A stretch of DNA of 64,000 bases from Tubulanus polymorphus (GCF_964204645.1 NC_134028.1:15135653-15199652), one strand, 5' to 3'; numbered from the stretch's first letter, positions 1 to 64,000 are shown. Made by a program: numbers and translations. The notes: a model not told the origin generated them from the letters alone.

Positions 1-667
1 TAAAATTATTAAAATGTGGAATACAAGGTTTGAAATCACATTCAGCTAAATTATAATTTATTTGAGTTCCAAATCGTTTGACATTTTTTAATGGTAAAAT
101 ATTTAATAAACCAGAATTACAAATTGTATCTTTAGTTGCTTCGAATGTTTTTGTAGGATCAATTAAATTACAACAAATATAGAAGTGCGTAAAAGGTATT
201 ATATTTGGTGTAGTATCAACATTTGAATAAACTTTATTTGGATTAACTCCTAGCATTTTAGCTAATGGTTTTCTTACTATGAATTTATATTGTTCATTAG
301 TTAACTTTATTCTTATTTTATTAGTACTATCAATTTTATTAAATTTAATGTTAAACCCAACAGATTCACCCACTTTTAACCGAGCTCTTCTATTAATTTC
401 TTGAGATAATGTTTCTCAATTATATAATCCTGGTCTTAGAAATAGATGATACCATTTATCCATATTTTTATCATGAATCATAAACAATCTATGATCAAAA
501 CTTTTAATCGATATATTGTAAAAAGAATTACATAAACTTATATTAACTAATTTTAAATCAACACAATTCTTGAATTCTCTATCTAATTGAACTAATAAAT
601 TATGTGATTTATAATTTGTAAGTTTTCTAGAATCTACAAATATTCTGTATTCTTTTAAATCCACCAT
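1..667 (-). pseudogene. Polinton minor capsid protein (penton-like), copy 1, premature stop at 416
   Basis: Homologous to 31652..32408. The N-terminus has the IFVDS...ISLCNSFYNI pattern typical of Polinton minor capsid proteins. Confidence 0.7.
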
Positions 668-681
668 TTATTTTACATATT

Positions 682-1035
682 TTATTCGAAATCTATTTCA
701 TGGTGCCCTTTTTCATTCTTACCTTTGTATACGAAATAGAAATCTCCAGAACATAATTCTTCTAGATCTTCACTTGATAATCTATGAAATCTATCTGGTA
801 AATATGTTCTGAATTTATACGTATTTCCTTTTAATCCTTCATATTCTAAGTGTATAACTAATTTATCTCCATATTTGTTAGTAACTGTAACAATATCTGT
901 AATTAGATATTTCTTATGGATTGTTAATTCTTTTAACTTCTTAAATTTATAATCTACTGATTTGACATTTGAAGTATCTTTTATTCTATCTAGAAATAAT
1001 TTGTTGTTCTCACTGTGCGCTTGTTTACTCTCCAT
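682..1035 (-). CDS. Conserved 117-aa Polinton protein (beta-rich, putative OB-fold/ssDNA-binding)
   Basis: Intact ORF directly downstream of PolB, with KLKEL..KKYLIT..V..KYG..LV..L...YLPDRF. The paralog at 32426..32779 has an in-frame stop. The fold is inferred only. Confidence 0.6.
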   Translation of the reverse strand: MESKQAHSENNKLFLDRIKDTSNVKSVDYKFKKLKELTIHKKYLITDIVTVTNKYGDKLVIHLEYEGLKGNTYKFRTYLPDRFHRLSSEDLEELCSGDFYFVYKGKNEKGHHEIDFE

Positions 1036-3558
1036 TTATAATACATATTTTTATTAAAATTTGATTAACACGTTAGAATTCTTTTCATTATCTCGTTCTC
1101 TTTTGTTTCTTCTCTTTTAAATTTTAAGTATTCATCTAAATTACAACCATAAGCAACTGTATGAATTCCATCATCTAAAATATATCTTTTATCATCAAAA
1201 GGGTTTAGACTTATCTTTTCAATTTCTTCAATAAACATTTCATGATCTTCAGATCTTAAACATCTCATCTTATGTTTTCTAACTTCTTCATTGAATATAC
1301 AATTGATGTAATCTTTGAAATGAATATTCTTTTCTACTAGACTTTTGGTTATTCCTTTTAACTTTTTAGCTTCATGTTCTTTAGTTTTATATGAATACAT
1401 TTTAGATCTAATACCGATGAATTCAATCATTTCTTCACCACCTAATTCATCTTTGAATTTACCAGGAACGTTTTTATTATCATTGCTAAACAATTCATGA
1501 TTTTTAGGATAATTACTGAAATCAAAATGATGTTTTAATGTTTTTAAATCATCTGTTATGTTATAAGTTTTTATCTTTAATATGTAACTGTCAGCATCAA
1601 AATATAAGATTTCTATATCTTTTTCTCCAAAAAGTGGTTGTAATACATTATAATAGAATTCATACATTAGTAATTTTGATAATTCTAAAACTGAAACTCC
1701 AACATAAATTGGTTTATTAAATGTCATTGATGTTCTTCTCATTTTAAATGCGGCTAAATTTTCATCAAATATTCTGTTACCTAAAAACTTAGGATATGAT
1801 TGTAAATGCCTTATCCTTTTGCCATTACTTACTAACTCAATATCATTTCTATTTCTAATATTTTCACAAGTCTTACCATAGAATGCATTATTCATTAGTT
1901 TGAAGAAATCTTTCTCAAAATCAGTTTTAGCTTTAGTTCTCTGTTTGGTGTTAAAATCTATATATTTTTCTAACCACTTAGATTGACTGAATGAAATATA
2001 ACTATGTACTTTTTTTACGATCATTCCTTGTTTTAGATAAAACTTTAACATTCTATAATGTACTACATAATTATATTTATCTTCTTGAGTTACCATTAAC
2101 TTTACTGTATGAATATGATTTTCAGGTTTAATTCTTTTTTGATAATTTGATAATTCTTCATGAGTTACAGTTTTATGTTCTGGACAGTATGCTAGATTTC
2201 TAGATTCAAATTTAATATGTTCAGGATATTCTAAATCTACAACAAAGAAGCAACCAGTATCTGAATCATCTGCAATATCTAGGATTCTTTTCTTCCAATC
2301 AAATTTATCATTATTTTCATGTTGTGAAACTTCACTTATTTCAAATACTCCATAAGGTTGTGGTTCCATCATTGCCCAACCATATAGATTATTTGCATCT
2401 ATATATAATAATTTATATCCGGGGTTATCATTTACATTGAAATATCTATCACCTAATACACCTGAAACACCTCCTCTTATAGATTTTTCAAATAATAATA
2501 ATTGATCTATATTTGTTAACAAATCAATTTTCATATCTGTAAATTTTAATCCACAATCCCATGTTAAACCTGGACTAGAATAACAATGACATGGATCAAT
2601 GTTAAAATATTTTAGGTTTACATCTCTAAACCTTTCGAATATATCGGTTAATAATAATACATCTGATTTTAGATATGAATCTACTAATTGTCCATGATTT
2701 TCTATTTTGAAATGATTCCAAATATTCAATGTTCTATTATAGACTTCATCTTTAACATATTCATTTTTTAATTCATCATCGAATTGTTCTTTCAATAATT
2801 CAGTTATGTTAAAATCATTATGATTTTTATAGACAGAATATGGAATTGCGCCTTTACATCTCATTAATTGAAAATCATCATTATTTGGGTAGTGTTGTTT
2901 TAATATTTTTAATTCATCATCAACTAATGATTTTGATAAGTTATCTATATTTTATATTTAAAAATCTATATGAATCTATAAATCCTAGGCAACCAAATTG
3001 GAATGATTTATAATTCTCAGATGTTCTAGCTAACATTTTAAATTTATAAGTTGGTATTTTATCTTTTGATCTATTTGAATTTAATCTTTCTATTTCATTA
3101 TTAATTTCTTCTATTTTATGACATAACTGTTTGATAAATAAATGTGCATCATATCCTGATAGATTATGAAATATAATGGTACAAAGTTAATTTTCTTAGC
3201 TTGTAAGTTACAATTCTCATGTGCAGCGCCTCTAAACTTTCCATTCAAATGATCATGGTCTCTTACTTTTTTATCTTTATAATTAAATATCTTTTCACAA
3301 TAATAACATTTATCTGCAAACTCAAATGCTTCTTTATCTTCTTCTGTCATTATAATTTCTATATTTTTATTTAACTTTTCATTAAATCTTATTTCATATT
3401 CAATTAATAAGTCACAAAAATGATTGATAACATTTTCATTTCTATAATGATAATATTCACTTTCAATTAGTTCTGGATAATCAGATTTAATATACAACCC
3501 GAAAGCAGCAGCTGATTGATGAATCTTTTTAATAGTATTTGTTATTTGCGGTTCATCT

Positions 3559-3981
3559 TGTTCTAAATCGACGAAACGAATCCTCGAAAATCTATTGAAC
3601 ACGAAAGCACAGCTACATTTCAAACTCAGCGTGTTTATTTTAGCAACTAACGATGCTGCACTATGCCATATAATGCCGGTTTGCTACAAATATGAAAATA
3701 TATATATAAGTAATCAATTCAATTTATGCAAAGAAAACTAACCCACAGCAAATCTAAAAATTCGTTACTTACAATTACTGTAGCTCCTCGAGCAAGTTTC
3801 TACGAAAATGACCAATGCTCAACTGTGAGATATTCAATATATACTGTATATATAATGTACTAGACTTAGTAACAACAAAGCATGGAGAGGTTCAATGAAG
3901 GGTTACAAATCGTACAGTACTAAAGCTAAACTCGACTACAATAAAATTCTATAGCAGCAAACCGGACTTCAATTTACAACA
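3559..3981 (-). repeat. Pao 3' LTR
   Basis: Direct repeat of 9655..10077; preceded on the minus strand by a purine-rich AGGAGG stretch. Confidence 0.95.
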
Positions 3982-4132
3982 CAGCACCTCCTAAACATCC
4001 GTATCAGACGGTGTTTGAAAATATAACGATATCATATTACAAAGATTACATGATTACTTCAAATACATATTATTGTCGTATCAAATATAAGTAATTATCT
4101 CGCACATACAAATACAAATTTAATCAAGATAA

Positions 4133-7100
4133 TTATACAATACTCTCTTCCAATACGCAAAGCTTAACTACTGGTCGAACATATTCTGACGAAGAGGTTT
4201 TTACTTTTACCGAACGAATTCGTCCATCATTAGGACTAGGATAAACTTCAATAATACGACCCAATGGCCATTGACCACGAGGAATGTCTTTGTCTTTGAT
4301 TAACACTAAGTCACCTAATTTGACATTTTCTGTATTTTCTAGCCACTTGCTTCTCATTGTTAAGGGTGGCAAATACTCTTTCAGCCAGCGACGCCAAAAG
4401 TGGTCTGCCAGAACCAGGGACTGACGCCATCTTTTTCTACTGTTGATTTCACGCTCATGAAATACTCCAAGGGCCACGACAGAACTAGCACCCCCGTGTA
4501 AAAAGTGGTTTGGTGTAATGGGTGTAAAATCTGCAGGATCCACGCTATTATAAGTTAAAGGTCGACTATTAACAGATGCTTCCACCTCTATAAGCGTTGT
4601 TCGCAGCACGTTTTCAGGAAATGATTGTCCTTTAAGGACTGATTTGATAGCCGCCTTTACCGTTCGAACCAATCTCTCCCAAACCCCACCAAAATGGGGG
4701 GCACAGGGACTATTAAAGGTCCATTTAATACCCTTTTCATGACAAAAATTAGAAATACGAGATTGATTTAATTGTGTTAAACATTCTCTTAACTCTCTCT
4801 CAGCTCCAACAAAGTTGGAACCATTGTCACTATAAATATGACTCGGCTGACCACGTCGCCCAATGAAATTCCTCAGAATTAGTAAAAATGTGTCAGTTTC
4901 CATTGAGTCAGCTACTTCCAAATGTACTGCACGAGTTACTAAACACGTGAATAAGCAAACCCATACTTTGATTGTAGAACGCCCTCTTTTGATGAATAAA
5001 GGGCCAAAATAGTCTACCCCACTAAATTGAAAGGGTCTGCAATGGCTAGTAATTCTATGTGCGGGTAAATCCGACATAAAAGGAACTCTAGGCTTAGCTA
5101 ATCGACGACGACAACCGAAGCACCGCGAAATCGCACGCTTTGCGACAGATCTAGCTTTAATTGGCCAGTACTTTTGACGAACTAATGAAATCAAGTGCTC
5201 TGGACCAGCATGGAAATGAATAAGGTGTTCTTTTCGTACAAGAAGCTCCGTGATATGATGAGAGAAAGGGAGAAGCAACTGATGGCGCGCCTCTACGGAA
5301 ACATTTGGAGCATTGTGAATCCTTCCACCTACTCTGATACTGGAGCCATCAAAAACTGGATCGAGACAGCGCAAAGAACTACGATCCTTTAACTTCCCCT
5401 TTTTAAGGAAAGAGAACTCCTCTGGGAATGAGTCACGTTGGGCTTGAGAAACTAAGCATGTTTCCGCAAAATCAAAATCTTCCACTGTCAAAGTTTTTGC
5501 TTTTACAGCTGTATATCCCAAACGTGGAACGTGTGAGGCAAAATTCCTGATAGCCCTTAAAATCCAAGCTGTTCTGCGTAACAAAGGGTACCAACGAGAA
5601 TAATCCTCCGGCTGTACAAGACCCGTTAAGTCAATGACTGGCTCAGCCTGAGGAAATGCTAAGACTTTATTCACTAGCTTAGTTTTCTTGAGATTTTCAT
5701 CTATATCTGAAATGATACCTAGATCAGGCTGAGACGGCCATTGCTTTTCAGGAACACGGAGAAATTCTGGACCTGCAAACCAACGATGCGAAAAAGTCAG
5801 ATCAGAAGCTAAAAGCCCCCTTGAGCAATCGTCAGCAGGATTCGACTCGGATGCAATATACATCCACTGATTAACCGATGATATTTCACGAATTTCCCCC
5901 ACTCTATTGGCTACAAAAATCTTGAATCTTTTTTTTTCATTACGAATATATCGTAAAACAGTTTGTGAGTCAGTCCAATAAGAGACTTCAATGTCACAAA
6001 TTTCTGACAGTTCTCGCTTCAAAACCTCACCCAAACGAACCGACATAATGGCACCTTGCAGCTCCAATTTCGGCATGGTTAAAGGATGTTTTGTAGGAGC
6101 TAAGTGAGTTTTTGAAGCGAGAAAGGTAGTTTGAAATGAACTATCAATCAAATAACGCAAATATGCTACACTACCAAATGCCCTCTCGGACGCGTCACTA
6201 AACAAATGCAACTGTACATTACTAACAGAAGGAGAAAACAACTCATGGTGACGAGGAATTTTCAGCTCATGCAACAACTTCAACTCATTTTGCCATTCAT
6301 CCCAGGTTACCAATAAGTCCCCAGAAATATCTTCATCCCATTCGAACCCAGACCGCCATATATCTTGAATCAAACACTTGGCCCTAAGTATGAATGGTGA
6401 TAGGAAACCTAATGGATCAAAAATGGATGAGACAGCGCTTATGATACCTCGTTTAGTAAGTTTAACATCTTTGATAACAGGTTTAAATACAAAGGAATCA
6501 TTCTGAGCGTTCCATTTCACACCTAAAGTCCGTTCTACTGATAAGTCACCTAAGACTAGGTCTAACGAAGGGTTAGCAAGTTCTTCAGGGTGAATTTGGG
6601 ATAGGACCCATTTACTTGATGACATCCACTTTGTGAGATGGAAACCTCCTTTAGCAAGAATATATTTTACCTCATAAGCTAATTGCAACGCTTTGCTATC
6701 ACCAGGAACTGACTTGAGAAAATCATCCACATAGAAATTTCGCAAGACAGAATTTACAGCGATGCTACTAAAACAATCAATGTTATCACGAGCTGATCTT
6801 TTTAGAGCGTAATTCGCACAACAAGGCGAGTCTCGAGCACCGAAAATGTGCACCAACATCTTAAAAACCTCCGGAGAACCATATGAGCCATCTGGCCGCC
6901 AAAGGAATCTCAATGATTCAGATTCGCTTTCAGAGGTTCTCACTTGATGAAACATCGCTTGTATGTCCGCAACAAGCGCTGTTTCAAATAAACGAAATCT
7001 TTGTAAGACACCAAACAAACTATTTAACAGATCAGGGCCTGTCATTAGTAAGTTGTTTAACGAAGAACCCCTGAACTGCGAAGCTGCATCAAACACTATC

Positions 7101-9625
7101 CGAAATTTACCCGGCTTGTTCGGGTTCAAAACGCAATGGTGAGGAAGATACCAAGTTCTAGGTGTCGAAATAATTTCTTCCTCAGGAGTCAACTTTCGAG
7201 CATACCCAGCGGAAATATAGCCATTAAGTGTATCACAATAGCCATTTTTAATTACAGAATCTTTACACAGGCGGTTTGTTAGCAAGTCAAATCTTCTCTT
7301 AGCTAATGGAAAGTTATTTGGTAAAACACTATTTTCATCTCTCCATAGCATACCTACTTGATAATGATCACCCACAAGTTGGGTTGTTTCTTCAAGAATT
7401 TTAAGAGCTCTTTGATCTTCAACCGATCCAATCTTATCAGGGTAAGTTACACCAAAGGATTCTGTTGACCAAAAGTTCTCAATTTGTCGTGAGAGTGAAT
7501 TTTCATCAACAAGAGAGCATTCCGAAACAATTGAATGGACGTGAACATCGCACAAGTCATTTGACATGTTCCCAAACAAACACCACCCTAATCTAGTCCG
7601 AATAGCTAAGGGCTGATTTGATGTCCCTTCCCTTACCTCTAATTGTATATGTGCTCTAGGTACATTTGCACCCAAAAGTACTTTAACCTGACGTGGGAAT
7701 GTATCAGGAAATCGCAGACCCTCTAAATGTTTCAACTTATGAGGAGAAAATTCATTATATTTCTTAAGTGGACAACTGATATTACCAGATGTAGTCCATG
7801 CTTGGGACACATGAATGATTTCTGACAAAGGATCATTGCTTCGAACGGTAAAGGAAACACGGCGAGATAACTGTGCATCGCTTGAGTGAAGTGTGTTGAT
7901 AGTCAATACTTGTTTTTTACCAGACAACCCTAAATCAATAGCCAGATCTTCACGGATTAATGTCACGTCACTCCCAGAATCCAGCAGACCATACGTCGAT
8001 ATACGTCTTCCGTTAGCACCCTGAACCACAATCGGCAAAACCTGAAAATACACGTCAGAACAATTACTATCGAGACCAAGAACTATAATGCGTTCTATTG
8101 CGCTAGGTGCTACACCTTGACTACTACTGGCTTGCGATTCACTATTACAAGTGTCTAGATTCTGAGTTTGATTCTTTTGTTCAATATCATTAATTTTGAT
8201 TTTACGTTTAACATGAAGCAGTGTATGATGTCTCTTGCCACACCCTGGTTCTTTACAGCAAGAAAGAGATTTGCAAGTCGCAATGAAATGACCAGGTGAC
8301 AAACAATTAATACACAAACGTAATCTCTTGACTAGAGCAAATCTTTCATCTACCGATTTATCAATGAAATCTCCACAATTACTCACAGAATGACTACCTG
8401 AACAAATAACACATTCAAATATTTTCCCACCTGACACGCAACTGCTAGACATCTGTTTCGTGGAATTATTCACATTGATTTTCCGTGATCCTAAAGCATT
8501 ACTAGAAAAATTATTACGTTTCAATTTCAACCTATTTTGTTGTAATGAAAATGGACCGAAGTCAGCGTCAACACAATCTTTGAGCCAACTTTCTAGATCA
8601 AACAATGTAGGATCTCGTTGTCGAGATATACGTCTAACGAATTCGTTCCATTTTGAACGCTTGTCAATCGGGATACGTTTTACAACTTTCTGTAATAAAT
8701 CACTACTGCCAATTTCAGAAAGATAATTCATTTGTTTTAGAGTAATTAAGCAATCTCTCACACTAATGTAAAAGGAACGTAATGATATTGAATCATATGA
8801 ATTTGTGGGTGGACCGTTCGTAATTGATTCAATATAAGCCCTAGCTACGTGTACTCTGTGTCCAAACACAAACTTTAGCTCCTTAAGGGAGCGTGCATAT
8901 TTACAACCACTAAACCCAAGACCTTGAATGAGCTCTCTGGCCTCACCTTTCACATGCGACTGCAGAAGGTCTTGACGTCTGGAATCTTTGATCCCGGGAC
9001 GATTATGTACTTGCACATAAAACTGCTCAATGAACCTTGGCCATACAAGTGGTGAACCGTCGAACATCGGGAGACCAACTTTCGGTAAATCTCGATCAAT
9101 CTCCATCTTGATAACGGCTTCTTCCAGGGAGGTTGATGATTCCACATTTACTATAGTTTCGACTCCTTCGACCAAATCATCGATCCACGCATCAATGGTC
9201 CTAAGCGACGAGTTGTTTACAGCATTCGTCACGACATTCTCTGAAAGATCCTCTGCAACTGGATGCGACACGGAAGATGTAGACGACGCTTGGAAAACGG
9301 GTGCATTCGGATCAAGATACGAGTCTCTTTTAGCAAAATTGTCTAACCTTTCTAAAGCAACCATAGCTTTATCGAAATAACACTCCATCCAACGCCCAGC
9401 GGTTTCGATTTCTTCTTCATTCTCGAGTACAGACATGAACTTGTCGTGAGCAGTTTGCAGATTTTGCAAACATCCAGTGATACGTTGCTTTGCCGGTTCA
9501 ACAGCCGCCGATATGCGAACTGAATCCGCAGCATCAATAGCACGAGTAAGCCAACCAGCGAGACTTGTACGAGTGGCTTTCAACGACTTACTTTTACTAG
9601 TATTTGAATCTTCGTTATCGGTCAT
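4133..9625 (-). CDS. BEL/Pao Gag-Pol polyprotein (1830 aa): Gag with three Cys-His knuckles, protease, RT, RNase H, integrase
   Basis: CVICSGSH..C, CINCLSPGH..C, CGKRHH; protease LLDSGS; RT FYVDD; RNase H FSDAS; integrase GVDYFGP..SDNG..WERLV. The ORF is uninterrupted. Confidence 0.97.
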   Translation of the reverse strand: MTDNEDSNTSKSKSLKATRTSLAGWLTRAIDAADSVRISAAVEPAKQRITGCLQNLQTAHDKFMSVLENEEEIETAGRWMECYFDKAMVALERLDNFAKRDSYLDPNAPVFQASSTSSVSHPVAEDLSENVVTNAVNNSSLRTIDAWIDDLVEGVETIVNVESSTSLEEAVIKMEIDRDLPKVGLPMFDGSPLVWPRFIEQFYVQVHNRPGIKDSRRQDLLQSHVKGEARELIQGLGFSGCKYARSLKELKFVFGHRVHVARAYIESITNGPPTNSYDSISLRSFYISVRDCLITLKQMNYLSEIGSSDLLQKVVKRIPIDKRSKWNEFVRRISRQRDPTLFDLESWLKDCVDADFGPFSLQQNRLKLKRNNFSSNALGSRKINVNNSTKQMSSSCVSGGKIFECVICSGSHSVSNCGDFIDKSVDERFALVKRLRLCINCLSPGHFIATCKSLSCCKEPGCGKRHHTLLHVKRKIKINDIEQKNQTQNLDTCNSESQASSSQGVAPSAIERIIVLGLDSNCSDVYFQVLPIVVQGANGRRISTYGLLDSGSDVTLIREDLAIDLGLSGKKQVLTINTLHSSDAQLSRRVSFTVRSNDPLSEIIHVSQAWTTSGNISCPLKKYNEFSPHKLKHLEGLRFPDTFPRQVKVLLGANVPRAHIQLEVREGTSNQPLAIRTRLGWCLFGNMSNDLCDVHVHSIVSECSLVDENSLSRQIENFWSTESFGVTYPDKIGSVEDQRALKILEETTQLVGDHYQVGMLWRDENSVLPNNFPLAKRRFDLLTNRLCKDSVIKNGYCDTLNGYISAGYARKLTPEEEIISTPRTWYLPHHCVLNPNKPGKFRIVFDAASQFRGSSLNNLLMTGPDLLNSLFGVLQRFRLFETALVADIQAMFHQVRTSESESESLRFLWRPDGSYGSPEVFKMLVHIFGARDSPCCANYALKRSARDNIDCFSSIAVNSVLRNFYVDDFLKSVPGDSKALQLAYEVKYILAKGGFHLTKWMSSSKWVLSQIHPEELANPSLDLVLGDLSVERTLGVKWNAQNDSFVFKPVIKDVKLTKRGIISAVSSIFDPLGFLSPFILRAKCLIQDIWRSGFEWDEDISGDLLVTWDEWQNELKLLHELKIPRHHELFSPSVSNVQLHLFSDASERAFGSVAYLRYLIDSSFQTTFLASKTHLAPTKHPLTMPKLELQGAIMSVRLGEVLKRELSEICDIEVSYWTDSQTVLRYIRNEKKRFKIFVANRVGEIREISSVNQWMYIASESNPADDCSRGLLASDLTFSHRWFAGPEFLRVPEKQWPSQPDLGIISDIDENLKKTKLVNKVLAFPQAEPVIDLTGLVQPEDYSRWYPLLRRTAWILRAIRNFASHVPRLGYTAVKAKTLTVEDFDFAETCLVSQAQRDSFPEEFSFLKKGKLKDRSSLRCLDPVFDGSSIRVGGRIHNAPNVSVEARHQLLLPFSHHITELLVRKEHLIHFHAGPEHLISLVRQKYWPIKARSVAKRAISRCFGCRRRLAKPRVPFMSDLPAHRITSHCRPFQFSGVDYFGPLFIKRGRSTIKVWVCLFTCLVTRAVHLEVADSMETDTFLLILRNFIGRRGQPSHIYSDNGSNFVGAERELRECLTQLNQSRISNFCHEKGIKWTFNSPCAPHFGGVWERLVRTVKAAIKSVLKGQSFPENVLRTTLIEVEASVNSRPLTYNSVDPADFTPITPNHFLHGGASSVVALGVFHEREINSRKRWRQSLVLADHFWRRWLKEYLPPLTMRSKWLENTENVKLGDLVLIKDKDIPRGQWPLGRIIEVYPSPNDGRIRSVKVKTSSSEYVRPVVKLCVLEESIV

Positions 9626-9654
9626 GATGAGCTTTCGAGTAATTCAAACTATAA

Positions 9655-10077
9655 TGTTCTAAATCGACGAAACGAATCCTCGAAAATCTATTGAACACGA
9701 AAGCACAGCTACATTTCAAACTCAGCGTGTTTATTTTAGCAACTAACGATGCTGCACTATGCCATATAATGCCGGTTTGCTACAAATATGAAAATATATA
9801 TATAAGTAATCAATTCAATTTATGCAAAGAAAACTAACCCACAGCAAATCTAAAAATTCGTTACTTACAATTACTGTAGCTCCTCGAGCAAGTTTCTACG
9901 AAAATGACCAATGCTCAACTGTGAGATATTCAATATATACTGTATATATAATGTACTAGACTTAGTAACAACAAAGCATGGAGAGGTTCAATGAAGGGTT
10001 ACAAATCCTACAGTACTAAAGCTAAACTCGACTACAATAAAATTCTATAGCAGCAAACCGGACTTCAATTTACAACA
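9655..10077 (-). repeat. Pao 5' LTR
   Basis: Direct repeat of 3559..3981. Confidence 0.95.
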
Positions 10078-11321
10078 CATCTGAAAAATCATTTTCATTA
10101 GAATTTAATTTCTTTCTTTTATAATATATTTCTTTTCTATCTTGATCAGTTAGTTCTTTATTTAATGATTCAAAATCTCCATATATTACAAATGGTACTT
10201 TATTTTTGTAATCATATTTTTTGAATTCTAATATTTTATCCTTTTCATTTGGTAAAACTAATCTACAATAATCTACATGATTTGCACATAATTGTTTATG
10301 ATTTAATAATGTACTTTCATTACTGAATCTATGTAAACATTTTCTACAAAGATATAATCTTCAACTGGGTGTAAGCAACTTATAATTGCCCATAGAAAAC
10401 ATTTATCATCAAAATTTTGTACATTTATTACAGCATTAGTTTTAAATGGTAGTTTAATATAACTCGATGCTTCAATATCTGGTTCTTTATAATATGATAC
10501 ATTATTTTCATCAATTGGTATCGATTTAGTTAACTTTTTACATTTTGTGTTATAAACATGTGAAGTCATAAATATTATTTCATCAAATATTACACCAGAT
10601 CCTTCAAAATATTTCTCTTCTATTTTAGTTTTTACTTCATTATAACATTTATCTAATTTATCATCTATATGTTGTTTAGATATAATATGTTGTGAATGAG
10701 AATTTATATTATATATTGGTTTATCTTCGGATTTTATGAATTTAACTTTAGAAGATATACTTATTTTAGGATATTCAACATCAGTTATTATTTTTATAAT
10801 TTTTTTTCATATTTTCTAAATGTTTTTTATTTTCTTCTCATGTTTTTCCTTTATGAAATTTAAGCTCGATAGATGCTGGGCCAATATCACTTTTAAATGC
10901 TTCGGTTATCTCTATATATTTTTTTAATAATCTAATGAATTAATATAATTTCTTACATCTTCCATGTATGGTCTTTTATTGTTTAATTTATTTTCATTCT
11001 TTTAATTGTCTTATGTTTCTTATCATTGTCATTATCAAAATAATCTTCACCTAAAATATCATTATTCATATTTCTAATATGGCTTTTAGATTTTAAATGT
11101 TCATTATAATATCTTTTATCACTGAATGATTGATTACATGTATCACATTTGTATGTTTCTTTTTCATTTTTTAATTCTTCTAATTTAGTTCCTAATATAT
11201 CATCTTTATATTCTAATTTCAATTTATTCTCTAAATGTGTTTTAGTTTTATTGTGTCTTGATTTTTGGGATTTATCTATATTGATATTACATGTTGGACA
11301 GTAGTACTTATTTGCTTCCAT

Positions 11322-11742
11322 TTTAATACTAAATTTTTTTTTTAAATTGATTTTAGAAGTTCAATGATTTATATATGTATTATTTCAATCACACTTTACT
11401 AACACTTTTAATGTTTAAAAATCTAACTCATAAAAATATAAATATTGAAATAATGTTTAAAATATATCTATATATCTATTCTATAAGAGCTCACACTTTT
11501 ATATTGAATAATCTATCAATTTAAATGTTATTCATGTAAATGAATATTTTAAGAGTAATAGGGGTAATGGGCTTTCAGGCTAAAGGTTGAAGGGGCGAGT
11601 GAGTAAAAAATGAAAATAACAATAATTTCCAGTTGAATTAGGAGTGTGCGCGACTTATTCAACTGGAAATTATTGTTATTTTCATTTTTTTACGAGCTCG
11701 ACCCTTCGACCTTTGGCCTGAAAGCCCATTACCCCTATTACT
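11322..11742. repeat. Polinton terminal inverted repeat (copy 1), including a 189-bp imperfect terminal hairpin at 11554..11742
   Basis: 11322..11600 is the reverse complement of ~19005..19258 (the opposite end of copy 2). AGTAATAGGGGTAATGGGCTTTCAGG..CCTGAAAGCCCATTACCCCTATTACT folds back. Confidence 0.85.
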
Positions 11743-13556
11743 TGTATATAACACACTCCTTTCCGTATGCTGGACTCACACTTGACATTCGGAGTAAGCG
11801 TTCGCTGTGGGGGAAAGGAGATCGTTCGCTGTGTCGCTTGAAGTGTTTATCGAGTTTTACGCGGCTTTAAGCCTACCGGTACTGAGCTTTACTAAACAAA
11901 CACAGTATAATTGTTGCGTTTATTAACGGACTCATTGGATTGAACTTCCAAACAAAATTTACGATATTTAGGTGGGTTGTTATTCAATAGGCCTACGACC
12001 AATCTGTCCATATTTTAGGCCTACGCATATACATAGGCCTACATAGGCTAATGTCTATTTATTAATGAATGAGACCTGTTTTTCTGGGATATTTTGCTTA
12101 CTTTTTGGGGTACATACCTCATTTATGTCTTAACAGAATGCAAAAAATCGCGGACAACAACTGAATATCCGATATTATTCCAGTTCTGTACCGATTAGAT
12201 GGATTGGCAAAAAGACTCCTTAAGTCCAGTTGAATGAGAGAGAAAATCCTCCATTTTGTGAAATTTCTTGGATTTGAACATTGTTACCATGGTTGTACCT
12301 TATAAAATGCTTTGTCAAAATCATAAAGAGTAATTATCGCCTAACAGTCGATTTTCCAGAGTCAAATAGGACATCTGGTTCAGTTGTCCATGGTTTCAAG
12401 AAGGTCTAATTGACTGTTTGTCGAGCTTCCTCTTATAAAACTGTATTAACCATTGAACAGGATTCAAAGACTGTGCAGAAAACCCGTTATTAGGGTTTTC
12501 TGTTATTTGCCAGAAAACCCTATTGATATCCGCGTGATTATTAGGGTTTTCTGTTATTTTACAGAAAACCCTATTGATATCCGCGTGATTATTATTATTA
12601 TTATTTTCTTCCACACTATTTTTACCAAAAGAACATAGGCTTTGTTACCTTACCGCTGTTTCATATACAATCCATATAATATCGTCAAGCTCACTGAGAT
12701 CTACAAATAGCCCGCGTGTTTTTTCACGAATCATCGTTACAAAAGCGCTGTCGGGCTGTAAACATCGAAAATTTAGCCCCATTCAATGGGGCGACATGTT
12801 TTTCGAGTCGTCATCCCGAAATCAACCCGCAGGCCGACTGTCACTTCGATTATCAATTCAAGTATAAATGAACTAATTTATTGCCGCAGACTTCACATTC
12901 AGTCGCGGTCTTCAAACAGTGATTTTAACAATAGCCCATTTTCCTCATCAAATCATATTACCGATACAGTGGAAATTTACTACTTTAGATTTTAAAAGCA
13001 CTGTCGAGCCGTAAACATCGACGAATCGACGTGTGTTACTACATCGACGTTCCGGGGATGAGCTGCGAGTTTCTCCTCATCATGAGAATCGAATCGAGTA
13101 CAAATTAATTTATTACTACCAGTGATTTGGCTGCGGGTTTCAAGGAGTTAGTTTAACAATACCTATTTTTCTTTACCGCATTAACCGTGTATTTACTAAG
13201 ATAAATCTTTAGTGTACCGGGGAATCGTAGGCCTAAACTAAACAGGCCGAAGAGATATGGCGGAGAAAAGCTGTTATGTCGACGAGGTATCAAAATAAAG
13301 GAATATATTACTTTATTCGGCCGCGGGCTTCAACCATTTATCAATACTCTATATTTCCTACAGTACATACCGATCATTGTCAAATGCACAAGGTATTTAC
13401 TAAATACAAGTATATAACACACTCCTATCCGTATGCTGGACTCACACTTGACATTCGGAGTAAGCGTTCGCTGTGGGGGAAAGGAGATCGTTCGCTGTGT
13501 CGCTTGAAGTGTTTATCGAGTTTTACGCGACCTTAAGGCTTTAGTATGGTGGCTGA
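11743..13556. repeat. Dispersed non-coding repeat family R1 (segments 11743..~12040 and ~12453..13556)
   Basis: Blocks such as GTATGCTGGACTCACACTTGACATTCGGAGTAAGCGTTCGCTGTGGGGGAAAGG recur at ~11765, ~13430 and ~18235. 12453..13556 resembles 17343..18617. Confidence 0.8.
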
Positions 13557-13635
13557 TGAGATAAAAGAACACGAATATGCAAATGAGGGCGACATGACGA
13601 CAAAACGACAAAACTAAAATAACGCGAGAAAACAA

Positions 13636-14625
13636 TGATTTTGATTTTGTCGCCCGCGACAATTCATTATTTTGGTTTTGTCACACGCGACAATTCAATA
13701 TTTTGGTTTTATCGCCCGCGACAATTCATTATTTTGGTTTTATCGCTTGCGACAATTCATTTTTTTGGTTTTGTCGCCCGCGAAAATTCAATATTTTGGT
13801 TTTATCGCCCACGACAATTCCCTACTTTGGTTTTATCGGCAGCGACAATTCATTATTTTGGTATTGTGGCCCGCGACAATTCTTCTTTTTGGTTTTGTCG
13901 CCCGCGACAATTCAATATTTTGGTTTTATCGCCTGCGACAATTCAATATTTTGGTTTTATCGCCCGCGTTAATTCATTATTTAGGTTTTGTCGCCCGATA
14001 CAATTCATTATTTCGGTTTTATCGCCGGCGACAATTCATTATTACGGTTTTATCGCCCGCGACAATTCATTATTTTGGTTTTGTCGCCCTCGACAATTCA
14101 CCATTTTGGTTTTGTCGCCCGCGACAATTCACCATTTTGGTTTTGTCACCCGCGACAATTCATTATTTTGGTTTTATCGCCCGCGACAATTCATTATTTT
14201 GTTTTATCGCCCGCGACAATTCATTATTTTGGTTTTGTCGCCCGCAACAATTCATTAGTTTGGTTTTGTCGCCTGGACAATTCACCATTTTGGTTTTGTC
14301 GCCCGCGACAATTCATTATTTTGGTTTTGTCGCCCCTACAATTCTTTTTTTGGTTTTTTCGCCCGCGACAATTCATTAGTTTGGTTTTGTCGCCCGCGAC
14401 AATTCAATATTTTGGTTTTATCACCCACGACCCATTACACCCACGACCCATTACTTTGGTTTTATCTCCAGCGACAATTCATTATTTTGGTTTTGTCGCC
14501 TGCGACAATTCATTATTTTGGTTTTATCGCCCGCGACAATTCAATATTTTGGTTTTATCGCCCGCGATAATTCATTATTTTGGTTTTATTGCCCGCGACA
14601 ATTCATTATTTTGGTTTTGTCGGCC
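13636..14625. repeat. ~30-31-bp tandem minisatellite (ATTATTTTGGTTTTRTCGCCCGCGACAATTC)n
   Basis: About 30 head-to-tail units with no unique spacers; the array resumes at 16720..17030. Confidence 0.95.
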
Positions 14626-16719
14626 GAAGAAAATTTCGAAGACGCTTTGATCAATTACCTTGATCTTTCGTTTATATTTGAATCTACCAAAGGCCCATCA
14701 GCATAAGAAAATTGGGTCGATCTGACTCAAGATAGCCGTCCTATGACCTTTTTAGTGCCCAAAAATGTCAATTTTGGCCAGAATTCTAGGTCCTGTAGCT
14801 TCCTACTGGTTTGCCATTTCTCATTGCAATTGCTGATGGATATTCTTTAGAGAGGGATGTTTTATACCTGGGACAGGTATTTTTGATCAGCCAATTATGA
14901 CGCAATTGGCGGCCATCTTGGTGTCATCAGTACTCATTCGTAGGTGGGAAAAAGTTTTTCCACAATTAATTGATACCTTAGCATATTGTGTTACTGTATT
15001 CAATTGGACAGTTGTAGCCCATAACATGTTCTATGATTTTGGAGAGTTTCAAGGTCATTGGTTTTTGTATGTGGCCATCAGGGGGCGTTGAATAATACAA
15101 TAACTTAGTATCGCTATATTATATTTGTACCAAGGCATATTTTGTTGCCATGATCAATGGCAAAGTTGTAGTTCATGACATCGTCTATGATTGTGGTGAG
15201 TTTTTAAGGACATTAGTCACCAGGGGGCGTTGAATAGTAGAAAAACTTAGTTTTTCCTTATTAGATTGGTACCTAGGCATATTTTGTTACTATGATCAAT
15301 TGCAAAGTTGTATTTCATGACATGTACTACGATTGTGGTGAGTTTTAAGGTCATTGGGTTTTGCATATGGTCACCAGGGGGCGTTGAATAGTAGAATAAC
15401 TTAGTATTTCCATATTAAAGTTTTGAAGACGCTTCAAGGTAATGTCTTGATATTTGGTTTATACATATATCTACCCTAGACACATCGTCAGCCCAAAAAC
15501 TGGCCCTGTCAGATTCAAGATGGCTGACTGGCAGCCATTGATGTTTGCCAAAATCAGCACTTTTTAAACATTTTCGAAGTTTTCGTGGGAAATTTTGAAG
15601 ACGCTTTGATCAATTACCTTGATCTTTCGTTTATATTTGAATCTTCCAAAGGCCCATCAGCATAAGAAAATTGGGTCGATCTGACTCAAGATGGCCGTCC
15701 TATGACCTTTTTAGTGCCCAAAAATGTCAATTTTGGCCAGAATTCTAGGTCCTGTAGCTTCCTACTGGTTTGCCATTTCTCATTGCAATTGGGGATGGAT
15801 ATTCTTTAGAGAGGGATGTTTTATACCTGGGATAGGTATTTTTGATCAGCCAATTATGACGCAATTGGCAGCCATCTTGGTGTCATCAGTACTCATTCGT
15901 AGGTGGGAAAAAGTTTTTCCACAATTAATTGATACCTAAGCATATTGTGTCACTATATTCAATTGGAAAGTTGTAGCCCATAACGTGTTCTATGATTTTG
16001 GTGAGTTTCAAGGTCATTGGTTTTTGTATGTGGCCATCAGGGGGCGTTGAATAATACAATAACTTAGTATCGCTATATTATATTTGTACCAAGGCATATT
16101 TTGTTACCATGATCAATGGCAAAGTTGTAGTTCGTGACATCGTCTATGATTGTGGTGAGTTTTTAAGGATATTAGTTATTCCATATAGTCACCAGGGGCG
16201 TTGAATAGTAGAAAAGCTTAGTTTTTCCTTATTAGATTGGTACCTAGGCATAGTTTGTTACCATGATCCATTGCAAAGTTGTAGTTCACGACATCGTCTA
16301 TGATTATGGTGAGTTTTTAAGGACATTAGTTATTCCATATAGTCACCAGGGGGCGCTGAATAGTAGAATGGCTTAGTATTCCCTTATTAGATTGGTACCT
16401 AGGCATATTTTGTTACTATGATCAATTGCAAAGTTGTATTTCATGACATGTACTACGATTGCGGTGAGTTTTAAGGTCATTAGGTTTTGCATATGGTCAC
16501 CAGGGGGCGTTGAATAGTAGAATAACTTAGTATTTCCATATTAAATTGGTAACGAGGCTTATTTTGTCACCACAATCAATTACAAAATCATAGCTGCTCA
16601 CATGTTCTATGATTGTGGTGGGTTTCAAGGTCATGGGATTTAGTATATGGTCACTAGAGGGCGTTATGTATTGAAATTGTTAGATTGTTGAGCATTTGAA
16701 ACCACTCCCTGGACCCCTA
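14626..16719. repeat. Repeat R2 inserted in the minisatellite: ~960-bp tandem duplication containing ~154-bp subrepeats
   Basis: GAAGACGCTTTGATCAATTACCTTGATC at ~14638 and ~15597; subrepeats centred on CAYCAGGGGGCGTTGAATA. A related fragment lies at ~63333..63530. Confidence 0.85.
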
Positions 16720-17030
16720 GTTTGGTTTTGTCGTCGGCGACAATTCATTATTTTGGTTTTGTCGCACGCAACAATTCAATAGTTTGTTTTTGTCGTCCGC
16801 GACAATTCATTATTTTGGTTTTATCACCCGCAACAATTCAATATTTTGGTTTTAACGCCCGCGACAATTCATTATTGTGGTTTTATCGACCGTGACAACT
16901 CATTATTTTGGTTTTATCGCCCGCGACAATTCATTATTTTTGTTTTGTCGCCCGTGACAATTCAATATTTTGGTTTTGTCACCCGCGACAATTCATAATT
17001 TTGGTTTTGTCGCCCGTGGTTTTGTCGGAA
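16720..17030. repeat. Continuation of the 30-31-bp minisatellite
   Basis: Same unit as 13636..14625. Confidence 0.9.
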
Positions 17031-17342
17031 CATTAAGTTTTTGGTCGAACAGTGTGTTAAGGTTGTTTTGAAAATTTACTCGGTCTGGTATATTTTGGAT
17101 TACTGTGTATGTCATTTGTAAGGACATTAAACAGAAGACGACTTAGGATACTACCTTGCGTGACTCCATTAGTTAGACCGTCTCATTCCAAGATGAGGCG
17201 TTCCGTTGATTTCGGTTACAAGTTTCCGTTCAGAGATAACTGCTGTGCCATTTGGGCGACCTATCATTGATACTATTTCCTAATAGCCTGTTCAGTAATG
17301 GCTGATGTTGAGCCTTATCAAATGCTTTGTTGAAATCCACCG

Positions 17343-18617
17343 TTGAACAGGATTCTAAGACTGTGCAGAAAACCCGTTATCGCTGCTTTGCAGCTATATT
17401 TATTATTATTTTCTTCCACACTATTTTTACTAAAAGAACAAAGGCTTTGTTACCTTGCCGCTGTTGTCGATACAATCCGTCTGATATCATTCAGCTCACT
17501 TCGATCTACAAATACCCTGTGCGTATTTTGAAGAATCATCGTTACATTAGCACTGTCGGGCCGTAAACATCGAAAATTGAGCCCCATTCAAAGAGCCGAC
17601 ATGTTTTTCTAAGTCCTCTTTCCGAAATCTACCGCACGTTTCTTGTCACATCAATTATCAATTCAAGCACAAATTAACAAATTTATTACCCAAAGATTGC
17701 ACATTCTGTCGCGGTTTTTAAAAACTAATTTTAACAATAGCCCATTTTCCTCATCAAATCGTATTTACTACTTTTGATTTTAAAAGCACTGTCGAGCCGT
17801 AAACATCGACGAATCGACGTGTGGCACTACATCGTCGTTCCGGGGATCAGCTGCGAGTTTCACCTCATCATGAGAATCAAATCGAGTACAAATTAATTTA
17901 TTACTACCAGTGATTTGGCTGCGGGCGTCAAGCAGTTAGTTTAGCAATACCTATTTTTCTTTATCAAATTACCCGTGTAGCCTATTTACTAAGATAAATC
18001 ATAAGTGTACCGGGGAGTCGTAGGCCTTAACGAAATACGCCGAAGAGATATAGCGGAGAAAAGTTGTTATGTCGAGGAGGTATCAAAATAAAAGAATACA
18101 TTACTTTATTCGGCCGCGGGCTTCAACCTCTATATCAATACCATCAATACTCTATATTTCCTACAGTACATACCGATCATTGTCAAATGCACAAGGTATT
18201 TACTAAATACAAGTATATAACACAATCCTTTCCGTATGCTGGACTCACACTTGACATTCGGAGTAAGCGTTCGCTGTGGGGGAAAGGGATCGTTCGCTGT
18301 GTCCCTTGAAGTGTTTATCAAGTTTGACGCGGCTTTAGGCCTACTGAGCTTTACCGTCTCAAACAAACACAGTATAATTGTTGCGTTTATTAAAGGACTC
18401 ATTGGATTGAACTTCAAAACAAAATTTACGATATTTAGGAGGGTTGTTATTCAATAGGCCTACGACCAATCTGTCCGGATGTTAGGCCTACATAGGCTAG
18501 TAGCCTCTACTAGGTTAAGCGTTCGCTGTGGGGGAAAGGAGATCGTTCGCTGTGTCGCTTGAAGTGTTTATCGAGTTTTACGCGACCTTAAGGCTTTAGT
18601 ATGGTGGCTGATAAGGG
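17343..18617. repeat. Second long copy of dispersed repeat R1
   Basis: Collinear with 12453..13556 and 11743..12040. Confidence 0.8.
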
Positions 18618-18673
18618 CCATGTGTAAAAAAACACGTATATATCGCGTCAAGTCGATATGAATATGTCATTAT

Positions 18674-18868
18674 ATCGTGACGTTTTCACGACAAATTTCG
18701 CTTTCTCGACCACTTTCCTCGCGACAAGTCGACATATTCATGACGACTTGAAACTCAGTCGTCATATTACTGGTGTCCTCATCTTACATTTAGACATGTC
18801 TTCAAATGACGGTTTGTCCCTTGGAAAATGGGCGAAAAAGCGAAATTTGTCGTGAAAACGTAACGATG
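18674..18868. repeat. ~195-bp foldback (MITE-like) inverted repeat
   Basis: ATCGTGACGTTTTCACGACAAATTTCGCTTT.. pairs with ..AAAGCGAAATTTGTCGTGAAAACGTAACGAT. Confidence 0.7.
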
Positions 18869-19258
18869 ATTTATTCACAATACACAAATTCATATAATCA
18901 AATATATTTTAATAATAATAATTATTCTATTATTCAACTGAAATACACACGGTTATGAAAATATATTATAGTTTTAAATTACTTTTAATGTTTGTTTTTA
19001 ATGAACTCGACCATTCAACCTTTTACCTGAAAGCCCATTACCCCTATTATTCTTAAAATAATCATATACATGAATAACATTTAAATTGACATATTATTCA
19101 ATATAAAAGTATATATTTACAACATTATTTCAATATTCATATTTGTATGAGTTAGATTTTTAAACATTAAAAGTGTTAGTTAAGTGTGATTGAAATAATA
19201 CATGATATAAATCATTGAACTTCTAAAATCAATTTTAGTAAAAAAATATGTATAATAA

Positions 19259-19927
19259 ATGGAATCAGAACAACCACAAACTATCAATATTACAAATAAC
19301 ACTGGTGTCATAAATATATACTACAAGAAGTGTTCTAAATGTGAATTAGATAAATTAGCTTTAACAGAATTTAGTAAGCGTAAGATTAGCAAAGATGGTT
19401 TTCAATATTGCTGTAAAACTTGTTTTAAACTATATACCAAACAATACAGAGAAGATAATAGAGAAGCTTATAATGATCATATGACAGAATATATGAGAGA
19501 AAGATATCAAACAGATCTTAATTTTAGATTGAAACAATGCTTAAGATCTAAATTAACACAATTATTCAACAAAGAAACACATTCAGAAACACTATCTAAT
19601 TTATTGGGTTGTTCAGATGAATTCTTAAAATCATGGATAATATATCAATTCGATGATAAAATGAATATAGATAATTATGGTGAATACTTTCATATTGATC
19701 ACGTGTTGCCTATTTCTAAATTTGACATGAGTGATGATTATAATAAGAAGCTAATATGGAACTGGAAAAATTTAAGGCCTTTAGAAAAGAAGGAAAATAT
19801 AATTAAATCTAATAAACTAGATTTACAGTTATATTTAGATCAACTGGATAAAGCAAAGACATTTGTTGAATTATGGAATAGTATTTCACAGAATCAACCG
19901 CATTCTGAGGTTTTAATCAGTGGTTAG
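19259..19927 (+). CDS. Zn-ribbon + HNH-type endonuclease-like protein
   Basis: N-terminal CSKC..CKTC. The C-terminal FHIDHVLP...NLRPL...EN..KSNK resembles the HNH nucleases of large DNA viruses and phages. Confidence 0.7.
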   Translation: MESEQPQTINITNNTGVINIYYKKCSKCELDKLALTEFSKRKISKDGFQYCCKTCFKLYTKQYREDNREAYNDHMTEYMRERYQTDLNFRLKQCLRSKLTQLFNKETHSETLSNLLGCSDEFLKSWIIYQFDDKMNIDNYGEYFHIDHVLPISKFDMSDDYNKKLIWNWKNLRPLEKKENIIKSNKLDLQLYLDQLDKAKTFVELWNSISQNQPHSEVLISG

Positions 19928-20264
19928 AAATTGGCAATTCTATTTGAGCTTTGTATGTATATAATACATAGCTTTTGCTTACTATTTAAACATATGTTGC
20001 CAAATATATCTTGTTTTCAATTCTAAAGAATTAATTAACTTCATCATAAAGAACATCTGTGCAGAAATAATTAGTTTGGTCGAACGTGCGCCACGTCGGC
20101 AGTTAGAAATCAACTTTCACATACATAGTACGTATTGGATATTCTCTCTCAAAACACAGTTTACAGTTCTAAATCTAAATGTAAGTACATATATTATGAA
20201 GTAGGGAAAGCTTTAAACATATTTAAGTCCAGTAATTCATTTTCACGACATCTTTTAGATTAAA

Positions 20265-20721
20265 ATGGAACACAAAGATCAACCAGAAATTCTAAGCCAA
20301 CCAACGGATGAGGAACGATTGCTACTGGATAGTGAAACTCAGGAATCAATAGAAATGGAGGATAAAATTCTCGTAATTGACGAACAAACTTCACAAAAAT
20401 TACAAGAACATTTGGATTATCATCAAAGAAATGGTGAAAATTCTGAGTGATGTAATACATAATAAACAATTACCGCGCGAACTACAATTACCAAAATTAC
20501 CAGCAACGCGACTTAAATTGCTGTTGGGACTTAAAGAATCGAAAACTAAGAAAATGAGTAGAGATATCAGTGCCGGTTTTGAAAGAAAACTGATAAGAGT
20601 AGGTAGATTAATAAAATATGAAAAATTCAAAATATTAGGATTAGCATTTAGTGAAGTAGTCGGATATTTACCAGAAATTGAAGAAATGATTGTAAACAAT
20701 CCAGTAATTAAAGAATTCTGA
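20265..20721 (+). CDS. Hypothetical Polinton ORF(s), possibly one frameshifted gene or two overlapping small ORFs
   Basis: ORFs 20265..20450 and 20377..20721 lie inside the element; no recognisable motif. Confidence 0.35.
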
Positions 20722-20829
20722 ACAATATTATGAATTATAACACTGAAGGTCTTAGTAATATAGATATCAAAAAATGTAATCTCGATTGTATATATCTGTT
20801 TTAATATTGTATTGATTACTGTTAACTAA

Positions 20830-21430
20830 GTATTGCGCAATAACCGGTCCGATTGGACCGCTTTTCTATTGTTCTCCATTGTTCTATTATCGATCGTTGT
20901 TAATGGCGTGGGTTGTTCTGTATCGATTGTTTACTGTTAACTAAGTATTGCGCAATAACCGGTCCGATTGGACCGCTTTTCTATTGTTCTCCATTGTTCT
21001 ATTATCGATCGTTGTTAATGGCGGCGGTTGTTCTGTATTGATTGTTTACTGTTAACTAAGTATTGCGCAATAACCGGTCCGATTGGACCGCTTTTCTATT
21101 GTTCTCCATTGTTCTATTATTGATCGTTGTTGACGGAAACAGCTGCTCAGTATTGATTGGTTACAGTTCTATGTTTGAATGTTGTAGTTTACAGAATAAA
21201 AATATAACTGTGTATTGCGCAATAACCGGTCCGATTGAACCGCTTTTCTATTGTTCTCCATTGTTCTATTATTGATCGTTGTTGACGAAAACAGTTGCTC
21301 AATATTGATTGGTTACATTTCTATGTTTGAATGTTGTAGTTTACAGAATGAAAATATAACTGTGTATTGCGCAATAACCGGTCCGATTGAACCGCTTTTC
21401 TATTGTTCTCCATTGTTCTATTATCGATCG
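20830..21430. repeat. Five palindrome-rich ~70-bp repeats with 115/115/152/152-bp periods inside the Polinton
   Basis: Core GTATTGCGCAATAACCGGTCCGATTGRACCGCTTTTCTATTGTTCTCCATTGTTCTATTATYGATCG at 20830, 20945, 21060, 21212 and 21364. Confidence 0.9.
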
Positions 21431-21637
21431 CTAAAATTTACATAATAAATATATGTGTTTATGAAATAATATTTCCACCAGTCGTTTCGTTGAATTGATT
21501 TTCAGTTGAGGATTTATTATCGAGGATCCGAAATGACTTATCAAAAGCAGCGAGGAATGAAAAAGGATGACGTTAGTCGAAGAAATGGAAGAGGATTCTA
21601 AAATATTAATCAATCTTATTAAAAATTTGATTTATAA

Positions 21638-21853
21638 ATGGAAAGGAATGATGAATACAATAAAAAACTTATTTGGACTTGAAAAATTTAAGACCTCTTG
21701 AAAAGAAAGAAAATAAAATCAAATCTAATAAACTAGATTTACAGTTATATTTAGAACAGTTAACAAAGGCAAAGAAATTTATTGATCAATGGAACAATGA
21801 TCCAAATAATGAACTATACGTTGAGGAATTTGATATCAAGGATCCGAAATGAC
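21638..21853 (+). pseudogene. Partial duplicate of the HNH ORF C-terminus
   Basis: AAATCTAATAAACTAGATTTACAGTTATATTTAGA and the NLRPLEKKEN-coding region are shared with ~19770..19840. Confidence 0.75.
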
Positions 21854-22150
21854 TTATCTGGACAGTTATAATTACTGCTCCTAATAGATAAACAAAAGTA
21901 GTGAGATATCAAATAGAATTCAAATAAAGTATATTAAAAATCACATATCTTCAACTAGCTAGTATTAGTTATTGTTTTTTTAATACTTTCTTTTCAAAAA
22001 GAATACTTTCTATCACAAATAAAAAATACTAAAAAAACAATAACTAATACTAAAATTCTTTACCTTTAACTAAGCTAGTATTAACCTAAAGAGATACTAG
22101 TATCATTTTATAAAACTTATATTTTTTTTTCGGTTTTTTCTCTAATATAA

Positions 22151-22819
22151 ATGTCAAAGAAATCGAGTAAGAATAGTATTGATATTGAAAAGACATTAGA
22201 TGATTTGGGTATAAGTGATAATAAAGATACAGTTTGGTCTTAGATCTTAAGACTGATCTTAAGTTGTTAGATTGGCTATAGAACTAAGTTGGTCTTAACT
22301 AATTGTGCTCAAGTTAATTGTAATATAGATTATGAATACTATTTATATTGTAAGCATCATCTAGAACTATTGATTGCCGGTGGAAAAACTAAAGAGTTTT
22401 TAAATAGAATTATTACTTTTCAAGAATTAGATGCTATGAAACCAGATAAAGTAATAAAATATTTTAAGATTTATGAAGAGGCAAGATTAGCCCGAATAAA
22501 CGATTCTATTTCAGATGGTATTGTCAAATGTTATTCTAAGTTATGTAACCAGTTAATACCAATTGATGATGAAAATAAATTATATACTGATTTGAAAAAT
22601 GACTACTTAGTTATGACTGAATTACAAAAATGGGTTGGTTATGCTTCATTTCAATTAGGATCGGTTATGACATTAATTTCTACCGGCGTCATAACATTTT
22701 CGAACATCAAACCTATGGAATATAAATCAGGTAAGAATGAAACAGATGACGCTGTACTACAACCAAACACCGAAACAGAAAATGAATCAGAACAAAAATT
22801 AACTAAAATAAATGAGTGA
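22151..22819 (+). pseudogene. Hypothetical Polinton protein with a hydrophobic segment (frameshift near 22235)
   Basis: TAAATG start at 22151; ORF 22289..22819 contains VGYASFQLGSVMTLISTGVITF. Confidence 0.55.
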
Positions 22820-23180
22820 TGGAGTTAAGAAAAAGGCTAGATCCAAGAAACAAATTAAATGGGCAAGAGAATTGGGTAAAAGATCTTCAGAATTAAAAAA
22901 AGCTAAGAAAAAGAAATTAACTGATATAAATGAATCACAGACTTTATCTGATATTAATTCAAATAATAATCCATCTGATTCTTCTAATAGTGGAAGAAAT
23001 AATTACTTATATATTACAATTGGGTTAATCACAATTATTATATTCTCTGGTGTAATATATAAATCAAAATTCAAATCTGATGATAAATATGATTCCAATG
23101 ACAATAAACCTATTATACCAGAAAATAAGTCAAATCATAAAGTCATTGAAACTAAATCTAAATTATTATTAATGGATTAA
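22812..23180 (+). CDS. Basic single-pass membrane protein (122 aa)
   Basis: Lys/Arg-rich N-terminus; hydrophobic YLYITIGLITIIIFSGVIY. Confidence 0.6.
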   Translation: MSDGVKKKARSKKQIKWARELGKRSSELKKAKKKKLTDINESQTLSDINSNNNPSDSSNSGRNNYLYITIGLITIIIFSGVIYKSKFKSDDKYDSNDNKPIIPENKSNHKVIETKSKLLLMD

Positions 23181-23186
23181 AATAAG

Positions 23187-24265
23187 ATGAAAAAAGAACA
23201 ATATTTAAGAGTTTATATTATAACCCAGAAAGTGAAGTATCATATTCTAGCGTTTCAGAATTATGGGGTAAAATTAAATCTGATAAAGAAAATGGTAATA
23301 TAAAGTATAGTGAATTGAAATCATGGTTACAAAATCAACCAACATATCAAATCCACAAGAAAATGGATAAAATTTATCTAACAAGAAAAGTTATGGTTTC
23401 ATATATCGATCAACAATGGCAAGCAGATTGAATTGATATAAAGAACTTAGAAGAACACAACAAAGGATATTTCTGGATATTAAATGTTATAGATATATTC
23501 AGTCGATACGCATGGTCAATTCCAATCAAAAATAAAACTGGAATAGAAGTAACAAATGCTTTTAAATCTATATTTAAAGAAGCTATTCCAGATAAGATAC
23601 AATTTGATGAAGGTAAGGAATTCTATAACAAACATTTTAAAAAACTATTATCTGATAACGATGTAGAGTATTTTTCAACACACTCAGATAAAAAAGCATC
23701 TATTATAGAAAGATTTAATAAAACATTGAAAACTAGAATGTGGAAACATTTTACTGCTAATGAAACATATAAATATATCGATGTGTTAGATGATTTAGTG
23801 AAAGGTTATAATAATTCTAAACATTCAAGTATTGGTATGAAACCTATACAAGCTAGAAAAGAAGATAATTCAGAAATAGTTTGGAATAATTTATATGGCG
23901 CATTTGTTACACATGATTTCGGTGAACCTAAATTTAAAATAGGACAACACGTAAGAATATCTAAATATAGAAAAACATTTTATAAAGGTTATACCCCAAA
24001 TTTTACAGAAGAAATATTCAAGATTAAAAAGATAATATTAACTAAACCATTTGTTTATAAATTAGAAGATTTAAAAGATGAAGAAATATTAGGTTATTTC
24101 TATGAAAAAGAACTATCACTTGTACCAAATCCAGATGAAATAGAATACTAAATAGAAAAAGTATTGAAAACAAAAACTCTTAAAGGAAAAAAGTATTCTT
24201 TAGTGAAATATAAAGGATATGATGATTTAATGAATGGATTTTATCTAGTAAAATTAAAAGAATAA
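23187..24265 (+). pseudogene. Retroviral-like (rve) Polinton integrase with C-terminal chromodomain; stops and frameshifts
   Basis: QWQAD, VIDIFSRYAW, QFDEGKEF, ASIIERFNKTLK; C-terminal IEKVLK..KYSLVKYKGY. Confidence 0.93.
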
Positions 24266-24879
24266 ATGAATAAAGATTTATTCATATTCGAACCGCATAA
24301 TATGTTAATAACTGGAGAAACCAATTGTGGTAAAACACATTTCATATTAGATTTGTTAGAAACTATTTATAAGAATCATTTTGATAACATAATATTATTC
24401 TGTCCTACTTATGAAATGAATAAAACATATAATAGAGATATAGTTAAGATGAAAAAGTTTATTATTTATTAGATCCTAAAACAGTAAAAGAAAATTTAGA
24501 TAATTGTATAAAAATAGCAATTGATACTTATAAAGGATCAAATACATAATTCATTATAGATGATTGCGCTAATTTACATGATTCAAAAGTGAGAGAAAGT
24601 GAGTTATGTTATCTAGCTTTCTCTGGGAGACATTTTGGGATAACAACATGGGTTTTAAATCAAAAATATAATTCAATTGTTAAAGACTTTAGGGAGAATA
24701 TAAGATTTCTAGTTTTATTTTATAACAAAGATAAAAAATCTATGCAACAATCATTGGAGGAAAATCAAATTATACCTACTGAATTACATGATGAATATAT
24801 GAATAAATTAAAGAATAATAAAGGTTCAAAATTATTACTGAGATTACAATTTCCCTATGAATATAAGTTTATAAAATAA
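24266..24879 (+). pseudogene. A32/FtsK-HerA-type DNA packaging ATPase
   Basis: Walker A GETNCGKT, Walker B FIIDD, and SGRHFGITTWVLNQ; broken by stops. Confidence 0.92.
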
Positions 24880-25235
24880 CTATTTATATATCTATCTATC
24901 TAATACGTATTAAATACGTATTAGATACGTATTAAATACATTAATACTTAAAACCCCATTTTTAAAATAAATATTATTCATATAATTTTCAACCAATTTA
25001 TTTTTATTTTTTTTCAACTAATATATGAATAAGTTTGAAAATAATAAAGGTTATTTATTATTACTGAGGTTTCAATATAAATTTAAAAAAGAAATATAAT
25101 TTACGGTATTTTAAATAATATGTATTAAATACGTATTATATACGTATTAGATATGTATTAAATACGTATTAGATACCTTAATACTTAAAACCCCCTTTTT
25201 TATTTACTATTATTTTATACAATTTTCAACCTTTA

Positions 25236-26123
25236 TTACTTTTTGAGTGTTAGATAATTACTTTCTGAATCACTTTCATCATCACTCTCCAATTCATCAT
25301 CAGACCCTAACAATTTATTCAAATGCTGTACCGTATCTTCATAAATAATTGGTTTATTGATATACTTATTAGTCATCTCAACTATATCTTTATTTTCTGA
25401 TTTAAGTTTCATAGAATCTTTTTTATCAATGCGCTTTCCTGTAACTATATCTTCATTATTATCTTTATTAGTGTTTGCTCCTAATATTTAATTTACAATG
25501 TTTGATTCTAATTTAATAGCATCGGTTAAATCTAATTCATCTGTATTAGGTGTTGCTAATAATAAATCTTCATATAATTCTTTACCATTTACATTTGATT
25601 TGAAACAAACTTTGTAACATATCTAAATGGGTGTTCTATAAATTCTTTTTTACCAACACGATCTATAACATTAGTAATATGTACCTTTGTATTAATATGA
25701 TTATTCCAATTTGATGGAGCGTTTGAAAATTCACCTTTACAATATCCACAATAATTTCTATTTTCACTAACATTTAATATTATTGCATTATTAAATGTAG
25801 AAGGTATTACATCATTAGATGTAGAAGGTATTACATTATTAGATGTAGTAGGTATTACATTATTAGATGTAGAAGGTATTACATTATTAGATGTAGAAGG
25901 TATTACATTACTAGATGTAGAAGGTATTACATTATTATCAATTACATTACTTAAATTATCAACAACACCACTTTTATTATTATCGATTTCTATTAGTTTT
26001 ATAAATTTTGAAAATAGGATCAAATATCAAAGCTATATTACAAGGTATTACATAACATAAATCATCATTATTTTCATGTGTATCGATGTATGGAATATGT
26101 TTATATACTTTACCTCCTTCCAT
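25236..26123 (-). pseudogene. Hypothetical protein with (NNVIPSTS)n repeats and a C2H2-like finger
   Basis: 24-bp coding repeats at ~25790..25945; CGYC...HINTKVH; TAAATG start at 26123. Confidence 0.55.
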
Positions 26124-26155
26124 TTATTATATAAATTTTTATTAAAGTTAAAATT

Positions 26156-27350
26156 TTAATACATAACACTATTCAATTGAGAATTTACAGTATTTTATTG
26201 CGCGTCAGATATAATATAAATGTGCATTTTGAAATTTTTGATTCCTTTATTCTTTGTCATGAATAATTGTATTCCATCTTTAGTGTTCTGTAATTTTTTT
26301 CCAGAACCATGTAATGAATTATCCTCTGTTGTTCTAAAATCTAACCATAATGCATATTTATTACCGGTATAATAATCAATTTGATTAATGTTACAATTTT
26401 CAGATGATTTTACTTTTTCATTCATAAAATGTTTTCTAATTTCTGGCAATTGATCAATCATTCTCATTCCTTGACAAAATATTTTATTTGCTATTCCTTC
26501 GATAGTTATTACTACTTTTGTTATTTCAGGATTATAATAATTATCAACATTTATTGCGCCATTAGTATATGTTGCAATGGTAAAAAATATTAATATACCT
26601 TTTATAGATCTTCTTGGGAAGTTAATATTCTCATTAATAATTTAATCATTTGCATTAATAGTTACGGTTTTAAATATATCAATATAATCATATAATAATG
26701 AAAATCCTTGATTGTATTTAGTTTGAATTATACTTGAAATATTTTCATCAGTTACTGTATCATATTCTAAACATATATTCGATAATTTATAACTCATATC
26801 TTTATTAACGCTAGATATTACAATTTCATTTACAGGAGCAAATGTTATTTCGAATATAACGTCTTCTTGAATTGCGTATTTATATAAAGGTGCATTGTTA
26901 TTTATCAATTCAAAGTCTAATGGAATTTTATATTTGCTTCCATATATACTTTTTATCAATTTATCTACAGCATTAGTTAATATTGCATTATGTGCTTCTG
27001 ATCTTAATTTATTTTGGTTTTCTGATTGGATGCCTTGAAATATCATATTATTTCTATTTTCTTTAGTTAACCATAAATCTTTATAATGCATAAATAAATT
27101 ATAATCATCTAATGAGAACATTATCAACAACATAATTATTATTATTACCGATTACTTTTATATCGGCTGATGAATAAATACTATTTGGAACATAAAAAGT
27201 ATTTTGTGTTAATCGAGGAATTCTAACATATAAAGTTTCATCGGGATTAATATTAGAAGGGTTATGAGTAATTATATGATGTGATCTTTCTGCTTTAATA
27301 GCATTAGATATTCTATGATTCTTAGAAGGATTGATATAACTTCCACTCAT
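26156..27350 (-). pseudogene. Major capsid protein (double jelly-roll, hexon-like), fragmented
   Basis: About 400 codons reconstructed from 27105..27350, 26642..27133 and 26195..26467. Beta-rich motifs (NPSNINPDETLYVRIP, YKIPLDF, ICLEYD), size and context fit a Polinton MCP. Confidence 0.7.
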
Positions 27351-27370
27351 TTATTTAACAAAAAAATTAA

Positions 27371-28822
27371 TTATATATTTTTTATCATGTTTACTAGCCC
27401 AAAAATAATAGCACTTACAACTGTAATTAAAAATAAAATAATATGTTCAGCAGCAAAGCTAATAATGTTTCCTGCAGATTTCAATATAAAACCAACAATT
27501 GATGCAATAACTCCTGGTAAAGCTGCGGCAGATTTTTTAGATAGTTCCCATAAATATTTTGCTAATTTCTTTAAACCATCCTTAACTTTATCTTGTATAG
27601 AATTATTACCATTCGGGGGTTTATCCGGTTTATTGGGAGTAGGAGTAGATTTCAGTGAATTTGATATAGCTAAACCTATTGTTGTAAATACCATAGTTAC
27701 TGCTGTTAGAATTGAAAGAATTGTGATTCCTTCAAACTTAAATAATAATTTTATTCTATCTTTCAATGATATTTCAGAATTTGGTTTAATTATTAAATCT
27801 TTAACAACAACTTTTAATCTATTTATACAATAATCATATGATTTGTTTAATAATTTAATTTCTTCTTTCTGAAATTCTCTGTTATATTCTAAATTATCAA
27901 TTTCTTCTTCTAAATATGCATTTCTTTTTTTAAATTCAATTTCTTCAATAACTTTATTATCTCTATCTAATTTTAATTGTTCTGATTCTTTTCTTGATTT
28001 AAATAATTCATCTTCTAAAGTTCTAGTTTTAAAATCTCTTATACTTTTATCATGCGCAAATTTATCAGCTTTATTTTGTATACTAATGATTTCTCTAATT
28101 GCTTTATCAGAAAATATATTTAAATCTTCTAATTCTTGTTTTGTTGCATCAAGTAATCCATTTGGTAAAAGTTTTTCAGTTTGAACTCCTCTTGAATTAG
28201 GTTTACTAGTTTTGGAAGTTATATTCTGTTCAGAAGTTGTTTCTGTTTCTAAATTATTATCGATTGTTTCAAATAATTCATTAATTCTTTGTTTAAATAC
28301 TCTTTCATTTTTAATAATTTCTTCTTGTGTTACATCTTCTATTTCATTACTATTTCTTATTCTTTTAATTCTTGATAGGTCTAACTTAAGCAAAGTTGAT
28401 TCTGCTAATATTTTTTCTTGTTTTTTATAAGAGATATCAATATAATAATCATCTTTCAAACGATAATAATATTCACCATCTAAAAACTTTAATTCTTGTA
28501 CTAAAAGTCTAGCGCCTCTGGCATTTATATTATATCCAGATTTTTCAAATATAGGTTTGAAATTATAAATATATTCATTATATTCTAAATTTTGTTTTAC
28601 TAAATCTGGATTTTCATTTTCAGGATTTATTCTCGATCTAGTTCTTCTATCAAATTCATCTGTTGATGGGCCTTTAGAACCACTATCTGCTAAATTAGAA
28701 TTATATGCTGATTCATCATCATTATCAATATTAGTTTCTGCATCATTATAATCATCATCAATATATCCCTCATTATTATTTCCCATTTCTCCCAATGGAA
28801 TATCTTCTCCATCTTCTGCCAT
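27371..28822 (-). CDS. 483-aa acidic/coiled-coil protein with C-terminal transmembrane segments
   Basis: Intact ORF; long heptad-rich middle; hydrophobic ITILSILTAVTMVFTTIGLAI and IILFLITVVSAIIFGLV. Confidence 0.75.
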   Translation of the reverse strand: MAEDGEDIPLGEMGNNNEGYIDDDYNDAETNIDNDDESAYNSNLADSGSKGPSTDEFDRRTRSRINPENENPDLVKQNLEYNEYIYNFKPIFEKSGYNINARGARLLVQELKFLDGEYYYRLKDDYYIDISYKKQEKILAESTLLKLDLSRIKRIRNSNEIEDVTQEEIIKNERVFKQRINELFETIDNNLETETTSEQNITSKTSKPNSRGVQTEKLLPNGLLDATKQELEDLNIFSDKAIREIISIQNKADKFAHDKSIRDFKTRTLEDELFKSRKESEQLKLDRDNKVIEEIEFKKRNAYLEEEIDNLEYNREFQKEEIKLLNKSYDYCINRLKVVVKDLIIKPNSEISLKDRIKLLFKFEGITILSILTAVTMVFTTIGLAISNSLKSTPTPNKPDKPPNGNNSIQDKVKDGLKKLAKYLWELSKKSAAALPGVIASIVGFILKSAGNIISFAAEHIILFLITVVSAIIFGLVNMIKNI

Positions 28823-28838
28823 TTACATAATAAAAAAA

Positions 28839-30165
28839 TCAAAATTTAAAATATAATATTCCTCCGATTACAATTCCTATACAAGTTATAGCTAATTTAG
28901 TATTTTCATGGGATTTATTATCATCATTTAGTTTAATTATATCATGTTGAATAATATCAGTTTTTATATTTTCTGATGTATTGTAATCTTTTATTTTAGA
29001 ATCATTATGCAATTTAATATTTTTAGTTTTAGTTTCTGTTGATTGAATGTGTTTTTTATTTTTTTCACCTTCCATTAATTTTGGAGCAGTAATAATCTTT
29101 TTATTTATATCATTTAATCCAAATGAATTATTTATTGTTGCAGTTTTAATTAGATTATTGTAACCAATTATATTTCCCATCTTTAATACTAAATCATTAG
29201 AAATAATTAATAGATTAGGGCCTATACAATAATTTAATCTAATATGTGATTTATCTAAATAATTTTGATGTCTTACAATGTTTTCTGGAATCGATCTATT
29301 TTTATCATTATGAATGGAATCTTCAAATAATACTTTAAACTGTTTCTGCGCATCGAATGAAGTGTTATCATTTCCAATTATTGGGGATCTTGTTTCAACT
29401 TGCGCACCTAAAATACATATCAAATAAGTTCTAATAGATTGATTTATTCTTTGTATACCAGCTTTAGTAAAACCTCCACTATTTTCTAAAATGAAATTAA
29501 CCCAACCATTATTGTTTTGTTGTTGTATATTATTATAATATTTTGGTAATTCATTCCAATTTAGTGTTCTTATATCTGAATTTGTCATTATTTTTCCAAA
29601 TTCTTTAGTATATAATATTCCTAATCCACCCATTGTTCCAATTTTTGCTCTAAAATCTTTATTTGAATTAATATTAAATTCATTACATATTTTATAAAAC
29701 TTAGAAAAATTAAAATTATTATTCAATTCTTTTAAAATATTTTGAACCTGGTAAAGGACATTCTAATTCATCTAATATTAATTTTATTTGAAAATATGTA
29801 TGAAATCTAAAAAGTGATAACATCAATGGTAAACTTGGTTTGTTTAAATGATCATTCCAACTAATTCCGCATCCTGTTGTTGCGCAATAAACTGCAAAAT
29901 TTAATTGGTTCTGCCAATACTTCATATTAGATTTTAATAACCATTGTTTTGCCTCATTTAAATTTTTGAAATTAATTGTATACACATGAAATATATTTTC
30001 CATCTTTACATGAAAATTATTACTTTCAGTAACATAAATATATAAATCAATTAATGAATTTAAAACTTCATTTCTATATGTTATATCTTTATTAAAATCT
30101 ATTGCTGGAATATTATATTTAATTGATTTATTATATTGGAAAGCTTTTGGAAAACTATCTGCCAT
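28839..30165 (-). pseudogene. Conserved Polinton protein with a C-terminal membrane anchor (probably one frameshifted gene)
   Basis: Overlapping ORFs 29719..30165 (WQNQLNFAVYCATTGCG) and 28839..29726 (ends LAITCIGIVIGGILYFKF); only the upstream ORF has a TAAATG start. Confidence 0.65.
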
Positions 30166-30189
30166 TTATATAACTAAAAAATTAATAAT

Positions 30190-30608
30190 TAACTAATTCT
30201 TTTAATAATTTATCTTGTTCTTCAACTGTTATATGGCCATTTAAACTTATTATATAATCTAGTGTATTATTTTAATTTATTAATTTCTTTTATATTAGTG
30301 TTAATTTTTTCTTTATTACTTTTTATATTTAATTTTGAACTTATACCGGTTAAAACACTTGAACTTAATCCTAATACGCCAATTCATATAGCTAAAGGTG
30401 TTAATGGGCTGAATATTGCTAGAAATGTTATTACAGAACTAATTGTAACCGAACCACTTATAATCAAATCGTATATAATTTTACTTTTTAAATATTTTTT
30501 CTTTTTAACTTTTAAATCATTTTCAAATTCTAATATTTGTTTTTCTAAATATGTTTTTAATTTAGTTTTATTTATATCATGAGGAATAATATCAATATTA
30601 TCATCAAT
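30190..30608 (-). pseudogene. Coiled-coil / two-TM / coiled-coil small membrane protein (SLATT-like topology)
   Basis: The minus frame reads ..LIISGSVTISSVITFLAIFSPLTPLAI*IGVLGLSSSVLTGIS..; the start context is mutated to TAAATTG. Confidence 0.5.
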
Positions 30609-30628
30609 TTATTTAGCAAAAAAAATTA

Positions 30629-31051
30629 CTAATTAGTAAACTTATAAGCAACAAATATAACAATAACTCTTCCACCTAAAATCCATATTATTTCATATTT
30701 CTGTTGTTCATTACTTGGGGTATAATAATCTGATATTGTAGGTTTATGTAGAGATAATTTTTCTTTATTGGTTACCGCGTTATATAAACTCATTGCATCA
30801 TCAACTGATTGAAAATCTCTATGTGAAATCTTCTGATCATATAATTCCTTGTTAAAATAATCCATATAGTTTTGTCTCTTTTCTCTATATTCTTCAGCTG
30901 CTTTATTATATTTCTCTAATGCTAAGTTATGTCTTTTTTGTTCTGTTAATGAACCATTTTTATCAATATGCTTGAATAAATAACCACCACCAGTAAATGC
31001 TAAAGCGTTAACAATTGCCGATCCTACAATAGTTATAACTGCAGAAGCCAT
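30629..31051 (-). CDS. 140-aa protein with hydrophobic N- and C-terminal segments (putative virion membrane protein)
   Basis: MASAVITIVGSAIVNALAFTGGGYLF, a helical middle, and IIWILGGRVIVIFVAY. Confidence 0.7.
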   Translation of the reverse strand: MASAVITIVGSAIVNALAFTGGGYLFKHIDKNGSLTEQKRHNLALEKYNKAAEEYREKRQNYMDYFNKELYDQKISHRDFQSVDDAMSLYNAVTNKEKLSLHKPTISDYYTPSNEQQKYEIIWILGGRVIVIFVAYKFTN

Positions 31052-31066
31052 TTATTTAGCAAAAAA

Positions 31067-31297
31067 TTATGCATTTATATGGGAGGAATATATTTTTGTT
31101 TTTCCAAATAATCAATAGTTAAATTAGATAAAGTAACTGCTAATGTTAATTTTAAAATATCATTTATATCAAATCTATCAACATTAACACTTCCCATTTT
31201 AAATACTTTTTTTTAATACCATTGAATAACCAACAGTTCCAACTGATAGTAATGCTCCATTATATAATCCAGTTGTTATCCACTTATTATCACTCAT
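31067..31297 (-). pseudogene. Small hydrophobic Polinton protein
   Basis: TAAATG start; MSDNKWITTGLYNGALLSVGTVGYSMVL; appears frameshifted. Confidence 0.45.
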
Positions 31298-31313
31298 TTA
31301 TTTATCAAAAAAA

Positions 31314-31635
31314 TTACTATCATCAAAATATTTAGTTATCTTAGTGATGATTAAATCAACATTTATTTCATTACTACTTTTATGATTATCATATATTTCA
31401 ATTATTATTTTTTAAATATCATCGATGATAAAATCTTCATCTAATTCATAAAATCTTAAAGATTCTCTAATTAAATTAGTTCTTTATCTATTGTTGTTTC
31501 ATACTCAAATGTTGTTTCATTAGAAAATGTAATATTTTTGATATGTGTAATTACATCAGTAATGTTAAATTTCATTTCTTTCTCATGTTTAAAATCAAAC
31601 CCAAAACATATACTCGGTCCAACAGTTATATTCAT
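31314..31635 (-). pseudogene. Small hypothetical Polinton protein
   Basis: TAAATG start MNITVGPSICFGFDF; fills the gap between neighbouring genes; frameshifted. Confidence 0.4.
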
Positions 31636-31651
31636 TTATATAGTGAAAAAA

Positions 31652-32408
31652 TTACTCTTTACATCTTATAACTAATTCATATATCACAGGAAAGTTATTC
31701 AAATCAATTAAATAACCATTATGATTTCTTATTTCTAATTTAAAATTATTGAAATGTGGAATACAAGGTTTGAAATGACATTCAGTTAAATTATAATTTA
31801 TTTGAGTTCCAAATTGTTTAACATTTTTTAGCGGTAAAATATTTAGTAAACTAGAACTATAAATTGTTTCTTTAGTTGCTTCGAAAGTTTTTGTAGGCTT
31901 GATTAAATTGCAATAAATATAAAAGTGTGTAAAAGGTATTATATTTGAGCTGCCTTCTGCGTTTCCAGTAACTGTAAGAGGTTTAATTCCTAACATTTTA
32001 GCCAGTGGTTTGTTTACCATAAATTTATGTTGTTCATTAGATATCTTCATTCTTATTTTATTAGTACTATCAATTTTATTAAATTTAATTTCAAATACAG
32101 AAGTGCCCCCGATTTTCAACCGAGCTCTTCTATTAATTTCCTGCGCTAATGATTCTAAATTATATAATCCTGGTTTTAAAAATATATGAAACCATTTATC
32201 TTTATTTCTCATATAAATCATAAACCCTCTATGTTCAAAAGTTTTATCTGATATATTATAAAAAGAATTTACATAAACTTATATTTACTAATTTTAAATC
32301 AACACAATTCTTGAATTCTCTATCTAATTGTACTAGTAAATTATGAGATTTATAATTTGTAAGTTTTCTTGAATCAACAAATATTCTGTATTCTTTTAAT
32401 TCCACCAT
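31652..32408 (-). pseudogene. Minor capsid protein (penton-like), copy 2, frameshift near 32268
   Basis: The C-terminal FYIYCNLI..LLNILP..LEIRNHNGYLIDLNNFPVIYEL pattern is typical of Polinton minor capsid proteins. Confidence 0.75.
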
Positions 32409-32425
32409 TTATTTTACATATTTTC

Positions 32426-32779
32426 TTATTCGAAATCTATTTCATGGTGCCCTTTTTCATTCTTACCTTTGTATACGAAATAGAAATCTCCAGAACATAA
32501 TTCTTCTAAATCTTCACTTGATAATCTATAAAATCTATCCGGTAAATATGTTCTGAATTTATGTGTATTTCCTTTTAATCCTTCATATTCTAAGTGTATA
32601 ACTAATTTATCTCCATAGTTATTAGTAACTGTAACAATATTTGTAATTAGATATTTCTTATGGATTGTTAATTCTGTTAACTTTTTGAATTTTTAATCTA
32701 CAGATTTTACATTTGTAGTATCTTTTATTCTATCTAGAAATGATTTGTTGTTCTCACTGTGTGTTTGTTTACTCTCCAT
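32426..32779 (-). pseudogene. Paralog of the 117-aa protein, in-frame stop
   Basis: Near-identical to 682..1035. Confidence 0.8.
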
Positions 32780-32808
32780 TTATAATACATATTTTTATTA
32801 AAATTTGA

Positions 32809-35800
32809 TTAACACGTTAGAATTCTTTTCATTATCTCGTTCTCTTTTGTTTCTTCTCTTTTAAATTTTAAGTATTCATCTAAATTACAACCATAAGCAA
32901 CTGTATGAATTCCATCATCTAAAATATATCTTTTATCATCAAATGGGTTTAGACTTATCTTTTCAATTTCTTCAATAAACATTTCATGATCTTCAGATCT
33001 TAAACATCTCATCTTATGTTTTCTAACTTCTTCATTGAATATACAATTGATGTAATCTTTGAAATGAATATTCTTTTCTACTACACTTTTGGTTATTCCT
33101 TTTAACTTTTTAGCTTCATGTTCTTTAGTTTTATATGAATACATTTTAGATCTAATACCTATGAATTCAATCATTTCTTCACCACCTAATTCATCTTTGA
33201 ATTTACCGGGAACTTTTTTATTATCATTGCTAAACAATTCATGATCTTTAGGATAATTACTGAAATCAAAATGATGTTTTAATGTTTTTAAATCATCAGT
33301 TATGTTATCAGTTTTTATCTTTAATATGTAAGAATCTGTATCAAAATATAATATTTCTATATGTTTTTCTCCAAAAAGTGGTTGTAATACATTATAATAG
33401 AATTCATACATTAGTAATTTTGATAATTCTAAAACTGAAGCGCCAACATAGATTGGTTTATTAAATTTCATTGATGTTCTTCTCATCTTAACTGCAGCTA
33501 AATTTTCATCAAATATTCTGTTACCAATGAACTTAGGATATGATTGTAAATGTCTAATTCTTTTGCCATTACTTACTAACTCAATATCATTTCTATTTCT
33601 AATATTTTCACAAGTCTTACCATAGAATGCATTATTCATTAACTTGAAGAAATCTTTCTCGAAATCAGTTTTAGCTTCAGTTCTCTGTTTGGTGTTATAA
33701 TCTATATATTTTTCTAACCACTTAGATTGACTAAATGAAATATATCTATGTACTTTTTTTAGAATCATTCCTTGTTTTAGATAAAACTTTAACATTCTAT
33801 AATGTACTACATAATTATATTTATCTTCTTGAGTTACCATTAACTTTTCTGTATGAATATGATTTTCGGGTTTAATTCTTTTTTGATAATTTGATAATTC
33901 TTCATGAGTTACAGTTTTATGTTCGGGACAGTATGCTAGATTTCTAGATTTAAATTTAATATGTTCAGGATATTCTAAATCTACAACAAAGAAGTAACCA
34001 GTATCTGAATCATCTGCAATATCTAGAATTCTTTTCTTCCAATCAAATTTATCATTATTTTCATTCTGTAAAACTTCAGTTAATTCAAATACTCCATAAG
34101 GTTGTGGTTCCATCATTGCCCAACCATACAAATTGTTTGCATCTATATATAATAACTTATATCCAGGATTATCATTTACATTGAAATATCTATCACCTAA
34201 TACACCTGAAACTCCTCCTCTTATAGATTTTTCAAACAATAGTAATTGATCTATATTTGTTAACGAATCCATTTTTATATCTGTAAATTTTAATCCACAA
34301 TCCCATGTTAAACCTGGACTTGAATAACAATGACAAGGATCAATATTGAAATATTTTAGGTTTACATCTCTAAACCTTTCGAATATATCGGTTAATAATA
34401 ATACATCTGATTTTAGATATGAATCTACTAATTGTCCATGATTTTCTATTTTGAAACACCAAATATTCAATGTTCTATTATATACTTCATCTTTAACATA
34501 TTCATTTTTTAATTCATCATAGAATTGTTCTTTCAATAATTCAGTTATGTTAAAATCATTATGATTTTTATAGAAAGAATATGGAATTGCTCCTGTATAT
34601 CTCATTAATTGGAAATCATCATTATTTGGGTAGTGTTGTTTTAATATTTTCAATTCATCATCAACTAATGATTTTGATAAGTTATCTAATGAACTATTTA
34701 AAAATCTATATGAATCTATAAATCTTAGGCAACCAAATGGGAATGATATATAATTCTCTGATGTTTTAGCTAACATTCTAGATTTATAAGTTGGTATTTT
34801 ATCCTTTGATCTATTTGAATTTAATCTTTCTATTTCATTATTGATTTCTTCTATCTTATGACATAACTGTTTGATGAATAAATGTGCATCATATCCTGAT
34901 AGATTATGAAATATAACTGGTACAAAGTTAATTTTCTTAGCTTGTAAGTTACAATTCTCATGTGCAGTGCCTCTAAACTTTCCATTCAAATGATCATGGT
35001 CTCTTACTTTTTTATCTTTATAATTAAATATCTTTTCACAATAATAACATTTATCTGCAAACTCAAATGCTTCTTTATCTTCTTCTGTCATTATAATTTC
35101 TATATTTGTATTCAATAATTTACTAAATCTTATTTCATATTCAATTAATAAGTCACAAAAATGATTGATAACATTTTCATTTCTGTAATGATAATATTCA
35201 CTTTCAATTAGTTCTGGATAATCAGATTTAATATATAACCCGAAAGCAGCAGCTGATTGATGAATCTTTTTAATAGTATTTGTTATTGGTGGTTCTTCTG
35301 AATAATCATTTTCATTAGAATTTAATTTCTTTCTCTTATAATATATTTCTTTTCTATCTTGATCAGTTAGTTCTTTATTTAATGATTCAAAATCTCCATA
35401 TATTACAAATGGTACTTTATTTTTGTAATCATATTTTTTGAATTCTAATATTTTATCCTTTTCATTTGGTAAAACTAATTTACAATAATCATGATTTTCA
35501 CATAATTGTTTATGATTTAATAATGTACTTTCATTACTAAATTTATGTAAACATTTTCTACATAGATATATTTCATGGTGGTCATTTTCTGATTTAAAAA
35601 ATAAATCGATTTGTTTAATCCACATATAATGATCGGTTCCTGAACTTCGCTGAAAAAGCTGAAACACTGAAAAGCTGAAACGCTGAAATAAAAACGCTGA
35701 AATTTCAGGGAATTTCCGAAAAACGCCGAAATTTCAGGGAATTCCCGAAAAACGCTGAAATCGTGCTAGGTACCGACAATACACGTTTTGAAATGTTTTC

Positions 35801-38800
35801 CGGGCCGGTGTCCGCTGACGAGTCCTGAACCGTGTTTTATGCTCTACCTTCGGTTACAGAGACATGCCCGAAGGTCGTCGTCATGATCGACTTGATCGAT
35901 TGCGGATTGCGTGGATTGTTAGATGTGTTTTTTGCCATAGTTTTATGTGCATATACCGGTACGATCTAACAATGAAGTTATCACTTCATTTGAATAAATT
36001 CTTAATCACAGTAATATTAATTCACAATATTTTTTCTTATGTTTGGTGATTTCTTGCAACTTATCATTGCCAAGTCTCATACAAGTAGTAGCTGAATGAA
36101 AGTACAGTTGAAAGTACAGTTGGGTTATCAGGCTGAACCTGATAACCCAAATTAAGTGCTAGCATGGAACTAATGATTATTTTGATTCTATTTTCGGTGT
36201 CATTGAAATTCGTTAATAAAGGTTCAACCGTCATAGTATACTGTACTTAGCATTGCTACAATTGGGTGCCATATTTCTACAATTTCTACAAGGAGGAAGG
36301 AATCTTTAAGTGTCTTTGTTCCCGGGTAGGGTACGGGGTAAAACCTGGTTTACTTTCTCTTTCGACTTGCCGGAGACTACTATCTGCAATGTATTGCATG
36401 CTTTGATGTGTCTGGCCTATAGGAGTTGAACGATATTTTTTTCCCATACACAGGCATGGCTTTAGTGTAGATGAAGGCTAGGCACTGCACATTGTGGATT
36501 GACTGGAACTCTTAACTCTCAAAATTAAACGAGTCAACAAGAAAGATCCAATAATTGGACATTTGTCTAACTATATTATTTAACAGCTTGAAATAATACA
36601 TAACACATTCTGCAAGAGTATACAAAGGAAATCAGTTCTTACATTATATCAGAATCAATAGTTCGCTTAACTAGAATTCTGGTTCCATTGCTTCATATTC
36701 TAATGAAATCCACTAGTATACCTTAGAATATCGCTTAGCTTAAGACTAAAAATTTGGTACCAGGAAACAGGGAAGAAAAGTGGGTGTACTGTACATCCGC
36801 AATTGACTTATTTCTCTCTGGTTGAATCAAGTTATAATTGAAATAGCATTCGAATAGCCATTTTATTTTTAAAAATTGTGTCATTCAGCTATCCTGGTGC
36901 AAATTTCGCAGTTGAAGTTTACTGGTGCCATCTGATTTCTCAGTATCTCAAAAAATTTGCACATTCTAAGCCTGAATCTAAAAATAGAAAAAGGTGCATT
37001 TTAGTCGGATATAAAAGAATAGTGGCTAATACACCCTGGACTATATAGCCTATGGGGTGGGCCTAGTTTGAAAGCACTGAGGTCCGAGAGAACAGCACTT
37101 AGTAAATAAATACTGAAATTAAACTTACAAAACACCCAGTACTTGAGATGATGTACTTGACAAGAAGTGTCACCAGCTAAGCAAATCAACTTTGTCTATG
37201 ACTCCTCCTTTTATAGATTCAGTAGTAGTCTAAAAATAAGAATCGGTACATTTTTCTAACAGTTGGTATGTCATTTCTTCAAAAAAACTAATTATTATCA
37301 CGCCACAGCAAATAAATTATTCACAGTTGTTGAATGGTTAGCCCGATTTAGATTAATTGGTTGACGCTAATCAGTATGACCCATACGTAGGGGCCTACTG
37401 CATGCCATTGGCGTCAATCCATTCCATTCCATTCCACAGTGAATTAAAAAGAAATTTAGTTAGATCCCTTTTGTCCAAAAGCTGCATCATTTATATAACT
37501 AGCTGTCAAATTTAATTTACCTCCTTCAGAGAATACCATAGTGACATAGTCCGTCGCCCATCAACGTGTTGACAAAAGAAAAGTTGCTCCATGTTTTATA
37601 CATGAACGTTCAAATAAGATATTTTGCGTCTTGCAGGGAATATTGAGCATAGTGTTTAAGTTGGCTTGCACGGATTGTGAATGGGTTTTCCTCATTATGC
37701 TGCCTGTATGCATTAAAAATCCGGATTTCAAGCGAATTAATTTGTCCAACAAGTGGCCCTCTAAAAGTATACTCCACACATACTGTCCATGCGTGTCTCT
37801 GTAACCGAAGTTAGAGACTAAAACACGGTTCAGGACTCGGCAGCGGACACCGGGCCGGAAAATATTTCAAAACGTGTATTGTTGGTACCTAGCACGATTT
37901 CAGCGTTTTTCGGGAATTCCCTGAAATTTCGGCGTTTTTCGGAAATTCCCTGAAATTTCAGCGTTTTTATTTCAGCGTTTCAGCGTTTCAGTGATTCAGC
38001 TTTTTCAGCGAAGTTCAGGAACCGTATAATGATTCTCATAATATAGTATATCTATAACATCATTTGAATCATAATCTTTTGATAGATATAAAGGTTCTAA
38101 TGTATAATGTTTTATGTTGTTACCTTTTGTATTTGGTAATTTGATTAAATCAAACACATTTATTCTTAAATTATTATCTCTTTCTATCTTTGGGATGGTT
38201 TTAATTATAACAGGATACTTATCTATCTTATAATTATTTTCAAATTGTTTATAATGAGTTAATCTAAAACTATGTTGTTTATAATCTTCAACTGGGTGTA
38301 AACAACTTATTATAGCCCATAGAAAACATTTAGTTTTAAATGGTAGTTTAATATAACTCGATGCTTCAATATCTGGTTCTTTATAATATGATACATTATT
38401 TTCATCAACATTATTTTCATCAATTGGTATCGATTTAGTTAACTTATTATATTTTGTGTAATAAACATGTAAAGTCATAAATATTATTTCATCAAATATT
38501 AAACCAGATCCTTCAAAATATTTCTCTTCTATTTTAGTTTTTACTTCATTATAACATTTATCTAATTTATCATCTATATGTTGTTTAGATATAATATGTT
38601 GTGAATGAGAATTTATATTATATATTGGTTTATCTTCAGATTTTATGAATTTAACTTTAGAAGATATACTTATTTTAGGATATTCAACATCAGTTATTAT
38701 TTTTATTATTTCTTTCATATTTTCTAAATGTTTTTTTATTTTCTTCTAATGTTTTTACTTTATGAAATTTAAACTCAATAGCTGCTGGACCAATATCACT

Positions 38801-38997
38801 TTTAAATGCTTCGGTTATCTCTATATCTTTTTTATTATCCAATAAAATAATATATTTTCTTACATCTTCCATGTATGGTCTTTTATTGTTTAATTTATTT
38901 TTTATGTTTTTAATTGTCTTCTGTTTCTTATCATTATCTTTATCAAAATAATCTTCACCTAAAATATCATTATTCTTATTTCTAATATGACTTTTTA
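32809..38997 (-). pseudogene. pPolB copy 2; catalytic part open (32809..35633), split by a TIR element; extreme N-terminus lost
   Basis: Exonuclease YGDFES and FHNLSGYD; polymerase YIDANNLY, KLMNNAFYGK, YFDTDS. Removing 35634..38024 and one TSD copy restores ..YYENHY|MWIKQ.. in frame. Confidence 0.96.
35634..38024. mobile_element. Non-autonomous DNA transposon with ~230-bp TIRs and 9-bp TSD (Mutator/MULE-like), copy A
   Basis: Termini CGGTTCCTGAACTTCGCTGAAAAAGCTGAA..; TSD TATAATGAT at 35625..35633 and 38025..38033; no transposase ORF. Confidence 0.9.
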
Positions 38998-39846
38998 TTA
39001 AAATTAACTTTGTACCAGTTATATTTCATAATCTATCAGGATATGATGTACATTTATTTATCAAACAGTTATGCCATGAAATAGAAGAAATTGATAATGA
39101 AATAGAAAGATTAAATTCAAATAGATCAAAAGATAAAATACCAACTTATAAATTTAAAATGTTAGCTAGAACATCTGAGAATTATAAATCATTCCAATTT
39201 GGTTGCCTAGGATTTATAGATTCATATAGATTTTTAAATATAAAATATAGATAACTTATCAAAATCATTAGTTGATGATGAATTAAAAATATTAAAACAA
39301 CACTACCCAAATAATGATGATTTTCAATGAATGAGATGTAAAGGCGCAATTCCATATTCTGTCTATAAAAATCATAATGATTTCAATATAACTGAATTAT
39401 TAAAAGAACAATTCTATGATGAATTAAAAAATGAATATGTTAAAGATGAAGTCTATAATAGAACATTGAATATTTGGAATCATTTTGGAATGAAAAATCA
39501 TGGGCAATTAGTAGATTTATATTTAAAATCAGATGTATTATTATTAACTGATATATTTGAAAGGTTTAGAGATGTAAAACTAAAATATTTTAATATTGAT
39601 CCATGTCATTGTTATTCATCACCAGGATTAACTTGGATTGTGGTTTGAAATTTACGGATATAAAAATGGATTTGTTAACAAATATAGATCAATTATTATT
39701 ATTTGAAAAATCTATAATAGGAGGAGTTTCAGGTGTATTAGGAGATAGATATTTTAATGTAAATGATAACCCTGGATATAAGTTATTGTATATAGATGCA
39801 AATAATTTGTATGGATGGGCAATGATGGAACCACAACCTTATGGAG
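38998..39846 (+). pseudogene. Inverted pPolB fragment from another Polinton copy
   Basis: Reverse complement of ~2348..3192; encodes ..KINFVPVIFHNLSGYD..YIDANNLYGWAMMEPQPYG and ends at the TIR at 39847. Confidence 0.9.
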
Positions 39847-40125
39847 CGGTTCCTGAACTTCGCTGAAAAAGCTGAATCACTGAAACGCTGAAACGCTGAA
39901 ATAAAAACGCTGAAATTTCAGGGAATTTCCGAAAAACGCCGAAATTTCAGGGAATTTCCGAAAAACGCTGAAATCGTGCTAGGTACCGACAATACACGTT
40001 TTGAAATATTTTCCGGGCCGGTGTCCGCTGCCGAGTCCTGAACCGTGTTTTAGTCTCTACCTTCGGTTACAGAGACATGCATGGACAGTATGTGTGGCGT
40101 ATACTTCTAGAGGGCCACTTGTTGG

Positions 40126-41293
40126 GCAAAAGGTAGAAAGTTTTTAATGTCCGATCGACAGTACCGGTAGCGCCGCTACTTAGCAATAATAAGAACTAAT
40201 GTTATTGACAATGTTTTGTTAAGTGGAAAGACGCCGAGTACCAGTATATATCCGATAGGTTCGAATCCCCAATTTCTTCGGGATGTTTTGATTTTAAAAT
40301 AGCGATCGTTGTAATAGATTTGGTGTACCATATTAAACTTACCCACCGGCACCACACCTGCCGTTGTGAAACAGGGGACGTCCTATTCCAATGACGCTAA
40401 AGATTTAGTGTGAATTTTATGGTACTGTACGGCGGTATGAATTAAATTCAGCTTAGACTGAGAGTAAAGTTTTTTAAAGCAAACTCTAATGGGCTAACTG
40501 CACATCGTCGAAAGACTTCTCATCCATCGATACTTGATAAAAATGAAATAAAGCATCTATTTCCAATTATCTCACGTAAGCATAACATTAATTTTGAAAA
40601 TCTCAACCATACATCAAAACATTTTAAAGCCTTCTATATCAAATGCAATCTTTTGCTAACATAAACAATAGACAAATGGGCATATATCTCTATCATATTA
40701 ATTATATCACGAATGCTAAATATTGCGATATTAATTGAAATCGTTCAACCAACAAATGAATTTAGTTAACACAATATCATCACAAACCATTCATATCCTT
40801 GGCAAAGGACTTATAAGCTTTTAGAATATCAAAACAGGAAAACTTTAGTCTCATTTCTATGCGAGTAGATATACATTATCATTATAACATCCATATCTTT
40901 GCATTATATATAACATCCGTATCTTTGCATTATATATATGTTTATAATGTTATATCTCTTTATAATAATCAATCCAATAATTAAATTAATAATACCTCCT
41001 TTCTACTAATCACATCTGATCTGTTGGATCCAGCAACAAGTTGAACTCTTTCCGAACCCATTTCCTTTTCGAACGCAAATCACGACTTCTGAAAACTGAA
41101 TAGCGCGCTGTTAACTTCAACTTCAAAACAAATTTGTTGAACAGCAGTGTATCGAAAAACTGTACGTACAGTGTACTGCGAACTGAACGCGGCGTCTTCT
41201 CACTTAGAAAATTATCGACTCGACAGATTAGTTCGATTTTCGACCGCGGCGGCGCTATACGACATTGGACAAAAGAAACTTTCTACCTTTTGC
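40126..41293. mobile_element. MITE / non-autonomous TIR element
   Basis: TIR GCAAAAGGTAGAAAGTTT / AAACTTTCTACCTTTTGC; absent from copy A; degenerate 9-bp flanks ACTTGTTGG / ACTTAGCGG. Confidence 0.75.
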
Positions 41294-43122
41294 ACTTAGC
41301 GGACAAATTAATTCGCTTGAAATCCGGATTTTTAATGCATACAGGCAGCATAATGAGGAAAACCCATTCACAATCCGTGCAAGCCAACTTAAACACTATG
41401 CTCAATATTCCCTGCAAGACGCAAAATATCTTATTTGAACGTTCATGTATAAAACATGGAGCAACTTTTCTTTTGTCAACACGTTGATGGGCGACGGACT
41501 ATGGTATTCTCTGAAGGAGGTAAATTAAATTTGACAGCTAGTTATATAAATGATGCAGCTTTTGGACAAAAGGGATCTAACTAAATTTCTTTTTAAATCA
41601 CTGTGGAATGGAATGGATTGACGTCAATGGCATGCAGTAGGCCCCTACGTATGGGTCATACTGATTAGCGTCAACCAATTAATCTCAATCGGGCAAACCA
41701 TTCAACAACTGTGAATAATTTACTTGTTGTGTTGTGATAATAATTAGTTTTTTTAAAGAAATGACATACCAACTGTTAGAAAAATGTACCGATTCTTATT
41801 TTTAGACTACTACTGAATCTATAAAAGAAGGAGTCATAGACAAAGTTGATTTGCTTAGCTGGAGACATGTCGAGTACATCATCTCAAGTACTGGGTGTTT
41901 TGTAAGTTTGCTGTTCCCTCGGACCTCAGTGCTTTCAAACTAGGCCCACCCCATAGGCTATATAGTCCAGGGTGTATTAGCCACTATTCTTTTATTTCCT
42001 ACTTAAATGCACCTTTTTCTATTTTTAGACTCAGGCTTAGAATGTGCAAATTTTTTTAGATACTGAGAAATCAGCTGGCACCAGTAAACTTCAACTGCGA
42101 AATTTGAAGCAGGATAGCTGAACGACACAATTTTTAAAAATAAAATGGCTATTCGAATGCTATTTCAATAATAACTTGATTCAACCAGAGAGAAATAAGT
42201 CAATTGCGGATGTACAGTACACCCACTTTTCTTCCCTGTTTCCTGGTACCAAATTTTTAGTCTTAAGTTAAGCGATATTCTAAGGTATGCTAGTGGATTT
42301 CATTAGAATATGAAGCAATGGAACAAGAATTCTAGCCCGAGTTAAGCTAACTATTGATTCTGATATAATTTAAGAACTGATTTCCTTTGTGTACTCTTGC
42401 AGAATGTGTTATGTATTATTTCAAGCTGTTAAATAATATAGTTGGACAAACGTCCAATTATTTAATCTTTCTTGTTGATTCGTTTAATTTTGTGAGTTTA
42501 GAGTTCCAGTCAATCCACAATGTGCAGTGCCTAGCCTTCATCTACACTAAAGCCAAGCCTGTGTATGGGAAAATGTCGTTCGACTCCTATAAGCCAGACA
42601 AATCAAAGCATGCAATACAATGCAAATAGAAGTCTCCGGCAAGTTGAAAGAGAAAGTAAACCAGGTTTACCCCGTACCCTACCCGGGAACAAAGACACGT
42701 AAAGACTCCTTCCTCATTGTAGAAATTGTAGAAATATGGCACCCAATCGTAGGAATGCTAAGTACAGTATACTATAGGCCCATCTACACGAGAGGAAAAA
42801 TCCTTTATTTTCAGTCTACACGAGGAGAAAATTCCCAAAAAGCCGCCTTTATCGGCGGCTCCGTTTAGGCCTACTCGCGAGTAGGCCCCAACGGAGCCGC
42901 TTTTAAAAAAGCCGGCTTTTTCATCCGTGTAGACGCACGATCACGAAAAGGCGGCTCCGTTGAGTTCCTTAACAGATGGCAGCACCGTTCTTAGCTTCCG
43001 CTTTATTTACGAACAACGAACACGACAACGCTTCAATCACCACGGTATTATTCCACTCAGCGGACTTCATTGACATTTTAGTTACCGGTATTTTTTGTTT
43101 ACGAAGTATTATTTAGAAGTTA

Positions 43123-45296
43123 ATGAAAATGACTAAGTGGTCAAGTAGAGAACACAAGGCGCTAATAGCGATTTGGAAGCGCGAAGATATCCAATCACAA
43201 TTCGACGGAACGAAAAAGGATTCGCTCGTTTACAAAAAGATATCTACTGAACTATTGATATACGGAATAGCGAAAACGGCAACACAGATAAAAAGCCGTA
43301 TGAAACGACTGAAGGCGGAATTCAAAAAAATTAAAGACAACAACTCAAGATCTGGGAGAGGGAGAATAACAATGGATTATTACGAAGAATTAGATGAAAT
43401 ATTAGGCCATAGACCGAATATTAGGCCTAGGGTAATGCTCGAGACCTCACAGGTACAGTCTCAGTACGTTTTGGAGCCAGAAGAGATTGAGACTGAGCCA
43501 GCCAGTGTTAGTGCATCATCAGATGAAGATGAAACCAGTTCCGTGTCTGATAATGATATCAACGATGATGATGATGATGAGGATGATGATAGCTCTTTGA
43601 GTCCTTTTAGTCCTATATCTACTGTTACCAGTAATTCTGCGGCAGAAAATGACGTTGATGATGAACTTTGTAGTAGTGGTGATGACAGTGATGGTGTCGG
43701 TAAGTTTAATTATTTCTAATAAAATGTACCATAATAATGACATGTGAAACTGGTAAATTCAATCTTCAAGCAGTTGAAGTTCAGTGTTAAAACTTTTTTC
43801 GAGTAACTTCTGTTAATGGTACTGCAATTTTATATTCATAAATTGACACATTTTAGGGTCACAGATTGTCAGCAAGTTTATGAAACAAAGAAATAAGCTG
43901 ATTCAGCCTGTAGATACCAGTGCACATGGATCAAAAACAAGTATGTATTTAATGCTAGTGAAATTCACTTTCTTCAGCACCCCTGTATGAGATGATTGCA
44001 GTGAACTAGCATAGCAATGCCCTGTTTTCAGATGTGATAGAACCTCTTGATGAAATATACCATTTTGAATTTGATTTGCAGAAATTTCGACCAGCACACC
44101 CAAAGAAAAAGCGAAGATAAAGAAGCCTATTGAAAAAGTGCAAAAACCAGATAAAGTTCAAAAAGTAAATAAAGCCCGAAAACCAGATAAAGTCCAAAGA
44201 ACAGACAAAGAAAAAGGTAGTAGTATTATTTGAATTTTTGAACATGGGGCCTCAGCAGTTAACGTCTTTATTCCTCTGCCCGGTAGACAGAAATCATGTT
44301 TTTATAGGGAAGTTCTTTTCAGGCTTTGACCAAATTTCTGGGTATAACGTAGAATCAGGGAAAAGTCAGGGAATTTCAATTTCAGAGATATTCCGAATAC
44401 CATTGTTTTGTGTTCTAAGCAGTATGCAGTCTATTAATTGTTCTTGAATTATCAACCATTTCAATTACACAATACAAAGATAACTTATATATAAAGAAAA
44501 TAGACTGTTAAGTGGTCTAATATGAATGAATGTAATGTGTCTAATATGTGCCTATGAATGAATTGGATTATGACTGTTATGTGTGATTAGGGCCTATGTT
44601 TTTATTATCATTATAATTGTGCAAATCAACTTATGATTGAATCTATATCAATCTATATCAATTGTTTTAGTTGATGAATATGGTGATTCATGTTATTTCC
44701 TCTCACAATATATCATGTCCAGATTCACTAATCGATCTCACAGTTTGGAAAAATCCATTTTCTGGGGGAGGGCCCCTGGTGCACCTTTGTGATTGATCAG
44801 CGTGGATCATGGAATTCTGGGTGTCCATATATGTACGAATTCTATAATTTTGTATGGACATTGTACTATAAGTGGTTTAAGTATATGTCACGAGTTTTTC
44901 AATTTTTCAGCACCTCCAAAGAAGAAGCTCACCCGCCAAGGTGAACTGTTTGAATAATTTCTTCAGTTTCAACAGCGGTCAGATGAGAAATTTTTGGAAA
45001 AAGAAGAACAAATGCGAAAAGAAGAGCGTGAAAAAGGGGAACGCATGCGTAGAGAGGATAGGGCTCATGAACTGAAAATATTTCAGCTCATGAGTGGTAT
45101 GTTTGGGCAAAGTAATTATATGCAACAGCCGTTTGGACCACAGTTAGGAGCCATGGAACCGCCAATGAATAATTATCAAATTCTAGAACCTCGTCAGTAT
45201 GCAAGCCCATCAAGGGCACAATGGAGGCCGGAAACAACTGATTCCTTATTACAGAATACAACAGCAGCACCTGAACTTCTGCTTTCTCATTTATAA
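43123..45296 (+). pseudogene. Harbinger Myb/SANT-like (trihelix) DNA-binding protein; predicted exons 43123..43699, 44082..44216, 44911..45296
   Basis: KWSSREHKALIAIW..YKKIS..QIKSRMKRLK..YYEELDEIL; phase-compatible GT-AG junctions; in-frame TAA at 44955. Confidence 0.8.
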
Positions 45297-45325
45297 AACA
45301 CTCCCTTAACAGCTGGAATTAGTTA

Positions 45326-45808
45326 AATGAATCAATTGGAGATCACAATATCCGTGATAAAACGATATGAGTAAAATCCCACAATAAATGGATTAAATGA
45401 TAAAATAGGTGGGGAAACGGGTTGTATTCAATGGGTTTAAATTAGAAAGTGGGGTAGTCTCTCATTCTTTGGTTACCGGACATAATTTTGATTTTTCTGG
45501 AGCCAATATTATTTTTCCCAACAATAGTCGCACTAAACGACATATAGTTGAATCTGCTTTGATTTAACACTCATTCCGATCATTCTTTAATAATGGTTTC
45601 AGCCCCCATAATAAACTTCTTTCAAGATATGTCAGTGCTCTAGTCCCCATAACGTAATGTGCAGCGATTCGCGTCCTATTTCATTAATACTGTGTGTATA
45701 TTTGGCAAGTCATTTTAGACTGAAGAAGGGTGGTAGTAACCACCCGAAATATTTCTTATATGTTTTAAATAAACATTTAATTCATTTATTGTGGGATTTT
45801 ACTCATAT
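45326..45808. mobile_element. Possible small insertion with subterminal inverted repeats
   Basis: 35-bp IR ATATGAGTAAAATCCCACAATAAATG.. at 45365 and 45774..45808; flanked by the direct repeat GGAATTAGTTA. Confidence 0.45.
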
Positions 45809-46444
45809 GGAATTAGTTAGTTTAGCAATAAAAGTCGAAGTAGTTCAGTTTAGGTTCATTTATTAATGTTACTTTTTAAATGAATTTTATCATGGCAATC
45901 AAACCAAAAAAAGTATTAGAATTATTATTATTATTAGTTATGAAACTTGAAATTTTATGTTGCTGCTTTGAAAGTTTTTTTTTCTTGCACACTTGTATTT
46001 CGCAGTTGCAAAAATAGACTGCTAGTAAACCACTGTAGAAATCAGTTAATTTCCTAATTGCAATATTCATGGGTCTTACACTCTCAATGGGGCAAGAGGT
46101 CCATGGACCCCTAGTTTAGGTTCCTATCTGCTGGAAAATTTTTTAAAAAATTGTATTCATTCAGGTATCTGTTTGATAATGTATCTTTTGTAATGTAACA
46201 AAGATGATTTGAAAAAAAAGTTTTTTATCAAATTATGTTGTTTTTCCTATATTTGTGACTTTCTCAAAACCTGACTTTTTGGGTTGGTGAGCCTTCGGCC
46301 CAAATAGATCCGACTGCCTACACAAATTTTTCTGGCTTATTCCTCTGAAGTAACCCATCAGGATTTTTGCGCTATAAATAGGCAGTGTCCAAGGACCCAG
46401 GGGATACTCGAATGGTTCATCTCTATATCCCAACTGGATACCAG

Positions 46445-46990
46445 CAGGCCCGTAGACAGGATTATTTTAGGGGGGTTCTACTTGGGGGGGGGGGAAGGGC
46501 AATGTCACCAAAAAAGGCATCCAATATGGTGTGGCGGTACCCGGACCAGGTGAGAAAATTTTGATATTTTACCTGTTTTTAGATCAATTTCCTGCAATGG
46601 GTGGATCCAGGGACTACTGTAACACAACTTATAAAAGAAGGGCATTTATGAGTGGGTCCTCCCCCAGAAAAATTACTGCTTTATGGTTCAATTTCCAAGC
46701 AACAAATGAAGTCCTGATGCAAATTGCTTTGTAGGAAATTTACTGCATTGAGATGTAGTTTCCAGGGAATAAACATGGAAACCTTTTTGTTGAAAACTAT
46801 CTCCTTGTCTTGTAAAAATGTGCATGCTCTTTTCTACTTTTGTGATTGATAGGGACGACAACATGTGCCCTTTTTTCTTTGGAGATGAAATTTCTGAGAA
46901 AAAATTTGAGAACATTTTCGGACGTCAAAAATTCGAAAAAGGGCACCACAAAAGGGGGGTTTGTCCGAACCCCCTCTATGTACAGGCCTG
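46445..46990. mobile_element. Possible MITE inside the Harbinger
   Basis: Termini CAGGCCCGTA / TACAGGCCTG; ACCAG on both flanks. Confidence 0.5.
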
Positions 46991-47735
46991 ACCAGAGTAT
47001 ATCTTCTGGTGCGTCAATTCTCTGTAGGCTTGGTTACTTTCTTTTTTGAGTGACTCGAAAATTATTATCTGGGTGGGATAGCTCATAATTTTCAATTTGG
47101 AGCCCTGGTCACATGGTCACAGAGTAAAAACTCATTTATTAATCAAAGCGCCAAGCCACTCTATTTTATGCCTTCATGGAGGAAATAAAGTAATCTATTC
47201 AATAATTTTATTCTAGTCACCAGCTTTATTTGAAATTAATCCAATTTTGATTCCATTACTCACACAACTTAAAACAATAATACTGTAATCATTTTTCATT
47301 TATATACGAAACAACGCTTTTGAAATCCTAAAACTCTCTCAGTAATAAAAACATTAGCCAGATTCGATTGGCTAAGAAATCATTGATCATCCAGTAATTA
47401 ACACGTTTGATTAGCCATTAGTATAAAAATTACAAAAACTACATTGTATAAAAAAACAAATTTCAATTTTAATTATTTTTTGTAGGCGTGTGCATCACAA
47501 ACTATTCAATTTCTATATCATAACACACAATACCAGCCTACCGTGTCCGATTAAGAGCACAAAAACTGTTAATTAGTTAAAGCAGATTTCAAATTGCAAT
47601 TAAGGAGCTGTCACTTTTATATCAAACTATAACTACAACTAGACAAAATGCACGATGGACAACTAACTTCAACTTAAATTCTTGCAACTAACTTCAACTT
47701 AAATTCTTGCATTAAAATAGCTCATGTACCCAGAG

Positions 47736-49266
47736 TTAATTACCCCGGAAATAAAAATAATTTTCTAGAGCTCGACGAATATCACCAGCTTCTTCAACAT
47801 TTGTATTGCAAACTCTAGCCACAGGCTCTTCACGCATTTCCACCAAATTTTCTTGCAATTGCTGGTCGAATAACTCTTTATAGGTTTCACAGATGTTGTG
47901 AAGAACACAACATGACAAAATAACATTCGGAACATATTCAAGTTTATTATCCAGACGTTTCAAGAGAATGCACCACCTGCCTTTTAGTCTGCTAAATGCA
48001 TTTTCCACAACCATTCTAGCACGACTAAGACGGTAGTCAAAGTTATGTTGAGATTTTGTTAATAATCCGTTATCTGAATAGGGCTTCATAAGCCATGGAA
48101 GTAATGGATAAGCAGGGTCACCTAAGATCATTAGAGGAATATCAATGCCATTTATGCGTCGTTTTGTATTCGGAACAAGAGTGCAACGTTCTGCGTTGTC
48201 ATACAATGTACAGTTACCAAGGATTCTGGCATCATGTACACTGCCTGGCCATCCGATAACAACATCAATGAACCTGTAACTGCTGTCAACCAAAGCTTGC
48301 ACGTTTAGACTAAAATATCCCTTGCGATTATAATAATCTTTTGGAGTATCAGTTGGCGCGATTATTGGTATATGGGTACCATCGATAGCTCCAAAACACT
48401 GGGGAAAACCCATAACTCCTTCAAACGTTTGAAGGTTTTCCAATAAGTCATCACCCGTTGGGATTTTTATCCACTCATGACCAAGAATAGTTGCAATTGC
48501 TTCAGTCACTTCAAGAACAACACCGCCCACTGTACTCCGACCTACACCAAAAATGTAACAAATTGTTCGGTAATCGGCACCAGTTGCCAGTCTCCAGATA
48601 GTTATAGCTACTCGCTTTTCAACTGATAAAGGCTCTCTCATAGTGGTATTCATCTTCTGTAGTTTTCCTGACAGACTCTGGCAGATATACTGTAAAATAT
48701 AAGGATTAGTTACTTTTAGTGATATTGAAAAATAAGGCAATAAATCTATCTTCATATTTGAGCAATTTTCTGCACCTATGCGTCACTTTGACAGCAAGGT
48801 ATGGGAGTGTCCAAATAGTATGTACGCTTTTCGGGGGGAGGGGGTGGTTATTAGGAAAATGGTTATTAGGGAAAAAACTGCCGCGGCGGTTCCGTCGCCA
48901 CTGTATTCAGCTATTGAGATTGAGATTGCTTTCTTACATCTTTATGATCCCCAGGCAAGGCCTACCTGAAATGTATTTCTTGTCATTCTAAAGTTCTCTA
49001 ACCAACGTTCATCTGTCCAATATATTATCCCACAGATCAGAACTCTTAGGAAAACTCCAAATTCGCCCTTTCCTTAGGTCAGCTTGGTCAAATTTCATCA
49101 TGAAAAAGTTAATAACTTCTTGTCGTTGATGCAGTTGCCGTCTTCTGAATTGAATAATACGTCTCTTCCGTTTTTTCAAAGTCCTTAGTCGATAAGCCTG
49201 CCTACGTTGTCGATTATGTAAAACCTGTAGGAACAGCATCCACATACAAAGTGACATAAGCTCCAT
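47736..49266 (-). pseudogene. Harbinger (HARBI1-like DDE) transposase; exons ~49266..48966 and 48689..47736; frameshift near 49013
   Basis: GAIDGTHIP, YYNRKGYFS, WPGSVHDAR, LGDPAYPL, VENAFSRLKGRW; WLENFRM..FQ|YIC joined by a GT-AG intron. Confidence 0.93.
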
Positions 49267-49862
49267 ATTTTATCACAACTCGGTTAAGAAATTCTTAAAT
49301 GTTGAATCGAAGTACGGAACCCTGCGCCACAATGTTTCTGTAACCGAAAACCCCGCTCTATGTTTGTGTAACCGAAAACCTCGCTTCCCCAGCACTCGAG
49401 AAGCCTTCGTGTAGACGCGCGCTATTCAAAATACCGACCCCAAAAAAGCCGGTTCCAACGGAGCCGGCTTTTTAGTGCCTCCGTGTAGATGGGCCTTATG
49501 ACGGTTGAACCTGTATTAACGTATTTCAATGACACCGAAAATAGAATCAAAATAATCATAAGTTCCATGCTAGCACTTAATTTGGGTTATCAGGTTCAGC
49601 CTAACTGTACTTTCATTCAGCTACAACTTTTATGAGACTTGGCAATGATAAGTTGCAAGAAATCACCAAACATAAGAAAAAATATTTGAATTAATAAGCG
49701 CACAGCGAGCGCCGAAGGCGCGAGCTGGAAGCTCCTTAAGTTAATCGCGCGCGTGAGGCAAATTCAAATTTTCTATATTTCTCCATACCGTCCTTCTCAA
49801 AAAGTGTAGTTTACATCCGGGACACATGGGCATTGGCTAAATCGCGGCAACGAAAATGACGG

Positions 49863-51258
49863 TGTAGCGAAACTAGCGGATTTCGCCGTACATTGGCGCT
49901 AAATTTAAAATCACCTCCCGGATTTCACCGCTCTGCTGCTATCTTATAATATATTATCCTGTTAATGTCTTTTAACTGTATTTATTCGGCGAGACCGTGT
50001 TGTATCATTTTATAAATGTCCGTGTTTTGTAATTGGGTCGATGTTTCCCGACCGGTTGTTCCGGGTCCGCGTTTATTCATTTTAACCCTTCTGGTTGAAT
50101 TGGATTTGTAATTATTACTTATATCTTCCGAGTGCGGGGTTCGAACCCTTTCAACTCATTGATTACTTTAAGAACATTTATCGCTCATGTATATTATAAT
50201 ATCACCTTTGTGATGATATTTTAAACTATTCTTTGTATCTCTCGTGTCCGCCGTGACCTTTTGCAGCTGGCGTGCGGTTGCCCGGCTCCGCTCTCATTGT
50301 CGCTGGAACTCAGCCAACCTCGAAGTCACGTGGCACGCGTAACCAATCACGCGTGTCCGGGCTTTTGTTCCAGCCAATGAGAGCGCGGCGGGGACAATCG
50401 CGGGCTATAAAAGGCACGCGGAGCGCGAGATTCAAGAACAAACCGTTCACTCGGACTGTCCGTGCAACTTAAAGCTTGCAAGCGCCGCAGAAAACGTTAC
50501 GTAATTCTTGTATTGACTGCACATACCAGTAATTATATATAATGTAAGAACCTGCCCGTCCGTGTCCCCGTGTCCACATGCGGGCACCCGGACCGCTCTA
50601 ATTAGTTGTAAATAGTATTTGCCGTTATTGATGTTCAGGGTCGGCGTTGTCCCCGGCGGACGCCGCGTTGTCCCCGGCGGACATGGTTGTTCCCCCTGAC
50701 GCCGTGTTTGTCCCGGACTCCGCGTTGTCCGGGCGGGAGCCCTTTTGTATATAGTAACCGTGTTCGGAATGACCGACTGTGTAATTGTAAATAGTGTTTG
50801 GAAATTAATTCGAGGCTTGCATCGGATTTCGGGCGTTTATAGCTGCAAATAAATATATATTAGTTAGTAATTCAAAATTAGCATCGGGCCGTTTCTTTGA
50901 GTTATCGTGGACTTGATCGGAGTGAGGAAGAGAGTCAGAGGCAAGTAGTCTAACTTGTAGAACACGAGGAATCCGGTCAGCTGAGGAGAGGCCGGAGTCA
51001 CGCTACCGACATTTTGTCCGGCAGAGGATTCCAGCTGAATTACTCGCCTCCAAGAGGACGAGCGGACCCGGACGTACCCACCAACGGTGAAGAGGCACGA
51101 AGAGATAGGGGGCGCCCCGAGAGGATACGGGCCGTGTGTGAGGCCTAAGTTGGGTGGAGGCGGGACAAGCACAGCTGCGCAGGAGTTGCTTGTCCCCCGC
51201 GAAATCCAAATATTACTGAGAAGCTATTTTGGTTACCGTGTCCACGGAAACCGTTACA
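49863..51258 (+). repeat. Gypsy 5' LTR (1396 bp)
   Basis: Direct repeat of 57525..58905; CCAAT and TATAAAA at ~50343..50412. Confidence 0.95.
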
Positions 51259-51261
51259 AAT

Positions 51262-51279
51262 TGGTGGCAGCGGTGGGAT
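51262..51279 (+). promoter_or_regulatory. Primer-binding site complementary to the tRNA-Leu 3' end
   Basis: TGGTGGCAGCGGTGGGAT is the reverse complement of ATCCCACCGCTGCCACCA, the metazoan tRNA-Leu(AAG/TAG) 3' end. Confidence 0.85.
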
Positions 51280-51552
51280 ATTCGTGTGAAGAACTGATGG
51301 CAAGACGATGTCTACAAGAAACCGCTGGACGCTGGGCGTCGATATATTTTCTTTTCTACTTCTATTTCTATGACTCTCGTTCTCACTCCGCGTTCCGCGA
51401 TTGACTCTCGCTATGATAGGCCGCGTTATATTTGCTGTAACTGATGCACATTGTTATGTGTAATTAATGCTATTTTCTCCCCCCCCCCCCCCTACACATA
51501 TATATTAATCATAAATTCCTCGATTACTGATTCAATAGAATAATACGACGAG

Positions 51553-52356
51553 ATGACGGACAATTCTAAAGAGATGACCGTTTCGGACGACGGAGAAGTT
51601 GAGTTTACGGTGACCAGCCTTCCTCAAGGTGGAGACGGACCCGAACACGAAGATGATTCGTCCTCGGACGACGGAGAGATGGGCACCGCGATCGAGGACA
51701 ACGACGAGGTCGACGATCATCCCGAGAGAGGAGATGGACCCCACGTGCAGTTTAGACTGCCGGCAAGCGCACCACGAGTCAGAAGACCGAAACCATACCG
51801 ACCAGCGACGATGCCAGATAGATACGACGGGAAGGCGAGCTGGACAGAATTCGAGGTCCACTTCGAGTCCGTGGCCAATCTGAACCGATGGGACGACGAT
51901 GAAAAAGCGACTTATCTTGCCGTCAGCCTCAAGGGCGAGGCTCAACAAGTTTTGCGGGAACTGACGATCGAAGAGCGGGAAGATTTTGAAAGCCTGTGTT
52001 CGGCGTTGAGGTTGAGATTTGGACCGCAAGTCCGAGAAGAACTGTATACGGCCGAACTCAGAGCCAGAACCAGAAAGCCAGGCGAAAGTCTCCCGGAGCT
52101 GGGACATGGGATCAAACGGCTGGTGGCTCTAGCGTACCCTGGTACCGACAAGAAAACCAGAGATACACTGGCAAGAGCTCACTTCATGGACGCACTGCAA
52201 GACGGCGAAATGCGAATGCGGCTCTTTCAAGCAAGCCCGAGAACTCTCTCCGACGCCATCACCGCAGCACTCGAGGTCGAAACGTTCCGTCGCATCGAGG
52301 CTCGTAGAGAGAAAACCCAACTCTCCAGCAAGAAAATAGCGGCTACTCGGGGCTGA
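51553..52356 (+). CDS. Gypsy Gag (capsid region), C-terminally truncated
   Basis: PDRYDG..W..F..HFE..A..N.W....KA..L...L.G.A retrotransposon capsid pattern; no zinc knuckle. Confidence 0.85.
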   Translation: MTDNSKEMTVSDDGEVEFTVTSLPQGGDGPEHEDDSSSDDGEMGTAIEDNDEVDDHPERGDGPHVQFRLPASAPRVRRPKPYRPATMPDRYDGKASWTEFEVHFESVANLNRWDDDEKATYLAVSLKGEAQQVLRELTIEEREDFESLCSALRLRFGPQVREELYTAELRARTRKPGESLPELGHGIKRLVALAYPGTDKKTRDTLARAHFMDALQDGEMRMRLFQASPRTLSDAITAALEVETFRRIEARREKTQLSSKKIAATRG

Positions 52357-52396
52357 CGGTGGCGATCTCTCTGTTGACGGAAGAACGACGGTTTCG

Positions 52397-55300
52397 TTGA
52401 CGTTCGGACAACGTAAGTTCCGTATGAGCGTTGTCGTCGCGGGCATCGGAGAAGACGGAATTCTCGGCATGGATTTTTTGAAGAGAACTAACTCATTCCT
52501 CGATGTCGGCAATTCACTTCTAATCTGCGAAAACGAAGAGATCGTCCTCTATCCGAAGAGATCAATCGAACCAGAAGCAGAGTTCCTCGTGAGAACACTG
52601 GACAGCGTAGAGATACCCCCACGTCACCAAGCCACAATTCCTATAACCGTTTCGGGCAGCCAGGGGATACCGATGCTAGGCGTCGTCGAGGGAACTACCA
52701 GATACGAGGGTGGTGATCTGGCAATCGCAAGAACATTAATTGACACCACAACAGGGGACACAGCGAGTTGTCTGCGCGTTATGAACTTGGGAGTCGAACC
52801 GATTGTTCTCCCTGGATCGACAGTGCTTGGCCGACTAACCGCCGTTTCTACAATCCGCGCGATGGACTCAAATGAAGAAAACACTTGTCCAGATGACGAA
52901 GACCCAAAGACAAGCGTCCCCGATCACGTACAACAGCTGTACGAAACCAGCATCGAACATTTGAACCCGACGGAGGCCACTCGGTTTGCGGAGCTTTTGA
53001 CCAAACACTCTAACGCGTTCTCCAAAACCGACGAGGATCTGGGACAAACGGACCTCGTGCAACACGAGGTGAATACAGGGGACCACGCCCCTATAAGACA
53101 ACCACCCAGGTTACCGCCGCTCAGTAAACGGAAAGAGACCGAGGACTTGGTGCACGACATGCACAGACGAGGGTTGATCGAACGATCCCGCTCCCCTTGG
53201 TCCTCTCCGATAGTCCTAGTGACAAAAAAAGACGGAAGCACGCGGTTTTGTGTGGATTATAGGCGCCTCAACGACGTGACTACGATTGAAAGCGTAGCCA
53301 TTCCCAACATCAATCGGTCGCTAGAATGCCTAGGTGGAGCCATGTGGTTCAGTACTCGCGATTTGAACTCCGGATACTGGCAGGTGGGACTGAGTGAAAC
53401 TGCCAAGGAGAAATCCGCTTTCAGCACCCAGAGTGGCCTGTGGCAGTTTACCGTTTTACCGTTTGGTATGTCCGGAGCGTTTGAACGACTTATGGAAATG
53501 GTACTTGTCGGCCTGCAGTGGGAGGTCTGTCTGATTTACTTAGACGATATACTAATATTCAGCAGTACCGTAGATGAGATGCTCGAAAGGCTGGACTTAG
53601 TCCTCACCAAACTGGAAGAAGCAGGGCTCAAATTGAAACCTCGGAAATGCTCCCTGTTTCAACAGTCTGTGGCTTTCCTCGGTCACGTAGTCAGCGCAGC
53701 CGGAATTCAGACGGACCCATCAAAAATCGAATGTATCCAGACCTGGCCAACACCCTCCAACGTTAGAGAAGTTCGAAGTTTTCTCGGTCTCGCCACCTAT
53801 TATCGACGATTCGTCCCGGGGTTTGCAAAAATAGCCAGCAGCCTTCATCATCTGACTGCTAAAGACCAGAGATTTGTTTGGACGGAGGAACACGAGTCGG
53901 CGTTTCGCAATTTGAAAGACAGGTTGACTAGTGCACCAATACTAGCTTACCCGAGCGCTACTGACCCATACGTCCTAGACTGCGACGCGAGTGCTTTTGC
54001 CATTGGCGGCGTCGTAAGCCAAGTACAGGAGGGCGAAGAAAAACCAATTGCCTACGGAAGTCGGACGCTTAATAGGGCCGAACAGAACTACTGCGTAACA
54101 CGCAGGGAGTTGCTGGCAGTAGTGTACTTCGTTAAGTACTACAAACACTTTCTGACTGGCCAGAACTTCCTGATACGGACCGACCATAGCGCCCTACGGT
54201 GGCTGATGAGCCTCAAGGAACCTGAAGGACAAATTGCTCGCTGGCTTGAGTCTTTGTCGTCATTCCATTTCCAGATCGAACACCGCAAGGGAACACATCA
54301 CGGAAACGCAGACGGACTGTCTCGCATTCCCTGTCGACAGTACGACAAAATTGGTTACCTCCACGTGGTCCAGCACGGAGGATTCGATTCGGAAGACGAC
54401 TCGACCGACACCAAACTACAGGTTGCTTGTTCACCGCAGCATCGGCATATCCGAGTGACTAACCCGACATTCGGCGAAATCCCCGAGCCTTGGGACCTGA
54501 CAGAGCTTAAGACAGCCCAATTTGAGGACGAAGATCTGATGTGGCTCATTGAACTTCAACGCGAAGGAAAATCAAGGCCCCAGTGGCAAGATGTAGCACC
54601 AAAAAGCAATCAAGCGAAACGCTATTGGTCCGAGTGGGACTTACTTCAGATCAAGGATGGTATACTTTTCCGCGAATGTAGACCTCACCGAGGCGGGTTT
54701 TCCCAACTGGTCGTTCCCCCACCACTCCGTCGGATCGTATTCGACCAACTTCATTCTGGTCGTGTCGGGGGTCACCAAGGCATCGAGAAAACACTTTCCA
54801 AGTTGCAGCGACGGTATTTTTGGCCAGAGATGCGTGACGACATCGATCTGTGGGTGAAACAATGCGAGGTGTGTCCCCGGAAGAAACCGCCGCCGAAAAG
54901 ATATCTGGCGGAGCTACAGTCATACAATGTTGGATCCCCCATGGAAAGAGTAGCGGTCGATATCATGGGCCCTCTGCAGGAAACCACGGCAGGGAACCAA
55001 TACATTATAGTCATAATGGACTACTTGACAAAATGGGTAGAATGTTACGCTGTACCGGACATCGAGGCCAAGACGGTAGCTGACAAACTTGTGACCGAAT
55101 TCTTCAGCCGTTTCGGAGTGCCGAGGGAGCTACACTCAGACCAAGGCTCAAACTTCCAGTCCCATCTCTTCCGCGAAATTTGTACCCTGCTGGGGATCCA
55201 TCAAACCAGATGCAGCCCCTACCGTCCCCAAAGCGACGGTATGGTGGAACGCTTCAATCGGAGCCTTAAAGCAATGTTGTCTCTAACAACAACTGACGAC

Positions 55301-55918
55301 CCTTTTGATTGGGACTTACAACTTCTCTACGTCTCGATGGCCTATCGTTCCGCCCGGCACGCCACTACAGAAGCGTCACCAAACTACCTGATGCTTCTGA
55401 GGGAGATCGATCTACCCCTAGATCTGATCGTCGGACTCCCTCCGAAAGATCGGTATCCTTCCGTCAGCGACTACACGGCCAGCGTACGAACCCGAATAAC
55501 AACGGCACACAGAGATGCCCGCAAGGCGCTCCTGAAGAACACATCGCGACAGAAGGCACTATACGACCAAAAACGTCACGGGAAGCCGTACAACGCCAGC
55601 GACCGGGTTTGGCTCTATCAGCCCAAATTGACCGACGGAAATCCTAATCGCAAACTCCAGTTGAACTGGACTGGGCCGTATACAGTAATGGAACGACTCT
55701 CAGATGCCCTATATGAGGTGCGGGACAAGCTGTCCAGCGCTCCTAAGATCGTTCATTTTGACCGACTTAAGCCGTATTTAGGGGTGCAATACCGATCTCT
55801 ACTGAACGTCGAGCCCGTAACAGACAAACTGACGATGACAGAAGATACAGAGAGTAGACGCAAAACCAGCGGCCGTACCTGCCCGAAACGTCAACGCCCA
55901 GAATACATCTACTTGTAG
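52397..55918 (+). CDS. Gypsy Pol (partial protease, RT, RNase H, integrase)
   Basis: ILGMDFL; SPWSSPIVLV..RFCVDYR; YLDD; DCDAS..ELLAV..TDH; HHCC, VDIMGP, HSDQG, VERFN. Confidence 0.95.
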   Translation: MTFGQRKFRMSVVVAGIGEDGILGMDFLKRTNSFLDVGNSLLICENEEIVLYPKRSIEPEAEFLVRTLDSVEIPPRHQATIPITVSGSQGIPMLGVVEGTTRYEGGDLAIARTLIDTTTGDTASCLRVMNLGVEPIVLPGSTVLGRLTAVSTIRAMDSNEENTCPDDEDPKTSVPDHVQQLYETSIEHLNPTEATRFAELLTKHSNAFSKTDEDLGQTDLVQHEVNTGDHAPIRQPPRLPPLSKRKETEDLVHDMHRRGLIERSRSPWSSPIVLVTKKDGSTRFCVDYRRLNDVTTIESVAIPNINRSLECLGGAMWFSTRDLNSGYWQVGLSETAKEKSAFSTQSGLWQFTVLPFGMSGAFERLMEMVLVGLQWEVCLIYLDDILIFSSTVDEMLERLDLVLTKLEEAGLKLKPRKCSLFQQSVAFLGHVVSAAGIQTDPSKIECIQTWPTPSNVREVRSFLGLATYYRRFVPGFAKIASSLHHLTAKDQRFVWTEEHESAFRNLKDRLTSAPILAYPSATDPYVLDCDASAFAIGGVVSQVQEGEEKPIAYGSRTLNRAEQNYCVTRRELLAVVYFVKYYKHFLTGQNFLIRTDHSALRWLMSLKEPEGQIARWLESLSSFHFQIEHRKGTHHGNADGLSRIPCRQYDKIGYLHVVQHGGFDSEDDSTDTKLQVACSPQHRHIRVTNPTFGEIPEPWDLTELKTAQFEDEDLMWLIELQREGKSRPQWQDVAPKSNQAKRYWSEWDLLQIKDGILFRECRPHRGGFSQLVVPPPLRRIVFDQLHSGRVGGHQGIEKTLSKLQRRYFWPEMRDDIDLWVKQCEVCPRKKPPPKRYLAELQSYNVGSPMERVAVDIMGPLQETTAGNQYIIVIMDYLTKWVECYAVPDIEAKTVADKLVTEFFSRFGVPRELHSDQGSNFQSHLFREICTLLGIHQTRCSPYRPQSDGMVERFNRSLKAMLSLTTTDDPFDWDLQLLYVSMAYRSARHATTEASPNYLMLLREIDLPLDLIVGLPPKDRYPSVSDYTASVRTRITTAHRDARKALLKNTSRQKALYDQKRHGKPYNASDRVWLYQPKLTDGNPNRKLQLNWTGPYTVMERLSDALYEVRDKLSSAPKIVHFDRLKPYLGVQYRSLLNVEPVTDKLTMTEDTESRRKTSGRTCPKRQRPEYIYL

Positions 55919-55978
55919 GCGTTGTCTACTGTTTAAAACAGCAAAGTAATCAATCGCTCTTTGTTCTTTTATTTTTAG

Positions 55979-57233
55979 GTCGTCAAATTTCAAATGTCGT
56001 GGTTGTCGGGACCATTTCCGTTCAGTGGAGAACCTGATGCGCCATGAAACTAAATGCGAAGCGGTGACGCACGAAGGCGTAAAATACGAATGTAAGAAGT
56101 GCGGCAGAATCAGTGACCGGGGCGACACACTACGACGCCACGCCAGACGTCACCATGGCACTTCTCAGTGCGTAATAAAGATCGCGGAGGAGGGGTGGGA
56201 CCAGCCGCCTGAGATCAGCATTGAGTGCGCAGGGGACAAGAGAAAGGTGGAGTTGACCGGTGCGGTGCGTGAAGAGAAGAGAAGGAAGAAAAAGGTAGAG
56301 AGGAAGGAAGAAGGTGTAACAGCAGAGATTAAGAAGAAAGAAGAGAGGAAGGAAGAAGGTGTAACGACCGAGATTAAGCAGAAAGAGAAGAGGAAGGGTG
56401 AAGGTGCGACGACACAGAATAAGAAGATAGAAGAGAGAGAAAAAGAAGGAGAGACTGAAAGCAAAGAGAAGGAGGAAAGCGTAGCGAACGAAGAGAGAGG
56501 AGCCGGAGATGGAACAGAATGGACCAAGAGAATAGAAGACGACTTGACAGCGGCAGACACTACAACCGTTGAAATCACCCCTGACGGCAGCTCGAACGTC
56601 GGCAAACCAGGAGATATCGCGTCTGCAAAACCCGGAAGAAGTTTGGCCGAAAGAATAAGTTATGGAAGAAGGAGAAAACTTATGATAAAAAGGAGCCTGG
56701 AACTTAGTCGGCGCGCGAGGGAAAGAGATGAGTTGGAAAAGAAGAAGAGATCGGAAGAGGCGCGCAAGGCGGCAGTAGAACAGCGGAGGAGGGTGGAAGA
56801 GGAGGCAAGGGAGAAGAGAGAGACAGAGAGAAAGAGGCTGGAAGAGAAACGGAGAGAAGAAGTACAGCGTTTGGAGAAAGGACCGAGAGAGCCGGAGAAC
56901 GTACCCGCGTATTCGCCAGAGATACTCGGCTCGAAATTTCAGGATTGGTGGGGGAACCAGACCCCAACATACGTGCCGACCACGATCGAAAAGCCGATAC
57001 CGAAGGCCGATATCCCGGCCCCTATACAGCCGGCGATACTCAGTTCGGACGAGCCGCGGCCGGTGAAAGAGAACAGATGCAACCCAGAATCGAGAAGGGT
57101 GCTCGCGCATGTACACCCGACCGTCCATGGCCGCCCGGCTACTATCCGGGAAGTTCCGGGAGTGCCCGTTCGATGCCCGTTTTGCCAAAAGATGGCCCGC
57201 GCTTCGGGGATTTCCTGGACGCCACCAGCATGA
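55979..57233 (+). CDS. Gypsy ORF3: two N-terminal zinc fingers, a K/E-rich coiled coil and a C-terminal CxxC
   Basis: In frame from the putative splice acceptor at 55978: FKCRGCRDHF....LMRHETKC and YECKKCGR.....LRRHARRHH. Confidence 0.7.
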
Positions 57234-57524
57234 AGTTCATTGCAGCCGTTTTCGGAAGTTCACGTCCATCCACTCGAGACAGGGGACATGATTATTTTCG
57301 GGTTCGACGATGCGCCGATCGACTGCATAGCGTGTGTACTGGAAGAACGATGAGCGTCAGTCATCGTCAAAACGTCGAATGATTGTCCGTCCGCGAGTAA
57401 TTCGAATGTCCGTCTATTTAGAATATTACGATGAGCGTCAGTCATCGCCGAAACGTCGAACGATTGTCCGTCCGCGAGAAATTCGATTTTTCACGCGGGG
57501 CGCGTGAAAGCTGGGAGGGGGTGA

Positions 57525-58905
57525 TGTAGCGAAACTAGCGGATTTCGCCGTACATTAGCGCTAAATTTAAAATCACCTTCTCCCGGATTTCACCGCTCTG
57601 CTCCTATCTTATAATATATTATCCTGTTAATGTCTTTTAACTGTATTTATTCGGCGAGACCGTGTTGTATCATTTTATAAATGTCCGTGTTTTGTAATTG
57701 GGTCGATGTTTCGCGACCGGTTGTTCCGGGTCCGCGTTTATTCATTTTAACCCTTCTGGTTGAATTGGATTTGTAATTATTACTTATATCTTCCGAGTGC
57801 GGGGTTCGAACCCTTTCAACTCATTGATTACTTTAAGAACATTTATCGCTCCTGTATATCATAATATTACCTTTGTGATGATATTTTAAACTATTCTTTG
57901 TATCTCTCGTGTCCGCCGTGACCTTTTGCAGCTGGCGTGCGGTTGCCCGGCTCCGCTCTCATTGTCGCTGGAACTCAGCCAACCTCGAAGTCACGTGGCA
58001 CGCGTAACCAATCACGCGTGTCCGGGCTTTTGTTCCAGCCAATGAGAGCGCGGCGGGGACAATCGCGGGCTATAAAAGGCACGCGGAGCGCGAGATTCAA
58101 GAACAAACCGTTCACTCGGACTGTCCGTGCAACTTAAAGCTTGCAAGCGCCGCAGAAAACGTTACGTAATTCTTGTATTGACTGCACATACCAGTAATTA
58201 TATATAGTGTAAGAACCTGCCCGTCCGTGTCCCCGTGTCCACATGCGGGCACCCGGACCGCTCTAATTAGTTGTAAATAGTATTTGCCGTTATTGATGTT
58301 CAGGGTCGGCGTTGTCCCCGGCGGACATGGTTGTTCCCCCTGACGCCGTGTTTGTCCCGGACTCCGCGTTGTCCGGGCGGGAGCCCTTTTGTATATAGTA
58401 ACCGTGTTCGGAATGACCGACTGTGTAATTGTAAATAGTGTTTGGAAATTAATTCGAGGCTTGCATCGGATTTCGGGCGTTTATAGCTGCAAATAAATAT
58501 ATATTCGTTAGTAATTCAAAATTAGCATCGGGCCGTTTCTTTGAGTTATCGTGGACTTGATCGGAGTGAGGAAGAGAGTCAGAGGCAAGTAGTCTAACTT
58601 GTAGAACACGAGGAATCCGGTCAGCTGAGGAGAGGCCGGAGTCACGCTACCGACATTTTGTCCGGCAGAGAATTCCAGCTGAATTACTCGCCTCCAAGAG
58701 GAGGACGAGCGGACCCGGACGTACCCACCAACGGTGAAGAGGCACGAAGAGATAGGGGGCGCCCCGAAAGGATACGGGCCGTGTGTGAGGCCTAAGTTGG
58801 GTGGAGGCGGGACAAGCACAGCTGCGCAGGAGTTGCTTGTCCCCCGCGAAATCCAAATATTACTGAGAAGCTATTTTGGTTACCGTGTCCACGGAATCCG
58901 TTACA
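57525..58905 (+). repeat. Gypsy 3' LTR (1381 bp), preceded by PPT GGGAGGGGG
   Basis: Direct repeat of the 5' LTR with a few substitutions and short indels. Confidence 0.95.
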
Positions 58906-60264
58906 ACGGTCACGGACGGTTTTTCGTCGAAACTTGCGGGCCGCGTCGCGCGGGTAGTTTGAATACGTGAATGAACGATAAAAAATGATTTTGTGTAATT
59001 TTCAGAATATTTACAAAGAATATTCACAATATATTGTCAAACAAATTTTATTTTTAGTTCGTATTCCTCCGTAGAAACCGATTGGAAGACTGGATTCGAA
59101 TCCCACAAAAAGCACAGTCCCTTAGCAACGGGTCGAATTTTTTAGAATAACAAGCGCGCCGGTTTCACAGCATCACTAAGGGTCGAGTCCCGGAGGATAA
59201 CGCGCGCGCGCGGTCCGCGTGTTACAAAATGACCGACCCGCCCCACACACAAGAACTGAATAATTAACTAAAAATTTTGCCAATCCTTGGGAGTAAAATG
59301 CCGTTCGTTTTTTAACATATCGTATCTTTTTTTTACTCCCGTTTTTCAAACGTTATTCCCCTTTTCCGTTTCGAATAAAATTCGCTATGAAAGTAATAAT
59401 CCGTATTTAAAATACCGTTGTTCCATTAATTCCGTACCCATGCAACCCGTTGATATACTTAAGAACAAATCTTTAGTGTAAAACATATGAAACTATTGAA
59501 GCCATGAGATTTAATGTAGGAATCTGACGTTTTTTTAACTACTGAAAATTTTATTCTCGTGTAATCCATAAAACAATAGTCTCTTAATATGTAATCAACA
59601 TTCCAAAACTCCCACGTTGTTTTTTGCAGAAAATGATTTTTAAAAATTTAATCACGGGTCCCTTAATTCGCCCGAAGAACTATCATAATTTGGGGTGATA
59701 ATTTTCTTTGGTCACGCCACCGGGTGCCTTCCTTCGACAAAACCTTCATATTTTACAATGTAGAACTAGTGGGAACAAATTGCTTGTGTAAAACATATAA
59801 AACTGTTAAAGCCGTTCGTAGAACATATCTGACGATACAGAAAGATTTATTGTCGTATGAAAGATAAAACAAACAAGGCTTTCAATTTGTAATCAACACT
59901 CCCAAAGCATGTTTTTTTTTTCGCAAATATTCCTTTTCTATATTTGATCACGGCGAATCTTCACTCATAGATCTTCGATCTTTTGGGTGATTTTCTTTGG
60001 CCACAGACCACGCCGAACACAGGTGCCCCCGCGAAACCTATGTTTTTTTACAATGTAGAATTCCATATGAGTTGGGAAGGGCACTCGCCTCTTTTTATTT
60101 ATTCATTAAAACTTAAGACTGGCTGTGCGCTTCATCAAGTTTCGACTTAGACATATTATTACTGTAATTAAGAATTTATTGGTTCAAGTCCAGTATAGCG
60201 TGGAATAGTTCCCCGCTCAAAGATACATTTTTAGAAAAGGAGTAATTCGGCTACGTACTTTTCA

Positions 60265-60824
60265 AGACAAACCGACAAACCGACAAACCGACGAACCGAC
60301 GAACCGACGAACCGACAAACCGACATACTCCCTCGATCCAGCCACGGGTAATCCACGGAAAAACCCTGTACCTCGATCCTAGCCACATTATATAAGGGTA
60401 ATCCACAGAACCACGCAGCCCCTCGATCGCCACATTATATAAGGGTAATCCACGCAACCACGCAGCCTCTCGATCCCAGCCACTTTATATAAGGGTAATC
60501 CACGCAACCACGCAGCCCCTCGATCCTAGCCACTTTATATGAGGGAAATCGGCGGGTAATCCACGCATATACCCAGCCCCTCGATCCTAGCCACTTTATA
60601 TGAGGGTAATCGGCGGGTAATCCACGCATATACCCAGCCCCTCGATCCCAGCCACTTTATATAAGGGTAATTCATGCACCACACAGCCCCTCGATCCCAG
60701 CCAATTTATACAAGGGTAATCCAGGTACATACCCAGCCCCTCGATCCCAGCCACTTAACATAAGGGTAATCCACGCATACACGCAGCCCCTCGATCCCAG
60801 CCACTTTATATAAGGGTAATCCAC
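60265..60824. repeat. 8-bp repeat (RAACCGAC)n followed by a ~50-bp minisatellite (CCCCTCGATCCYAGCCACTTTATATAAGGGTAATCCACGC..)
   Basis: Visible tandem units. Confidence 0.9.
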
Positions 60825-61422
60825 GAAAATGCTTACTGGAAACTTGAAACGACGGATTTTCATTGAAATGCAGTTGGCTGACATGAAAACTGATACCTAC
60901 TTCCGGGGGTCTGGAAAATTAAACGTCCTCAAAAGTGATGAAATACAAATGGATAGCTTAGGCTTAGTGCAGTGAAATCGGATAGCTGCATTAGCCAGCC
61001 CCAGCTTTTTCAGACAATGAACCCACAATGTAAGCAGCACACTGAGACGATTTGGCCCGGACCAAATTGGCACTAATGAAATTTGGCCTTCTAATTAGAG
61101 AGTGCCTTCACACATAAAGCTGGTCGGGCAAAAGTTGCTGGTGTGATAGAAGTTATATAGGCCTAAAGCATCCGCTGGTGATTTTTCTGTAACAACCCGA
61201 TCCTCAGTATCAAATTCCACAAACCACAGTACATAGGCAAAGCAGGAATTAGCCTAGGTTGCCGGTAGCGGTGCAAGAATTCTCACTTGGCAATCCTTAT
61301 TTCACAAGTCCACAGCCCCTACTCTGACTTAAATTGCTAGCATAGGTCTATTGCAATTAAACTGCTTAGGATATGCTATGTTTTATCGGAAATTTCAAAT
61401 TGGATGATGTATGATAATGTAG

Positions 61423-62920
61423 GTGATTGAACATAATCTATTCACGATCAATATAGGCTGTAGATCTGCTGACATAACAAGCACGCTTGAAAATCTCTGC
61501 AAAGTCCTTCGAAGTCGGGTTGATGAGGAATTCATCAATCCTTTAGGAATGAAGAGCTATTTGAAAAGTGAGTATAATGAGACTTATGATGAGTCAAGTC
61601 AACAGACCTTAGGGAACATCCATATTTAGTACGTAGGCAAAAATCTGCCAATTTTTAGATCCCCGGCCTCCCCCTTTGAACGCAGCTGTACTTCTCGCTT
61701 ATTTATGATAGTGCCTAATGGTTTTATTTCTTACAGTATTATGATTACAGTATTTGATGGAATCATCTGGTTTTCAAGAAAAAGATTTGAAATAGGCCTA
61801 CCATTTTAAGAATTTATAAATCCTCGCAATTGAATTATTCAATTTTTTACTTTTGTAGCTTAAAAGGTAAGCAATATGTGTAAAAAGCTCATGTACGTTT
61901 CATATAGGCTACATAACCTCTTCACTGTTGTAATTCTTCACATCATCCTCAAGTTTTCTTTTGCTTTATTTCTGTTTTCTAATTTTCCTGTTTATTTTAT
62001 TTTACATTTATGGTGCAATAGATAACTTTTTGCTTTTGCTTTTTTAATCTTATCACTGGCTTTTAGGTACAGCCTGCTGAAATGCCTTCATTTGAAAATT
62101 CAATATGCAGTCGACCCCCATAAACAGCTCACTTATATAAGTGATTTTGTACCTGTGGAATAACGGGGAGGGGGGCTTATTTTGACTAGTTTTAAGATGA
62201 AATACAGATTCTCAGAAAAACTGGAATTAGGTGGGGGGGGGGGGGCAGTTTATAGGTGTTGACTGTAGACTTAAGTACCGTATCAAATGCCTTGTAATCA
62301 AGATATTTACTTTCTGTGAAGGAGAAATTCTGATGGGTAATGAATTCAAATTCCAATTATTTTCAAGCTGGAGGAGCACAATAAAATGGATTTTGCTTTG
62401 GTTTAGATTAAGGTTTCAATGCAGCAGTTCAGCAAGATGCGCATGAATATTTCGTTCGTCTGATGAGTACAATGGAGAAGGAAGATACAAGGTATTCTAT
62501 AAAAAAATCTGATTCTTAGTTAGGTCTTGCCATAATGTTACCTGGGCAGTTTACCAGTAATTTATGACCGTAACTATTATTGGTGACAATTGCATAGTAG
62601 TACCACATATATTCATCTTATTTCCTCAAGCTAAATGTGCAATATTATTGAACTAGGTAACAAAGTGGTAGTACTATGTTCTTTCTCATTAGATACTTCT
62701 TATATCGTATACTGTATTATACAAATAAATTGTATTTCTGGTGTACCGTAAGATTCACATTTCTGATATGATTGGATGCTATGTCATGAATAAGCTTCCA
62801 AGTTTTTAGAGACATGTATCTTGCCTCAACCAATCTTTCATTGTTGAATTTTTTTGTCATTCTATAGCTCGAACTTCAAGAAAATTGTAAATTTCTTCCA
62901 TGGCTCACTTAAAACACAGA
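61423..62920 (+). pseudogene. Exon fragments of a ubiquitin-specific protease (peptidase C19/USP)-like gene
   Basis: Candidate exons 61423..61567 (LENLCKVL..FINPLGMK), ~62413..62491 (FNAAVQQDAHEYFVRLM) and 62868..62920 (IVNFFHGSL), each ending at a GT donor. No Cys or His box seen. Confidence 0.5.
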
Positions 62921-63532
62921 GTAAGTTGTATTTGTTTTGTTTGTTTCATTTGGAATAATGGAGGAGAGATCTGCCATACCGAGGCCTATAATGAAAGGGA
63001 GCATCTCAAAATTTCAATAGTTACGTCAATTAGAATAACTGTCTAATTGGTTTTAACCTCCCCCCGTCTAATTGAGTGGAACTGGCATTTAAAGATAAAC
63101 AGACTTTGACTGTTAGCACAAAATCATTTAAGTGATTTAATCTTGAATATAATACCAAAAGGTGAATTCTATGAAACCAGGTTAAATAGTTTTCAGGACC
63201 ATGTTTCACAGTTGAAACAGGTAAAATTAGTCAATTGTTTCATAAATAAAAAGAATATCTTCTAAAAAACATAAATGATAGAAAAGAAATTATCAAACAT
63301 AGACATGGGAAAGTGTAGCTAAAAGATATGCTTCAGCCCAAAAACTGGCCCGGTCAGATTCAAGATCTGGCAAAAGATCCGGTCAGATTCAAGATCTTGT
63401 TCGCCAAAATCAGATTTTTTACACGTTTTTGAAATTTTCGAAGGAAGTTTGAAGATGCTTCTATTAAATATCTTGATCTTTTGTATATGTATGGTTTGCT
63501 AGCCTAATTTTCATTGCAATTTGTGATGGGTA

Positions 63533-64000
63533 AGTAATAGGGATAATAGGCTTTCAGGCCAAAGGTCGAACGGTCGAGCTCGTTAAAAATGAAAAACATG
63601 AGAATAATAACAATTTCTACTTGAATTACTCGCGAAACTCATAAAAATGAAAAATAAATTCTCACACACTCGAATTTATTTTTCATTTTTATGAGTTTCA
63701 CTCCTAATTCAAGTAGAAATTGTAATTATTGTCATGTTTTTCATTTTTTACTCACCCGCCCGTTCAACCTTTAACCTGAAAGCCTATTATCCCTATTACT
63801 CTTAAAATATTCATATATATGAATAAAATATAAATGAATAACTTCTAAAATCAATTTTAATAAAAAATTTAGTATTAAAATGGAAGCAAATAAGTACTAC
63901 TGTCCAACATGTAATATCAATATAGATAAATCCCAAAAAGCAAGACACAATAAAACTAAAACACATTTAGAGAATAAATTGAAACTAGAATATTTACAGT
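63533..64000 (+). mobile_element. Polinton copy 3: terminal hairpin (63533..63800), shortened TIR and PolB start at 63880
   Basis: 5'-AGTAATAG terminus; MEANKYYCPTCNINIDKSQK is shared with the ORF starting at 11321. Confidence 0.9.

Follow-up and report, generated by a model that had tools for sequence, protein, structure and literature searches.

Are animal Polintons autonomous nuclear viruses, or do they depend on a helper? The question is raised by a 64,000-nt stretch of the Tubulanus polymorphus genome (NC_134028.1:15135653-15199652; hereafter the window), which holds a Polinton with TAAATG over most of its start codons. It had been predicted that these starts are poxvirus-type late promoters and that the element is a satellite of a pox-like helper virus.

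The region from 18983 to 35658 is a decayed Polinton with genes for PolB, integrase, ATPase, major capsid protein and penton protein. The majority of its genes are broken, and this copy is therefore considered dead. Its GC content is 24%, that of the surrounding host region 38-43%, and the element is multi-copy (1.9 Gb of reads give a depth of 300-850 over most of it). The following features were identified (L numbers denote the loci and contigs compared):

18983-19267, plus strand: remnant of the left terminal inverted repeat (inverted match to 11313-11622), containing the promoter of the first gene
19259-19927, plus strand: HNH-type nuclease gene, 222 aa, with homologs in L006, L010 and L019
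21630-21794, plus strand: duplicated interior segment of the HNH gene (80% to 19712-19878), with TAAATG at 21635
22151-22819, plus strand: broken gene, the first of the plus-strand block
23187-24247, plus strand: broken rve integrase gene with chromodomain, start TAAGATG, 66-84% identity to ORFs of L004-L007
24266-24879, plus strand: frameshifted A32-like packaging ATPase gene (PF04665)
26159-27350, minus strand: double jelly-roll major capsid gene, 73% to P0012, disrupted by a stop and a frameshift
27371-28822, minus strand: 483-aa gene with a hydrophobic C-terminus, kept in clade and sister loci
30165-28839, minus strand: broken gene, 442 aa in L004
start at 31051, minus strand: 140-aa gene with a T6-run promoter-like site upstream
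start at 31297, minus strand: frameshifted gene for a small hydrophobic protein, with a T7-run promoter-like site upstream
31652-32408, minus strand: frameshifted penton (minor capsid) gene, its start at 32408 within an A-run promoter-like site
32809-35658, minus strand: Polinton PolB gene with an endonuclease-VII-like insert (PF02945), 5' part missing in this copy

The integrase and the packaging ATPase are of the rve and A32/FtsK-like types found in Polintons and adintoviruses. In L006, the integrase homolog matched both rve and Chromo in Pfam, and the HNH homolog gave a weak match to PF01844 (E 0.0055). Judged from its sequence, the PolB is of the protein-primed type; the 938-aa ORF shares 32-45% with the PolBs of viral contigs L001-L003 and has no PF03175 match. 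The double jelly-roll capsid and penton of Polintons were recognized through the predicted folds of the closest intact homologs. The model of capsid homolog P0012 (pLDDT 84.8) matched iridovirus, PBCV-1 and virophage capsids (best E 1e-15), and that of the penton homolog of L004 (pLDDT 65.9) matched the mavirus penton (E 3e-8). The first and the two larger pieces of the window capsid gave no match in Pfam, and their closest named relative is a clam protein (40%); the major capsid protein is not of the virophage type (Sputnik/mavirus family). Capsid homologs labelled Bartonella are probably host carry-over. The 483-aa protein had neither a Pfam match nor an informative match in the ESM Atlas, and the ORF at 20265 had no homolog among the 12 loci with matches listed. 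A maturation protease was found neither in the window element nor in L004: no adenovirus-type protease was matched by Pfam in the window and clade ORFs scanned (an incomplete copy and contigs, from which a remote protease could escape), and the N-terminal protease-like part of the L003 integrase ORF had no match within the window.

Further copies are present in the window:

1-3558, minus strand: second copy of 31741-35299 (94%), containing the starts at 667 and 1035 and interrupted by a BEL/Pao retrotransposon
11302-11742, minus strand: right terminal repeat belonging to the second copy, with a palindromic end followed by an A-run and the TAAAATG start of PolB at 11321
63533-63862, plus strand: further right terminal repeat, again ending in a palindrome and carrying this PolB start, at 63860

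Across these copies, none of which is intact, an inverted repeat is common to the left and right ends.

The TAAATG sites of the original prediction are all present (16/16), as are its seven T6-7 runs (7/7), 6-8 nt before TAAAT. Three of the sites do not count as gene starts of their own: 21638 falls in the duplicated HNH piece, and 667 and 1035, while real TAAATG sites, belong to the 94% second copy of 32408 and 32779. Among genes supported by homology, 13 of 15 start at TAAATG, the two others being the integrase gene and the gene at 30608 (minus strand), whose homolog in L004 does start at TAAATG. As background, 43 of the 651 ATGs in 19200-35700 lie in TAAATG (13/15 gene starts versus 30/638 remaining ATGs, p 5e-16). 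In the whole window the motif barely exceeds chance (108 versus 91.8±9.2 expected; 6 of 100 shuffles reach 108), and the signal is therefore positional. An AnTm tract of at least 6 bases, placed 5-9 nt upstream, precedes 12 of 13 starts and none of the 29 other TAAATG sites of the element, by a pattern defined after inspection of the data. The promoter-like sites are:

19239-19261, plus strand: A-run type, HNH gene
22131-22153, plus strand: T-run type, gene 22151-22819
22792-22814, plus strand: A-run type, inside the upstream coding sequence (8-nt overlap)
24246-24268, plus strand: site of the packaging ATPase gene
26121-26143, minus strand: A-run type, gene following the capsid gene
27348-27370, minus strand: T7 run, capsid gene
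28820-28842, minus strand: T7 run, 483-aa gene
30163-30185, minus strand: T6 run, gene 30165-28839
30606-30628, minus strand: eighth T-run site, TAAAT retained and start codon absent in the window copy
31049-31071, minus strand: T6 run, 140-aa gene
31295-31317, minus strand: T7 run, small hydrophobic protein gene
31633-31655, minus strand: T6 run, start at 31635
32777-32799, minus strand: A-run type, adjoining the PolB stop

The intergenic gaps of the structural block are as short as had been claimed (16-29 bp at the seven junctions computed).

A trivial origin of the motif was considered, in which AT richness, stop-start coupling or translation context would give rise to it and the T-run would terminate the upstream gene; the low GC content of the element and its short gaps would suit such an origin. 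In 16 loci of one capsid clade (20-44% GC, grouped by a quick tree), however, 61 of 75 ORFs start at TAAATG, compared to 5.5±2.2 under the null (500 draws, largest 13). The motif is kept down to ~50% capsid identity and persists at 40-44% GC (L009, 3/5; L010, 3/4), while it is absent from sister loci of 29-30% GC (L018 and L023, 0/3 each). It was found at none of 22 ORFs in five loci outside the clade, a set to which the typical animal Polintons with a 427-aa capsid do not belong. Stop-start overlap can be set aside, as TAA doubles as the upstream stop in only 1 of 46 cases and the commonest triplets at −3 do not include TAG or TGA. T5NT is rare on the coding strands (O/E 0.21-0.41), which would agree with a by-product; it was set aside as evidence because the depletion is found on the other strand and in sister loci as well. 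Finally, T occurs at −12 in 10 of 10 head-to-head starts, and the run therefore belongs to the downstream start and not to a terminator of the upstream gene. Such a trivial origin is thus highly improbable. Within coding DNA of the clade, neither internal TAAATG (O/E 0.84-1.25) nor splice donors were depleted; for TAAATG this is a point against the helper reading.

The motif is not restricted to structural genes, for which reading by a helper had been proposed: relatives carry it at PolB, integrase, ATPase, HNH and nucleoside kinase genes, and a virophage-like reading therefore fits better. The integrase, correctly described as lacking it here, starts at TAAATG in L006. PolB had also been listed as lacking it. 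The 5' end of this gene is cut in the window copy and survives at 11321 (minus strand) and 63860 (plus strand) as an A-run with TAAAATG, while the PolB start is TAAATG in L003 and, judged by the N-terminal zinc-finger start, probably also in L004 and L015. L003, an unrelated Polinton, has TAAATG at 7/7 ORFs and the A/T tract at only 1/7, which weakens the case for a pox-like helper. The sister clade has a candidate motif, TATA[CG], 5-19 nt upstream of ATG. L001 (TAAATG 0/16) was tried as a Polinton control and rejected; its capsid is of Sputnik type (PF21915/PF22031). Scans of viral contigs with the 140-aa gene, two capsid alignments and the VLTF3-like protein found no close relatives, and none were found among the genome contigs and phage records scanned.

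Two parts make up the signal: first an A/T tract whose T lies at −12 from the ATG, then, after a spacer of 7-8 nt, ATAAATG(G). The T is present at 13/13 window starts and at 41 of 47 clade starts (four near-duplicate loci dropped); 35 of the 47 have G at +4. As poxvirus control we used L145, a 20-kb stretch of one entomopoxvirus (79% AT; spheroidin, G9/A16, E10, L1R), where TAAATG occurs at 14 of 22 ORFs, with A at −4 in 85%. Of 12 starts picked there independently of the pattern, 9 have T at −12 (p only 0.015 against a T background of 40%). In vaccinia late promoters, TAAAT(G) covers the start codon and the 10th nucleotide upstream is a conserved T (PMC11980589, excerpt); the spacer measures 5-7 bp (PMC5294985, excerpt). 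Counted back from TAAAT, the T of the element lies 9 bases ahead of the initial T and 10 ahead of the first A, which agrees with the excerpted vaccinia wording to within one base (PMC11980589). By these comparisons the clade's putative promoters agree with poxvirus late promoters in their TAAAT(G) across the start codon, in their T-rich core and in spacing.

A cytoplasmic polymerase could also be supplied by a large DNA virus of another kind (egovirus-, asfuvirus- or Megaviricetes-like). Non-pox viral contigs can likewise start genes at TAAATG, e.g., before the mRNA cap methyltransferase gene of L068, and it is therefore the upstream T and the spacing, compared with one poxvirus stretch, that speak for a poxvirus. 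In this respect the other contigs differ from L145, with T at −12 in 17/63 compared to 9/12 (p 0.002); T at −13 occurs in 31/63 (redundant entries included). Slippage at a TAAAN initiator is described for yeast virus-like elements (PMC6211774, excerpt), which would also allow a non-poxvirus helper, but the late starts of ASFV are TATA with AU leaders (PMC7163114, excerpt) and CroV, in the excerpted source, uses TCTA. In the text of the egovirus preprint the word "promoter" does not occur. A head-to-head promoter scan of viral contigs revealed no helper with genome-wide TAAATG among the matches listed, apart from a single entomopoxvirus record; the long non-pox loci among them reached at best 2/4, 2/5 and 4/10. 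To our knowledge, no poxvirus has been reported from ribbon worms, a point in favour of a helper of another kind, which on balance we regard as quite unlikely.

In animals a purine is the norm at −3. In the clade this position is T in 64 of 75 ORFs, and in sister ORFs A in 15 of 22. The coding strands of the element contain AATAAA at 3.65/kb (O/E 1.01, not depleted), those of AT-rich relatives at 5.6/kb (O/E 1.00) and those of the poxvirus at 2.96/kb, compared to 0.18/kb in five host transposon ORFs (45% GC, O/E 0.63, z −0.8), a contrast that is largely one of base composition. Both T at −3 and unpurged AATAAA fit cytoplasmic transcription.

The same observations bear on an autonomous, nuclear element, in which the tract and TAAAT would form a compact host RNA polymerase II initiator, perhaps used with the viral late factor of a related Polinton, and the likeness to poxviruses would be due to descent or convergence. 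Germ-line integration in many copies is what such an element would display. One protein of sister element L020 is VLTF3-like (PF04947, E 3.6e-5, just under the cut-off), VLTF3 is reported from some coral polintoviruses (PMC11131425, excerpt), and transcripts of other adintoviruses are reported from fish tissues without mention of a helper (PMC8502044, excerpt). However, T at −3 and the dense AATAAA speak against nuclear reading, VLTF3 was unmatched in the window and clade ORFs scanned, and a start on AAA would leave a leader of 0-2 nt, presumably requiring slippage for good translation. We consider an autonomous nuclear element unlikely.

The reading that we prefer, with a probability of about 0.58, is that a pox-like helper virus supplies the cytoplasmic RNA polymerase that reads the clade's signal. 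As predicted, the element appears to bring no RNA polymerase of its own: polymerase, capping and late-factor genes had no match in the window and the clade ORFs scanned (partial contigs). Integrated copies would be silent until a helper infects the cell and a freed copy reaches the virus factory. There the helper polymerase would initiate on AAA and slip; the resulting poly(A) leader would take the place of the T at −3. PolB, capsids and integrase would then be produced from the element's own genes, in the manner of mavirus with CroV. Shared late promoters are an accepted sign of virophage-helper pairing (PMC8547959, excerpt), and polinton-like viruses (PLVs) have been found together with entomopoxviruses (PMC11296320). 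The present loci thus likely represent a virophage-like clade of Polintons.

A clade-wide poxvirus-type promoter makes the helper question testable, and a pox-like helper predicts pox-like viruses in marine invertebrates and would widen the range of endogenous virophage systems from protists to animal germ lines. More tentatively, animal Polintons may include endogenous virophages, each lineage promoter-keyed to a different large-virus helper: the present clade to an undiscovered marine pox-like virus, and the sister clade, with its TATA[CG] and a VLTF3-like gene, to a relative of asfuviruses. If so, promoter motifs in animal genomes would record unknown giant-virus infections and perhaps an inherited antiviral defence.

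We found no paper reporting poxvirus-type promoters in Polintons or a promoter analysis of animal Polintons; "promoter" does not occur in the excerpted texts on adintoviruses (PMC8502044) and coral polintoviruses (PMC11131425). The element resembles animal Polintons/Mavericks (adintoviruses, with PolB of the Beta type as defined in an excerpt of PMC8502044) in gene content, with a PolB that lacks a PF03175 match, an rve integrase bearing a chromodomain, an A32-like ATPase, a penton and a double jelly-roll capsid, as well as in its many genome copies and in the inverted repeats seen at the ends across copies. It differs in that a protease was not found, in its 24% GC and in a putative poxvirus-type promoter at almost every gene. 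The entomopoxvirus-associated PLVs, compared by description only, are likewise proposed small parasites of poxviruses in animals, and one relative is integrated in a beetle genome; they differ in their divergent capsids, in encoding a tyrosine recombinase or no recognizable integrase, and in having a protease, which was not found here (PMC11296320). The evidence for them is co-sequencing with occlusion bodies, and the main text contains no promoter analysis (PMC11296320). With the promoters of poxviruses (vaccinia, L145) the element shares TAAAT(G), G at +4, the T-rich core with a fixed T, the short spacer and head-to-head use, and its A-rich variants and TAAAATG resemble the intermediate class (PMC11980589, excerpt); here, though, the putative signal lies in integrating DNA of 15-20 kb without a polymerase, at all gene classes. 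Mavirus and the EMALEs of Cafeteria also integrate, carry rve integrase and PolB, and use one motif matching the late promoter of a large virus, different EMALE types having different motifs (PMC8547959, excerpt). The present element differs from them by its animal Polinton-lineage capsid, its animal host and a pox-type motif in place of TCTA.

The element studied here is a decayed Polinton located at 19.0-35.9 kb of the window, with a GC content of 24% compared to 38-43% in the surrounding host DNA. It carries genes for PolB (with its 5' end cut), an rve integrase, an A32-like ATPase, a major capsid protein and a penton protein, but most of its genes are broken by stop codons or frameshifts. 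Folding of proteins of intact relatives yielded a double jelly-roll major capsid and a mavirus-like penton. Among the ORFs scanned, none was found to encode a protease, an RNA polymerase or a late factor. Further copies of the element are present in the window:

1-11.7 kb, further copy
37.8-40.1 kb, further copy
63.5-64 kb, further copy

The raw depth over the element in one DNA run (1.9 Gb read) was ~80-1,700 per bin, mostly 300-850, and the element is likely present in many copies. The rearranged PolB fragments at 37791-40130 lie within a large inverted repeat (36130-42775). A long palindrome starting with AGTAATAGGG closes the terminal repeat (11554-11742 and 63533-63800; arms of 57 and 129 nt) and could form a hairpin end. 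Thousands of reads stop or fold back at 22235-22297, which suggests that a common short repeat is inserted in the 22151 gene. The element also contains an array of 115- and 152-bp repeats with a GC-richer 41-base core (20805-21430). In the gene lying downstream of the capsid gene, a 24-bp tandem repeat (25757-25972) encodes a Ser/Thr/Asn-rich segment.

Other mobile elements were identified in the window. A BEL/Pao retrotransposon (3559-9954) is inserted in PolB of the second copy; its direct repeats are identical over the 300 nt compared. A protein of the ribbon worm Tubulanus polymorphus matches its polyprotein at 98% identity, covering 44% of the query segment, which makes this animal or a near relative the likely host. 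A Gypsy-type LTR retrotransposon occupies positions 49915-58608. The ORFs at 43123-43719 and 47736-48755, Myb/SANT and DDE_Tnp_4, are of the kinds typically found in Harbinger transposons.

According to the original prediction, the Polinton genes start at a motif resembling a poxvirus late promoter, composed of a T-run, a spacer and TAAATG spanning the start codon. All the claimed TAAATG sites are present. Among 15 genes whose start could be located by homology to relatives, 13 start with TAAATG, compared to 43 of 651 for all ATGs of the region. Position 21638 does not mark a gene start, since it sits within a duplicated internal piece of an HNH gene, while those at 667 and 1035 exist but are not independent, as they repeat 32408 and 32779 in a 94% copy. 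The PolB start, read from two other copies, has the form A-run...TAAAATG and is located in the terminal repeat, which also provides the promoter-like site of the 19259 gene.

A single scan of metagenomes, with a capsid alignment as query, provided 21 loci for the analysis of conservation. ORFs were called in every locus by the same blind rule, which took the longest ORFs that are not nested, at least 60 aa in length and starting from the first ATG after a stop. In the 16 loci grouped with the window by capsid, 61 of 75 ORFs start with TAAATG, compared to 5.5±2.2 when the upstream 60 nt were shuffled under the same rule; several of the 14 remaining ORFs look broken or antisense. These loci include three sets of near-duplicates; when four loci were dropped, 47 TAAATG starts were left. 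The five other loci (sister loci) had none (0/22 ORFs). The motif is kept in loci of 40-44% GC and missing from sister loci of 30% GC. In a quick capsid tree (40 rows, 23 unlabelled, SH-aLRT only; L019, L022, L023 and L024 not in the tree), a branch with a support of 99 parts the 14 TAAATG-labelled rows from the three negative rows. The closest relative carries a deoxynucleoside kinase gene with a T-run TAAATG start (L004:10340-10981; PF01712, E 2e-31). A different Polinton (L003:719-8745), with an integrase-chromodomain fused to a protease-like N-terminus and a PolB 32% identical to that of the window, has TAAATG at 7/7 ORFs, yet without the A/T tract, and may represent a second origin.

The 61 starts share A at -18 (77%), T at -12 (90%), A at -4 (81%) and G at +4 (73%). 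G and C are nearly absent from -18 to -13, followed by a mixed spacer and TAAATG. A single element underlies both the "T-run" and the "A-run" starts: an AnTm tract in which the A/T boundary slides and the T at -12 stays. TAA is the upstream gene's stop in only 1 of the 46 cases with an upstream gene, so the signal is not stop-start coupling; nor is it the upstream gene's terminator, since T is at -12 in 10/10 head-to-head starts examined. Given this count and the shuffled null, it is very improbable that the motif is an artefact.

For vaccinia late promoters, reviews describe a core containing T, followed by a spacer of 5-7 bp and TAAAT(G/A) (PMC5294985), with T conserved at the 10th nucleotide upstream; in intermediate promoters, TAAA is accompanied by an A/T-rich stretch that lies 15-19 nt upstream (both PMC11980589). 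In a 20-kb entomopoxvirus stretch, 14/22 ORFs start with TAAATG, with T at -12 in 10/14 (9/12 without two pattern-selected starts), although this control is small and AT-rich, giving p 0.015 against 40% T. T was found at -12 in 12/29 internal TAAATG of the window element and in 17/63 TAAATG starts of 80 other viral loci. The poxvirus-type promoter signature is real and clade-wide in this animal Polinton lineage. TAAATG starts also occur in non-pox viruses, a point in favor of the quite improbable reading that another large DNA virus is the helper.

Alternatively, host polymerase II may read the promoter, which seems unlikely. Position -3 is T in 64/75 clade ORFs and A in 15/22 sister ORFs. T at -3 is a poor context for animal translation, unless slippage on AAA replaces it. 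Such slippage is described for vaccinia and yeast virus-like elements (PMC6211774). AATAAA occurs at 3.65-5.6 per kb on clade coding strands, with no depletion compared to synonymous shuffles, at 0.18 per kb in host transposon ORFs, and with mild depletion in sister loci (O/E 0.56, z -2.4); base composition explains much of the difference, and the contrast is therefore no more than supporting evidence for cytoplasmic transcription.

While the predicted promoter match was observed directly, the identity of the helper is a matter of probability: we infer, at roughly 0.6, that a helper of the pox lineage transcribes the element. Such a cytoplasmic helper would act on the model of CroV, which transcribes mavirus (PMC8547959): the integrated element would be silent without it, element DNA would enter the virus factory, and the polymerase would slip on AAA at the transcript start. 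No report of a TAAATG motif in Polintons was found in the literature searched, which largely excluded subscription journals. Barth et al. proposed PLVs as parasites of poxviruses in insects, the main text containing no promoter analysis (PMC11296320); the term "promoter" gave no match in PMC8502044, in PMC11131425, in 10.64898/2026.10.13.758929 or in the egovirus preprint 10.1101/2024.03.23.586382.

The sister loci carry a different signal: TATA[CG], a motif chosen by eye from L020, occurs no more than 25 nt from the ATG of 14/22 sister ORFs (L020 as a whole, L018, L021 and L023) compared to a null of 1.7, and in 0/75 ORFs of the TAAATG clade. A 165-aa ORF of one sister Polinton (L020:5082-5579) gave a VLTF3-like match (PF04947, E 3.6e-5). 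On the boldest reading, which is less likely than not, sister Polinton clades would be keyed to different large-virus helpers, with TAAATG in the window clade and TATA[CG] in the sister ORFs, the latter resembling the late initiator of ASFV, TATA with short leaders.
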